Part shown: positions 1 to 64,000 of the stretch, in pieces
Position numbering within the stretch: the first letter of the stretch is position 1
How the letters are laid out: every line of letters begins with the position of its first letter
Assembly (NCBI GenBank): GCA_918797485.1
Contig: CAKKNE010000004.1
Coordinates: 1,488,001 to 1,552,000, forward strand
Source of the DNA: Pelagomonas calceolata
Taxonomy: Eukaryota
Direction: 5' to 3'
Length of the DNA stretch: 64,000 bases
Program-made: the position numbers and the translations under genes
The notes under the pieces: generated by a model
Told to the model about the DNA's origin: nothing
Databases searched by the model: none
What the model saw: only the letters and a program-made list of their open reading frames with translations

Positions 1-1182
1 GGCGCGCGCGCAGATGCGCTGCAAACTCCCAAAGGCCTCGACGAAGGGCGCGCGCGCGAGCACCGCGCACTCGCAGTCATGATCCGCGACGACCGACGCC
101 GTGCGCGCGTCGTCGCCCAACAACGCCATCTCCCCGAAGTAGTTGCCCGGCTCCAAACTGCCCACGACGCGCCTTTCGGATCCGACCTCGACGCGCGCGC
201 GGCCCCTCCTTAGTACATAAAACGCGTCGCCAACGTCGCCCTGCCGCACGATGACCTCGCCCGCCTCGTAGGACTTCGTGGCGAAGAGGTCGGCGCACCT
301 CCTCCGCTCCTCCTCGGTAAGCTTCCCGAGGACCTCGACACTCGAGAGCACGCGCCTTCTCAAATTCGCATCCAGCAACGCCGCGACGGGCCCCAGCCGG
401 GCCTCGACGCGCCTTCGGTCGACTTTGAGGAGCACGCAGGCCGTGCGCGCGCGGACGTCGGCCGCTCTAAATTGATCCCTGAGCAGCGCGCGCTCTCCAA
501 AATATTCGCCCTGGCGCAGGACCAGGTCCCGCATCTGGACCTCGCCCGTCCCGATGTTCGTGCAGTCGACCGTGCCCTCGAGAATACAAAACATCGTCGC
601 GCCCGTCGCGCCCTTCTTCACAATCTCCTCGCCGGCCTGGACATTGGTCTCCTCGGCGGCGAGGGCAGCCACATCCAACTGCGCCTCCGTCAGGCCCTCG
701 AGCAGCCCGACGCGCGCGAGCGCCGCCGCCGCGCGGCGGTGCCGCGCGGCCGCGGCCGCGGCGACGCACCGCCGCGCCGCCGCCGCGTCGACCCGCCACG
801 CGGCGCCGCCGGGCGGCGCCGCGCCGTCCGCGGCGCGGGGCGCGGGGCCCAGCAGCGCCTCGCCGCCTATTACATTTCCCGCGTCGCCGACGACGAACGC
901 CGCCTCGCCGACGTCGCCCGCCCGGTGCGGGCGCGGCGCGCCCGCGGCCGTCGCGCGCGCGGCCGCCGCCGCGGCCGCCTCCGGCGGCGCCCGCGCGAAG
1001 AGGCGCGTGCCCTTGGCGAGCGCCTCCGCGATGGCGCGCTGCTGCGCCGGCGTCGGCCCGCCGGGCGGCGGCGGCGGCAGCGCCGCGGCGGCGTCGACGG
1101 CGCCGCCGTAGACGTAGCGCCCGGCGGCGCGCGCCTTCTTCGCGGGAGCGCGCTCCTGCGGCGCGCTCGGGGCGCAGCCCAT
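1..1182 (-). CDS. Cyclic-nucleotide-binding protein (PKG / PKA-regulatory-like N-terminus), 3'-partial
   Basis: Absent from the ORF track because it runs off the window. Manual translation from ATG 1182 gives MGCAPSAP..., then two clear cNMP domains (IVKKGATGATMFCILEG...GEYFGERALL..RAADVRA; IVRQGDVGDAFYVL...PGNYFGEMALL..RTASVVA). Confidence 0.8.
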   Translation of the reverse strand, partial: MGCAPSAPQERAPAKKARAAGRYVYGGAVDAAAALPPPPPGGPTPAQQRAIAEALAKGTRLFARAPPEAAAAAAARATAAGAPRPHRAGDVGEAAFVVGDAGNVIGGEALLGPAPRAADGAAPPGGAAWRVDAAAARRCVAAAAAARHRRAAAALARVGLLEGLTEAQLDVAALAAEETNVQAGEEIVKKGATGATMFCILEGTVDCTNIGTGEVQMRDLVLRQGEYFGERALLRDQFRAADVRARTACVLLKVDRRRVEARLGPVAALLDANLRRRVLSSVEVLGKLTEEERRRCADLFATKSYEAGEVIVRQGDVGDAFYVLRRGRARVEVGSERRVVGSLEPGNYFGEMALLGDDARTASVVADHDCECAVLARAPFVEAFGSLQRICARA

Positions 1183-1717
1183 GTGCAGTCTCGGGGTGAT
1201 CGGTCGTCCAGCTGTCGAACCGGTCGATCGATGCGTCGATCGATGCGGGCGCTCCCGCAAATAAAAGTCTCGGTTTATTGAGAATCCAAGGCAGTCCTAT
1301 CAGTCCTCCCAAAGTGATTGTAGCAGCCGAGAAATCTAGTGGGTCTAAACTAGCTCAATTACGGGAACGACACCCGCACGCTTCGGCGGATTCGTGGGCA
1401 CGCCGGGCGGCTCCGGCGTGCGACACATGGCTCCTTTCCTTCCTCTCCAGCGCTAGTGGGGCCGTCCGCGGCGGCTCGCGGGGGCCATTTCCCTCAGCAC
1501 TCCGCCAAGCTCCCACCCCAAGAGCAGGCCTCCGGAGGGATCGGGCGGAGAGGCCTAGGAGAGGCGGGTCCCTGGTTTACAAGACCGACACCCCTACTCT
1601 TTGTCAGCGACTTCGAGACGAGGCCTCTCACCGCGCTCGCCGCGCCCGCGCGTCGACGCGCAGTTACGGTTGAGAACAACCCAACCGTGTACAACACCAA
1701 GGCGCAGCAAAGACAAA

Positions 1718-3387
1718 ATGCAACCCTTACTCAGCCGAGGCGCCCGGCCGCTGGCCAAACACGCTAGAGCCATGAGCGGCAAGGAGATCAACTTCGGGAC
1801 GGAGGGGAGAGCGCTCATGTTAAGGGGCGTGGACCAGCTCGCGGACGCCGTGAGCGTGACCTTGGGCCCGAAGGGCCGGAACGCGATTCTCGACCAGCCG
1901 TACGGAGCGCCCAAGATAACGAAGGACGGCGTCACCGTAGCCAAGAACATCGAGTTCAAGGATAGGTTCGAGAACATGGGCGCGCAGCTCGTGCGGCAGG
2001 TGGCGACGCGCACGAACGACGCGGCCGGCGACGGCACCACGACGGCCACCGTCCTGACGAGGGCCATCTTCGCGGAGGGCGTCAAGGCCGTGGCCGCCGG
2101 CATGAACCCCTCGGACCTGAGACGTGGCATCCGGGCCGCCGCCCACCAAGTCGTCAAAGAGATCGAAGCGATAGCCAAACCGATTTCGTCGCGCGAGGAG
2201 ATCGCGCAGGTCGCGACGATCTCCGCCAACTCCGAGCGGGAGATCGGCGACTTGATCAGCGAGGCCATGGAACGGGTGGGCAAGGAGGGCGTCATCACCG
2301 TGAACGACGGCAAGACGCTCGACAACGAACTAGACGTCGTCGAGGGCATGAAGTTCGACCGGGGCTACATCTCGCCCTACTTCGCGACCGACCCCAAGAC
2401 GCAGGTTTTCGATGTCGAGGACCCCCTGATACTGCTGGTCGAGAAGAAGGTTTCGTCGATCCAGTCGATCGTGCCGTTGCTCGAGACGGTCGTCAAGGCG
2501 CAGCGGCCCCTGTTGGTCGTGGCGGAGGACGTGGAATCCGAGGCCCTGGCGACGCTCGTCGTGAACAAGCTGCGGGCGGGCATCAAGGTCTGCGCGGTCA
2601 AGGCCCCCGGCTTCGGCGACAACCGGCGCGAGACGCTCCAGGACCTCGCCGCGCTGACGGGCGCCACGGTCGTCTCGGACGACGTCGGCCTGAAGCTCGA
2701 GCAGGCGACGCTCGACCACCTCGGGAGCTGCAAGCGGTGCACCGTGTCGAAGGACGACGCGATCGTGCTCGACGGCGGCGGCGCGCGGGCCGACGTCGAG
2801 GCGCGCTGCGACGCCATACGGGACTTGATCGCTGCCAGCACATCGGACTACGAGCGCGAGAAGCTCCAGGAGCGCCTCGCGAAGTTGGGAGGGGGCGTCG
2901 CCGTCATCAAGGTCGGCGGCGCGTCGGAGGTCGAGGTCAGCGAGAAGAAGGATCGGGTCGTCGACGCGCTGAACGCGACGCGCGCGGCCGTCGAGGCGGG
3001 CGTCGTGCCCGGCGGCGGCCGCGCGCTGCTCCACGCGTCGACGCGCCTCGACGCGGTGATGGCCTCGGCGGAGAACCTCGACCAGCGCGTCGGCGCGGAG
3101 ATCGTGCAGCGCGCGCTGCGCGCGCCGGCGGCCAGAATCGCGGAGAACGCCGGCGCCGAGGGCGCCGTCGTCGTCGGCGAGCTCCTCAAGGAGGCCGACG
3201 CGACGCGCGGCTACGACGCCGCCGCCGGCGAGTACGTCGACCTGTACGCGGCGGGCATCGTGGACCCGGCCAAGGTCGTCAAGACCGCCGTGACGGACGC
3301 GCAGTCCGTCGCCGCGCTCATGATGACGGCCGAGGCCTTCGTCGCGGACCTGCCCCCCGACCCGAGCGAGGCGGCGGCGGGGCCGCC

Positions 3388-3424
<37 letters not shown>

Positions 3425-3430
3425 ATGTAG
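1718..3430 (+). CDS. HSP60: Mitochondrial chaperonin 60
   Basis: GroEL family motifs [30 protein letters not shown]-terminal GGM repeats; short basic presequence from ATG 1718. Confidence 0.97.
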
Positions 3431-3477
3431 GCCCGCCGCGCCCCCCCGGCCCCACTAGGACAACTACTATGAACACC

Positions 3478-3783
3478 CTACCGCGGGGGGCGCGGCGCGT
3501 CGTGGGGCATCCGCGGGACCGCGCGCGCGACGTAGGGCCCGAGCGCGCGGCCGCCGGGCGCCGGCGCGACGAGCCGGACGACGCGGGCGGCGTCGACGAC
3601 GAAGCGGCCGGCGCGCGTGCGGCGGCCCGTCGGCCGCGCGCCGCTGCCCTTGGCGCAGCCCTTGCCCGCGCGCTTCGGCGTCAGGGGCAGGCGCTTCGCG
3701 CGCGCGCGCGGCAGGTACTTGCTGAAGGCGCGGCCGGCCGGCGGCGGCGGGCCGCGCGCCGCGAGCCGGGCGAGGGCCAGCAT
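3478..3783 (-). CDS. MRPL41: Mitochondrial ribosomal protein mL41 (MRP-L27 family)
   Basis: RLPLTPKRAGKGCAKGSGARPTG...GRFVVD...LGPYVA matches the mL41 pattern; presequence-like N-terminus. Confidence 0.8.
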   Translation of the reverse strand: MLALARLAARGPPPPAGRAFSKYLPRARAKRLPLTPKRAGKGCAKGSGARPTGRRTRAGRFVVDAARVVRLVAPAPGGRALGPYVARAVPRMPHDAPRPPR

Positions 3784-4427
3784 TCCTGTTGCGTGTCGAC
3801 ACCTTAGGCTTTTTGCGGTGCCTCGCGCGACGGCTGGATGCGTCGCTGGCGGGACGGCCTGCTGAGCGAGTGCTGCTCTGCCCCAACGCTCGCTGTCTTT
3901 CCTCGCCTAGACCCCCTGCCCGTGGACTATTGTCTTTGTTTTTTGGAAGTTGCAATCCTGTCTTGCTACTTACTGTCTGCTCTGTCTTAACATCTAGTGT
4001 CTTTAACATACTACCTATTTATTTTTCATGGTGATATTTGTATCTAGACCCCTCAAGTTTTTGATTGATGTGTATTAGGATTGATCTTTGATGTATTTTT
4101 GCGTTTTCCTCCCCCTCCTATTCCTTCCCCCCTTTTCCCTTCCACTAGTCCGACCCACGTGTTTTTGTTGAGGTGGCCTAAGTCGGCGTGGACACGGCAC
4201 GATGGAGGAAATAAATCTCACAGATGCAACACTGAACCAGATCGCAAAGTGGGTCCGGCAATTTAACCTACCAGACACATTAGTAGGGCATTTTGAGTCA
4301 AGAAAACTCAAAACTCGAAGCCTCTTATTTTTTCATCGATAATAAAGCGGCTGAAAAAGCGCGGAACGACCGAACTAAAAGACCTCAAGTTCACCCTTCT
4401 AGAGATCGTAGCGATCAACAACAACAT

Positions 4428-7048
4428 TCAAGAAAACAAAGGCAAATTCGAGTACGAAGAGGTGCCGGAGGCCACCGCCCGGACGAGGTCCGCGAGCGCG
4501 CGCGCCAGCGGCGGCGGCGGCGCCCCGGCCGCGCGCCAGGCGAGGGCGAGGGCCGGGAGTGCCCTCGCGGCGCGCTCGTCGAGCGCGCCGGGCTCGGCCG
4601 CCGCGACGGCGAGCACCGCCCGCCCCGCGCGCGCGAGGGCTACTGCGTCGACCTCGCGCCCGAGGACCTCCAACCACGCGCCCAATACACCCGGAGCGGC
4701 CACGGCGCGCGCGACGACGGGTCCCAGCTCGGGGCGCCCCGCCTGCGCGATCAAAGGCATCGAGACGACGCCGCGGCGATGGCGTATCTCCGCGCAATCG
4801 AGGTGTCAAGTGAAGAATCAACGAAAGTCTCTGGGACGCCGCGACGCACCAGTCGGGCGAGCGCCGCGGCGGCGACCTCGACGGCAGCCGGCAGCGCGAG
4901 GCCGGCGACGAGTGCGTCGGCGGCGCCCCGCAGGTGGCCGAGGGCCTCCGGCGGGAGCGCCGCGCCGACCTCGCCGAGCGCCCAGCAGAGGCTCCAGGCC
5001 GCGTCGCCGTCGCCCTCGGCCGCCGCGCGCGCCGCGCGCTCCACGAGGAGCGGCGCGAGGCGCGCGAGCGGCGACGCGTCGGCCAGTCCCTCGCGCGCCG
5101 CGGCCGCGCCCGCGACGTCCGCGGCGGCGGCGGCGGCCTCCGCCGGGGCGCCGGCGAGCGCGGCGGCCAGCGCTCGCCAGCCGCCGCACGCCTCGAGGTA
5201 CGCCGCGTCGCCGTCGGACGCCTCCAGCAGCGCGTCGAACGCCGCGCGCGCCACGCGCGCGGCGCCCGCGCCGGCCGCGGCCGCGCCGACCGCCGCGCAC
5301 CGCGCCGCCGCGGCGAGGCGGTCCTCAGCGCCGAGGCGCGGCGCGACGGCGCCCAGCGCCTCGAGCGCCGCGCAGCTCGAGCCTCGGGCGGCGGCCGCCG
5401 CCGCGAGCTCGCGCCACGTGTCCGGCGGGGCCGCGGCGGCGCCCGCGCCCTGCGCGCGCGCCAGCGCGGCGACCGCGCGGTAGGCGGGGCCCGCGCCTCC
5501 CGCGACGTGCGTGCCGTAGGCCAAGAACCGGAGAGCCGCGCCGAGCCGCGCGGCGTCGGCGCCGAGCCACTCGTCGAGGCCGCCGAGCAGCAGCGCCGTC
5601 GCGGCGACGAGCCGCGCCCGGCGCGGGCCCGGCGGCGCCGCGGCGGCGCCCGCCGCGCACGCGTGCACCGCGTCCGCAAGCGCGGCGGCCGCGGCCGCGC
5701 CGGCCGCGGCGCCCCGCGCGAGGAGCGGGCCGGCGAACGCGAGGCACCGGGCCGCCGCCGCGAGCACGTCCGCGTCCCTCGCGTCGATGCGCCGCGCCCC
5801 CGCGAGCACCGCGTCGACGTACGCCGCGGCGCCGAGCGCGCCGGCCGCCGCCGCGAGGCACCACCCTATAAACTCGTCGCGGAGCCACCGGTACGCGTCC
5901 CCCTCGAACCGCTCGGCCCAGGCGCCGGCGTTCTCCGGGAGCGCCGCCGCGTCGTCGCCGTGGAGCGCCGCGTCCGCGCCCGCGTCCGCGTCCGCGTCCG
6001 TGGCCCCGTCGGCGAGGCCCCCGCGCGGCCACACGACGCGCGGGACGAGGCGCACCACGAGGGCGCGCGTCCGCGCCACCACGCCCGGCCCCGGGCGCGC
6101 CCCCCCAACCAACTCCGCCCACGCCGCGCAGCACGCCTCGGCCGCGGCGGCGTCCGGTCCGACGCAGCCCTCCGCGACGTCGTCGAGCACGCCGGCGGCC
6201 CAGGGCCGGGCGCCGCGGGCGGTCGCCCCGGGGTCGGCGACCGCCAGGCCCGCCGCGAACCGCCGCCTCGCGCGCGCCGCGGCGGGGTCCGCGGCCGCCG
6301 CCGCCGCGCGCGCCCGCGCGTGCGCCGCGCCCAGCGCCTCGAGCTCGGCGTCGTCGCCCGGCCGCAGGGCTCCGGCCGCGGCCGCCGCCTCCAGGACCTC
6401 GCAGGCCGCGCGGGCCGCGCCCGCGTCTCCGGACGCAGCCGCCGCGCCGACCGCGCGCGCGAGGGCGCCCCCGCCGGCGCCGAGCGGCGACGCGCCCGGC
6501 CGCTCGCCCGTGCCGCCGCGCCGCAGGCACGCGCCCGTCTCGAGCCAGCGCGCCGCGCACGCGACGGCCTCGACCGTGGCGCCGGCCCGGGCGGCCGCGT
6601 CGAGGGCCGCCGCCGCGGCGGACGCCCAGCACGCCGCGCCGTCGCCGCCGCGGTGGGGACACTCGGTCGCGAGCGCCGTCCAGCACGCGATGCCGCCGCG
6701 TTGGCCGAGCGCCAGCGCGTCGTCGAGGGCCGTGGGCGAGCGCGCGGCCGCCGCCGCAAGCGCGCGCGCGCACTGCGACCGCGCGGCCTCCGCGCAGTTC
6801 GGCGCGGTGCACACGGAAAGCGCCGTCTCCCAGTGCTCGTGCGGCAGCGCGCCTCGCCTCGCCAATGCGAGGAGGGCCGAGGACGCGAAGACCGAGACGT
6901 CGGCGCGGCACGCAGCGCATGCGCGCGCGAGCAAGTCCAAGAGGTGCGCCGGCGACGCGCTGCTGTAGGCCTCGAGCGCGCGCGGGTCTGAGGCCAAGGC
7001 CGCAGCAACGGCCTCGACTTCGTCCGTCCGCCCGCTTTGCTTGCTCAT
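4428..7048 (-). CDS. Ala-rich HEAT/ARM-repeat protein, possibly importin-beta/transportin-like; one intron at 4743-4849
   Basis: The 765-aa ORF joins the 110-aa ORF through CTG|GTGCGT...CGCAG|GCG. Helical-repeat composition with an acidic loop followed by YRWLRDEF. Family assignment is weak. Confidence 0.5.
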
Positions 7049-7249
7049 TTACTGGCTAAGCCGCTTGCATGCTTTTGTTACGGTCCAGGTGTACGGCGTC
7101 GCGCGGCGATGGTGCGCCCTTCGTGTTTGGACGTGCCGCATTTAGGTGCCCACGGTGCTGTGGGACCGAAATAGCCATTGGTTCCGTGGTCTATAAGTAG
7201 CAAGAGTATAGTCATGTAGTAGCAGGGTCCTGGATCACCAGCCGAGCGC

Positions 7250-7402
7250 TGTTCCAACCTAACTACGAGAGTGTTTTATAGCAAATTGTTGTTACACCGT
7301 AGCGTCAATAGACACTCAATGTATAGACTCAAATTTAGAGAGTGGGAGATACATATCTAGGGTAGGAAGGGCTAGTAGTAGGTTTCTCTCTCTACTCCCC
7401 CT
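7250..7402 (-). mobile_element. Possible decayed Copia 3' LTR with polypurine tract
   Basis: AT-rich block containing TAGGAAGGG, as in the family-B LTR, bordered by minus-strand AGGGGGAG (7395-7402), like the PPT at 62458. Confidence 0.3.
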
Positions 7403-7724
7403 GGACGCGCGCGTCCATCAGATGTCCTTCTACTAGAGGATGTAGCTCAGTGGTAGAATCCATGTGATAAGTGATAGGCTTCGTGCGCAACAGATTTCTT
7501 CTCGAAATGATTGTCCGTGTACACCTCTGTCAAGCGCCGCCGCGAGGAGGCCGCCGCGGCGATCCGGTCTCTTCCTGCAGACGTCCGTCGTCGGCGCACA
7601 CGAACCCGGTCGTCGACGGGCAGCTCGTACCCAAGCACCGCCGCCTAGACTAAGGATTCATAGACCGCACCTTTCCCCTGCCCCTCCTCGCCGTCCCCCG
7701 GTATAGGTGTCGCCGTCCAACGGC

Positions 7725-8030
7725 TAGGGGACTAAAAGAAACAATCCAACACACGTTGTTTGAATGCGAGGCCTTTGAGGAAGAACGGGAGGTATTTCTT
7801 TCGAGATTATACTCGGTTTGCCCCCTCGCACGGCAATTGACCGATGAGGGCCGATGTCGCTTGGTCATGGGAAACGAGTTACCCCGGGAGATCGAAAATC
7901 CGTTGTATAGATACCTTTCTGCTAGTTCGCAGCTCCGGTTGGGCGTCCTGACCGAGCGGGGAGTAGGCTCCTAGGAGCTTGTTCCTTTTTTTTAGGTCTT
8001 CCTTAATTTATTTATTTATTTATTTATTTA
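7725..8030 (+). mobile_element. 3' end of a non-LTR retrotransposon (LINE) with (TTTA)n tail
   Basis: Near-identical to 46020-46153 (ETIQHTLFECEAFEEER..., zf-RVT-like C-terminus), continuing to a stop, a short 3' UTR and TTATTTATTT repeats. Confidence 0.75.
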
Positions 8031-8159
8031 GAGGGGTAGGGGAGGGGGGCTCACGGGCCACTTGCCTTGGTACTTGCCTTGGCGCACCTGTACTGGTATG
8101 TATCCTTTTGCCGTTCGGGCTGTTTTCGCCTAACCGCCACCGCGCTAACACACAAAACG

Positions 8160-10178
8160 ATGGCGGACCCCGAGATCTTCATCGTCTCGCGGCTCAACGA
8201 CTGCTTCGGCCTGGACCTGACGCTCGTCGACTTCGACGAGAAGGCGCCGCTCGAGCTGCTCCAGCTGCTGCTCGACGTCCTCGCCGACCTCGACCCGCGC
8301 CTGCGCGGTGACGTGCGCGACGCCGGAACAGCAGAGAGCGCCGGGCGGGCGGCCGACCTCCTGCGCCTGTTAAAATATCCGCCCCTCCGCGACCGCGCCG
8401 ACGCCGACGGATACCAGAAGTGGGTCGACGCGGCCGCGGCCGGCGCCACCACCACGGTCCACCCCGCGCTGCACTGGCTGCTGGGCGACGTCGAGCGGCA
8501 CCGGACGCGCGCCTACGTCGCGCGCTTCCTCGCGCCCGTCGACGTGCCGCCGCACCTGCTCGACGACGCGGCGCTCCGCGAGGCCTTCGAGCACCACCGG
8601 GCGCTCCAGCGCGACTTCCGGGACGCCCACCGGGCGGTCGTCGCCTCGCGGGCCGCGGCGGCGCGCGGCGACGGCGGCGCGCTCCGCGCGGAGGCGCGGC
8701 AGCTCGAGGCCGAGCGCGCGCAGCTCGAGGCCAAGGTCGCGGCGCTCCGCCGGCGCGGCGCCGACGTGCCCGACTTCGACCGGCTCCTGGCGGCGACGCG
8801 GGGCCTGCGGCTGGCGCAGGACGAGGACGCGCGGCTCCGCGAGACGGCCGCGCGGCAGCGCGAGGCCGCGCGGCGCGCCGAGGCCGCGCGGGCCCTGCGC
8901 GAGGCGCGGCTCGGGCGCCTGCGCGCCGGGGTCGGCGCGGCGCGCACGGCGGACGAGCTCATCGACGTCGCGCGGCGCGACGTCGAGGCGCTCGAGCGCC
9001 AGGCCGGCGCGGCGGAGGCGGCGCGGCGCGCCCCGGCGGCGGCGGCGGCGCGGCGCGAGGACGCGGCGGAGCTCCAGCGGCGCGTGGGCCACCTCGAGGC
9101 GCGCGTCGAGGAGCTGCGGGCGCGGTGCCGCGACGCGTGCGAGGCGCGCGGCGACGCGACGCTCCGGTCCTTCCGCGCGACGGCGCAGATCGTGGCGCGG
9201 CGCCTGGCGGAGAAGAGCGCGGCCGTCGACGGCCTCGAGGTCGACCTCGAGGCCGCGCGCCGCGCGCTCGCGGCCGCGCGGAGCGCGCCCGCGGCGGGGC
9301 CGGGGGGCGGCGGCGGGCCGGACGCGCGGCGCTTCGGCGAGCGGCTGCGGCGGACGACGCGAGACTACAAGGCCAAGCAGGAGCGGCTGCGGGCGCTGCG
9401 CGGCGAGCTCGTCGTCGCGCACCGCACCGAGCGCGTGCTGCGGGGCCGCGCGGGCGACCTGGACCGATTCCTGGACGGGCTCGAGGGGGCGCGGGGCGTG
9501 CGCGGCTACCGGGGCGCGCGCGCGCGCCTCGCGGCGGCCGCGGGCCGGCAGGAGGCGAGCGACGCGGCCAAGGCCGGCGAGCTCGAGGCCGCGGCGGGCC
9601 GCGCGCGCGCGGCCGCGGGGGCGCTCCGCGCGCGCAAGGCCGAGCTCGCGCCGCGCATCGCGGCCCTGCGCGAGGCGCGCGCCGGCTTCGCCGCCGCGCG
9701 CGGCGCGTTCGAGACCAAGCGCCGCGCGTACGACGCCGTCGCGGCGGCCGCCGAGGCCGACGTGCGGCGCCTCGGGCGCGAGGCGGACGCGCACCAGGAG
9801 GCCGCGCTCGCCGAGGAGTCGCGCTTCCACTACCTGAACTGCCTCTGCGGCGTCGCGCGCGCGGCCGCCGACCGCGCGCGCGCCGAGGACGCGCGCCGCG
9901 CGGCGCCCGCCGCGGCCCCGCGGCTCCTGCCGGACTTCGCGGGCTACGCCGAGCTCTACGCGCACAAGGGCGACCGCCAGCGCGCGCTCGTCGACCAGCT
10001 CCGGCGGAGGAAGGCCGGCCTCGACCGCGGCGCCGCGCCGCGCCGCCGCCAGCGCGCGCGCTTCGAGCACCTCCGCGCGCTCCTCGCGGCGCGCCTCGCG
10101 GCGCGCGGCGCGCGCGCCCCCGACGCCGCCGCGGCCGAGTACGACCTCGGCCACGCGCGCGTCGCGCAGTTCGCGTAG
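8160..10178 (+). CDS. IFT81: Intraflagellar transport protein 81
   Basis: N-terminal CH-like domain (FIVSRLN..FGLDLTLVDFDEKAPLELLQLL; LRLLKY; RAYVARFLAPVDVP) followed by long coiled coils and EESRFHYLNC; ~670 aa. Confidence 0.88.
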   Translation: MADPEIFIVSRLNDCFGLDLTLVDFDEKAPLELLQLLLDVLADLDPRLRGDVRDAGTAESAGRAADLLRLLKYPPLRDRADADGYQKWVDAAAAGATTTVHPALHWLLGDVERHRTRAYVARFLAPVDVPPHLLDDAALREAFEHHRALQRDFRDAHRAVVASRAAAARGDGGALRAEARQLEAERAQLEAKVAALRRRGADVPDFDRLLAATRGLRLAQDEDARLRETAARQREAARRAEAARALREARLGRLRAGVGAARTADELIDVARRDVEALERQAGAAEAARRAPAAAAARREDAAELQRRVGHLEARVEELRARCRDACEARGDATLRSFRATAQIVARRLAEKSAAVDGLEVDLEAARRALAAARSAPAAGPGGGGGPDARRFGERLRRTTRDYKAKQERLRALRGELVVAHRTERVLRGRAGDLDRFLDGLEGARGVRGYRGARARLAAAAGRQEASDAAKAGELEAAAGRARAAAGALRARKAELAPRIAALREARAGFAAARGAFETKRRAYDAVAAAAEADVRRLGREADAHQEAALAEESRFHYLNCLCGVARAAADRARAEDARRAAPAAAPRLLPDFAGYAELYAHKGDRQRALVDQLRRRKAGLDRGAAPRRRQRARFEHLRALLAARLAARGARAPDAAAAEYDLGHARVAQFA

Positions 10179-10859
10179 CCGGCGGACGTCGCCCCCCCCC
10201 CCCCCCCCCGCCCCCGTCGCCCCCCTGACGCCATCCCCGGCGCCGCGCCGCGCCGGGGTAAATGGCGGGTCCGCGCGGGCCGCGAAAAAAGGTATAAACT
10301 CCTCTAGGGCCACCTGCCCTGAGGGCAGCTCACCGTAGAGGAGTTCAAACCTTTCCCCTGCCGGGGGGTGCTCCGGAAGGGTAAAAATCCATGAGGGGTG
10401 CGATGCAGGGGGAAATAGAGTGTGTAGCTCCGGACTTCCCCGGCAGCGTAGTGTAGTTGTCTAATCACTGGCAGCTGCCATTGCTTGACTCTTTGTATCT
10501 GCAATTATTTGCCTTCTGAGCATGTCCTTGTGCATCATGATCTCCTCTTCAGTGGAAGTGATACCAAGAGTATCAATTGGTGAAGAAGGATCGGGTGCTT
10601 GCATTCCTCAGCACCAGTGAGCTTCGTATGAATTCTCCAATGAGCTTATTCTGTTGCTTTACCGTAGATTTTAGCTTTGTCAACTGAGCTTCCACTTTAT
10701 CTACCTTCCCCGGGCCTATAAGCGTCCCTATCTCCCTTAGGATGGGAAGTAGCCTAGGCGGCGGGTAATACAAGTACGGGTCACGGTCACGGAACCTTGT
10801 GCTTGGATACGTCTCAGTCACGGTTGAACCTTGGGATTCTACTAGACGTGTATTTCCAT

Positions 10860-11340
10860 TGCAGGGGGCGATGGTCACGGTTTGGTTTTAACTTTAAGAC
10901 TTTTTAAACTTATAAACCAGGGTTAGTAGCCTGAGTAACTTGAAATCATGATAACTACTAGTAATCATGAACTTAATCATGATGATGATTGATTAATTAA
11001 GTAAATCTAAAAAGGAACAACTTGAACTTGAAGCCTGCCAGTGAGCTCTTACTTAAGAGCCTCAGGCTTCTTCCCGGGCCTCAGGCTGCTCAGTCAGGAT
11101 ACTACTAGTAGTACTACTTCCGAGTCGAGTGCCAGTCACGGTGCCAGGTGACGGTCACGGTCGCTGGCGTCAGTCTGAGGCCCGACCCGGGGCTGCCAGT
11201 GGCCAACCTCCGAGTCTGAGCCTGAGTGAACCGTGACCCGGCGGCCGGGCGTGACTCGGACAGCCTGACTCGGAGTCACGGTGGCCACGGCAACTTGAAT
11301 ATTTCCATCATCATGTGCCAGTGTGGAGACCACTGGGACC
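10860..11340. repeat. Dense cluster of recurrent 6-8 nt words (one of about 10 such intergenic tracts)
   Basis: Consists largely of GCCAGTG, AACTTGAA, ACTCGGA/TCCGAGT, TCACGGT, AGCCTGAG/CTCAGGCT, TACTAGTA, ATCATGAT. Confidence 0.8.
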
Positions 11341-11528
11341 GAAATTACAAAGGCGGTGGGTAAGGACGTCTAGAACGACGTCATGTGCGCCCTGCGCTTT
11401 AATCCCGTACTAGTGTTAGTACAGATGATAAGTCTGATAAGTCACGGTTGTACCTACGGTACCGTAGATACTGTATATACAATTGCTTGTACCTACGCTA
11501 GAGCACGTAACGCCCACGCCCAATCACC

Positions 11529-11927
11529 ATGCAAGACGGAGCAAGACCAGGACAGCAAGTTATCGAAATCATCTTGCCAACCTATTCTATGAAACCGGCC
11601 GAAGATGAAAAATTCTACCCTTCAAAAATCAGACAAATATGCACCGAGGCGTTAAAGGATGAGCTAGATAATAAAGAGTATTTCGAGGATGGTGCCAAAG
11701 ACTGGATCCTGACCATTGGGAATAAAATCAAAGCTCAGGCGAAGAGCCTCAATTTGCCACGATACAAAGTAATTGTACAAGTCACAATCGGACAAATGAA
11801 AGATCAAGGTGTAAGTGTCGCATCAAGGTGCCTCTGGGATCTTCTCTTTGATAATTACACTTCTGTTAATTATACCAACTCTTCCCTATGGGCTAATGCG
11901 ATGGTTTTTGGATTATATACCGATTGA
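11529..11927 (+). CDS. TCTEX1D2: Tctex-type dynein light chain (TCTEX1D2-like)
   Basis: PTYSMKP...LNLPRYKVIVQVTIGQMKDQGVSVASRCLWD..DNYTS..YTNSSLWANAMVFGLY is a Tctex-1 family signature. Confidence 0.85.
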   Translation: MQDGARPGQQVIEIILPTYSMKPAEDEKFYPSKIRQICTEALKDELDNKEYFEDGAKDWILTIGNKIKAQAKSLNLPRYKVIVQVTIGQMKDQGVSVASRCLWDLLFDNYTSVNYTNSSLWANAMVFGLYTD

Positions 11928-12399
11928 ATTGAGTCATCTGGTTCCACAGCTTAAAGAGGCTAAAAGTGCAGATATGATATTACTATGGTAATTCACGCCA
12001 GTGTATCGTGCGTACTAAACGCAACAGGGCATTTAGAGGTTGCTTGACCCTTGTCCGCTATGCGCATGGGCAGACCGACCTTTTAACTCGAAATGGACCT
12101 AAAAATAGAAACCTGCAATGCAGAGCGAAATAGGGAGGTCTATATGTTTCATTTATGAGGGACAGTTTTCTCGAGGACCGGCACATAAGGGATAGAACTC
12201 AAACTCGAGGTTGAACTCAGACTTGCCAGTGAACAAGCACTCATACGAAGAAGTCTTGTCACTGGCCGCCGGTTTGTCACCGTCATTTTCGAGATTTTTA
12301 GGGTGTTCAAGTTCCCTTCCCCCTGATCATAACAGCTTTTATGAGATTTGTTACTCTACTAGTAGCGACACCACATCGGGCCACGAGCACGGCCCGGGC

Positions 12400-12930
12400 C
12401 CCGGGGTGTCTCCTAATCTGAGATTCGAGTTCCCAGCCTCTTGGCCGGCGCCGATTTTGGCTACGGGGTCCCCAAGGGTCCCTTTGTACGCCCCGTGACC
12501 GGGGTGGGGGGAAGGGGTCACTTTCGCGGCGAGACGCGGTCGCGAAGTTGCCCATCTGGCAAGGAGCTGTACCTCTTGCATCTGGGGCCTAACGTGCGGG
12601 TATTTTAGGAGCTCTGGCCCGAAAAATCAAAACTCGCTTCTATGCAGGTAATTTGGTCTCCCAGGGGGCCTCGGATACCTATGGCGTGGGGCGGATGCGT
12701 AGGCGCGGCCGGGTACCCGATGGGCTGCCAGATAGGTCGCCGACGCGGCACGAAACGCCACTGGCGCGACCTTCGCAGGCCACTAAAATTTCCAAACCTA
12801 ATAGTTTCGCTTACCCGTTTCAGTCACGTCCTAGAGGGGTTCCCAGGCCCCCTCGGCTCGATTTGGCGGCGGCCAAGACGTCTAGTTATAGAGATACGGC
12901 AAATTTGGGGTTTGGTGTCACCCCCCGTCC
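12400..12930. repeat. Dispersed repeat family R1, copy 1
   Basis: Shares blocks (AAAACTCGCTTCTATGC.GGTAATTTGG; GATGGGCTGCCAGATAGGTCGCC; TATAGAGATACGGCAAATTTGGGG) with 36240-36900 and, inverted, with 50870-51340; a short piece also occurs at 47490. Confidence 0.85.
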
Positions 12931-12931
12931 A

Positions 12932-13661
12932 CGAGCTGAAGGGGCATTTTCGCGTTGCGCGATTTTTTAGCGTTTTTGGTATTTTCTGCCTTTAAAATGC
13001 GCGTCTATCTCGGCCGGATCGTCGAGTTAGACCGCGAACCCACTTGCGAAGTGGGCCCGGAGCTCGCGATCTATCGAAGTGTCACGGTCACGGGGTGCGA
13101 CGAGCATAGAGGCCGTCGCGGCGAGCAAGCAGCCCCTTTTTCATCAGCAGCCTTTCAATAGCCCCTCCCCGCCGCGATTTCGGTTGCTCTGGGGCCTCGC
13201 AGCGTTGGATATCGTAGAACGTTTGCGGCTGCCCATGGGGCAGTTTTTCATGCGTTCGCAGCCCCAAAATTCGTAGAGCTAGCCCCACCCGCGAAACGCC
13301 GAGACCGTCGGATCGGCCTCACGCGACGCCAAGACGGTCACGATGGCGCATGAACTTGCCCGTAGCTTCGCCCTGTCGTGCCCGGGCAGCAGGGCGTACA
13401 CTTTTTAGCAACCTCGCGACGAGATTTTGTGCTTACGAAAGCGGTTGGCGGCGTTGGCGCCCACAGAGGCCGCGGGACCACACGCTCTCGCCGCAAAGCA
13501 ACGCACTGCCAGCCTAGGTGCCAATACGCACTCCCGAGGCCCGCGCTGCCTCCGGCGCCGCTTGGGGCAGCCAACGACGCGCATTTTAAAATGCAGACAC
13601 TACTAAAACGCTAAAAAAAATCGCGTAACTTCGCCGTAAGGCGAAAATGCCCCTTAGCTCG
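12932..13661. mobile_element. MITE-like element with ~75 bp imperfect terminal inverted repeats
   Basis: CGAGCTGAAGGGGCATTTTCGC...TTTAAAATGCGCGTC at the left is the inverse of GACGCGCATTTTAAAA...GCGAAAATGCCCCTTAGCTCG at the right. No coding capacity; an internal 45 bp recurs at 58910-58958. Confidence 0.7.
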
Positions 13662-13846
13662 CAGTCACGGTGTCTAGTCTGGACTCTGGTGCCCCCCCCA
13701 TATGATACTCACTGGCAGGCTGCCAGTGAATTTTAAGGACAAGGCGTGCCGGTCATTACAAACAAATGTACTACTGACCTGCAGTTCTAGGCAAACCTGT
13801 TCGCCTCGATAACACAAACCGCTCGGCGTGAGCCTTCGCTGTCGTA

Positions 13847-13889
13847 ATGTATGTATGTATGTATGTAATGTATGTATGTATGTATGTAT
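13847..13889. repeat. (TATG)n microsatellite
   Basis: About 10 units of TATG with one interruption. Confidence 0.9.
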
Positions 13890-14020
13890 TAGAGTCGCGG
13901 TCCGGTAAGAGTTTCGTTCTGACAAGTGATTCTCCTCGAAAGATTCCCCAGGATCTTCAAAGAAAAAGGGCAGGCTTGAAGAATATCGCATAAAGCGCCA
14001 CCGGGTCCGTCTTCTATCTG

Positions 14021-17000
14021 TTATGTCCCCTTGTCAACGCCAACCATGCTATTGGCTCTAAGTAAATGGACGATAGGCACTGCTAATTCATCAGCGAGTG
14101 CCTTGGCAAGCCAATTGAATTTGACACAGCTTCGTTGGGTATCCAGGCTGGCCGTTATGTGAGACAAAAGTGGATCTGGAGCAAAAAACAATTCTTTTCC
14201 CATGGCCTGGGTCAATAGGGCATCTCGAGGTGCGTAAAGCTGTGACAAGGGGATGACTTTGCACGGAGGTGTGTTACTATCGATTATCTGCGAAGATAAA
14301 TGAGCTTTTGCGCGTCTAGTACCGAGGAATTGATCGTTTCTGAGGTAAGGCATGTTTGGGTAAAGTGGAAGAAAGTGACCTTCATCACATTGAGATTGAG
14401 TTAGATCAGCAACAAGAGAGTCAATGACATGCTTCATCTCAAATGCAATATGCATTGGCGCTTCATCTATTGTATTCAAAGGAGAACTTCTGCACCACCT
14501 TTGGATCTTGTTGCTGGCATGCGCATGCTGGTGACTACCAACAAACCATTCGGGAATATGCTTGTTGATGACATCACTGGCGCACAGAATTCGAGAGACC
14601 GCAGTGTCAGCAAAACACTCCCAGGGTAGCACATGAGCTCGCTCGGAGCAGAGAAGTGTGATAAACGACCCGTTCTCATCCTCAAAAGTAGTCAAAGCTG
14701 AAAAAAAATTGTGCGGAAGCGCAATCATATGAGCGATGCGCTTGATGATACACCTCCGATGTTCAACTCTATTCATCCTCACCTTCACACGCCGTGTACC
14801 TGCAAATGCGCCGACAAGAGAGGCAGAAACCGCGTCGAGACCTTGATTAAATTGACCAAAGGTGATCATGTGGCGCCAACCAAGATGCGGGGCATAGACA
14901 ATTAAAGAATTGGCAGCGTGGATCGCGTACGCAGCTGGTGCACAACAAAATTTCGCGATTGTGCAATCTGCAGACCAACGGCGTAGACGACGCATCCCAG
15001 CAGCGAACTCACGAAGAGCACCACGGTTTCTGCCTTGTAATTCGTAGAGGTTGAGGTTGCCTAGGCGATGGTGGCTCACGTTTGCATGCATTCTCACAAG
15101 ACACCTCCAACAAGCAAGGGAGTCAAGCACATGGTGTTTATGGTTTCTATGTTGGCTACTGGCATTATGGTAAGTGACAAGAGGCCAGGTCAATCTGCGA
15201 CGCACATCACGCTCAAAGATAACAAAGATGTCAAAAAGCATGAGATTTTCATCTATCATTGCTCTATCTGCAACCGCAGCAAGAAGACGGAGCAAGCGCT
15301 CAAATATCAGTCGCAGATTTGCAAGGACAGTGGAAGCTGCAATAGGAACCAAAGGGACGAACAAACCATCAACGAAGAGTCGCAACAGTATTTCCCGTGC
15401 CTCCCACCAGTGGGCGATGGCACTTAAAGGATCATCTTGAATGTATCGCAACTCTGCAACGTTGAGGTAAGCATCGAGAAGAAGAAGAGGTTCACTTATC
15501 ACTGCGGCAAGTTCCAGTGCATGGTGTGCTGCTACATCAATTTCATCAGCACTCCCTTGTTGTCCCTTTTGTTGCATGGTAGTTTCTGCAAACACTACAC
15601 CAAGGCTAGCTGAGGCAAAAGCTGCAGCGGCATGTGCGACACCAAAATAGTCGTCGATTGCCTTAAAGCATTCGAGTGCTTGTCGGTACCAACGTGGGGC
15701 ACCGACCGGATCACAAAAATTGTGAGACCGGGAACAGAGTGACACTTCATTGGTCACGTTTAAATTTATTTTCCTTCTAGTAGATGCATTGACGATGTTT
15801 GGTTGGTGTCGGTGGAGTACAGCGCCACAAGAACCATCAACGCATGAAAGTGCTTGTGTCGCCTCAATTTTTATGGCAACCTGCGCCTGACCCTGAAGCT
15901 CATAGAGTGCGCCAAGTTCATACAGCCCTTGCACGGATCCAACACGAGAAACTACAGACTCAACAGCAGCAACCGTGGGGCCAAGTGACCTCCATGCCAT
16001 CTTAGGTTGTCCGCCTAACAACGCTACCTGTGCAAATAATTTACCAAGGTCGACACCTTCTTCACAAGAAGAGACACCCCTCCCCTTAATGGGCATCTCC
16101 CACAAGAAGTTTGGTTGGTGAGTTATCGTGGGGCTTGCCAAGCCAGGTAGACGTTGGCGAAGGCGTTGAATTCGCCGGAGGGCAGTGTGCGCACTCACAG
16201 CCTTTCCACAAAGAACTTCAGTTTCAGTATAGTGCGATAAACTGGCAATGCGGCGGCGACTTGATGCTGGCCTTGTAGTTAACACCTGCCTTAGGCAGTG
16301 CGACGCAGAAACGGGGTCACACTGTTTGGCTAGGAGATGAGTAGCAAATGATGCAGCATGCTGTATTGCAATTTCAAATTCCTGTGATGTAGTGTGTGTT
16401 ATATGTGTTGTACATAGCCGATGGCGTTTGGAAAGAGTAGTGTCAATCTCCAACAAAGCGTTGTTCACAAGTCGAACGTCACATGCGTTAACGTGCTGCT
16501 TTACCAGCAGTTCGGTCGTAAATTGGAACTCGTGGATATCTTGCGTCACAATTGAATCCATGGCATGGTGATTTGTTCCCCAATCTGCTATAGGAAATGT
16601 ATTTTTATTATCTTGCTCACACTCGAAGTGCTGGTACAGGTCCGCAAGGACAAGTTTGCAGTGCGTTGAGCCAGTCCTATCATCACTTTGACGGGCAGCT
16701 ATGACGCATAATTCACGTCGCAACTTTCTTCTTTCATTCATGTCATTGCGGAGTGCTAAAATTGCCACGCAAATGTCAAGGACTAGAAGTGTGTATGCAT
16801 ATTTTGCTCGTCGGTCAAGTGCTCGTGCAAGAGCTCTGAGTGCTGTATACCCCAGCGAACATGATAGAGTAGAATAAGCTAGTGGACTTGCATGAACCCT
16901 TGATAGATTAACATCAAATTGAAGTGCATGAGACGGGAGATCGACCTAGATATAAATTGAGTGCATGGGTTTTTAAAATACATTTGCTCTGGCTCTAGGC

Positions 17001-18853
17001 TGGCTCTGTGGTTGTGTGTTGGTCTAAAACACACGTTGCCTCGAACAGCAACATTTCAGCAATCCGAATTTCCTGCGTCGCTGCATGGGGACTCCTATGA
17101 CCGCGCCTGATTTGTTTGCAAACACCCATGGATGAAACGGCATTACGAGAACCATAAACACCTTTGAGATAGCTGAGGCCAAGAGCAAGGGAAGCCTTAG
17201 CCCGCGGCAAGCTTGCCGGGGGCAGTGCCGACACAAGAGAAGCCAGTCGTCCTTCAACAAGTCGAGAGGTCGGCGAGGACAATTCACCCCCGCACCCAAC
17301 AGAACTATTATCGCAAGTTGTATCGCAGAATTCCACTTCCAGGCTACGACGTACAGAGACAAAATCAAACTCTGTTTCGTCCAGCATCAAATTTTCTCCG
17401 GTTAATGGCGAAAAGCCGATGGCCTCCATTCGCAAATCTGATAGGGCAAGGGCCTCCAGCTCCTCAGCAGCAACAAAGAGAAGTTTCCTACGAAGCGTGT
17501 TTGCCATGCCAAAAGCTGATGCTATGCCAGACCAAGATAGCGGTGGAAGTGCAGAGCACCAGCAGCCAGTGCGAAACTGTTGGGGCTTTGTTGTTTCACG
17601 TCTGGTCCATTTGCAGATAAATCGACGCACTGGACGTACATGGACCTATACTTGCGACAGATCGACTGCTTCAGATAAAAGCCGGACACTGTGCTGCCTA
17701 CGAGTGCTAGGTGTGCAATTGCCTCGTCGACTGTTAGCCTGCTTCTAGCTCTAAGCACAATGTCGACTATATCATACACCAGCGCTGAAGTGCCGCGGCG
17801 AAAAGCAGCAAGATCACTGGCGTCGAGAGAGAGAATGTCTAACAAAAGCGGAATCTCATGACGAGTTGATTTGATGATTTTTGCGGCACACAACTCGTCA
17901 AAGCGTTGAACAAAACGGCAGACTAGACGACAGAGGCGTGCACAACACTGGCGGCAACGCAAGTCATCATCCAACGTTGTAGGTCTATTAAGACCATCAC
18001 CAAAAGTTAATATCCGAAGTGTGGCTGGTTTAGCCATTGTTGCATGTTCCAGACGATGGAGAAGAGCCTTTATTTGTGCCCCACAGTCACGCCAATTCTC
18101 GTTGCAGTATGACATTTCTGCTGCGCGCAATGCCTGTTCCAGTGCAGTTTCTTGACTTGGTGAACGCTCTCGCTCTATTGTTTCTGTGACTTTTAGTGGT
18201 GAGGGTCGTGCCACAACCGCCGACGTGTAAGAAACTTTAAGGCAAAGGTTTCGCAGCCAAGTGATGGTACATGGAGCTGACTCTGGAGCTCTTGGATACG
18301 AGGAGATTGCCGCCATTTCTGCAAGTGGAGCACAAGCAACCTTGTTATTTGATTTAGGTTCGGAGACAATATTTTGCAGTTGTGATGATCTCAAAATTGT
18401 GCTAATACATCTGTTGAGGTTACGACAACAGGTTCTGTAATCAGCGGTACGTTGTCGCCGGTAGGAAAGATAGGCTGAAAACAGTGTCGGTTGTTGGGGC
18501 ATGTACTGAGTGTCTTGCTTATCTTTGAAGATGGTTGCATCCGCAAAAATATGTTCATCAAGGTACTCGAGGAGCGAGTCAACTCGAGGCGACGTGCATG
18601 AATGCTCATGGGTGTTTGGTAGGGCTGTACCAGGTAGCGCAGATTTTGGTTCTTCAGTGGAGATTGCAGACAGGGTATTACATAGCGCAAGTTCTGCATC
18701 CCAGTCTTCGTTTCCCGCTGGGCTCCCCGAACTACCCGAACCGCCGTGTATTAATTGGCTTGACTCAATCAAGAAATTGTTTGTCAGTTGGTCGGGTTCG
18801 AACGAAAAGTCGGCATCCCAGCAGCGTCCTCCCGGGGGGGTCGCCCTGGCCAT
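14021..18853 (-). CDS. Large (~1570 aa) uncharacterised helical/TPR-like protein; introns 17646-17701 (GT-AG) and 16946-17000 (GC-AG)
   Basis: Three consecutive ORFs (443, 211, 915 aa) join in frame through two short introns. TPR-like segments (LLDAYLNVAELRYIQDDPLSAIAHWWEAR) and an HVLPWE motif near the C-terminus. Confidence 0.6.
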
Positions 18854-19329
18854 TGCGATGCGTCAAGCCACCATTCTCAGGAGATTTCTCAGCCAAACAT
18901 ATACCAGGCCTGCGGGAATAGACCCCAAAACCGTCAAGCTATCGTAGCACAGGGCTCTGGAGCACGGATGAATTTTAATTCAAATTTTTTCATGCCTCGT
19001 CGCGCTCACGCGCCCACAAACACGATGGCAGGGCAAAGCGGTCCGGCACTCAAGCTAAAGGAGAGCGCGAAACCAGGACCCGAGCTGAGCGAGTCTGGAG
19101 GCAAGGCTACCTACCGGGATGGCTAGTTGTGGTGATGAGGCCCTCTGGTGTGATGAAGGCGCTGCCCCCTAAATCGGGTCTATAGCTAGTGCTGCCGCAC
19201 ACTCGATGGATTTAGGGCGCAACTCGAGAACAAGAGGCTTCAGGCCCTTATGTATCCCTGCGCGGAGTTTGGAGAAGCGTGCGTTGCAGGAAGTGGGCCG
19301 TTACAGGTGCGACTTGCCGCTTATTGCCG

Positions 19330-19740
19330 CCGTTCGGGCCGCAGTGTCGGGAATCATCGATTATGACCCCGCGCCGGTCCCCGGGCCCGTGGCTTCTCGC
19401 AGGAGCCCCCTCGAAGCTCTCAGTTCATCCTGCGTCGACTTCGATGCGGCCGCCGCGGAGCCGACGATTTCCAGCTTTTCGGGCGCTTGAAGTTGTCCGC
19501 GGTGCCCCAGGTGAACCCACCTTTATTTGAGCTGGGCGGTGCCCGCATCGCGTCGGAGAGCGCATCGATTGTGGTGGGCTCAAGAGCGAAATGGCCACTC
19601 GCGAAATGTGGTGCTGCCGCGCTCTTTTGTGGCGTCACGGTACCGCCTCGGTTGACCCCTTGGGCTGCCCACGGGCGCATTTTGGCTTCGCACGAGGCGA
19701 AAAAAAGTTCGCGTTTATCGAGTTTCACGGGTTTTAGACG
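19330..19740. repeat. Dispersed repeat family R2, copy 1 (copy 2 at 51540-51970)
   Basis: CATCGA.TAT.ACCCCGCGCCGGTCCCCGGGCCCGTGG.TTCTCG.AGGAGC...GATTTCCAGCTTTTCG.GCGCTTGAAGTTGTCCGCGG is shared and colinear. Confidence 0.85.
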
Positions 19741-20709
19741 CCTTCTCCCCCGGAGCCCGGATGAGCAAATTTGGCTGCAGAGTAAACTAAGGCTAAAGAT
19801 AAATCACTGGCGATTGAGCCCCGGAGTCCATCCGCGGGAAGACGAGATTGAAAACCCTTCTCACCCCGGAGTCCATCCCCGCTATCGAAATAACGACGCG
19901 TATTTTTGAAGAAAAAAGGGGCAGCGTCCCGAGCGACGTAGGAAAGAGGGTTATGCCCCTTTGACGAAGTAAATGAGGGTCGGGGTCTTTATGCACCAGG
20001 CTTCAGGCCCAGGTGCGGTGCCTGTCGCGTTTAGACCACGCCTCCCGAGCCGCTAACACGTCTAGGTACCTTTGCGCCGTAAATTCGGGTTTACCCTAAT
20101 TTCTCGGCGCGGAGGAGTCGTGGTCTGTACTCGACAGGTGCGGTGCGCAGGCCCTGAGGTCCTAGACTCTGAGTTTGCCAGTGGGCGTAGAGCCTAGAGT
20201 GAACCACATACCCAGCGGTCCGGCCAACCCTGGGCGGATCATCACTGCCCGCGGCACCGTGACTCAGGCCCGGGGTAGTACATCATCATAGCCGCGGCCA
20301 CAATCCTCACTGGCAAGCCCAGTGCAGGCCATTCACAGTCATCGTGATAGTAGCCTAAGTAGTCCGAGTCGATTGGCCTGGTCCGGGCGCCGGCGCAGCG
20401 GCAGCCTCAGGTTGGGCCTGAGCCAGAGCCTGAGCCTATCATGGGCCTCAGTAGCCTGAGCCTGAGGCGGCTAGCGGCCGCGGCCCGGGCCTGACTAGTA
20501 GCCCCGGGCCGCCAGTGACTCGGAGTCCCGGCTCGGGCGCGAGTTGCCTGAGAAACCAAGTTGCGGCAACTTGAATTGTTAGCCGGGGTCGTGGGGGCGG
20601 CCGGGCCCTATAGTAGTACAGGCTCGTAGGCTGGGTTACCGCAGTATATCATGTACAAGTGACTTCATAGATATATGCGTCTGTAACGGCGTAAGTGCAA
20701 AACGACTAC

Positions 20710-22266
20710 ATGATCCAAGTTATTGATCAAGACTTAATTTCATCAGCCCTCCAAGAGGGCACACAACTAGTAACGTCAGATGGCTCGGGGATTAACGGTG
20801 ACACTCTTGCTGATATAGCGGCGAAGGCAACCGAGTTACGACTATCGTTTAAGAACGTACTAGAAATCGATAATTTGCAAGGTTTCCACGCTCTAAGGAC
20901 TTTGTGCTTAGATAATAACATCATTAAGTGCATGAAAAATTTAGATCATTTGGTGAACTTGACCTGGCTTGATCTTTCATTTAATCGCATCTCAAAAGTG
21001 ACAGGCTTGGACAGGCTGGAGAAGCTAACAGATCTATCATTATTCAATAACATGATATCTGAGGTCAACGGTCTCGGTCGGTGTAAAAACCTGCACTGCT
21101 TATCTCTGGGCAACAACAACATCTCCGCTCTTAAAGATATTGTTGAATTGAGATGCTTTCAAAACTTAAGGCTACTTAACTTGGAAGGCAATCCTGTATC
21201 AAAAGAGTCCTCGTATCGCATGTGCATACTGGCTTATTTCAGTGAGCTCGCATATCTTGATTACTCCATGGTGACTAGAGCGGAGGTTGTAACGGCACGA
21301 GAACAATATCAGGACGAGCTTCTGGATGTGGAAGAGAAGGAAAATCTCCAAGAAGAAAAAAACAGCAGCGAACTCGCCGCTATCAGGCATACACAAAAGC
21401 TGGCGGATGCTAATCTGACCGTAGTGCAGATTATATTTGATGATATGTTTGCTGATGATATCGAGATCTTAAAATTGAAGCATTTTCCCGGGGTAAGCAG
21501 TATTATGAATTCGTTTCAAAGCGAAGTAGAATCCGCCTCGGATGTGTTTCAACGGGAAGGGTTGGCAAGATATCAACTAAAGAAAAGAGAAGAAAAGCAA
21601 TTCGAATTCGCACTGCGTCAGTTACGAGCGAAATATGCCAACGAGTCTATTGATCTGGTGACAAAGTTTGGACGTATTAAAAAGAAAACTCTAAAGAGTC
21701 TGGCTCTTAAGCAGAATATTGAATCATATGATCTTGACCCACTCCGGGTAGCTCTCAGGAAATTGATTAGTTTGTTAAAGGACCTTGAAATGAGGCAAGT
21801 TGAACAATGCGAAGAACTAATAGGCGAGTTCGAAACAAAATATTTTGAGGTCAAACAGTCTTGTCTGGAGGGTCAACAAGCTTACTTTAGACGCCTCGAA
21901 GATCACGAAACCAATTTCATTCGTATGCTCTCGCTTTTGGTTGGTGAGCTTTTGGACCAAGCAGCCAAGGACAAGTTACCAGATGACTTGCCATCTGAGA
22001 TAAGCTCCTTACTGACAGACAGAGATTCGTGCATGAATGCAATCACTGGCTCCCATGACATTCACGTAGGAAAGTTATATCGTCGGGAGGACGAAGCAAA
22101 ACATAACGAAGGATTATTGTTTAAAGGAACTCTACGGTATTATCGTGATGAGGAACATTTAAGGAGCAGATGTCGAATTTCTGAACTCAACGATTTTGAA
22201 GGAGCTTGCTTGAATGAATTCAGCAGGTTGACGAGCGATAGGGACAGTGATGAAAAGGCAGAATGA
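20710..22266 (+). CDS. DRC3: Dynein regulatory complex subunit 3 (LRRC48)
   Basis: N-terminal LRRs (LRLSFKNVLEIDNL; LCLDNNII; LTWLDLSFNRI), then coiled coil ending in D...NAITGSHDIHVGKL; ~520 aa. Confidence 0.9.
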   Translation: MIQVIDQDLISSALQEGTQLVTSDGSGINGDTLADIAAKATELRLSFKNVLEIDNLQGFHALRTLCLDNNIIKCMKNLDHLVNLTWLDLSFNRISKVTGLDRLEKLTDLSLFNNMISEVNGLGRCKNLHCLSLGNNNISALKDIVELRCFQNLRLLNLEGNPVSKESSYRMCILAYFSELAYLDYSMVTRAEVVTAREQYQDELLDVEEKENLQEEKNSSELAAIRHTQKLADANLTVVQIIFDDMFADDIEILKLKHFPGVSSIMNSFQSEVESASDVFQREGLARYQLKKREEKQFEFALRQLRAKYANESIDLVTKFGRIKKKTLKSLALKQNIESYDLDPLRVALRKLISLLKDLEMRQVEQCEELIGEFETKYFEVKQSCLEGQQAYFRRLEDHETNFIRMLSLLVGELLDQAAKDKLPDDLPSEISSLLTDRDSCMNAITGSHDIHVGKLYRREDEAKHNEGLLFKGTLRYYRDEEHLRSRCRISELNDFEGACLNEFSRLTSDRDSDEKAE

Positions 22267-22933
22267 ATTACACTGCCGTGTGCTTGCTACCAATGTAATT
22301 GAGTTCTTCGGGCTCAGGCTAGTAATTGAGTTCTCCCGGACCGCCCGTCAAGGCCGCGGGCGCGGCAGACGGCCGTGGGCGCGGCAGACCGCCGCGGACA
22401 GGGCCCCGTGGTCAAGGTTAAAACTCGTGGCCGACTGGGATAGGATGTGGGGCGGACGCAGCAGTCGCAGTTGAAATTGAATCTGCGATCGCAGACAGCG
22501 GGCGGTGGGCCGGTCGCGAGCGGCGGACGCTATTTCGCGGTCAGGTCGCGGGCGGGACCGAACGGCCGTGGACCTGACAGCCCGGCCAGGGAGCCGGTGG
22601 GGCACGTGGTGTACCCGTCTCGCGGTCAAGGTACGGACTCGGTGCGGTCTTTCTGCGAACGGACGCGGCGCAGGGAAGTCGGAGGTCTCACAGGCCCCGT
22701 ACTAGTCACGGCAGACCAGTAGTAGTGGCCACTTCTAGTGGCCACTAGGAGTGCTACTAGTAGTCCAAGTTTGTCGTTGCGGATATATCAGTAAATAAGT
22801 GAATACTCAGGCTACCATGACTACGGCTAAAACAAAGCGACTCGGAGTCGACGATAGCGCGTGTGTGTGGCCAACTCTCGAGGACCTAGGTCCCACTTGC
22901 ATTAATGGAACGGCATCGAGTATATCCTCTCAC

Positions 22934-24136
22934 TCACTCGCACCATAACCCATAGCGAACAGCGCATGTGTACAGAAGGTTTCGCAGCAAAAAGACAATT
23001 AAGGCAAATAGAACAGAAAAACGCGCCATGGTCACCCTAGTTGTGGAAGTCAGATATGTTGTGACAAGTTTGTAGTCTGCAGAGACAGACAGCACGCGTG
23101 GCGGTGTGCTGGACATGTCTGGGGTAATGGCTAATGCGGTCACAGGGAGCTCGTGGGCTTGTAGATGCCTGCCTAAAGATGAAAGGTCTGTCGTGCTGGC
23201 AATACCCACCATTCCCTCCACATTCCCATGCACAATTAATTCTCCTTCAAGGCAAACAGCTGAGACAGGATGCCTGGATATACGTCTAGTGGCAACAAGG
23301 CCAACGTCGAGGGTACCATCTTGATCATCTGAAGCTACCAGGCTCCATTTTGTTGCATATGCATCTCCACGAGACCTAGACTGTACGCTGATTATGCCAT
23401 TGTCACCAACAAATTTGCATGCTCGCACGAGTAGCTTGGCCGATGGTGTCTTTTCGCGATAGTTATTAGCCTGAGATAACGGCATGGCACAACTCGTGGA
23501 TACCTTACATATGGTGGCGCCAGTACTCAGGCTATGTACAAGACATGTGCCATCCTTGGAAGCAGTTGCCAGCAAATGTCTGCTCTCAGAGAAGGAACAG
23601 TCTGTTATTGATGAGGTGTGTCCAGGGGAGAGAGCGTTCACCAGCGTGCATCTAAATCTGCCTTCATCATTGGACACGGCCCAAATACGTAGCTTGCCGT
23701 CATCGCCCCCGACTGCCAGAACATCTCTCGAGTCGTCTACAGCGCAGCAATTGATCGAAGGACCTTCCTTCTTAAAGTCAGATACATAGTCATCCGATGC
23801 AACAGCGATGTGCCTCTGACCTTGCAAGCTACTCCCAAAACCAGACAATTTGCAGATTCTAAATCTGTTACCAAATACACTTGGGAGCAACTTTCTTTTT
23901 GGTCCGATGCAGATCAAAGAGCACAACTCTGCACCGGTGTCTAACCTGCATAGCTCAACTAGGCCAGTTTCGCCGACTTCTGCTGCTACAATCGCATTGC
24001 CTACACCTGTTCTGCTCGACCCGCCGCCGCCAGCATACACTATATGATGGCGCTGCAATGTCGACCCTACGCTGCCCAAATATGCTATGCTAAATATCGG
24101 CGTTTGTGTTGGACATGAGCGCGTCTGTCGATGCAT
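22934..24136 (-). CDS. SEC12: Sec12/PREB-like Sar1 GEF (WD40 plus C-terminal TM)
   Basis: K-loop motif GGGGSSRTGVGNAI, WD40 repeats (GHTSSITDCSFS; AHELPVTALA) and a C-terminal hydrophobic anchor. Confidence 0.85.
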   Translation of the reverse strand: MHRQTRSCPTQTPIFSIAYLGSVGSTLQRHHIVYAGGGGSSRTGVGNAIVAAEVGETGLVELCRLDTGAELCSLICIGPKRKLLPSVFGNRFRICKLSGFGSSLQGQRHIAVASDDYVSDFKKEGPSINCCAVDDSRDVLAVGGDDGKLRIWAVSNDEGRFRCTLVNALSPGHTSSITDCSFSESRHLLATASKDGTCLVHSLSTGATICKVSTSCAMPLSQANNYREKTPSAKLLVRACKFVGDNGIISVQSRSRGDAYATKWSLVASDDQDGTLDVGLVATRRISRHPVSAVCLEGELIVHGNVEGMVGIASTTDLSSLGRHLQAHELPVTALAITPDMSSTPPRVLSVSADYKLVTTYLTSTTRVTMARFSVLFALIVFLLRNLLYTCAVRYGLWCE

Positions 24137-24669
24137 CACTCATGTGCGCGGGCTGAGCGGTACGGCATAGTGCGCAGAAAAGGGCAGGCGTAAGCTGCAG
24201 CTGGGTGGTCGAATAGTTCAAATCACCCACTATTGATCTCAAATTGCGAGCTTGCTTTAGCTCGCCGCAAAGGTCTTACCCTAGCCCCCCTTCAAACCAC
24301 GCCCCCCTTCATCCGTTCGACCTAGCCAATCCCCGGGAACATGGGGAAGTAATTTTTCGTAATTATGGTTCAATTTATACGTCTCAGGGGCGATGTTGGT
24401 TTGGGGCCCGGGCGGGTTTTATCTCGGACCACCGCACCGCGTCGGAGCTGCTTTCTCAGCGCGAGGCTGTCCGCATGGTACCTAACTTTGCACATCCCAT
24501 TATTTTAGCATACGGAACCTGCGCCTCAGCAAAAATTTCCCGCCATTCGGCCGGCGCGTGGCTGTACGCGCATTGCGCCAAAATTAACTTGAACTTGAAA
24601 CTTGAAATCAACGTCGACTATTGCGCTTGACCCCCCTATAAATCTCGAACTTGAAGTCTCCACGCAGTA

Positions 24670-24725
24670 TTAAATAAATAAATTAATTAAGGAAGGTAGA
24701 CCTAAAAAATAGGAACAAGCTCCTA
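24670..24725 (-). mobile_element. Isolated LINE 3' tail (same family as 7725-8030); another at 49281-49322 (+)
   Basis: Reverse complement reads TAGGAGCTTGTTCCTATTTTTTAGGTCTACCTTCCTTAATTAATTTATTTATTT, matching 7972-8030. Confidence 0.7.
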
Positions 24726-24935
24726 TTAAGATCATCATGATTCGCAGGCCCGGGGAAGGCCCGGGGTAATTTATCTTAATAAGGACTCATGGAGGATGCG
24801 TCCAAATCTTAGAAGAGAGAATTACCCGGCGTTACTCGGACCCTAGTCATCGGTGCGCTGCTAGGGCTCTGTCGACGCTGGATTGCCAAATGCAAGTGCT
24901 CACGTCCTTAGAATGCAAGTGCTTTTGTGTGTACC

Positions 24936-26054
24936 TCAAAGCCCAGCCTTGAGTTGCTGAACGACTCTGGTGAGCCTTTCTTTCATCATATTGCAAAGGG
25001 ACCTGAAAATAGCGTATCATGCATGGGAATTCCTTCTTCAATCGACGCCGCATGCCATAAGACCAGTTTGCCTGTCCTACGCTAGACTGGGGCATACTGA
25101 GGACGTATTTTACGTCTTGTAGAGCAGATTTGTAGCGCTCAACTGCCTCAAAGGCCTGGGCGCGGCGGACAAGCGACTTCACATTATTAATGTCTGTATC
25201 CAAGACCGCAGTACAGTCTGCTATGGTACCATCAAAGTTGGAAAGCTGCTTGTGACAGGCAGAACGATTTGAATAAGCCTTGATACAGAGTTCTGAGCTC
25301 TTGTCAGCAGTAGCATCGATGCATCTGGTGTATGCTTCAATAGCACCTTCAAAATCGGCTAGTTTGTAACACTTGTCACCTGCTTCTTTGTCACGTGCTG
25401 GCTTGGGCAATGACATGACACGGCGCTTTTCAGCAGCCTCAAACTTAGGTTCGACGCTACGCTTTATTTTCACTATCTCACTGTTTCCGGCATCGAGGGC
25501 AAGAGCACGATCGCACGTCGCAAGGCAGTCTTTTAGATGTCCAGATTGCATCTGCTCCTTGGCCTTGCTGATCAGGACCATCACGCGATCCTTGCGCATT
25601 AACTCCTCCATCTCGGACGCCTGTTTTTTCAAGTCAGCATTACCAGGGTCTACTGCAAGTCCCATCTTGATGTTATCAATAGCATCTTTGTATTTGTTCA
25701 ATGCACGCAATGCAATAGCCAACCGGAAATATCCTTTGATAAATTTCTTGTTGACTTTGATGCACAGCCGACCTAAGTAGACAGCGTTTAAAGGAAAATA
25801 GTAGTGAATGATACCGTCTTCAGCTGCCTCATCCCACATCTCTAAGGCCGCATACCTATGGTATTATGCTATTTTGAATTAACATTGTGCGAGCATGCTC
25901 TGGACACAGTGCCGCACGCCGCTGAGCGATTGCTGAAAAAGGTCACGTCCGTCGGATCGAGGTCAATCGCCTCCGTGTATTTGATGATAGCATCTTTGTG
26001 ATTCCCAGATGTGAAGAGTCTGTTACCCTCCTTTTTGGCGGCTTGAGCATCCAT
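24936..26054 (-). CDS. STI1/HOP-like TPR co-chaperone, 3 introns
   Basis: KKEGNRLF..YTEAIDLDP...FFSNRSAA|YAALE..DEAAEDG|RLCI..KGYFR; second TPR clamp YSNRSACH; the third intron restores the C-terminus W|SLCNMMKERL..GL*. Confidence 0.8.
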
Positions 26055-26807
26055 TTTTCCGTGACCAGCAGACTAGGGATGCAGGGGCAGAGAGTGAGCA
26101 ATTCGAGAGGAATGAGGTCTTCCGGCGTCTGCCAGATGTAGGGTCATTTTTGCAGATCGAAATCATTTTTGCAGAATCGAAAAAGCAAAATGGATTTTGG
26201 ACGCTGCGTTACGGGGTCGATCCACTGGCACTGCCCGCTCCACTTCCGAGTCCACTGGCACTATTAATGAGCTACTAGAACTCAAGTTGAACAGGGAAAT
26301 AAGGCCAACTTCCGCTGTTGGACCTCACTAGCTTAGCTAAGAACCGCAGGCTGGGCCGGAATTAAAACCTTGGGCCAACTGCCAGTGCCAACTGGTGAGC
26401 CTGAGCTCCGAATCATGGCAAATGGTGCTCCGACAGGTCCCTAAATGCCGGAGTACTCTAGGAGACCTGGCAGCGACCCCGGGCCCGGTGCATGTGCTTT
26501 CAAAATCATGATGGAAGTTCTATTTTAAGACGCTTCTACTAGAAGTATACCACACATGTCCCTTTTTAAGCGCCGGCTAGTTATCAATGCCAAGACCCAC
26601 ACGCCACCCGATGATGACATGAGGCGTGACTCCGCATAACGGCAAGATATACACAATCATAGGCCGATTCATACGCCAGAAGTTGCGATCACGCAGCTCC
26701 GCAGTCGGCTCATACACACACGGCACAAACCTCGGGGACCCAATTGGAGCGTGGTGGGCGCTTCATGCAAGTATACGTTCAATGCTATGCTGGCCTAGTT
26801 GTAATCA

Positions 26808-28780
26808 CTAATCTCTGAGCTTGAGAAAGATTTTTTTAAGCTGCCGGGCTTCGTATGAAACGTTGTGCGTTGCTACTGCAGGGCGCTTGCCGTCCGGATC
26901 CACGGCTGGTGTGATAACAGTTGTAATATTAGTTCCGTGCGAGTCGCATGCCTCTAAAAAGCTGATAATTTCATGAACAGACGTGTCCTTCAACATGAGC
27001 ATGTGCTTGGCCATATTTTCTGCTAGTGCAAGGAAGCAACGCTTAGAGTAGTACCAAGTATCAGGTCCAAGCTTTTTGTCGTATGGTTCGAGCGACTTTA
27101 TAATCCGAGAAATACCAAATTCAAAATTTCCTTTGGCGCAGTAGAGAGTACCGATAACAAGGTTGACGATGCAAAGATGGTAACAAAGCCGTTCTGGTTC
27201 GGTGTAGGCGAGACGTTCTTCTTCCTTTTCAATCTTTCGCATTAGTTCTTCAGCTTCCTCGTTTTGAGACGTCATAATGTACGAGACACATAGATTGGCG
27301 AGCACTATAGCAGGAACATCTAGGATGTCCTCGGACTTTCTTTTTACGCTTGGATCATAGTAACGGATCGCCTCTTTAAACTTAGATTCCTGCATAAAAA
27401 ATACATGCGCGACATTGAGCTTCCACACTTCGTGCTCCGAACAGAACTCTGCACTCTGGCGAAAGAGGCGCTCAACCATAGGGTAGTTCTCTTTGTCCCA
27501 GTAGACACGAGCCATGGCCATGAGGACGGGAATATACCGTTCAAGAGCTTCATCATAGAGCTTTAGTGATTGCTTGATCGCCTCGTTGTCACGAGAAATT
27601 CGTGCATCCTGGATGGCTTTGGTCAACTTGCGCAGCTGGTCTATATGTTTATTGGTGAGGTCGTCATACTTACGATAAGCCTCTTCAGGGGATGTTTGCA
27701 CCATTATTGATGCATCCAGATAGTCAAAGAGCTCACTGGGTAAGAATTTATAGGTGAGGTGGGTATTCTCAGCAAGAATGTCAGCGGCCAAGTCGTAATA
27801 TCCAAACTTACAGTGCAAAAGCAGCAAATTTCCGAACGTCTCGGGCGGGAAAGGAGGATTTGACAAAAGGAAGTTTAACTTCCGGAACCCAGTGGATGGA
27901 TCTTCGTCCATGTGCAAAAGTGCCTGATTGTGCAGTGTGACTGCATCTAGCTCCTCCTCCTGACGCGGTGGCATGTCACTCAACGCTTCTTTGGCTGCAT
28001 CTAAGTTACCTTCTTGAAATTCAATAGCTGCCTTGAGATTGAATGCCTCCACTAGGCAAGTCTCTTGTAACACTGAACTATTTCCTACACTCCGCACATC
28101 AATTCCGTCGGTATTGCTTCCGACGCTCAATTCCGGATGCTCGCGCACACCACGTTCAATAATCTCTGCCAAGCTTTTTAGTGCAGCGGCGTATTGCTTC
28201 TGCTTGTAGTAGCATAAGGCCACATTGCATGCAAAATCAGCTTGGTAGCCTAGAGTATTCATGGCCTCGACGTACTTTGCGCGTGCACTCTCGTAATGGC
28301 CTTCCTTGAAAGCGACAGCTGCATAATTTATAATGGTTTCTGGATCATCTGTGAGACATCGATCAAGTAAGGACTTGCACCCACTCAATTCGTCTTGCTC
28401 GTACTTGATAGCTGCCTGAAGTGATATCATCTGCTGTGCGAATTGAGGACCATCAACTCGAAGAGCTGCTCGAATTGCATCAGCATATAGTCCCGCCTTG
28501 TACAGTGCTTGTGCATAATAGAGCTTGTACCTAAAATCTGTTTACGCTTCGTGGACTGCGAATGAACGTACTCTTCGATATTGGGACAAATCATTACAAG
28601 TTCCTCGTAGGTCTGTGCGGCAGATCGGAAGTCCTGCTGGTGGTAGTAGCAGAATCCCAACAGAGACAGTGCTGCCCGGGAGCGAGGGAACGCTTGACGT
28701 TGCAAAGCAAGGTGTCCTACAGCGTCCTCGTATCGCCCCTCTTTGATTGCAGCATAAGTGGCGGTTGTTTGCGTAGCCAT
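26808..28780 (-). CDS. IFT70: Intraflagellar transport protein 70 (TTC30/fleer/DYF-1), intron 28531-28571
   Basis: Highly conserved blocks: SRAALSLLGFCYY, EEYKLYYAQALYKAG, DMPPRQEEELDAVTLHNQAL, PFPPETFGNLLLL, HLCIVNLVIGTLYCAKGNFEFGISR. Confidence 0.96.
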
Positions 28781-29004
28781 TTTCACAAGCGGTATCCGCT
28801 GATAACTGATTTAAAAACGTATGGCATACATAAACAAATAAGATGTTGGGTATTAAAGTGCTTACCAGGGGTCCGTTTCGATGTCCAAGGCCGTCCGGAG
28901 GGCTACATAGGAAGGGAATACGTGTAATCTGTGGGCCCCACCCCGACCCTCCCCCCCCATCCGAGCAGTCCCCTTCCCCGCCGGGCCCGGGCCGGACCGA
29001 CTCG

Positions 29005-29686
29005 GAGTCTGCTGCTATTGCGTGATGACCTCTCAGCATGCTTTCAAAGACCAACAAGTTATGCGTGGCAGTTCTTCTGCCACGATACCTTGATTTGCCT
29101 ACCCATCCTTGTAGGACTTCCGAGTCTTCCGAGTCCCTGTTGACGTAACACTTTTGTCGTGTTTTCGGGTGTACATCTTCCAGACCTCGTCCTTTTTCAA
29201 CGACGTAGTCTTCGAAGTTATACTTCTTCTGTTTATTAGAGCATGCTTCTAATAATTCTTTGACGAACTTCCTGTCGTCATATTGAGTCCCTTGTTGGGA
29301 GGGGACTTGTGCTGGCTCTTCGTCATCGGAGCCAACAACTGTGCTTGCTTGGGGGCTGCTCATTTTATTAAAATGCTAACAAACGGCTGGGCTTTCTCTC
29401 CCAACGAGTGTAGTGTGGACACTCGCGAATGTATAGGATGATTTCAAAAGGTAATACGGCGGAGTATCTCTTAGGACCGTGGGCCCATAACCTGCGAATA
29501 ATGCAAGACCAAAGGAGTACGCACCTTTGGGAGTACGGCGGCTGAGATAGTCTGCCGCGGAGCTACCTTAAATACACTAAGTAGTTTTGGTTTAACTGTG
29601 TTTATTACGCGTTGCGTGTTGAAGGGTGATGAAAGTGTATAGGAAGGGTATAGGATAGGGGGGGCTATTTCGCCCTATTTATCGCA
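29005..29686 (-). mobile_element. Copia-type element family B, 5' fragment: LTR 29493-29686, PBS 29477-29492, truncated first ORF from 29363
   Basis: 194 bp TGCG...CGCA LTR (second copy at 62262-62457), directly followed on the minus strand by GGTTATGGGCCCACGG; the ORF loses coherence at ~29005. Confidence 0.8.
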
Positions 29687-29704
29687 GGACCGGGGACCTC
29701 ACCT

Positions 29705-32308
29705 TGCTAAAAATACTAGGCAGTGAGGTGCCTAGGAGCACGGCAGTGCTTTGCACTGATTCCCTAGTTGCCAGACCCCGTGGTACTAAAATACGGAGAG
29801 AGGTTGTGCTCATACGCGTTCTTAATAGTCTAGGAGGGAATAGGGACTACTATGTTCTTTGAATGTGACCTTTGGATTCACTGGGTTTACTTGCAGATGT
29901 TTCTTCATTGTTCCATAGTAGTAAGATCTAGCTTTCTCATGTGCTTGAGATTTTGTAGCAAGTTCTCTGTTATGTCTTCTTTGTCGTTGTGTTTGTACAA
30001 GAAGTACCTCATCAGGAATGTTTGCTTGATAGTTAATCTCTTGATTGATTTGTTTGTCAGTAGCAAAACCAGTGTGGAACCATTCTTTAGGAGCTTGCAG
30101 TCTCTTATGTCCTGCAGCTGCAAATCTGACTTTAGCTGCTGTTAGATATCGGAGCATTGAGCTTGGGGAGTTCCATGCTTGTTCCATTTCATGGTCTGTA
30201 CCTGGTCTGTCAATGCCTTGTTGCTTGTTCCTCCATGTCTTGGCAAGATCATGAAGTAGCTGGGCGTAGGGATCCTTACCATTATGATCAATGTGTTCTT
30301 CAATAAATTGCGTTGTGAACTTTTTGAAGATAGTGGCATCAGTAATGATGTGGTCCCACTTTTTAGCTTGGGTTTGATAGTGCTTGAGGGCATTGAGGAA
30401 TTCATCGGCCCAGATTGTTTTTATGTATGTTATACTGTCAAAAATTTTCTCGGCTTGTCGAACTATCCTATCCTTGGGAAACTCAAGGAATGCCTTCATG
30501 ACCTGAATCATGGCCCATGCCTTATTGGGGATCATTGGGTTCTCTGCTATTTGAATGAGATCATCTCGACAGGATAAAGCTGGTGTCTCAGACCATACTT
30601 GTTCGAGATCAGTGTATTTGAGGATCTCATATGAGAGCAGCATGGCTAGTTTTGAGTATGAGGCTGGATCTAAGATGTTGCCAGCAAAGGCTGTAAGATC
30701 AGTTTTTGACCAACCTTTGGGGGTGCGAGATGCCATAATTCTCCATTTTACACAATGTTTGGCATGGTGTGCAGAAACCCCTTCACAGAGGTTAACAAAT
30801 GCAGACCTGTATTCATCAGATCTGGTGTATTCAAAACCATATGAGATTCCTTCTGCTCTTTCTAGTTTCGCTAAGAATCCTGTGGGGTTTTCTTTGGACA
30901 CCCAGAAGCTTTTTAATGATCTGCTTTCTTTCAGGTCACGGTACTTGATTATCCCAGGTAGGTAGTCTATGTTGCACAGTAGTACATACAAAACGGGGAT
31001 AACATCAGCTTCTTTTGCGATGGGGAAGCCATTGTATTTGTCCTTAGATCTCAGGTCGAAGATGTGTTTTGGGGTCTTTGACTCTTCTGGTGCTGACTCA
31101 CTTGAGTGGTCCACAGATACTAGCATTTGTTTGGCAAGTTCTTGGAATTTTCTGTAGTCTATTGGGGGGTTCGAGATGTGTTGTTCATCATAGAAAGCCC
31201 ATCCATCGTACTTTGAAAATACGTCAGCTCTTTCCTCATCTGCTTGTGTGCTTTGTTTGTGATCAGGAGTGATCACACTGCATTTAAGTACAGAAGTGTC
31301 ATTGGGGAATGCTTCCCTTATGAGCTCAGTGAGATTTATTTCGTTTGGTGCTACTCTGATAAAAGCCAGAATTTTGTATGCAATCTCTTTATACTTTTCT
31401 CTCAGTTCAATTAGTGCTTTTGATTTGCTTTTGTCCAAGAGCATTTTGACCCGCTTAATTAAGTGCATGGCGACAAATTCTTCGAACTCGTTTAGGGCAT
31501 TGTATAGCGCGTCAGAATAAGATGATTGAGATTTTGTTTCATAGAAAAATCTGAAATCACAGTATGAAGGTGATCTTAGCAATACTTCCCCATAGGGGTG
31601 TTGTATTGCTGATGCAAGTACCTCTACATTGTAGTTGACACCTCAGGCTCTAGATTTGTCGTATTTTAACTGTGTAGCTAGGGTGTGCAGTGGTGCTTCT
31701 TTTGGATACTTCAGGTAGTCTATTTGTGTGTAGAATGGATCTTTTTCTGGATCATTCACTTCATATAGAGCTGCCACTGGGTTTGTTCGGAATTTTGATA
31801 GGAATGTCAGATCGGAGAAGTTTTCTCTTTTGTCTGATAAACCTAGGGTTTCACGAGCTTGTCTGTGTTGCTCAGATGTAGCTGTTGAGGTTGACCCAGC
31901 TACTTCTGATCCAGCAGTGCTCATGTTGTTGGGGAGTTGTAGTTACAGCGATGTATATCTGCTGTAGTGTAGGTCGTTTTCGAAACCAATCAACCAGTAG
32001 GGAGACGGTGCCAAGTTCAGGCAGAGCGTCGACTCCCGTACCGCAAGAGTCAACCAGCTGGTGGAGGGGTTTCAGAGTGTTGGAGTCTAACAGGGTATCA
32101 ACGCAAAGTTGAACGGCCGTGGGCCCATAACCTGCTAAAAATACTAGGCAGTGAGGTGCCTAGGAGCACGGCAGTGCTTTGCACTGATTCCCTAGTTGCC
32201 AGACCCCGTGGTACTAAAATACGGAGAGAGGTTGTGCTCATACGCGTTCTTAATAGTCTAGGAGGGAATAGGGACTACTAGGGTAAGGATAGGGGTATTT
32301 TTCTAGCA
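29705..32308 (-). mobile_element. Copia-type LTR retrotransposon family A, internally deleted, TSD CACCT
   Basis: 5' LTR 32133-32308 (TG...CA, TIR TGCTA(G)AAAAATAC); 3' LTR 29705-29852 is identical over 148 bp but lacks 28 bp; PBS GGTTATGGGCCCACGG at 32117-32132; CACCT at 29700-29704 and 32309-32313. Confidence 0.9.
29822..31924 (-). pseudogene. ~700-codon Gag-position ORF of the LTR element with one in-frame TGA (31643-31645)
   Basis: The 93-aa and 586-aa ORFs share a frame and are separated by a single stop. Gag identity is by position only; no zinc knuckle, protease, integrase or RT motif seen. Confidence 0.6.
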
Positions 32309-32645
32309 CACCTAAACCAGCCAGCCTAGCGCCCGATGTCTGGTACCCCTAATCAGAGTGCGAGGCGCCAGGATGTGGCCTTATCATAAGAAAACAGATT
32401 GATTACTGTCTCTTGGCGACCGCCGCGACGCAAGGCCAAGGCCAAAACCGCCCCCGGCAGTAGTTCGTCCACTTGGGACCTCGCACACAACCCCTTGCTT
32501 GGGTCTGGGGCCGCTACGGAGGTCTGTAACCCCGTGTAGTCGAGTGGTTGAGCACACCAGCCCCAGAAGTATCCGACATTCTGCTGTATGAGCGGGCCGT
32601 TGGGAGGAAGCCATATAATATTGATCATTGCCATGGCGGTCCCGC

Positions 32646-35033
32646 TTAGACATCCGGCAAGGGCCTTTCAAATATGTCTCGCTTGAATGCGTCAAACAAG
32701 TGCAAGGAATCGCCAGCGGCAGATTTGCTGGCGCCGCCTCTTAGGGAGTCAAATATTGGGGACATGAGCAGCGAACGCATCGTCGGCCGCCGGCGGGGAT
32801 CGAAGTCGAGCATTGCCGTCAAAATATCTATATTTGAGCCGAGTTGCTTACGACAACGAGCCATGGCAGGATGTACTCCCTGTTTGAGGTTAAATGTTGC
32901 CGTGTGCTTGGCAAAAAGCTGCTTTGACTTTATATGGCTACGAAAAAGTACATCCTTGAGCTCGCCACTTGATATCTCAGGGTGCTCTGGCTTATTGTTG
33001 CTACCAATGAGATGTGTGCGGACAATATCAAGAACACGATTTGCAGCAGGACCAAGCTTGCTTATCGAATCATGGTTGCTAGTAGGGACGCCAAGAAGAA
33101 CAAGAAAACGGTAAAAAGTGTCAAATAAAGTATACCTTGTCAGTTTGGGATCTGTATCATGGTCGCTAGCAAGATTTGCAAGGATATTAAATGATGACAC
33201 TTCCCTGCTCTCTAACCAAACCGCGGCAAGGTCTACGCGGAGATCGTCGGGGCAAGTGCAGTAATGCATCAGTTCCTCGTATGGAACACCACCGCCAAAA
33301 AGATGGAGGGTCGCGAGGCCAAGAGAGAACGTATCATGAGCATATGTATGCGTGCACTGAATGTCGCCACTAAGAAGGAGATCAATGGGAACATTCTCGA
33401 TGGTAGTAAATATAGCACCTTTGGCGGGCTTGCCAAGGCTTCCTTTTTCCATATGCGAGGTCCCAAAATCAGTAAGCTTTATCCAAGCATCAACTGCCTC
33501 TTGGTACAATTGAACATCGAATTTTGCATCGGCAAGGTGATAGCGTGCATATATATTGGTTTCCACCGGTGCAACAAGAAAATTGAGTAGTTTGAGGTCA
33601 TAATGTCGGAGCCCCAATGTTGCACGTGAGGCATATAAGGCGAAGCACATTTGGAAAAAGAACCGAAGTGTAGTGCAGGTAGGTAGCACCATGCCAGGTT
33701 GTCTCCTTAACCAGCTCTCGATGTCACCACAGCTGCAGAGTCCCATGCGCACACAAAGCCGAGTGTCCGGTGACCTTCCAGTCTTCTCAAGGCTGTGCAA
33801 ACTTCCCGACGGATAGCATTGCACAAATGAACCAATTATTGTGACAAAATTGGGGCATATTCTCCTTGCAACAAGTTTGGTCAAATGACATAAAATTGCG
33901 AGCTCCCGGGTAACTTCATTGGCTGCGCAAACATCGTTATATAATACCGTGATGTTCATCACGGCCACAGCTTCATCGCCTACTTTATAAACTTTTTTGA
34001 ATGCACCCTCTCCCAATATCTCCTTTGATGGGGTATAAAGCGACACGGCCCGCGTGTTTCTCTTAATGCAGCTGATATCGCTGACAAAATGGCTCACAGC
34101 AAAGCTTTGCATGCTTTGTGCACAGATTGATTCGCTAGCTCTCGCAGCAGCCACACATGCCGATGCACCGGGCTGCAATTTGTCGATAAAGGAGAACACG
34201 TTGGCCCACACGCTGACAGGGAGGTCCCTGTGTGATAACCCCTGAGCTGTTTTTGTCACAACAAGAGCTGGGAGCTTGGATTCCACAAGGTGAGCGGAGA
34301 GGAAAAAGTCATCATAGGTACCGTGGATAATAATACCCTCAGGCCATGCTGCCATTGCCGATACCATCAGGCTCTCTGTACTTTTCAGCCAAAAGTCTTT
34401 TACGGTGACAATTCTTCGTGCACGCAGACGATCAACAGCGACGTGAATGGCCTCGAGCCCCCCATCTTTATTTGCTATTACATCAATGACACTAACTCCG
34501 CCCCGAACGTCAACTCCGAAGTCCGCGGCGGCATATCCAACATGCACCTCACCTGTCAGCCATGCACCGATCACTTCTCGTCGAAGCGCCGCACCCCACA
34601 TGCGTGCTGGGACACGGTTTGAACATGTTCTCTCTAGCGCAGCATATCTTATTGCGTTTTGGTGAAATGCAGGCTCCTTGTTTTGCTTCTTGAAAGATCT
34701 GCATCTGGCATTCCCTGAAAAGCGAGCGGCAGAATATGCCATCTCATCATAACTAGCAGCAGTTTCTATTGAATTATTGCGTAATGCTAGAGAATCAAGC
34801 GGTATGCCCTGCACTCGCTTTTCATCATGCTGTACCTTAAATTTTTCGGGTGTAGCCCAAGCACGCCGCTGTGTTCGCGAATGTGTGTATCCAAAATGAC
34901 GAATGTGTTCGCGATCTATTACTGGTTCATGATAAGACTCGTGTAGTCGATGCGACTTCTCATCGAAGCCTTGACGCCCGCTTCCATAGACATTGAGGTC
35001 GAGGAGAGAAGCAGTATCCAACCAGGATGTCAT
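32646..35033 (-). CDS. Ser/Thr protein kinase with long N-terminal extension
   Basis: LGEGAFKKVYK, HYDLKLLNFLV, LTDFG, DTFSLG, MLDFDPRRRPT. Confidence 0.88.
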   Translation of the reverse strand: MTSWLDTASLLDLNVYGSGRQGFDEKSHRLHESYHEPVIDREHIRHFGYTHSRTQRRAWATPEKFKVQHDEKRVQGIPLDSLALRNNSIETAASYDEMAYSAARFSGNARCRSFKKQNKEPAFHQNAIRYAALERTCSNRVPARMWGAALRREVIGAWLTGEVHVGYAAADFGVDVRGGVSVIDVIANKDGGLEAIHVAVDRLRARRIVTVKDFWLKSTESLMVSAMAAWPEGIIIHGTYDDFFLSAHLVESKLPALVVTKTAQGLSHRDLPVSVWANVFSFIDKLQPGASACVAAARASESICAQSMQSFAVSHFVSDISCIKRNTRAVSLYTPSKEILGEGAFKKVYKVGDEAVAVMNITVLYNDVCAANEVTRELAILCHLTKLVARRICPNFVTIIGSFVQCYPSGSLHSLEKTGRSPDTRLCVRMGLCSCGDIESWLRRQPGMVLPTCTTLRFFFQMCFALYASRATLGLRHYDLKLLNFLVAPVETNIYARYHLADAKFDVQLYQEAVDAWIKLTDFGTSHMEKGSLGKPAKGAIFTTIENVPIDLLLSGDIQCTHTYAHDTFSLGLATLHLFGGGVPYEELMHYCTCPDDLRVDLAAVWLESREVSSFNILANLASDHDTDPKLTRYTLFDTFYRFLVLLGVPTSNHDSISKLGPAANRVLDIVRTHLIGSNNKPEHPEISSGELKDVLFRSHIKSKQLFAKHTATFNLKQGVHPAMARCRKQLGSNIDILTAMLDFDPRRRPTMRSLLMSPIFDSLRGGASKSAAGDSLHLFDAFKRDIFERPLPDV

Positions 35034-35309
35034 ACGACCATAACTTAAAGCTTAATCGCTATTAACGGGTATGGGCGGCCCAACTTTGAGGAATGGGTGG
35101 TCTTGAGCTGAAAAAGTACAGCCACGCTCAGAAAGACCGACACGCCATTGGAGTTGATAAGTGATGGGGCCGCTCTTGATCTGCAGCCGCCGGCGAGGCT
35201 CGGGATTCTGTGCCTAATGTATTTGTTTCCCTATGAACGGTGTACTATGAACGGCGTACTGGTATTCTAGTATCTGTATCTCGATCGGCATCAGCACGGT
35301 ATCGACGAG

Positions 35310-35997
35310 ATGCGAGCGCCGAGCGATCCAACAACGGAAAGCGGGGCTAAGTGGATGACGCTCACTTGGTTCCTGCGGCCAGACCGCTATGAAGGTGGGT
35401 CGAAACAAGTTTTGTGCTATCGATCGATTGGGTTCAGGTGAAGTTGCTGATGGACATATGGACGGCAAAGGCACTTACTGGCATGCGGATTCTTCCCGGC
35501 ACGTATTCTTTTTTTTTGAATTATCAGATCTGATAGTTGATAGGTACGAGGGTTCCTTTTGCAAAAGTCAGCGTCATGGCTACGGTGAATATTTCTTTGC
35601 GGATGGATCGTGCGGTGCGGAGTGAATTACCCCATACCTAAGAGTCGGAGAGAACGGGGACTGAATGGTTAGGTATTATAAGGGCGAGTACAAATGGGGG
35701 GCTAAACATGGTTACGGTGTCTTTGTGTACCGCGACGAGACAAGGTTCGAGGGAACCTTCACAAATAATGTCAAGGAAGGGCAGGGTATAATGTACTACT
35801 CGGATGGGTCGAAATATGTCGGCGATTACCACTTTGGAATGATGGATGGACAGGGCGAATATGTGTGGCCAAATGGCGTCAAGTACATCGGAGAGTGGCG
35901 CGCAGACGAGCGACATGGCTTTGGGCAAATGTATTTTTCAGATAACGAGCCTGCGTACCGAGCTAGATGGGAACATGATCAGCGTGTTTTTGATTGA
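35310..35997 (+). CDS. MORN-repeat protein (RSPH1/MORN-like), 3 introns
   Basis: Repeats of YEG.....MDGKGTY / YKGEYKWGAKHGYGVFVY / YIGEWRADERHGFG, joined by short GT-AG and GC-AG introns; start codon uncertain (35310 or 35355). Confidence 0.8.
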
Positions 35998-36239
35998 GAG
36001 ATGCCATAAGTTGCTGATGAATTCTCGGCTGCGTTTTGACTTCCTCCTACCCGACCTACTTTTCAGCTAGGTTAAACGTCCAGCGCTTCCGCAATAACCC
36101 AGCAGGGAATTTTGGAAAGATTGAGGGCCCGGGGTCCGTGACCGTGACCGTCGCGCTTCTCCATTACAGCCCGAACAAGCATGGAGGTAAAGTAAGGGGA
36201 CTGCTTTAGAGGCCCCTGCAATTAAGGGGGCGGACTCTG

Positions 36240-36900
36240 CCAGTCTCTGGTGGACTCCAAATTTGATTTTCGAGTTCAAGTTCCCAGCCACTTGTGCGGG
36301 GTCCCGAAGAGTCCTTTTGTACATCCCGAGGCCGGGCTGGGGGGAGGGGTCACTTTCGCGGCGACGCGGTGAACTTCGCGGTGATGAGGCCTGATGGTCA
36401 ACTTGCGGTATTTCAGCGAGTGCCAGTGAAAAACAAAACTCGCTTCTATGCTGGTAATTTGGTCCCCCTGCGGCCCTTGAGTACCATTGGCGTGGGTGGG
36501 ACGGATGCGTAGTATTGGGCATCGAGTTCGGCCAGGTCTTGAAATCCGTGAAGGTCACGACGCGGCCGGGTACCCCGGGCACAGAGGGCCCTACGAGTCC
36601 CCCCGACCCAATCCGCGGGTACAGGCTAACGATGGAGCGAATCCCTATGGTGGGTGCCGGCCCTTCCCGGGCCGATGGGCTGCCAGATAGGTCGCCTGAC
36701 GCGGCACGAAACTTGAACGCCACTGGCGCGACCTTCGCAGGCCACTAAAATTTTCAAACCTAATCGTCTCGGTCACTCGCTGTGGTCACGTCCTTATAAG
36801 GGTAAGGGTAAGTATGCCCCCTATTCTTAATTTGCGCGCGGCCGGGACGTTCAGTTATAGAGATACGGCAAATTTGGGGTTGCCAGTGGGTGTTCGCCCC
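36240..36900. repeat. Dispersed repeat R1, copy 2, containing an insert shared with 52030-52110
   Basis: Colinear with 12400-12930; AGAGGGCCCTACGAG.CCCCCCGACC...ATCCC.ATGGTGG.TGCCGGC interrupts it at ~36580-36665. Confidence 0.8.
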
Positions 36901-37296
36901 CTTCTGCAATTGGCCACTACTAGTAGGTACTAGTAGTACGAGTTCGCGGGCTCCGGACCGAATCATCAGATTCCGCGGCGCTTGATACCGATTGGCTAGA
37001 TAGTACCTTAGTCCCGGGCGGGTGACTTGGGGAAAAGCAGTAGGCATCCCTTTTTGATAGTCTTAAGCCAGCTTCTTGGTCTTTGTCAGCGAGCTTGAGC
37101 TCGGCGAGCTTAATGTAGCTTAGCCCCCACCCGCTGAAGGGTGTCAAGGGACTGCGAGTTGAGGGGAAGGTCTGCTAGGCTAAACACAATTTGTTTTTTG
37201 GGAAGCTATAACAGCCGCGTGGTAACCTTGACAACTTTACTTACCAATGTTCCAGGGGAACCACTCGCCGCAGCGTGCATCAGCGTGCATATGTAT

Positions 37297-40200
37297 TCAC
37301 TGCAAGGGAAATGAAGAAATTTGTGCCTCCTCGATAATCTGACGATTACCAACCTAATTTGATTGACTAAAAATTTCGTCGAGCTATATCAACTCGGAAT
37401 GTACCATGTACTGGATCTTGACTCGCATCATAAGTGGCTTGGATGACACCGTGTTGTTTACCTATGGATTGACCATTACTTTCTTAATCAAATCCAAGAA
37501 AAATACCTTAATTACTTGGGTTACAATCCAGTTGCTGTTTGCAGGGATGGTCGTGGCTGAGGGAGGTTTCAGTTCCATAAAAACATATTTTGGTACCGCC
37601 GCTTGGAACACGAAGTGATTAAAATCTGTAATTGTGTGGTTTAAAAAATTGCACGTGATCTCCATCTTTTCTGGGCTAAGCTGATCTTGAGATAGTGCCA
37701 TTGTCAGTGTCAAACCTCCTTTCTCAAATGCCTTGAAGCTTGCGTGTGTTTGTGTTTGCTCTTCAACAGCGTTTTCTGGTTGTGCAGCTGGATTTTTCTC
37801 AACAAATATGTCATCGAATAAGTCAACATTGCGTGTTGATGTATCCGCATCATTGGCGTGTTTTTGGCTTCTTTGTCCAATGTCTTTCCAATCAAGATCA
37901 AGGAGATCCGTTGGTGCGTGATCAACGCATGATCCTGCAGTCTCTCCTGTCATGTTCTCACAGCAGGAACGATCCATACTCTCCTTGTCATTACCTGATG
38001 GCTGGTACTAAAATGCTTTCGTGAAATACAAATCAGCGGGCTCAGGGACAAACGGAATGGCGCAGTCTTCATTGCTGGCATTCTTGCGAGAGCTTGTCGT
38101 TGAAGGTCTTGACGTTGGTCTTCAAAGAGCGACATATACTCACAAGACCGCTGCTGAAGCTCAAGTGACAAGGAAGTCACAAAGTACCTGTGTTGCCTGT
38201 CTTAACGTCCTTTTAATATTTGATTGTGAATTAGATTCTCTGTGAAAGACCCCAAAAGGCCTTTGCATTCCGCCTGCCCTTGTTGCAACCGACACACAAT
38301 CTTCATTAGAGCAGTGGTGGCATAAGATCTTGTAAGAGTAGTAGCAAGGTGGGACTTCAAGACTGCCTTGATAAGTCCCAAAATGTCAGAAAGAGACACG
38401 GCGCAATATACGTCCCCAAAGTCGCCACTACTGGAAGTCTCAAGGAGTCGATCACTGAATTCACCAATGCACCAGAGCGCGACATGCATGAGGGCAATCT
38501 GCACGCGAGGCAATTCCTCCTGTAGAAGCCGAAACAATTTGTGCGTTGCAAAGCCATGCAGAGCCTCGGAGTGCGTTATGTGGCTAACAGCTGCACATGC
38601 GATCAACACATCACAGCAATTACCTGCAATTGACAACATGGCAATCAAAGTTTCCACTTTCCATCTGGGATCTGGTGCAAACCTGTGAGAATGACGCAGT
38701 AATTAATTGAGTCACGTCCTGCTGTTCACGCAGCCAACTAAATGACTTATCGACAATAGCAGAAACCTGAAATGTGCAAGAAATTTCAATTTTGAACACC
38801 TGAAGGAATTGCTGCGCAGTTCAAGACGCGACTGCACAGGAGGCTTTGATGCTCTGGAGGTGCCACCACGAGGTAGTTGAGCAACTCCCTAACTAATTCT
38901 ACAATGTTATTAGCATCAACAAGCTGGTATGTCAATTCCAGGGCTCTCTGGCGGATCGAAATATCTGGATCTTTAAGACAATCTAAGATTATTGCACCTA
39001 CATGACAAGAATTCATGGTCGCCATTCTTTGTGTTCACTTACGATGGCGTTGCACGGCAGCAACATCATCATCCACGACACTGGAGAGGGAATTCAGCGC
39101 AACCTGTCATTCAGTGATTAGATTGTGCCTCAACGTCGCTCCAGTTTGTTGAAGAGAAAATGTGTGGCTCACACGAACTGACATAACGCATGTTGTTGTC
39201 ACTATTTAAGAGGAAGCGACCAAGAATATTGATTGCCAAGAGCTTCAGGCCAGATTCAGACTTGACCGTCATTATTACTCTCACACATTCGTAGAGAATT
39301 GCATTGCCAGCATTGCGATTTGTTTCTGTGTTTGAGACGACCTGGGTGTTTCGATTCCATTAATTGCATCTATGAGTCGACAAATGTTGTACTTGGGCAA
39401 GAATATCATTCATCGCTTCGCTTGTTCCGTCATCATTTTTTCCTATATAGCGAAAATGTCAACGAACTTTTATTATTCCAAGATTCAAGACAGTGACTCA
39501 GAACCAAAGACTGCAAGCACCCTCAGCAACTTGACCTAAAAGTAAAAGATGGAAATATCTTGCAGAAGATAAACAAGCCTGCAAAAAAGGATCTGCTATT
39601 CCTGAAACATCGTGCTCAGGCCTAGAGGGTCGAGTCTAAAAACAGGAACGTGGGGCTAGTGTGGCATTGGTTTTGACGAGTATCCAAGATTCAACAAATT
39701 TCGGAGCATTTTGACGAGGGATGGCACAATTTGGATAATTTTAGTACTCAGATCCGCTTGGAGAGAAAGAACCTTTGCACGTCTTTTTATAAAATAAAAC
39801 TTCCATCAGCTAATGATGCTGGAACTTACATCAGCCACCAGCTGGATTGCTGCGATGAGAACGCCATGAAATCTATCTTTCAGCAGCATCACAATGCTGG
39901 ACGTGTGGTCCTCGACAAATTCTGGAACGCGCTTTAGTATGCGAATAAGTGCAAGTGCCGCCTTTTTTCGAACGTGTGCATTTGAGGATCCAAGGTGACA
40001 AGAAACATCAGATACAAGCACGCGACCCATATCCGCCTATAAGAATAATTCATGCTTAGTTGCTGGCCATGCGCACCGTTGCCAAGTTTCCCACAGACGT
40101 GAGGGCCAAGCCGACAACATATTGCGACCTGTCTCGCAGTGACGGTATAATTCATTTGATGCATTCAGCTCCGCATTGCACTCGTGATGTAGATCATTTT

Positions 40201-40647
40201 TCAGTGAATTTGTCACTAAGGTGAGCACCTCGGTGCGCTCGTCAAGTAGCAACATCAGAGCAAGATATCCTATGAGACTGTGCCTCAGTAAAATTCAAGC
40301 CCTCATAAAATTGCCAATGCGTTTCTCTGGAAAGCTGGGCGATGCAATAAGCTTGAGGCATTCCATTTGACCAAAGTGGCTTGGATAACCTTTAGGAACC
40401 ATAGGCTAATGGTACTAAAAAGTACTGGCACCTAGCATGTGAATAAATAAAAGTTTTGCCACATTCCGATGGCGGAATGCCGGCAAATTATCTTTGAATG
40501 CGGTGCGAATCAGAGCACATTCCTTTGCAATTACTGCGCGTTCCTCCTGTGCAGTCTTACCTGAGATGAGATGCAACTTACCAAATATGGTGCGCTTAAC
40601 TCACATCCACGAACGGCCCGGATTAGTTCCCGAAGCCTTATGGACAT
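37297..40647 (-). CDS. AP1G1: AP-1 complex gamma adaptin, 18 short introns
   Basis: Spliced translation: [124 protein letters not shown], plus the ear domain [10 protein letters not shown]. Confidence 0.95.
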
Positions 40648-40690
40648 TTCGCGTGGTGTTGGTTAACAACAATACAATGTCAGAGTACTG

Positions 40691-40733
40691 CGGTACCGTA
40701 GGTACCGTAGGTACCGTAGGTACCGTAGGTACC
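40691..40733. repeat. Tandem 9-mer (GGTACCGTA)n about 45 bp upstream of the AP1G start
   Basis: cggtaccgta ggtaccgtag gtaccgtagg taccgtaggt acc. Confidence 0.9.
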
Positions 40734-41249
40734 TCCCAACAAACTGGCTATTACCCCTTAAAGAGTACTGCGGTATGTCGCAGTTATGTAAAGTAGCAAG
40801 CCTGAGTCTTAGGCTGCCAACTGGACGGCTAGAGCGGCCGCGTGGGGCTATTCATTTGCGCAGCGTGGCGCCATCGACACGCCCCCGGCCCGGGGCCGTC
40901 TCAGGCTCAACTTGACTCGGACTCGGAAGCGATAGTGCGTTGGAAAGCTTTTCTGACGGCGCGTCCAGAGGTGTCGGCCCGCCCGCCGGGGCCGTGAGAC
41001 GGCCGCGCCGCGGTTACGGTGTCCTAACCGTGGCTGGTTAAAAAAAAGGCTCAACTTGAACTATTCAAGTGTCATCATCGCCGCGCCCAGCTCCGCGCCC
41101 GGGTCAGTCTTGGTGCCCGGGCCTCAGGCTAATACTTCTACCAATCATATAGGGCTCACGTGAAAACGAAAAGGTAGATTTTACGCATGAACCGTGGCCG
41201 TGACACTGAGGTAGGAGGGAGGGGGGCGATCAGCCTGGTAGGTCCACCC

Positions 41250-41750
41250 TTAGCCAAACTTACCTCGACCTCCAAAGTGGGCCTGGTCATAGGCTCTGTA
41301 GAGCTCACGTTGAGCAGCAGTGGTTGCAATTAAGGCACCTACAACCTTGCGGGCCTTTATTGCCGTGCTATTCACATCAAAAAGCTTTCCCATTTTCTTG
41401 TCGGAAAGTACTGTGTGCGATTGATACTTGAGTCTAGGAAGCCAACTGTCGTCTACGACCGAAGCGCGGTGCCACCCAATCACCTCACTTTGTAGCTCTT
41501 TCAGCGTAACTTTTTCTGCCGTACACCCACCTCTTAGGGTCCCAACTTCGGCTCTAATGCTCTTAATGTCACCATCTTCACAGAAATTCCAAATAGAATC
41601 TGCATTTGCATCCCAGTCATGCAAATTTAATCTCAGGGCCTTACGACATGCATTATCATATTCCTCTAGGGCTGCTTGAAATCTAGAATTAGTTCCAGTG
41701 CCAAAGTTCCCTCTGGTTGCCCGACACACCTTGAAAAATTCCGCATCCAC
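41250..41750 (-). CDS. Unknown ORF (last exon of a gene, or a transposon fragment)
   Basis: 166-aa ORF of natural composition preceded by a CACAG|GCT acceptor; upstream exon not resolved; no recognisable motif. Confidence 0.3.
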   Translation of the reverse strand: MDAEFFKVCRATRGNFGTGTNSRFQAALEEYDNACRKALRLNLHDWDANADSIWNFCEDGDIKSIRAEVGTLRGGCTAEKVTLKELQSEVIGWHRASVVDDSWLPRLKYQSHTVLSDKKMGKLFDVNSTAIKARKVVGALIATTAAQRELYRAYDQAHFGGRGKFG

Positions 41751-43394
41751 TGCGTTTCGAGCCTGTGCGGGTCAAGTCAACAAACATGATAATGAAAGGA
41801 ACCCACCAGAGCCAGCGGGGAACCCCACCTCCTACCTGACTTTGTGCATGTGCGAGATGTTAAGGACGAAGGACACAATGCCTCAGTTTCCAAACGTTTC
41901 CTGCGATTCCGTACTGGGACACACCTGAAATTGAAATGATCCCTTTCCATGACCGCTGGTAAGGACCAAGTAGTATTACTACAAGACGCCCGCGTGTGCG
42001 TGTGTGTATTTCTCCCTCGACGCAGCGCATACGTCCGGCGGCCACGGCTGGCCCGCGTCAACGACGCTTCTGAAAAAAAACTCCGAGTCGCAACCGTGGA
42101 CCCTCGACGGACGCGCGCCCCCCGCGGACATCACCACCCATCGATTGCGCATTGCCCCGTCGATGGCGTTTTTAAAAAGAATATCGGCGGGGAGGGGGAG
42201 GCATAGCCTCCCCCTCCCCCCCGAACCCCCCCTCCCCCTCGGGGGAGGCGTAGCCTCCCCCGGGCCCTCCCCCCCTCCCCTCCGTCAGGACGCCTACAGC
42301 ACACGGCGTCTCCAGGAATCGCCTCTGAGGACCCTCTGAGGGCTCCAGGAATAGAAGGGCAGCTCCGCGCAGCTCCGCGCCCTGGTGTATGACGTCATTA
42401 CAATTTACATGTAGAAAGGTACAAAAGGGAAAAAAGAGAAAAAAAAGATTAGTCTGGAGGCCACTACTAGTAGTAGTACAACTCATTCATCAGCAGGGGC
42501 GGGCCCCCCAAGCGGCGAGCCAGTACGGACCGTGACCAGTAGCCGTGGAGTGGTACGGACCGTGACCCGGGGAGTGATTTTTTTGTGCCACCGGCGCGGC
42601 CTATGTATGACGCCACGACGCGTTGTGACGATTTAAGAGCAAAAAACACAGTTTCCCTTGGTCTCGAGCGGAATGTACGAGGCCGCACTTTGTCCGTGGG
42701 TACGACGTGTCGTCGACAGCATACTCCAGACAGCATACTCCAGACAGTCGGCATAAGGTGTTCGGCCCATCTCGCGAAACGAAAGAGGAGCGCAACAGCA
42801 AGTTGCAGCATCTCAACGCCACTAGCACGCACCTTTCAAGTTCGTACCAGTGCATCACTGTGGCGATGTCCGACATCATGATTACAAATTGTCCTGGCGG
42901 CCTGCCAGTGCAGAGAAGTCTCTTGGGGCCGGTAGCCTGAGCGCTGGTAGTCAAGACTACGCAGCAGGTATTATATCGAGCGACTTGCTTGCTTGTAGCA
43001 TCAAAATAATTAATCAGTCCGCCAGTCTGACAGAGCCCAACGGCAGACAGGCTCGAGTGATCAAGTAGATGATTTGCCAATGGGAGGCGCTATCAGCGCT
43101 CAGGCACTCAGGCTACAGGATATTTGAGTTCAGCCCCCCGGGCCTCGGCTAAGGATGAGTAGCGAAGTCTCCCATCTCAGGCTCAGGATAGTCTCAGGCA
43201 TTATAGGCTGCGTCTTCTTTATACCCATTGCAATTTCACGATCCTCCTCCCAGGACGAGGGCGAGTTCATGATAGGTCGGACGCGACATAAGGCTGAGAA
43301 ACTGTTTGCCTGTCTTACGTTGTCCATAGCTACCAAATCCCCCTGTGTTATCACGTAAGGCACTCTAGGTAAGCTGAATATCCAATAGTCTTGC

Positions 43395-44727
43395 CTAGAA
43401 GAAGCCCGGGGGCAACTGGGGAACAACCGCACGACGCAGGGTGCCAACAAAGCCAGAAACTTGTTGGTGTTGGATCTGGCGTCCCAAGTGGAAGCGTTGC
43501 CATGTAACATACCAGAGAGACGCCGAGGTTATAAGGGTGACATAGGTTACTATCCAGAACTTTTTTGGATGGTCCTCAAGGCCTGAAAGAAGATTCATGC
43601 CAAAAAAACCGCCGACCGCTGACATCATTGCAAAACTGAGTCCTCCCATGGACAGATAGAGCTCCATGCGCTCTATGCGATTACGTTCATTATCAAGAGT
43701 GAGCTCTATGAGTTTTCGTGTGGAATCGATTGCCCCAACGAGTTTCTCAATACCATCATTAACTTCCTCCCAACGACAGAGGTAATTTTCAAAGACTGAT
43801 GCCACGACTTCTTTGTTAGTATACCTCTCGAACTCATCAATCATTGTTGGAACTTCGTTGACTTCGTCAGAGCGCTCGTAAGGCACCGTGCTACTCGCAA
43901 GTAGAACATGATTCGTGCGAATACCTTCAACATCTGATTCCAATGCATCGCCGATCAGCGCGTAGACACGCCTCCCACGTACTGCTTCCTCCTGGAGCTT
44001 TGTCTCCAATGGCAAAAGTCGACAGAGCGTGCCCGCCCGCGTCGTCTCCGAGTTTCCAAAGTCACAGAGTGCTTCAAGCTCAGAGCCAATAGTCTGCTCA
44101 AGTCGTGAGAACTCTTTGAGAGCATGCCGATACGCCTAAAAAGGCAACAATAAGGTGCAACATAAGGTGGGGAGGATCTGGGGGTGGGGTCCCCACTTCC
44201 TCAAGGATGCATTCCACCACGACCATGGTGAAACTCAGGCGTCGACCACCGGGTTGAGATAGGGCTTCGACGATATTAGCTTCAACGCGCGTAATGTGCT
44301 CCCGCGACAAGAACAGTCGACATGCAGGAATCTTCTGTCCCTCCGGCACTGTCATACTAAGTTGCGCATCAGCAAGCGTGGGTAATAGGAGAACACAGCG
44401 ATCACGATCAACATAACCTCTAAGAACGCCAAGGTCGAAAACCACGAACTTCTCACGGATCGCCAGGTCTAGAGCCGTCGTACGAAGCAGAAGGCGCGCA
44501 TCTGTCATTGATACGCGACGACGCAGCTCCGCCCAATCAAGTGTGATATCGCGGCCACATCCAAGTTCAATCTGCCGCGCTTGCCACGTTTGCTCCTCGA
44601 GTCGTGGATTGTTGTCGCCTGTCCTAATCTGCGCTGTCGATGCCCAAACCTGGCCCGCAATTGCCCGTTCGTCGTTTAAGCAGCATGCGTAAATGCACAG
44701 CACTAAGCTGAGAAGCGGCTGTCGCAT
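43395..44727 (-). CDS. MRS2: MRS2/CorA-family magnesium transporter, one intron
   Basis: LDNERNRIERMEL..GGFFGMNL (GMN motif) with two TM helices; exons join at EE|AYRHALKE; N-terminal signal-like peptide MRQPLLSLVLCIYACC. Confidence 0.88.
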
Positions 44728-44930
44728 ACCGACGAAGCAGTGGAATTGTTCGATCAAGGGGACAACAGGCAGCCACAGCCCACCGCCGCGCAAACCAGCC
44801 GGACCGACCCGCACGTTCGCATAATTGAGGCCGCCCGCGCGACGCGGGAAGTGGCATGGGGGCGCTGGCTGGATAACGTGGACCCGCCGAGCTCATCTGC
44901 TGCTGTGCCAAGTTTGGTGCCGGGTGGCGA

Positions 44931-46449
44931 GGCGGAAGGCGGGCAACGGCAGCCCTCTTTGGCAGGTCGTTTTTCAGACGGGCCACGGCCCGCCTTAAGT
45001 ACCGAGATAATGGATAGTTCCGGAGATATATCACGGCCGGGTACGTGAACGTGCGCTGGGTGTCTTCAAACTTTGGGTTCTATGACTTTCGCGTCGGCGC
45101 GGCCGTCGACGCGTATAATACGGCACAAAACAGGGAGCCCTTCGCTCGTATCGCAGCCGCATGATCTTCGGAGCAGTGTGGGACCGAGATATGGTGTCCG
45201 CGCTCGAGCATGCCGGAGCTGTGGAGCTCTCGATGCGATCCTGGCGATTTATCAGCGGTCGAAGACGGTGCGCCGTCGACCGTCTTGAGGGCCCGCGTTC
45301 TCGGCGCTATGAAACGCGGCTCCGGGCGCCTCGGCGGCGCCGAGGGGCCCCATTGCGCCTCGGTGGGCCCATTTCTCTGCCCATTTCTATGGGTCGTGAA
45401 GCAAAGGGGGGCTGTAGCTCGGTAGGGAGGCGTCGTATAAACCTCCCATTCGGCGTCTGATAGGACTATGTAACAATTGGCCCAGCACGACCCGCGTCAC
45501 GCTGACTTGTCGAAGGTTTGTCCTCAGTTTACAGCCTAGAATTTTACCCGATACTATAAACGCCGCGGCGTTGAAATTCCGCAACAACATCTTGTCGTTG
45601 GACCCTCAGGATTTCCTCGTTCGCCGCGTATACGACGGCCTGATGAATGATTCCAAAGGTCGCGGATCGTCGAAGAACGGAGCTTTGTTCCTTGAAAATC
45701 TGGCGTTAGAAGCGAATTGGCCCGGGCCTCTGAAAAAACCGGCAGCGCTCCGTCGTCAAAATCTGTCGCATCGCGCCCAGTTTCCGAGCTCGCCGATGGC
45801 TTCAAGGAAATGTCGACTCTCCGCAACATGAGCAATTGGGTCGAGAAGGAACGTTTTGGCTTGCCGGAATATTTACTCAGAGCGTGCCCCGCGTCTCTTC
45901 GGGAAGGGCGGAGATTGAAGACGAAGTTCCGATTGGGTTGCCACGACCTCCGGAGTTCGAGCAGCCGAACGCAGCTTGTTCGTAACGCGCAATGCCCTTG
46001 TTGCGCATCTCGTGAATCGGAAACGATTCAACACACGTTGTTTGAATGCGAGGCCTTTGAGGAAGAACGGGAGGCATTCCTTGCGAGATTATATTCGGTT
46101 TGCCCCCCGGCACGGCAATTGACCGATGAGGGCCGATGTCGCTTGGTCATGGGGGACGAGAGCTCCACAGCTCCGGCATGCTCGAGCGCGGACACCATAT
46201 CTCGGTCCCACACTGCTCCGAAGATCATGCGGCTGCGATACGAGCGAAGGGCTCCCCGTTTTGTGCCGGTCGACGGCCGCGCCGACGCGAAAGTTCATAG
46301 AACCCAAAGTTTGAAGACACCCAGCGCACGTTCACGTACCCGGCCGTGATATATCTCCGGAACTATCCATTATCTCGGTACTTAAGGCGGGCCGTGGCCC
46401 GTCTGAAAAACGACCTGCCAAAGAGGGCTGCCGTTGCCCGCCTTCCGCC
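44931..46449. repeat. ~300 bp near-perfect inverted repeat (44931-45232 / 46157-46449) with ~920 bp spacer
   Basis: The arms are reverse complements apart from a ~10 nt indel and few other changes; weaker similarity extends outward to ~44775 and ~46590. Confidence 0.92.
45560..46155 (+). mobile_element. Non-LTR retrotransposon ORF2 C-terminal fragment (frameshifted)
   Basis: LKFRNNILSL..LVRRVY, then KTKFRLGCHDL..CPCC..ETIQHTLFEC (zf-RVT-like CCHC); truncated where the inverted-repeat arm begins. Confidence 0.8.
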
Positions 46450-47574
46450 GCACTGCCCGGCACCAAAATCGGCACAGCGGTAGATGGGTCGGCGAGGCCG
46501 CGTCAACCCGGTTTCACGCCCCCCACGCCGGTTCCCGCCTCCTGCGGAGGCCCTAAAGTCCCGCAGTGGCTGGTTTGCGAGAGGCTCTGGGCAACCGTCT
46601 TGTGGGGTGCGCAATAATAAATATGCTGTACGGTTTTTTTTGCGCGTTTGGAGAAACCTGACGAGCACATAGGCTTTGGAGTCTAAGACAAAGCTAAAGA
46701 TAAATCACCGGCGATTGAGCCCCGATGGGGGGTGACACCAATATGGAGCTCGGGTTTCCGGCGACGCCTCTTTCAGCAGTCCCGGGGATTTGTCCGGAGA
46801 GAGGCGTCCAGCCGGCTCGTCAACCAAGCTTCGCGTTTGGGGAGGGCAAATTCGGGACCCTAAAATTGCCGCTTTTGGCCGTCGTTGTGCCAATAAGCGC
46901 CTCTACCGAGCCGCAGGCTGCTCCTACGCAAAAACTTCATCGATGGCGCACCATCAGTGGGTGTTGGTGCCGGCGTAGGAGCAGCCCCGATGAAGTTTCG
47001 GCACGCCGCGGCGGCAAAAAAGGGCTGCCCATTTTCATCGGTCGAGCTTCAGGGATGGGCCGTTTTTCAAAACGCATGCGCAGCCCGAAAGAAGTTGTTT
47101 AGGAGCTACCCGATGAGGTTCCGACCCGCGCTGCCCGCTCCTTTTCAGCTATTCCAGCGCTGATAGTCCGCCAGCGGCCGCGCGGTGCGTGCCGCGAACG
47201 ACGTAAACGGGGCCAAAGCGGCCACGAGGAGGACGAACGCTTCAAAATAGGTGGTCGAGGCCCACGCATGGTACACGAACGAAGTCCTGCGACGCTCCAT
47301 CTGCCCAGCCGGCCCTCAAATCGCTTCAAAATGGCATTTCGACCTCGTTTTGGCATGTTTTTGCCCCACCACGACCCGAAATCCCCCTAAGCGCCGGTAA
47401 ATTTTGTCTGAATGTACCCCATAGAACCCACAGAGAACTACCCCGGGACTGCTGAAGCAAGGCTCATCGAGGTCTTGCGCTAGAACCGGTTTGGGGTTGG
47501 TGTCACCCCCCCAGGGCCCTGAGCCCCGAGCACCAGAGCTCGCGGGTTTCTACGTCGACATATACTACATTCGA

Positions 47575-49086
47575 ATGCAAGACCGAGACGTGAACGCTAG
47601 TGCAAATAGACCAGACCGAGACAAATTCCAGGGGCACTCTGGCATAGTGTCGTCGGCTGGGAAAGAGGAAGTATTCGTTAAGTGGCTCAGTGAGAATGGC
47701 GCTAAATTCGTTGACCGAGCGTTGCTACGTTGCTACGAGAACGATGTACGTGGAGTTCATGCGGCGCGCGACCTCAAAGCAGAGGAAATCATTATTGAAG
47801 TCCCCTTGAAATGTCTTATAACTGTAGAGATGGGCAAAGCGACCGATGTCGGTAGGGCTGTTCTCGAGGCTGGACTTGAGCTAGACGCACCCAAGCACAT
47901 TTTTTTGATGCTCTTTCTCCTTCTCGATCGCTGCAACTCGGACAGCTTCTTCCGACCGTACTATGATGTTCTCCCCGGGAGTCTGTCTAATATGCCTATA
48001 TTTTGGAAACCAAATGAGCTCACCTGGCTTGAGGGTTCGTATTTGCTTGTGCAGATAGAGGAACGTAAGTGTGCCATACAGAACGATTTTAAGGCCATAG
48101 TTGACGCCTGGCCTGCCTTTAAGAGAATCTGCACTCTGGACGAATTTTCCTGGGCACGTATGTGTGTTTGCTCACGCAATTTTGGCATCGTCATCAATGG
48201 AGTTCGCACATCAGCAATGGTTCCTTACGCTGACATGCTCAACCACTTTCGGCCGCGCGAGACTAAGTGGACCTTTGACAACACACGAGGTGCTTTTACC
48301 ATAACAGCACTCCAGTCGATTCCTTCTGGTGGGCAGATCTATGACTCCTATGGTCAGAAGTGCAATCACCGGTTTCTACTCAATTATGGCTTCGCCGTCG
48401 AAGATAATTACGAATGTGACGGCTATTGTCCAAATGAAGTTGCGCTTCTTGTCCGTCTGGCACCAGAGGATCCACTCACTGCGCGCAAACGGCTCATCTG
48501 GATTCGTGACGGTGCCGTGGGTGTCAAGCGAATCCGTTTATGTGCAAGTGATAATGAAAATTTCCGCGCATGCCTTTCGCTCCTCCGTGTTGTGGCAGCT
48601 GATGAAGTTGAGCTTGACCGTATTCTCAGCCAAAATCCCTATGGCACGTATCGCACAGCATCTGATATCCATGTTCCTGTTTCATTCAGGAATGAATGTG
48701 CCGCATTATCGCTCCTCAAGCATACTTGCAAGTCAATGCTTGAAGCGTATCCACGTTCCCTCGCAGCTGATAAGTCTGCAATCTCCAGTAATACCCTTTC
48801 TCCCTTCTCCAACGAGCGCCACGCGTGCATTCATGTCAAATCTGAGAAACTTGTCCTCTGTCACTACATCAATTTTGCCAAGACTGCACTAAACCTCGCA
48901 CGCTGCCATGATGGTGAATTCGAGGCCACTGTTTCCAGGCTTTTTGACGAACCTGTTCATCGTCACGTTGCTAGCTATTGCAATGGCATAGTACGGCAAG
49001 TGCGTCATGCTGTCCCCAAGCTTTTATCTGTCGAGTCTGACAGGAGGCAGCACAAACTTAACCTATCTACGCCCACAATTGTGTAG
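47575..49086 (+). CDS. SET-domain lysine methyltransferase (SETD3 / Rubisco-LSMT family)
   Basis: RGVHAARDL, SRNFG, MVPYADMLNH, QIYDSYGQKCNHRFLLNYGF and an LSMT substrate-binding-like C-terminus. Confidence 0.92.
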   Translation: MQDRDVNASANRPDRDKFQGHSGIVSSAGKEEVFVKWLSENGAKFVDRALLRCYENDVRGVHAARDLKAEEIIIEVPLKCLITVEMGKATDVGRAVLEAGLELDAPKHIFLMLFLLLDRCNSDSFFRPYYDVLPGSLSNMPIFWKPNELTWLEGSYLLVQIEERKCAIQNDFKAIVDAWPAFKRICTLDEFSWARMCVCSRNFGIVINGVRTSAMVPYADMLNHFRPRETKWTFDNTRGAFTITALQSIPSGGQIYDSYGQKCNHRFLLNYGFAVEDNYECDGYCPNEVALLVRLAPEDPLTARKRLIWIRDGAVGVKRIRLCASDNENFRACLSLLRVVAADEVELDRILSQNPYGTYRTASDIHVPVSFRNECAALSLLKHTCKSMLEAYPRSLAADKSAISSNTLSPFSNERHACIHVKSEKLVLCHYINFAKTALNLARCHDGEFEATVSRLFDEPVHRHVASYCNGIVRQVRHAVPKLLSVESDRRQHKLNLSTPTIV

Positions 49087-49905
49087 TCTAGTCGACAGGC
49101 AATTTCTCGTGTGCCCGCTCCTTCGTGAGCAGACTGACGTCCGAAATTCCGCCAAGGGCAGAAACGGGCCGCCCACACGCCACACAAATCGCTATTTGTT
49201 CTAAACGGGCCGCCCACACAATCAGGCTACTAGTAGCTTAGTTAGTTCTAAAGGTTCTAAAGGTTCGTTGTGGTTATACTATTTTTAGGTCTTCCTTAAT
49301 TACTTAATTAATTTATTTATTCAGGCTCTCCCCAAAAGCTGGCAGGACATCTTAGTTTCGTAGGCTGCACCGTATCACGAGCGCTTACTAGGCCATAGAC
49401 CCCGGGCCGCGGCGTGGCTGAGGCGACGCTTTGGTGCTGCCTACTGAACACATGGCCCTCAGGCTAGAGTGACACTAGACTTTCCGAGTCCTGCTGAGTC
49501 TCGTGTCACTACCCCGACGTGCCCTTGGGCGCGCTATGATCCAGGGGACTAAAAACAAAGCCTGGCGCTTGCTGGCAGTCCATCGTTCCCGGAACCCCTC
49601 TGAGTATCCGTCGTGTCGAAGGATACGCAAACACCGTGACGGCCGTCAGGCCCGATGGGTAGCCCAACACAGATCATGATTGCGACGCCTGGCACAAGGG
49701 GGCGGGGGGCCCGGGGGCTCAGGCTAGTGGAAAATTTTAAAATCGGGATTTCGTCCATGGATCCCTGGCAGGGGTGGGCCCCCTGCCCCCCCCTCCTGTG
49801 GGAGGCGACTTCCCCCCTATTAAGGGGATACCGGAGTACCCTAGGGACAGTGAGTCACGGTAGCCTAGGTAGGTAATAAAAGTAAACGGTGTGCTTGGAA
49901 ACGGT

Positions 49906-50713
49906 AAAATATTTTTAACAAAGGTCAAAGTGCCCCAAACAAAGGTCACTCCCAAACAAAGTAAAAACCCGAGAGAAACGCTTTGTTAAAAATTAGCCCC
50001 CCCCTACTTTGGGGCACCCCCACGCGGCCGGAAAATCCCGATTTTGGGCGGGGTGGGGTGGTCCTCGGGAGGACGGATTCATGCGGCTGCGCCACCGCAC
50101 GCGCCCTCCGGCCCGGCGCTCCGCGCCGGGCCGTCGGGTTGGGGCTGCGCCCCAAACCCCGCCAAAGATAACATCCGTCAGGCAGGGCGGCAGGAAGGCA
50201 GGGCGGCACGTAACCGACGTGGCACAGGAACGAGTGCTCGACGCGCCGGGGCGGTGTTTGCGGGGGTGACGAGTCGTTTGAAGGCCGTTTCTGTTCGTTC
50301 GATACCGTAACGACTTGTCAAAGCGCCGTTCCGCGCGGTGCTCAGCTCGACTTCGGCAGAGGGCGTCGGTGGCGACCAGGTCCCGCGGTGCGCTTGCCTC
50401 GATCCGCGCGTCTTGCGTTGCGCGCGCTCGAAACGACCATCGGGCCCTGGCAGCCGGTGTGCCGCCGCGGGGCAGCCCGCGGCGGGGCGCGCGGCAGCCT
50501 GGGGAGTCGTATGGACCCGGCGGAGCGGCGCGGAGGGCCGCAGCCGTGCAGCGGGGGCGGGCGGGGCCGGTATCGTGCGAAAGCGGTTCAGATGCGCCTG
50601 CCTACCTGCCACTTTGCTAAGAAAAGGAAAATAGTTTTTAACAAAGCGGATTTTTCACTTTGTTTGGGAGTGACCTTTGTTTGGGGCACTTTGACCTTTG
50701 TTAAAAATATTTT
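49906..50713. mobile_element. MITE/foldback element with long TIRs
   Basis: AAAATATTTTTAACAAAGGTCAAAGTGCCCCAAACAAAGGTCACTCCCAAACAAAGT is perfectly inverted at the right end; GC-rich non-coding interior. Confidence 0.88.
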
Positions 50714-50869
50714 TTCCTTGGGAACGCGTCCCGGTTGAAAATTGGACGGTGTATTTCTAGTACACGTCCCCAGGCATGCTTCGGGCTACCCGCCGGCGCA
50801 CGAGTTACGGTCGAATTCTCGCGGCCGGGGGCTCCGAGTCCGAGTAGCCGGGGGCTAAAGGCGAAGCGG

Positions 50870-51340
50870 GCCGCGGCGGACACCCAACCCCAAATTTGCC
50901 GTATCTCTATAATTAGACGTCTGGTGCGCGGGTAAATTGAGCCAGGGGAGGCTAGTTGCCCCTCTGGGACCTGACCGAAACGGGCGAGCGAAATGATTAG
51001 GTTTGGGAAGTTTAGTGGCCAGCGAAAGTCGTGCCGCGTCAGGCGACCTATCTGGCTCAGCGCATCGGGTACCCGGCCGAGCCTACGCATCCTCCCCACG
51101 CCATAGGTACTCAAGGCCCGGGGCCCCTGGGAGACCAAATTACCAGCAGAGAAGCGAGTTTTGTTTTTCACCCCCGAAACCCGCGAGTTAAGCTAAATGC
51201 CCGCATGTTAGGGCCCCCCAGCCCGGTCGGGCGTACAAAAGGGTCCCTTTTTGAACCCCACTGGCACAGCCAAAATCGCCCCCGCACAAGTGGCTAGGAA
51301 CTCGAAACTCAGATTAGAGGACTAGGGATGCCCGGGGCCG
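50870..51340. repeat. Dispersed repeat R1, copy 3 (inverted)
   Basis: The reverse complement matches 12400-12930 and 36240-36900. Confidence 0.85.
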
Positions 51341-52440
51341 TAATTAAGGGGCCGGCACCCAAAGTGAGAAATTACCGTAGCTCTTCCCCCTGAATAGCTT
51401 GAACGGGGAAACTTGCTACGAAAATACTTAAGATAATGACTAATATTCGCGCAAAACAGGGGCTACAAACGGTAGGGGGTTTTGGGGTGCGCCGGCCACG
51501 GGCAGGCCGCGGCCCGGACGGCGGAGACTCAAAGTTCCAAATCGACGTCGTCGTCGTCCGCATCGACTATAACCCCGCGCCGGTCCCCGGGCCCGTGGTT
51601 TCTCGTAGGAGCGCCCTCGAAGCTCTCTATTCGTCCCGCGTTGACCTCGACGCGACCGCCGCGGTGCAATGATTTCCAGCTTTTCGAGCGCTTGAAGTTG
51701 TCCGCGGGACTCGGGCCATACCCACCGTACTATCCCCACCGTTTTTTGTGCAGTGGCGTGCCCACATCGCGTATCGCACATCATGTGGTGGGAGAGCAAT
51801 TTGGCGCATCGCGAAATGTTGTGCTGCCGCGCTTTTTCTTGGCGCATCGCCTCGGCCGACCCCTTGAGCGGTCGGAAATAGCTTGGGGCTGCCTATGGGT
51901 GCGTTTAGGCCGCGCACGAGGCCAAAACAAAATCGCGTTTAATCGAGATTCACGGGTTTTTGCCGTTTTCAGCGCGCCGCTGCGCCCTAGTCCCGATCCC
52001 CGTACACCCCCCTGACCTCAGCCGGCCCTTAAGAGGGCCCTACGAGCCCCCCCGACCAATGCGCGACGTTCGGGCGCTCGGTGGAGGGAATCCCCATGGT
52101 GGCTGCCGGCGCCGTCCGTAATTTAAGGCGCACTAGCATGTTTAGTACGCTGTTTACTAGAAAACCCGAGTCGACCAATACTAGTACTCCTTTACCCGCC
52201 GGGCCAGATGATTTAAAAGGTGATTCGCCCGAAATCTTTCGAGGTCACGGTGACCGGGGGCCTGTGGACGGGGGGGTGATTCATGGGCAAATCACGGGTG
52301 ATCATGATTTGCAACCTAGAAGAGGGACTGTTCCCTCAAAAAAATACTCCCCAAGACCGTCATTGGCAGAAGAACGCGTCTGTTCCGCCCTGAAGAGTTG
52401 CTCCTGAGAATGGTGGCGAGTCCGTGCATCGTATGCTTGG

Positions 52441-53137
52441 TTACATAGAAGCACCCGGGGCAAGAGAGTAACCAAGGGCGGCCATTCCTCTAGTAAGCAC
52501 AGAAAATTTCACCTTGACGACACCGGTTGATTCTACACGCGTAACTTCACGATTGTCACTCTGAGCGACTAGTTTTGAGTCGTAGAACTCAGCATACGTT
52601 CCTGTGAGCCACGAGACAAGGCGTTGCCAGAGTGAGGACGGCACGGGAATATAGGTGTGAATATATCTTTCATAGTCTCCTGCAAACCTATGGCATTATA
52701 GGCGGTACGGAACATCCCAAGGTTACATAAGGAGCTCTGGACATGGACGGTGGAAGGAGCACGCTGCCATAGCCGCGCACGACGTCTCGCCCAAGGCTGT
52801 CAACGCCATAGATTGATACACTCATGCGTGGCCAACCATGGGCGTTTGTGCTTTTAAAAGATATATCCACAGGAAAGTTCCACACAACAGAATTATCACA
52901 GCCTGCAGCCTTCCGCGCAATCTGCGACAAGCCGTTTTCGATACCATCGACGACTGTCCAATCCGGGCCAAATGAGAATCCATATCGCACATAAAGGTCA
53001 TCATAAGGAAATTCACCTGATTCCAGTTGCCCATTTACCACGACAAAGAAAGCTGAGAAGTCACTTTTTGATGCCTAGATTCGAATGGCATGATCACACG
53101 ACAAAGTTCCAAAATGACACACAAGTGATTCCGGCAT
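52441..53137 (-). CDS. B9D1: B9 domain protein 1 (ciliary transition zone), 2 introns
   Basis: FFVVVNGQLESGEF..DDLYVRYGF.FGPDW..G.ENGLSQIA..VWNFPVDISFKSTNAHGWP..GRDVVRGYG..REVTRVESTG. Confidence 0.92.
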
Positions 53138-53987
53138 TGGTGCTGGTCGATAAACCGTAGGTATGCAACTCTCAACCCACCGTATCGTACGTAGCCGACA
53201 TGCATCGAGATAGTATATACCGTTTACGGTACGGTACGCTGTAGTGTTATACATGCCATTGGACATGTAACTTAGTCACTAGAGGCAAGTGCAAGTGACA
53301 CCTTGACTGTCACTAGAATCATATAGTAACCTGACTCGGAGGAACTTCAAGTTGAAGGGAGGCCGGGGAAGGTTCCTTCTCTTATCAGCTGCCGCGGCTG
53401 TCACGGTGCCGCCGCGGCCAGTCACGCCGATGGCTGTCACGCCGGTCACACTTCCCCCCCTACGTTCAGCCTGAGTGATATTAGCTTCAAGTTTGCCAGT
53501 TGGGCCCGGCCCGGTGCAGTAAATGCATCATCAGTGCACAATGGAGCTACTTCTAGGAGCTACTGGTGGCGCAACGTGGGAGGGGCCGTATACGCGGCCG
53601 CGCGGCGCCCTTTCGAGGCCTCGCGGGAAATTTTGCTAAGGCGCAGGTTCCATATGATAAAATAATGGGCTGTGCAAAGTTTGGTGCGGTGCGAACAGCC
53701 TCGCGTCGAGAAATCGGCTGCGACGCCGCGGCCGTATAGATGGTCCGTTCGCACCTTACTTCGCCTTAGCAGCCCGTTTCTTTTGCGACCCGTAGCTCGT
53801 GTACATTTGCTATGCGTACCGAAAGTGGCCGACTTTTTATGCCGACGCCATCGCGCGCAATGAGAGAGAGAGTGCTAGTATCGGCGTCTAGTATGTCAGC
53901 CACTCTCGCGGCCGGCGCCGTGCACGGACCCCGAGCAGCCGGAGCAACCCGGCCTTCTAGCCAGGGCGCATACTTAATGAAAACGCG

Positions 53988-55563
53988 ATGAACCCATGGA
54001 AGGGCGCAGTTCCTGGGAGGATGTTGCGCCAGAGAGTATGTCAGCTACTTAAATGTTAGAGGGTCTGTCGTAGGTAAGTTTGAGACATTTTGCCGCTGGC
54101 AATGCAGTTGGGCTTGTCGCACACCTGAGGGAAGCATTGGCGACGCAGGATGGTGGCACAGTGCAATGGGTGATTCTGTGCTTTTGGCTACTGGAATTGC
54201 TCCTGGCGAAAAACGCTGATTATCCAGATTTGAAAGGCAATATTCAATCGTTCCTTCTCGGGCATATAAATATGCTGCATATCAGAACAGCATTCCAGCT
54301 AGTTTCCAGTCACAATCGTGACGGAGCAGCTAGCATTGCTGGGGCGGTGAAAGCATTTGAAAACGTCATTTTGCATCTCGTTGATAAACATAGTATTGAT
54401 AGTGGTGTTGCTAATTTTATTTTTTTAGAAAGGACAAATCCTGCGTAGGTTGGAGAACTATTTATGACTCGTTTAACTTACAAGTTGAGGATTTGTTGTT
54501 TGAAACTTCAATTTCTCTGCTTGACAGTTCAATGATGCCATGCATGGCTGCGGAAGGTGATTTTAGATTGGAGGTATCAAGGGTATTCACCAGTTTGTTG
54601 CGAAGCGACATTCAATTGTACACTTCACATTCTGCAAGCCAACCAGATGTCTTGAAACAAATGAATTACACACCGGTCCGTAGCGATTCTGCGTTCGCCC
54701 ATTTTGTTATTCTGCTCTGTACCAAAATCCATGATGTTGCTGCTGCGTGTAACTACCTCGATACCTGGTTAATGCGCCTTTATGACCTTCAATCTGCTTT
54801 GCGTGCATTTACTTCCAAATCATTACTTGTCTTCGGTGCTTCTCTTTTCCTAAAGCTGGGTTTGTATGAAGACGCAGTTGATCTGGCACTTGAATTCGAC
54901 ATCACTTTGGCTAAGGACCTAGCCAATTTATTCGAGGTCCCACAGGCTCTAAGGAAGTAAGTGGTCGTAGCTTGCTTGTAATATATCTCATTTCATAAAG
55001 ATAATAGGCGCCTTTGGTTGCGGGTCGTAAGACACATCATCAATGACCGATCGCTAGTCACAGCGTACGTCGCAGTTGCTGCATTCCACCATCACATACT
55101 CAGGTTAGCAATTTCAGAGTCTGGTCGTGCGTTCAAGGAGTCTCGGTTTCTTTCAATAGAAGACATGTTGTTCGTTTTCCCCGACTTTATTGTCATCGAT
55201 ACCTTTAAAACTGAAATAGAAGGGTCTCTTAAGGAATCCGATCAGCATATAATGTCTACCCGGACTTGTATGGCGGCATCGGCGAACACCGCAAAAAGCC
55301 TATGTCGTGAAACGCAAACTCTGGTCTCACTTCAGATACGCCTCTGTGCTGGCACACGCTGTGTGCTCTCTGGGTGCCCTGTTCTGATGAGACCTTTTAA
55401 TTATTATGCTAGTGGTTTTGTAAATCAATCTTCTAGTGCCCAGTTAGAAGCACACGGTTGTGCAAAAGGGTCAAAGTGCCACCAGTGTAGCTTGCCTCTG
55501 AACTTTGACTGCCCTCTGACTGGCTGTCAGATGATAAACTCCATTGACTCTGCTTTTACATGA
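53988..55563 (+). CDS. Divergent VPS18/PEP3-like protein (C-terminal half only), about 3 introns
   Basis: LGLYEDAVDLAL..LAK..LRKRLWL, LSIEDML..FPDFIVIDTFKTEI..SL and terminal DCPLTGCQMINSIDSAF resemble the VPS18 C-terminus; 5' structure uncertain. Confidence 0.65.
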
Positions 55564-56536
55564 CAGTACCTAGTGCTTAGCCAAGGAGCGTCCCAGGAAA
55601 GCCGAGCCGACACCAAGGTAAGTTTAGCCCGAGGGCGAAGTCTTGGCTTCTTGGGGTCTTTTACTATACTATACGTGCTGGAAGGTGCTGCAGCGGGCCA
55701 TCGATCGCACCCGCTACATCCATGAATGGGGCCGCCGTCGCGGCGCACGCGGCGCCTACTAGTAAAGGCGGAAATGCGAACACCGCGGACAAACCCGATT
55801 AATAGAAGGACCACTCAACCCACAATTAAATAATAAGAAATTATGGCAGACTCGGAAAGTAATTTGAAACTATCCGAGTCATGATTACAAATACTACAAC
55901 TTCAAGTTGAAGTAAAATCATGACTTGGACTCGGAGAGTTAACTTGAAATGAGAAATAAGCAGAAGAACCACGGGTGTTACTGTCCTCAGGCCTGAGTCC
56001 GAGTGAGCCTGCCAGTGACTTGATCTCCGAGTCTAACTTGGGGGTTCAAGTTCTAGTACTAGCCGCCTCAGCAAAAGCCGCTGAGTAGTAGCCTAGTACT
56101 TACTGAGTACTAGTAGCAGGTCACCGGGTCACTTAGACGGGTCACTGTGCAAAAAGGGGCCCGGGGTAAAATGAGCGTCCTTATTTTAGCCTACAAGAGG
56201 CAAGACAAGCAGGGGTTGGGTAGCCTGAGTGCTACTGGCGCTGGCAGTGGCAAAGCCGGGTGCCTCCGAAACGGCCTTCTTATGACTGGCACAATTCTGA
56301 AACAGATAAGGGTGTGCCGAGCGAAGCGAAGGTCGATTCCATCCATTATTTCCGATCTACGTAGAGATCGCGGCCCGAAGAGATAGTGGCGCCGCTGTCG
56401 GTGGGGGTCGAAGATCAAGCAGTACGTGCATTCTCACTGGTCTCCGATACGTGCATTCTCTACTGGGCATTTCAGCTTGAACAGAGGTGTCGGTCCTAAA
56501 GTATCTAAAGCGTCGCAAAAAGGGAGGCAACTCTCT

Positions 56537-58513
56537 TCATTCAATGGGCTTTATACTAGCCGAGGCAAGTAGACTCTCCAGAACTTCTGCTTGTTGCTGC
56601 ACATTTACATGCCCATGGTTCAATCTTAGATTTGGTGAGAGTTTTAGAGAATTGCACCCACCTCTATCATCACCCACTATTATGATAGGATCTTGCTGAT
56701 TGAATGTTATATGCGTGAGTTTTGCGCGCTTAACTACTTTCTGTTCACACAGGGGCTCGTGTTTGTTTTCGGCCAGATCAAATACGTGCACCTTTCCGTC
56801 CGAAGTGACAGCTGCAAATACACTTGCTGAATAAGGGGACCACGCGACATCACCAACAGCATTTCCCAAGTCAAATGACATGACTGCAGTGGAAATATTG
56901 TGATCCCATAGTTTCACAGTCCAATCCGCCGAACATGAAATAAAAATCCTTTCGTGAAAGGGATTCCAGCGAATGGAATAAACAGCCATGTGATGTCCAA
57001 GATAGGTCTCGAGATACTGTCCGGAGTACGCTTTGGAGCACTTGTGAATTTTTCCTTCCTCGGTCCCGACGATAAATAAATGTTCTGAGACTCCATTAAA
57101 ATCAAAGCAGCATCCGCCTGCCAGACCAGGCAGCAGAGTATCCTCCGGGTCATCGTTTGACGCGTTTGCGACCTTAAGTTGCATGACTGGCTCCATCTTC
57201 AGTTCGTTCTTTGACATTGTCCAGTTTGCAACTCTACCATCGGAAGAAATGGAGAAAAAGCTTAGCTCTTTCGCAATATCTTCGATCTGCCACTGAACCT
57301 GCCATACTGGATCAGTGTGCTTACCTGTTCTAATTGAAGACGAGTAAATGGGTCTATTTCCCCTATTTCTGACGTCATAGACCATCACTACTCCGTCATA
57401 ACAGCCCACGGCTAACAAAGAGCAATGCTCAGAATGAAAATTCAAGCACATTACTCCGCTTTCCGTGGTGAATGTATACTCTGGATAGCTCGTGTTCTTC
57501 AAGGAAAAGCAGCATATCATCCCACCACCCTGGCGCATGAAGTCGTAAGATCCATAGCCAACTGAAAACAAGTCAGGATACTTTGGATTCCAGGCCAAAG
57601 CAGTGACCTGCTTGCGTTTTGATCGCTCAGTGTGGAAGCGCCACAGAGGCAACAATGATCCTTCACCATCGCGAAATGCGTCTGAGGTGTCATCCCAGTA
57701 TTTGAAATCTTGGAATATCTCATCGTCCACATTCTGATTTAACATCCGCTCAATTTTTTTGAGCGCATTGCCCATCCTTTGAGAGTGTACCATGTCGTCA
57801 CTCTTGGCGGCACCCGTATTCTGGGAGGCATCGCTAATGTTTGAACCGGACCCACCCCCTCTTTTTTCTTGGCCCTTTAATAGTTCCTGTTCTGCTATTT
57901 GCATGACGTAGTCGCCCATGTACCGATCATAGATTTCCCACTGGGTAACACAACCCGAAAAGTTGATGACTTTCGGCGGCTTTGTAGAAACACAGCGCTC
58001 GCGCAAAGGATTGTTAAAAGTTTGCGCTGCTCGCTCGGAGTAATTGAACTGGTTTTTGCGATTCTCAAAGGGGTCGTTTTCATCTTCAGCTTTCCCATGT
58101 TCTTCCACAATCATTTTTTTTGCCTCGGCCAGATCTTCTTTGTACTTCAAGTAGTATGCTGCTTGCTCTCTTGCTTCGGCACCTTCTTTGCGTAATGTAG
58201 ATCCCTCAAAGTTCAAATGAATAGCCAGATTATCCTGACCTCCCGGCGGGTCAATCTTGTAGCAATGGCTGTGGTAATTAAACTTAGTTATGTTATTGGC
58301 GACGTTGGGGTCGTTTGCCGTCAGGACACGTGTGTGTTCTTCCTTCAAATCCAATTCTGATAGCTTGAGCTGGTTTACCGGAATCTTGATGACACGGTGC
58401 GGTTCCTGGTACATGTCATCATCTTCTTGTGTGGCAATATGGCTGCTCTGTGGGGCAATATGGCCGTTCGATTGCAACCGTCTCTGAGTGGATTTTTTTT
58501 TTGCTCTCTTCAT
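56537..58513 (-). CDS. DNAI1: Outer-arm dynein intermediate chain (IC78/DNAI1)
   Basis: RVLTANDP, NQFNYSERAAQTFN, DFKYWDD.SDAFRDGEGSLLPLWRF, VGYGSYDF, KHTDPVWQV, VGTEEGKIHKCSKAYS, SCSADWTVKLWD. Confidence 0.95.
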   Translation of the reverse strand: MKRAKKKSTQRRLQSNGHIAPQSSHIATQEDDDMYQEPHRVIKIPVNQLKLSELDLKEEHTRVLTANDPNVANNITKFNYHSHCYKIDPPGGQDNLAIHLNFEGSTLRKEGAEAREQAAYYLKYKEDLAEAKKMIVEEHGKAEDENDPFENRKNQFNYSERAAQTFNNPLRERCVSTKPPKVINFSGCVTQWEIYDRYMGDYVMQIAEQELLKGQEKRGGGSGSNISDASQNTGAAKSDDMVHSQRMGNALKKIERMLNQNVDDEIFQDFKYWDDTSDAFRDGEGSLLPLWRFHTERSKRKQVTALAWNPKYPDLFSVGYGSYDFMRQGGGMICCFSLKNTSYPEYTFTTESGVMCLNFHSEHCSLLAVGCYDGVVMVYDVRNRGNRPIYSSSIRTGKHTDPVWQVQWQIEDIAKELSFFSISSDGRVANWTMSKNELKMEPVMQLKVANASNDDPEDTLLPGLAGGCCFDFNGVSEHLFIVGTEEGKIHKCSKAYSGQYLETYLGHHMAVYSIRWNPFHERIFISCSADWTVKLWDHNISTAVMSFDLGNAVGDVAWSPYSASVFAAVTSDGKVHVFDLAENKHEPLCEQKVVKRAKLTHITFNQQDPIIIVGDDRGGCNSLKLSPNLRLNHGHVNVQQQAEVLESLLASASIKPIE

Positions 58514-59146
58514 TACGCGTTATCGAGTCTGCAATTATATCCTTTGATTTATATCCACGGCGGTGTGACCTAAGAGATAACCTGGAGCATGTCGACGGTA
58601 CGCAGGACGGTGCAAAATAATTTCCAGCCACCTCTGCTGCCATAGGCTAGATCGATCATACTTAGCCCGGCGGCCCGTCACGGTTGCGGCATCACCATCA
58701 TAATGATTGTGCATTTACCCAGCCTGAGCCTGAGGCGCTCAAGTTCAAGCCTGAGTTTGGGCGTACATCATGATGATTGCCAGTGCAACACACCGTGACT
58801 TATCCGGCCACTGGCAAACGCTTCCCAGTCAAGTTCACGTTCCTCCGAGCCGGCTCTTAACCCCCCCTCCAAGCTCTTAACCCGCACACGGGCGGCACGA
58901 CTTCACGTTGTGGGCCCGGAGCTCGCGATCTATCGAAGTGTCACGGGGTGCGACGAGCCGCGACGAGCGAATTATTAGCGACATGTGCGAATTATTAGCG
59001 CGTGAATGCCGAAAGCAAACATGTGTCTTTTATGTATTCTTTTTTAGGGTTCTGCATTACAACTCCGGCCAGGACTTGATGAGAACTGTGCTTTAGACTG
59101 ATCTTGCGACGAGTCCGCAGCTCCTCAATTGAGGCGTCATAAAAAG

Positions 59147-61720
59147 ATGGCAGTCTTGGTTGACTGTATCGTCACCGTGAATGAGGTATGCCTCTCTCCC
59201 CAAATGGACATTCTTGCGCTCCTTACACTGGACGGTACCTTAATGGTCAACCGCACGACATCCTGGCAGTGCCTTTTAGCACCCACGGATGCTGTTGCTG
59301 CAGGAGCAATCAGTGCTTTGTGCTGGTCTCCTGATGGTCGGCAGCTGGCATTGGGACATCGCCGGGGCGGGCTGTCCATCCTTGATGTAGAGGCGGGGGC
59401 GTTAGTATCCCGCACATGCTACAGTGACCATATGGTTCACAACAGTTGCATCTCGCTCATGTTTTGGGCGCGACAAGTCACTGCTAAAGGCACAGGTGTT
59501 CCTGTTGGCGTCTGTGTCACTTACTGTACATATCAGTTGACTTGTGGCATTCCAATAGGTGGGCTATCGAGGCCACGTCGAACAGCACCTAACTGCAGCA
59601 AGGCACCCATACTTCAGCGCCCGCGACTGCGAGTCAGATGGCCCAATTCCACTCACTCTACTTGTCACCGGCGATGATGCGGGGGCTATCATTTTATCTA
59701 TAAATGGGCTTTTTCCTATAGTGCGAATGCAATTATCCGGCCCTGCCGCTGTTGCTGTTACTTGCTGCACATCGGGGGACCTTCGAACCCTCTATATGTG
59801 GGTGCAGACTGTGGATGGCCCAAAGCTTGAATCTTATGAGTTGGGATTCCTCGCCACAGATCAGACTGAGGTATTCGTTTATGGCATAGCCAAATCATTC
59901 TTTAAACCAGGTTTTGCCATTGATTGAAACTTATTTGAAGGCTTGTGTGCTTCTCCAAACAGCAGAAAAGGCTCGTGAAACAGCCTCGAAGGCATGGGAC
60001 GATGCTCTCTTACCTCTGGACCGCAAGCTTGCTCTGTATACTAGCGATCTCAGACAATGGTCTGCAGGTAAAACAGGGCCATGTCCATCAGCAAGAGCCG
60101 AATTCCTTGCCTTGGTAAAAAGTTACTAGCTATGCGCCCTTCAGCATGTTTATTTTAGGTCAGGCGTGGTGTGGCTGGATCAGCGACTGCACACTTTCTT
60201 GAAGACATTTTAGTAGAGCCATCACTCAGTCGGATGCACAATGCTGTGGAGACAGCTGCAAATTCAGTGGAATCCATTTTGAGCAACAGACTACTGGCCT
60301 CATCGCGACTATTGTGTCACTATGCTGGAGAACTCGTCGCCTCTTGTCGCCTTGGTTATGCTGGGTTCGAACCCAATCAAGTCGGCCTTAACTTGGGGTT
60401 GTGTCGAAAGTTGCTGTCAACCGCCGAGGGCTTGGTGCTCGCTACTCAGGATGTTGTCTCTAGCATTCGGAGGGCGCACTTGGCCCTTTCTGGGCTGTTC
60501 CGATGGTTCAAGATTATTCACACGATGGGTACAACCATGAAGAAGACCTTTCACGCAAGTGAGAGGGCTGATATTGTCAAGCTACAACTGAAATTCCAGG
60601 ATCAACAAGATATGGCAACTCTTCTTGAAACCAGACCTGTGGATGATCTCGGCATATTGTCGAAAACAGAAGAGCTCCTGGGATGCAGTCTAAAAGATTC
60701 TCTTAATAACTCTGTAACAAAACAAGTAGGGGAATCTGGGGACACTATTTGCAGATCACCTGACTATTCCGACCCAAAAGACGTTGCTACTGCAATTCGA
60801 GCCGTCCTTGAAACAGAAAGGTTGGAAGAGGCGAATTTGTCTGGTGTAGATTCACCGCCCTCCGGAACACTTCCTTTTTTAAATTCGACTAGTTCCCATG
60901 CTGTGGATGTGAGCGATGATGACAGCTCTGTTGTCATCCACAAGTGGCTTGGGGCTGTGAGCTTCCAGAGTGTGAAGATCCATTTTTACTATGTTATTGT
61001 TATTTTATATTGCAGGTTGGTGTGGCCATGGATAAGGTCTTTGAAGAGACACGGTCCCGTCTAGCAACAACGGTGAGAGCTATTTCATCCACCGAGTTCC
61101 CAGCAGAAGTGCTCAATGATGGACGCCACCAACGTCGATGCAGCTTTACTGCCCACATTCCTGATATTTGTGACAAGTCAATGGCGACAGCGGCTGACCA
61201 TGATAGTCTAGAGGGCGTGTCTGCACTAATTCAGGCAAATTCCCGAACACTATGGTTACTGAAATCGAAGCATCACGATAGCATCCGATTTTGGGTTGGC
61301 CTTAGAACTTCCAACGACATAAGTATTGTGCAGGCGCAATTCTATGCTAGTGAGCAGGGGAATTTTTCCAAGAACGCTCATCGAATTGCAGTGCTCACAA
61401 GACGGCGTGAACATGTGGATGAGATTTGGCTCATTGACGGAAAATCTATGCTTGACCAGTATGGCGCACAACAAAGCAGTTTTCAGTCAAAGGCACTGTG
61501 TCTGGTAAAAAATGTTGCAAACTGGTCCTATGCCCTTCACCATTCAGCTCCAATCAGATGCTTGCAATCAAATGATATTAGAAAGTTTAGTCTTTTCAGG
61601 CCACGCTCGTGCCATTTTTGTGTTTCTGGATGCCGGGGCGTTGCCTGCGTCCTCGCAGATCCGAGCTTCCTTACCCTTTATGACCTCGAGGATCAACAAT
61701 CAGATAGCGCAGAAAACTAA
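59147..61720 (+). CDS. ANAPC4: Anaphase-promoting complex subunit 4-like, 4 introns
   Basis: SPQMDILAL, ALCWSPDGRQLALG..G...ILDVE.G (ANAPC4 WD40), LLVTGDDAG.I.LSINGLFPI, helical middle and C-terminal VSGCRGVACVL...YDLE. Confidence 0.8.
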
Positions 61721-62261
61721 TCCGGTGATGTGAGGATGGTGTTACAAAGGTGTAGTGCCAGTGTAAGAACTGGCAAGTAGGGACTCGGCTACTTGCAGGG
61801 CCGCGGCGCATCTTAGTTCGCTGGTGCAATTATCAAGGCACAACGGCGATGGTTAGGCCATGGTCTGGCGCCGGGGCGTGATCAAAGATTTTCTCTGGTC
61901 CGGCAACACAACAGGACTTTCTGTTGCAGTCTAAGGTAGGTGCATGTGAGTGAGGGGGGTTCCGAGGGTCCGGCTTGACTTCACTTGCGGTCTCTGCGAA
62001 TGACGCAAATTCGAAGGGTAGTACGAACCCTCGGAATTAAAGCGGCTAAGACAGTCCGCCCGAGTGCCACCACCCTGGGCCTTAAGAATGATACACTATC
62101 TAGTTTCGTGAACGGCCCAGGCCCAAGTCCAGGCCCGGATGTATGTGAAAACAGATAGGAAGGGTATAAGGATAGGGGATAGGGGGTACCTACCGTGGCG
62201 GTATTAAATCACACTTACCCTTTTTATACTACAAGTAAGGGTCACGGTAAGCACTTAAAGT

Positions 62262-62810
62262 TGCGAATGTGCAAGACCAAAGGAGTACGCACCTTTGGGA
62301 GTACGGCGGCTGAGATAGTCTGCCGCGGAGCTACCTTAAATACACTAAGTAGTTTTGGTTTTAACTGTGTTTATTACGCGTTGCGTGTTGAAGGGTGATG
62401 TAAGTGTATAGGAAGGGTATAGGATAGGGGGGGGGGTATTTCGCCCTATTTATCGCACTCCCCCTTTTCATGAGGGTAAGCTCTTGTTTCCCTTAGGAGA
62501 ATATGGGGTGAAACTTGAAATTGTCCTCCATCCTTTTCGTTCGTTTCATTGAACTGTGCATTTTGGTATATATCATCAGGTAGCACATGGGCATTTGCCT
62601 CTCAATGAATACACTTAATCCTCCACGTAAGAATTGGTAGAGTGTTCTGTAGGTTGGTTTGTGGTGGTCGTAGTTCGTGATAATGTAGCGTTGAGATGTC
62701 GAATGATTATGTCAAATTCCTTAGTCGTCATACCCGCTGGGTTGCCGGCAGCTGCGCGCTGTTGGCTTACCGTTTTCTTCAATTTCCATTGCACCATTGG
62801 CAACTTGAAG
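62262..62810 (-). mobile_element. Copia-type family B, 3' fragment: LTR 62262-62457, PPT 62458-62468, degraded pol end
   Basis: LTR nearly identical to 29493-29686; minus-strand AAAAGGGGGAG abuts TGCG; upstream GNPAGMTTK resembles the Copia RNase H (N.AD..TK) motif. Confidence 0.75.
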
Positions 62811-63474
62811 TTGTCTCTTGGCTTTCAAGTTATGAAAAGTACCAGTCTATCCTGGTCCTTCGTCTATCGAAATGTGCGTTGTGGCAATGAATGGACAATT
62901 GACGCGCTCAGGCTAAAGCATAAAATTTTGATTTCCGATGTAAGTTCAAGTTCAACTTGACTCGGAAGTGGGGAACTTGAGTTTGATTTGTTCCTAGTAG
63001 TCTGTCCAGTCGCAGAATTGGATTCAGCGGCTGATTCGGCAGCTGATTGATTTCCGGACAATGCCAGTGGTACATTGTCAATGCTGCCTGCCAGTGCCAG
63101 TGCACGACCGGCGTGACCGTGACCGCCGTGACGCTGCTGCACGTATCTGCCATCTTTGTTGAAATGTATAGGAATTTCGAGCAGTGAATTCTCCGGGATT
63201 AATCTTGCTGTCGTCACGGCGCTGTTGGTATTATCATTTGGTTATGCCTAAGACTCGAGCCGCTGACGCCGCTGGTACCAGGTACCGTAGGTACGTTAAC
63301 GTGCGAGTGATACAAGGCCGGCAGCTGATAGTTTATGACACCAGGGCTGGAGTGGGAGGCTCAGAGTTGGTGAGAATATCACGTCGTATCGGAAAAATGC
63401 CGGAATAATGGGACAAACAAAGATAAAAAACCAGATAAGCACGTGATGGAAATTAGAGAAGCCAAGTGAAGTCA

Positions 63475-64000
63475 ATGTTGGGTCAGCTCAAAGCTACGTT
63501 TCGCTCAGCGCCACAGCATGATGATGAGCCTGAGGTTGAGTCGATTCTGAAGAAATCACGCTTCAATTTTTACCAGGAGTACGTCGAAGGGGTGCAACGA
63601 AGGAAGATGGAAGAAATGAAAAATGACTCAATCCTACAGGAACGGCTCACCCAAGCAACCGAGCGTGACTTGATGGAGAGTGAAGAGCAACTTTCTTGGA
63701 ATGCATATGAACTACCTTTGCGCAACCGAATGCGATTGATCAAACGACATTTGGACACACAACGTCAAGCTAAGGAAACACGGCTTCGACGTCTCAAGGA
63801 TGAAGTTCGACTGAAGGAGGAGGGTTTCACATACCACAATGGCGTCTTGAAGGAGTTTTCGCGATGGCGGGACTCACCAGCGTTGTTCCGCTACTACCAC
63901 GGACACAAGGGCCAGGTCTATGCTTTCAAAATGTCCGAGTCACTAGACTGCTTCCTCTCTGCGTCGGCGGACACAACCCTTAAGCTCTGGGATTTCACTA
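63475..64000 (+). CDS. WD40-repeat protein, 3'-partial
   Basis: Open frame from ATG 63475 to the window end: coiled-coil region, then YHGHKGQVYAFKMSESLDCFLSASADTTLKLWDF. Confidence 0.75.
   Translation, partial: MLGQLKATFRSAPQHDDEPEVESILKKSRFNFYQEYVEGVQRRKMEEMKNDSILQERLTQATERDLMESEEQLSWNAYELPLRNRMRLIKRHLDTQRQAKETRLRRLKDEVRLKEEGFTYHNGVLKEFSRWRDSPALFRYYHGHKGQVYAFKMSESLDCFLSASADTTLKLWDFT

Follow-up and report, generated by a model that had tools for sequence, protein, structure and literature searches.

Excision footprints of cut-and-paste DNA transposons have long been known. The footprint of Tc1/mariner elements consists of TA, terminal bases of the element and a second TA, and the target duplication of Ac is 8 bp long. 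According to the accessible text of PMC5873905 and PMC5499845 (every paper cited here by accession or DOI is used within the portion of it that was accessible), hairpins formed on the chromosomal flanks give palindromic insertions around a loop base, together with microhomology joins. In Ac/Ds, a hAT system, the palindromic insertion is built on one loop base per end, which complements the flanking base, the join uses microhomology, the duplication is retained and the products are mixed, with 28 types in 128 clones (PMC5873905). Flank hairpins are also made by Transib and RAG (PMC5499845), members of the CMCT clade (EnSpm/CACTA, Mirage, Plavaka, ESTA, Transib and RAG), whose elements carry C-starting CA..TG ends and 2–5 bp duplications (PMC12730594). 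A RAG-like element, AanRAGL, with 5 bp duplications, is active in the pelagophyte Aureococcus (PMC9435367), and EnSpm and KDZ elements are present in stramenopiles (PMC12477816).

Here we describe a 64,000-nt stretch of the genome of the pelagophyte Pelagomonas calceolata (contig CAKKNE010000004.1; hereafter the window), in which short words in intergenic DNA follow a single insertion rule, segregate between alleles and, wherever the direction of change can be read, arose by insertion. Excision footprints as such are familiar; the rule grammar and the polymorphism of whole rule units are what is demonstrated here. The words resemble Ac/Ds footprints in their palindromic build, microhomology join and retained duplication, but differ from them in a 2-bp duplication, an invariant loop C from outside the target and a single dominant product. 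With Tc1/mariner footprints they share a duplication and what would be retained terminal bases of the element, whereas those footprints are TA-restricted and contain no inverted copy of the target. The CMCT clade offers C-starting ends, short duplications and, in Transib and RAG, flank hairpins of the kind proposed here; the 5 bp duplications of AanRAGL, however, are unlike the 2 bp seen here, and the non-redundant sequence analysed, about 0.35 Mb, yielded neither an element nor a transposase of this clade. No description of the rule grammar was found in the literature searched, with figures, bioRxiv supplements and older subscription papers, including the classic En/Spm tables, out of reach. 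The accessible text of three papers on CACTA footprints (10.64898/2026.08.24.746626, PMC3193017, 10.1101/342816) does not contain it, and no paper in the searched literature held three of six rule words as whole words.

A single insertion rule

The original prediction described ten intergenic tracts written in a small vocabulary of words. The words are real, but one rule stands behind all of them: a dinucleotide XY becomes XY-C-rc(XY)-G-XY, a net insertion of 6 nt, which adds two further members to the vocabulary, GCCGCGGC (12 occurrences) and CGCCGGCG (4 occurrences). The listed words are indeed enriched, appearing among the top 7- and 8-mers against Markov models of orders 2–4 (a ranking in which palindromes are counted twice). 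The top 8-mers all conform to the rule: TA CTAG TA, AT CATG AT, AA CTTG AA, GA CTCG GA, CA CTGG CA, CT CAGG CT, GT CACG GT, GG CCCG GG and GC CGCG GC. Earlier parses with 3-bp repeats (TCA-GGC-TCA, GTT-CAA-GTT) give way to a unit in which C-rc(XY)-G is enclosed by a 2-bp duplication. Extending the rule to 3 bp gave just 9 matches against 3.3 expected, mostly GC-rich or nested, and was rejected.

Positions 10300–64000 contain 185 rule words, compared with 14.8 (order 2) or 16.1 (order 3) expected, and all 16 possible words are present, each 4–16 times. The excess belongs to words whose middle is rc(XY), an inverted copy of the flank around a loop base on either side (185 vs 14.8); other middles give 234 vs 200, and right flanks other than the retained target duplication reach only 272 vs 209 expected, over 240 words. 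When the two fixed letters were changed, 13 of 15 control patterns returned 11–24 matches, and the remaining two returned 55 and 43. The former, XY-G-rc-C-XY (55 vs 15 in the window; ratio 2.8 in non-redundant loci), is the shifted phase of tandem rule words, of which there are 34 period-6 pairs; the latter is XY-G-rc-G-XY (43 vs 15). T/A and A/T versions of the fixed letters, as well as shorter variants, occur at chance. Outside the window, the 12 A/T-containing words number 517 vs 45.6 expected in 229 kb of low-GC sequence and 57 vs 11.9 expected in 118 kb of high-GC sequence, both from non-redundant loci that were chosen through a MITE end and are hence not a random sample. Within the same 229 kb, XY-CG-XY, XY-C-XY, XY-C-Y'-G-XY and XY-Y'X'-XY occur at 0.9–1.1 times expectation.

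Contrary to the earlier proposal, the process is not sequence-specific: dinucleotides are used at 0.8–1.3 times their background frequency among rule words, with the exceptions of CG (0.34) and GC (0.60). TA-site words make up 25 of 659, which is not the TA-only targeting of Tc1/mariner elements. Across 407 sites, C is enriched directly 5' of XY (35% vs 27%, z 4.9), and C-XY-G contexts are enriched as well (47 of 407; with stricter filtering 46 of 277, against 19.7 expected); 173 of the 407 lack both the flanking C and the flanking G. An apparent depletion of G 5' of XY proved to be largely a filter artefact, its z of −5.0 moving to between −1.3 and −2.6 with a changed filter. Separately, the third base on the 5' side of XY is G more often than expected (32% vs 27%, z about 3.2).

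Distribution of the words in the window

The words gather in the following fields, ten of which correspond to the tracts named earlier:

10860..11340: focal field, 190–670 bp upstream of the Tctex-1 gene; 25 words
20150..20640: upstream of the DRC3 gene; 16 words; alleles L031 and L070 carry extra units
22690..22930: small field between two 3' ends; 3 words within 22690–22850; allele L070 carries two more units (22807, 22918)
26200..26520: upstream of the TPR gene; 7 words; allele L031 lacks the units at 26223, 26396 and 26505 and has its own unit at 26252
40800..41140: upstream of the adaptin gene; 7 words
42835..43200: 7 words, 5 of them inside 42900–43200
49400..49861: additional field, beyond the ten tracts; 9 words
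53270..53520: 7 words
55757..56229: between two 3' ends; 12 words, 8 of them inside 55850–56150
58660..58860: 8 words in the divergent gap that separates APC4 from the WD40 gene (dynein intermediate chain-like)
62800..63130: 9 words, 7 of them inside 62900–63130

All ten tracts stand far above chance (300 shuffles each), with shuffle means of 0.04–0.27 and a largest shuffled value of 3. Exact words occupy 41% of 10860–11340 and 13–31% of the other nine tracts, with 22690–22850 being the weakest. From the focal tract, 29 units can be removed in two rounds, indicating nesting (5 units are nested); they account for 174 of 481 bp, so that about a third of this spacer consists of rule units. TRF found no satellite over the focal tract, in agreement with the earlier view that the mosaics are not satellite DNA, and Rfam returned no matches in the window.

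Of all 185 words, 179 are intergenic and 6 genic, with gene ends placed by hand. Measured from these ends, the density on the 5' side is 0.6/kb within 100 bp of the start and 12–13/kb at 100–700 bp upstream; on the 3' side it is 7–9/kb at 100–700 bp downstream, and farther from genes it falls to 0.9–3.2/kb. The proposed enrichment near gene ends is thus borne out, with a peak at 100–700 bp, but the emphasis on 5' ends was too narrow, as 3' sides are also loaded; 55850–56300 and 22690–22850 each lie between two 3' ends. The result is an unusually clean mutational signature concentrated beside genes.

None of the 12 A/T-containing words occurs in the first 10.3 kb, a high-GC part of the window of which 3.3 kb is intergenic. 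GC content per kb is 54–85% in the first 10 kb (mostly >65%) and about 41–64% thereafter, and A/T-containing rule words begin only beyond the step between the two at ~10200–10300. The step itself is sharp, from 83% in 9001–10000 to about 50% past the IFT81 stop, and is possibly the edge of a centromeric low-GC region. The layout of the window resembles the gene-bearing low-GC centromeric regions of P. calceolata (PMC9481584; 10.1101/2024.10.30.620910), and the low-GC region is thought to lack recombination (PMC9481584). In pelagophyte low-GC regions the intergenic share is 18% vs 11% (PMC9481584 supplement 2), a longer share that rule units may help explain.

A Pfam search of 28 window ORFs recovered HSP60, IFT81, Tctex-1, LRR, WD40, TPR, kinase, adaptin, SET and APC4 domains. 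The LRR gene has its best named relative in DRC3 of the pelagophyte Chrysophaeum taylorii (58%). Many flagellar genes lie near or in low-GC DNA: IFT81, Tctex-1 and DRC3 within 8160–58520 of the window, and TTC21, ODAD1, CFAP43 and B9 in loci L004, L023, L027 and L065. The stretch 10300–20200 is present in twenty sequencing runs, mostly marine metagenomes.

Rule units segregate between alleles and repeat copies

Four units in the window are informative when compared with reads or repeat copies:

10976..10983: ATCATGAT; a 6-nt unit present in the window and missing from 4 of 4 wild marine runs
10817..10824: GTCACGGT within a multi-copy repeat; 6 nt missing from most other copies (read depth without the unit 391/429, 122/140, 682/698 and 720/737)
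13081..13088: GTCACGGT in a repeat; the copy at 58910–58958 is without the unit, and just a minority of read depth is without it, so that the direction is ambiguous
36710..36717: AACTTGAA in one copy of a MITE; plain AA stands at this site in the paralogue near 12755

Repeat copies within the window therefore differ by rule units; five 6-nt gaps were found among them, the clearest being AA vs AACTTGAA at 36710.

A metagenome search with a MITE end returned 90 stretches, 89 of which were used; nine are alleles of the window (eight longer than 700 bp, and L086). In 172 alignments (≥700 columns, ≥92% identity), gaps were kept only with 12 clean columns on each side; some of the aligned pairs, at 2–2.6% divergence, may be paralogous. 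Indel lengths peak at 6 nt (n = 36), compared with 8 indels of 5 nt and 3 of 7 nt. The insertion polymorphism that the original prediction had called for is present: an exact fit to the rule is found in 24 of the 36 clean 6-nt indels, compared with 1.1% when 6 nt are deleted at random from the same loci, and among the 12 misfits one event is counted twice, once per strand. Twenty-one of the rule indels arose de novo, with no tandem template, and three are tandem duplications. Recurrent micro-insertion is supported, with the words occurring as indels both between alleles and between repeat copies.

All four informative events read as insertions: only one of three lineages carries the long allele, and the opposite pattern was never observed. 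Three of these events are clean; the fourth is ATCATGAT at 26505, a position at which L070 shows a gap of 9 nt. One event in the L027 group is at odds with substitution distances. Six rule indels accompany 72 substitutions in one allele pair and three accompany 76 in another, and three closer pairs show none. Rule units can serve as polarised markers for populations of this widespread marine alga.

Proposed mechanism and alternatives

We read the words as 6-base insertions that are likely excision scars of a cut-and-paste transposon, with a predicted 2-bp target duplication and C...G ends. The excision footprints suggested earlier remain the best reading that we can infer, although no matching element was found; a transposon is the probable source, the element itself being unseen. 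A flank-hairpin route is strongly implied. Each half of a word reads as a palindrome of odd length (to the left XY-C-Y'X', to the right the mirror image of it), and three marks of a flank-hairpin footprint are present, namely an insertion opposed to an empty allele, an inverted copy of the flank and a retained duplication.

On this route, an element would land at XY to give XY[C...G]XY. At excision a nick in the non-transferred strand, placed one base into the element, would free a 3'-OH to attack the opposite strand at the boundary, turning each chromosome end into a hairpin with the element's C in its loop. Host nucleases would cut each of the two hairpins at a point two bases beyond its loop, which would produce 3' tails ending in Y'X' and XY; these tails would be complementary for every XY, and annealing and fill-in would give one stereotyped product. 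A 2-bp duplication guarantees 2-nt complementarity of the opened ends and hence one product for all 16 dinucleotides, as observed, and a join aided by one more base pair, the third, would account for the enrichment of C 5' of XY. Since the flanking C and G are both missing at 173 of 407 sites, the target is not where the fixed C and G originate, and a constant element end is their simplest source. Repeated landing in the same gene-flanking windows, old scars included, would build up tandem and nested mosaics, which would persist best in a low-GC, probably low-recombination region. Other DNA-transposon relics lie in the same spacers as the rule words.

The described hairpin footprints are heterogeneous, whereas one product dominates here. 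The Ac/Ds loop base complements the flank, so the geometry required here differs from the one described in the accessible text of PMC5873905, and no paper in the literature searched demonstrates a hairpin geometry with an element base in the loop. The rule constrains the chemistry of the presumed enzyme to a 2-bp stagger and a flank hairpin that includes a single constant base.

A host nuclease of the SPO11/topoisomerase VI type, breaking promoter DNA with a 2-nt stagger, would require no transposon. Its ends would be filled in, extended by one untemplated C, sealed as hairpins by reversal of the 5' phosphotyrosine and rejoined. We consider both the nuclease and this series of steps unlikely, and the notion that such an enzyme leaves the fixed six-base hairpin scar speculative, with a small chance of being correct. 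SPO11 break ends do show weak bias and 2-nt 5' overhangs, with nick resealing possible (PMC11922745), and yeast Spo11 prefers C 5' of the cut (10.1101/2020.02.21.960211), the same bias as at rule words. Moreover, any dinucleotide is used, the words peak near gene ends, no element was found, and the annotated genes listed for P. calceolata include SPO11 but few transposases (PMC9481584 supplement 4). However, the accessible text of the SPO11 papers describes no hairpin or C-addition product, an invariant added C and hairpin sealing by SPO11 were not found in the literature searched, and whether religation can follow a double-strand break is described as unclear (PMC11922745). Other positional biases of the yeast and mouse enzymes are unmatched, as the words show G three bases 5' of XY and not A at −4/−5 or G at −3 from the dyad, and the C preference is also explained by microhomology. 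Word density is also highest in a low-GC region thought to be without recombination (PMC9481584) and zero in the adjoining high-GC spacers. If this reading were true, each word would mark one programmed break, and the genome of a globally abundant alga would be a readable historical map of break hotspots.

It is also quite unlikely that an end-joining polymerase, acting at ordinary breaks, copied two bases from the inverted partner end with neither a covalent hairpin nor an element. The locally templated middle bases, microhomology joins and intergenic sites would suit it, but the fixed C and G on both sides are left unexplained, and the T/A and A/T versions and shorter variants that occur at chance speak against it. 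Templated end-joining repair gives variable lengths, which further counts against this origin.

The same 8-mer would follow from the textbook loop-base rule if a hAT-like element had C-XY-G as its fixed 4-bp target, and the C-XY-G enrichment reported above agrees with it. That rule makes the loop base the complement of the last flanking base, but 173 of 407 sites have neither the required C nor the required G, as do most of the 21 de novo events. Such an element, very improbable overall, failed as a general source and could account for a minority of words at most.

We give equally little credence to the words being binding sites under selection, recognised by a family of dimeric transcription factors that has four half-sites (ACT, TCA, GCC and CCG). 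They are enriched 100–700 bp upstream of genes and can be written as half-site pairs. However, a transcription-factor cluster would have few motifs in conserved positions, whereas all 16 dinucleotide words occur in roughly background proportions, are gained and lost as whole 6-nt units, and also fill 3'-3' gaps and dead repeats. In the one relative gene compared, the orthologue in relative L046 examined for the field at 58660–58860 (76% protein identity, different neighbour), there are no words upstream. Some rule words may possibly have been co-opted later as binding sites; for motif finders, the warning is that promoter "motifs" of this kind can be scars.

Hexanucleotide microsatellite slippage, hardly credible as the generator despite the 34 tandem pairs and three tandem duplications among 24 rule indels, failed as an origin because 21 of 24 events occurred where no copy existed and the reverse-complement rule is beyond slippage, although it may extend existing words.

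Search for the source element

On the transposon reading, the source should end in C...G and duplicate 2 bp of its target. Neither an element of this kind nor a matching transposase was found in the non-redundant sequence searched, which amounts to about 0.35 Mb. The inverted-repeat scan of the window with 2-bp duplications was noise-limited, and stricter scans of the loci gave no excess; C-start inverted pairs with a 2-bp duplication made up 205 of 2683, compared with 6.3–7.0% for other starts. In this sequence the suggested match between words and the ends of resident transposons was not found, no C...G family with a 2-bp duplication rising above chance. None of 13 large allelic indels is a C...G element with a 2-bp duplication, and none provides an element-bearing allele at a scar site. 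Transposases, including CMCT-type DDE enzymes, were detected neither in the 28 window ORFs (Pfam) nor in 118 locus ORFs. The latter derive from 458 ORFs of ≥170 aa, reduced to 235 by filtering for complexity and then to 144 representatives; from these the scan omitted the five longest, together with 21 that were window orthologues, overlapping frames or, in a few cases, short ORFs. Viral-contig searches returned no matches, and an 8.5-kb inverted pair in L009, considered as a transposase source, contains ordinary genes. Among the genes listed in the P. calceolata annotation are at least one Tc1-like transposase and SPO11, but not PF02992 or Plavaka (PMC9481584 supplement 4); this scarcity is weak evidence, because repeats were masked in PMC9481584.

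Two elements in the window were considered as the agent:

12932..13661: inverted-repeat element of 730 bp that can be read as CA[C...G]CA; no other candidate matches the predicted type
20022..20137: multi-copy Mutator-like MITE with ends CTGTCG...CGACAG, a 9-bp duplication and a G-N7-C preference; 118 bp if the outer C/G of the duplication is counted

The first is a weak candidate, being nearly single-copy and also readable with a 4-bp duplication. Its TIR motif has no exact match in the 89 loci, and the L011 orthologue differs by one base. The second resembles the predicted element in its C...G ends, its multiple copies and its position beside word fields. It was first read with a TG duplication and was rejected when its copies showed 9 bp, a duplication that cannot yield a 2-bp scar by the hairpin route.

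Neighbouring elements and a second family of insertions

A second, TA-bounded scar-like family (TA-CCG-TA, TA-CC-TA and a 9-nt TA-CCGTAGG-TA unit) occupies the same spacers as the rule words and looks Tc1/mariner-like. It supplies the top non-rule 9-mers and, by eye, five of six nine-nt indels; a TACGG insertion at 11493 is present in two of four runs. This family and other elements were located as follows:

40692–40733, 11450–11495 and 63275–63295 of the window, and loci L009, L042 and L004: TA-bounded family
36224–36903: 680-bp hAT-like MITE with short inverted ends and an 8-bp duplication
10399–10870: dispersed repeat at about 15 times single-copy depth, which collects rule words
44835–46547: fold-back with arms of about 400 bp (90% identity) around a fragment shared with 7738–7878
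49906–50713: 808-bp element with 62–90 bp inverted arms containing short subrepeats; no duplication found
29822–31642, minus strand: orphan ORF of 606 aa with no Pfam match and weak Atlas leads (best 0.90)
L023 11016–11544: TA-flanked MITE with near-perfect inverted ends
L002 9307–9863: MITE with an 8-bp duplication

Relatives of the 680-bp element lie near 12400–12920 and 50880–51320, and its copies carry rule insertions. The repeat at 10399–10870 reads like a coding fragment on the minus strand. The orphan ORF sits between repeated modules (29493–32280), with 148 bp identical at 29705 and 32133 and 197 bp shared at 96% with 62262 (62262–62457); this arrangement is possibly a retroelement.
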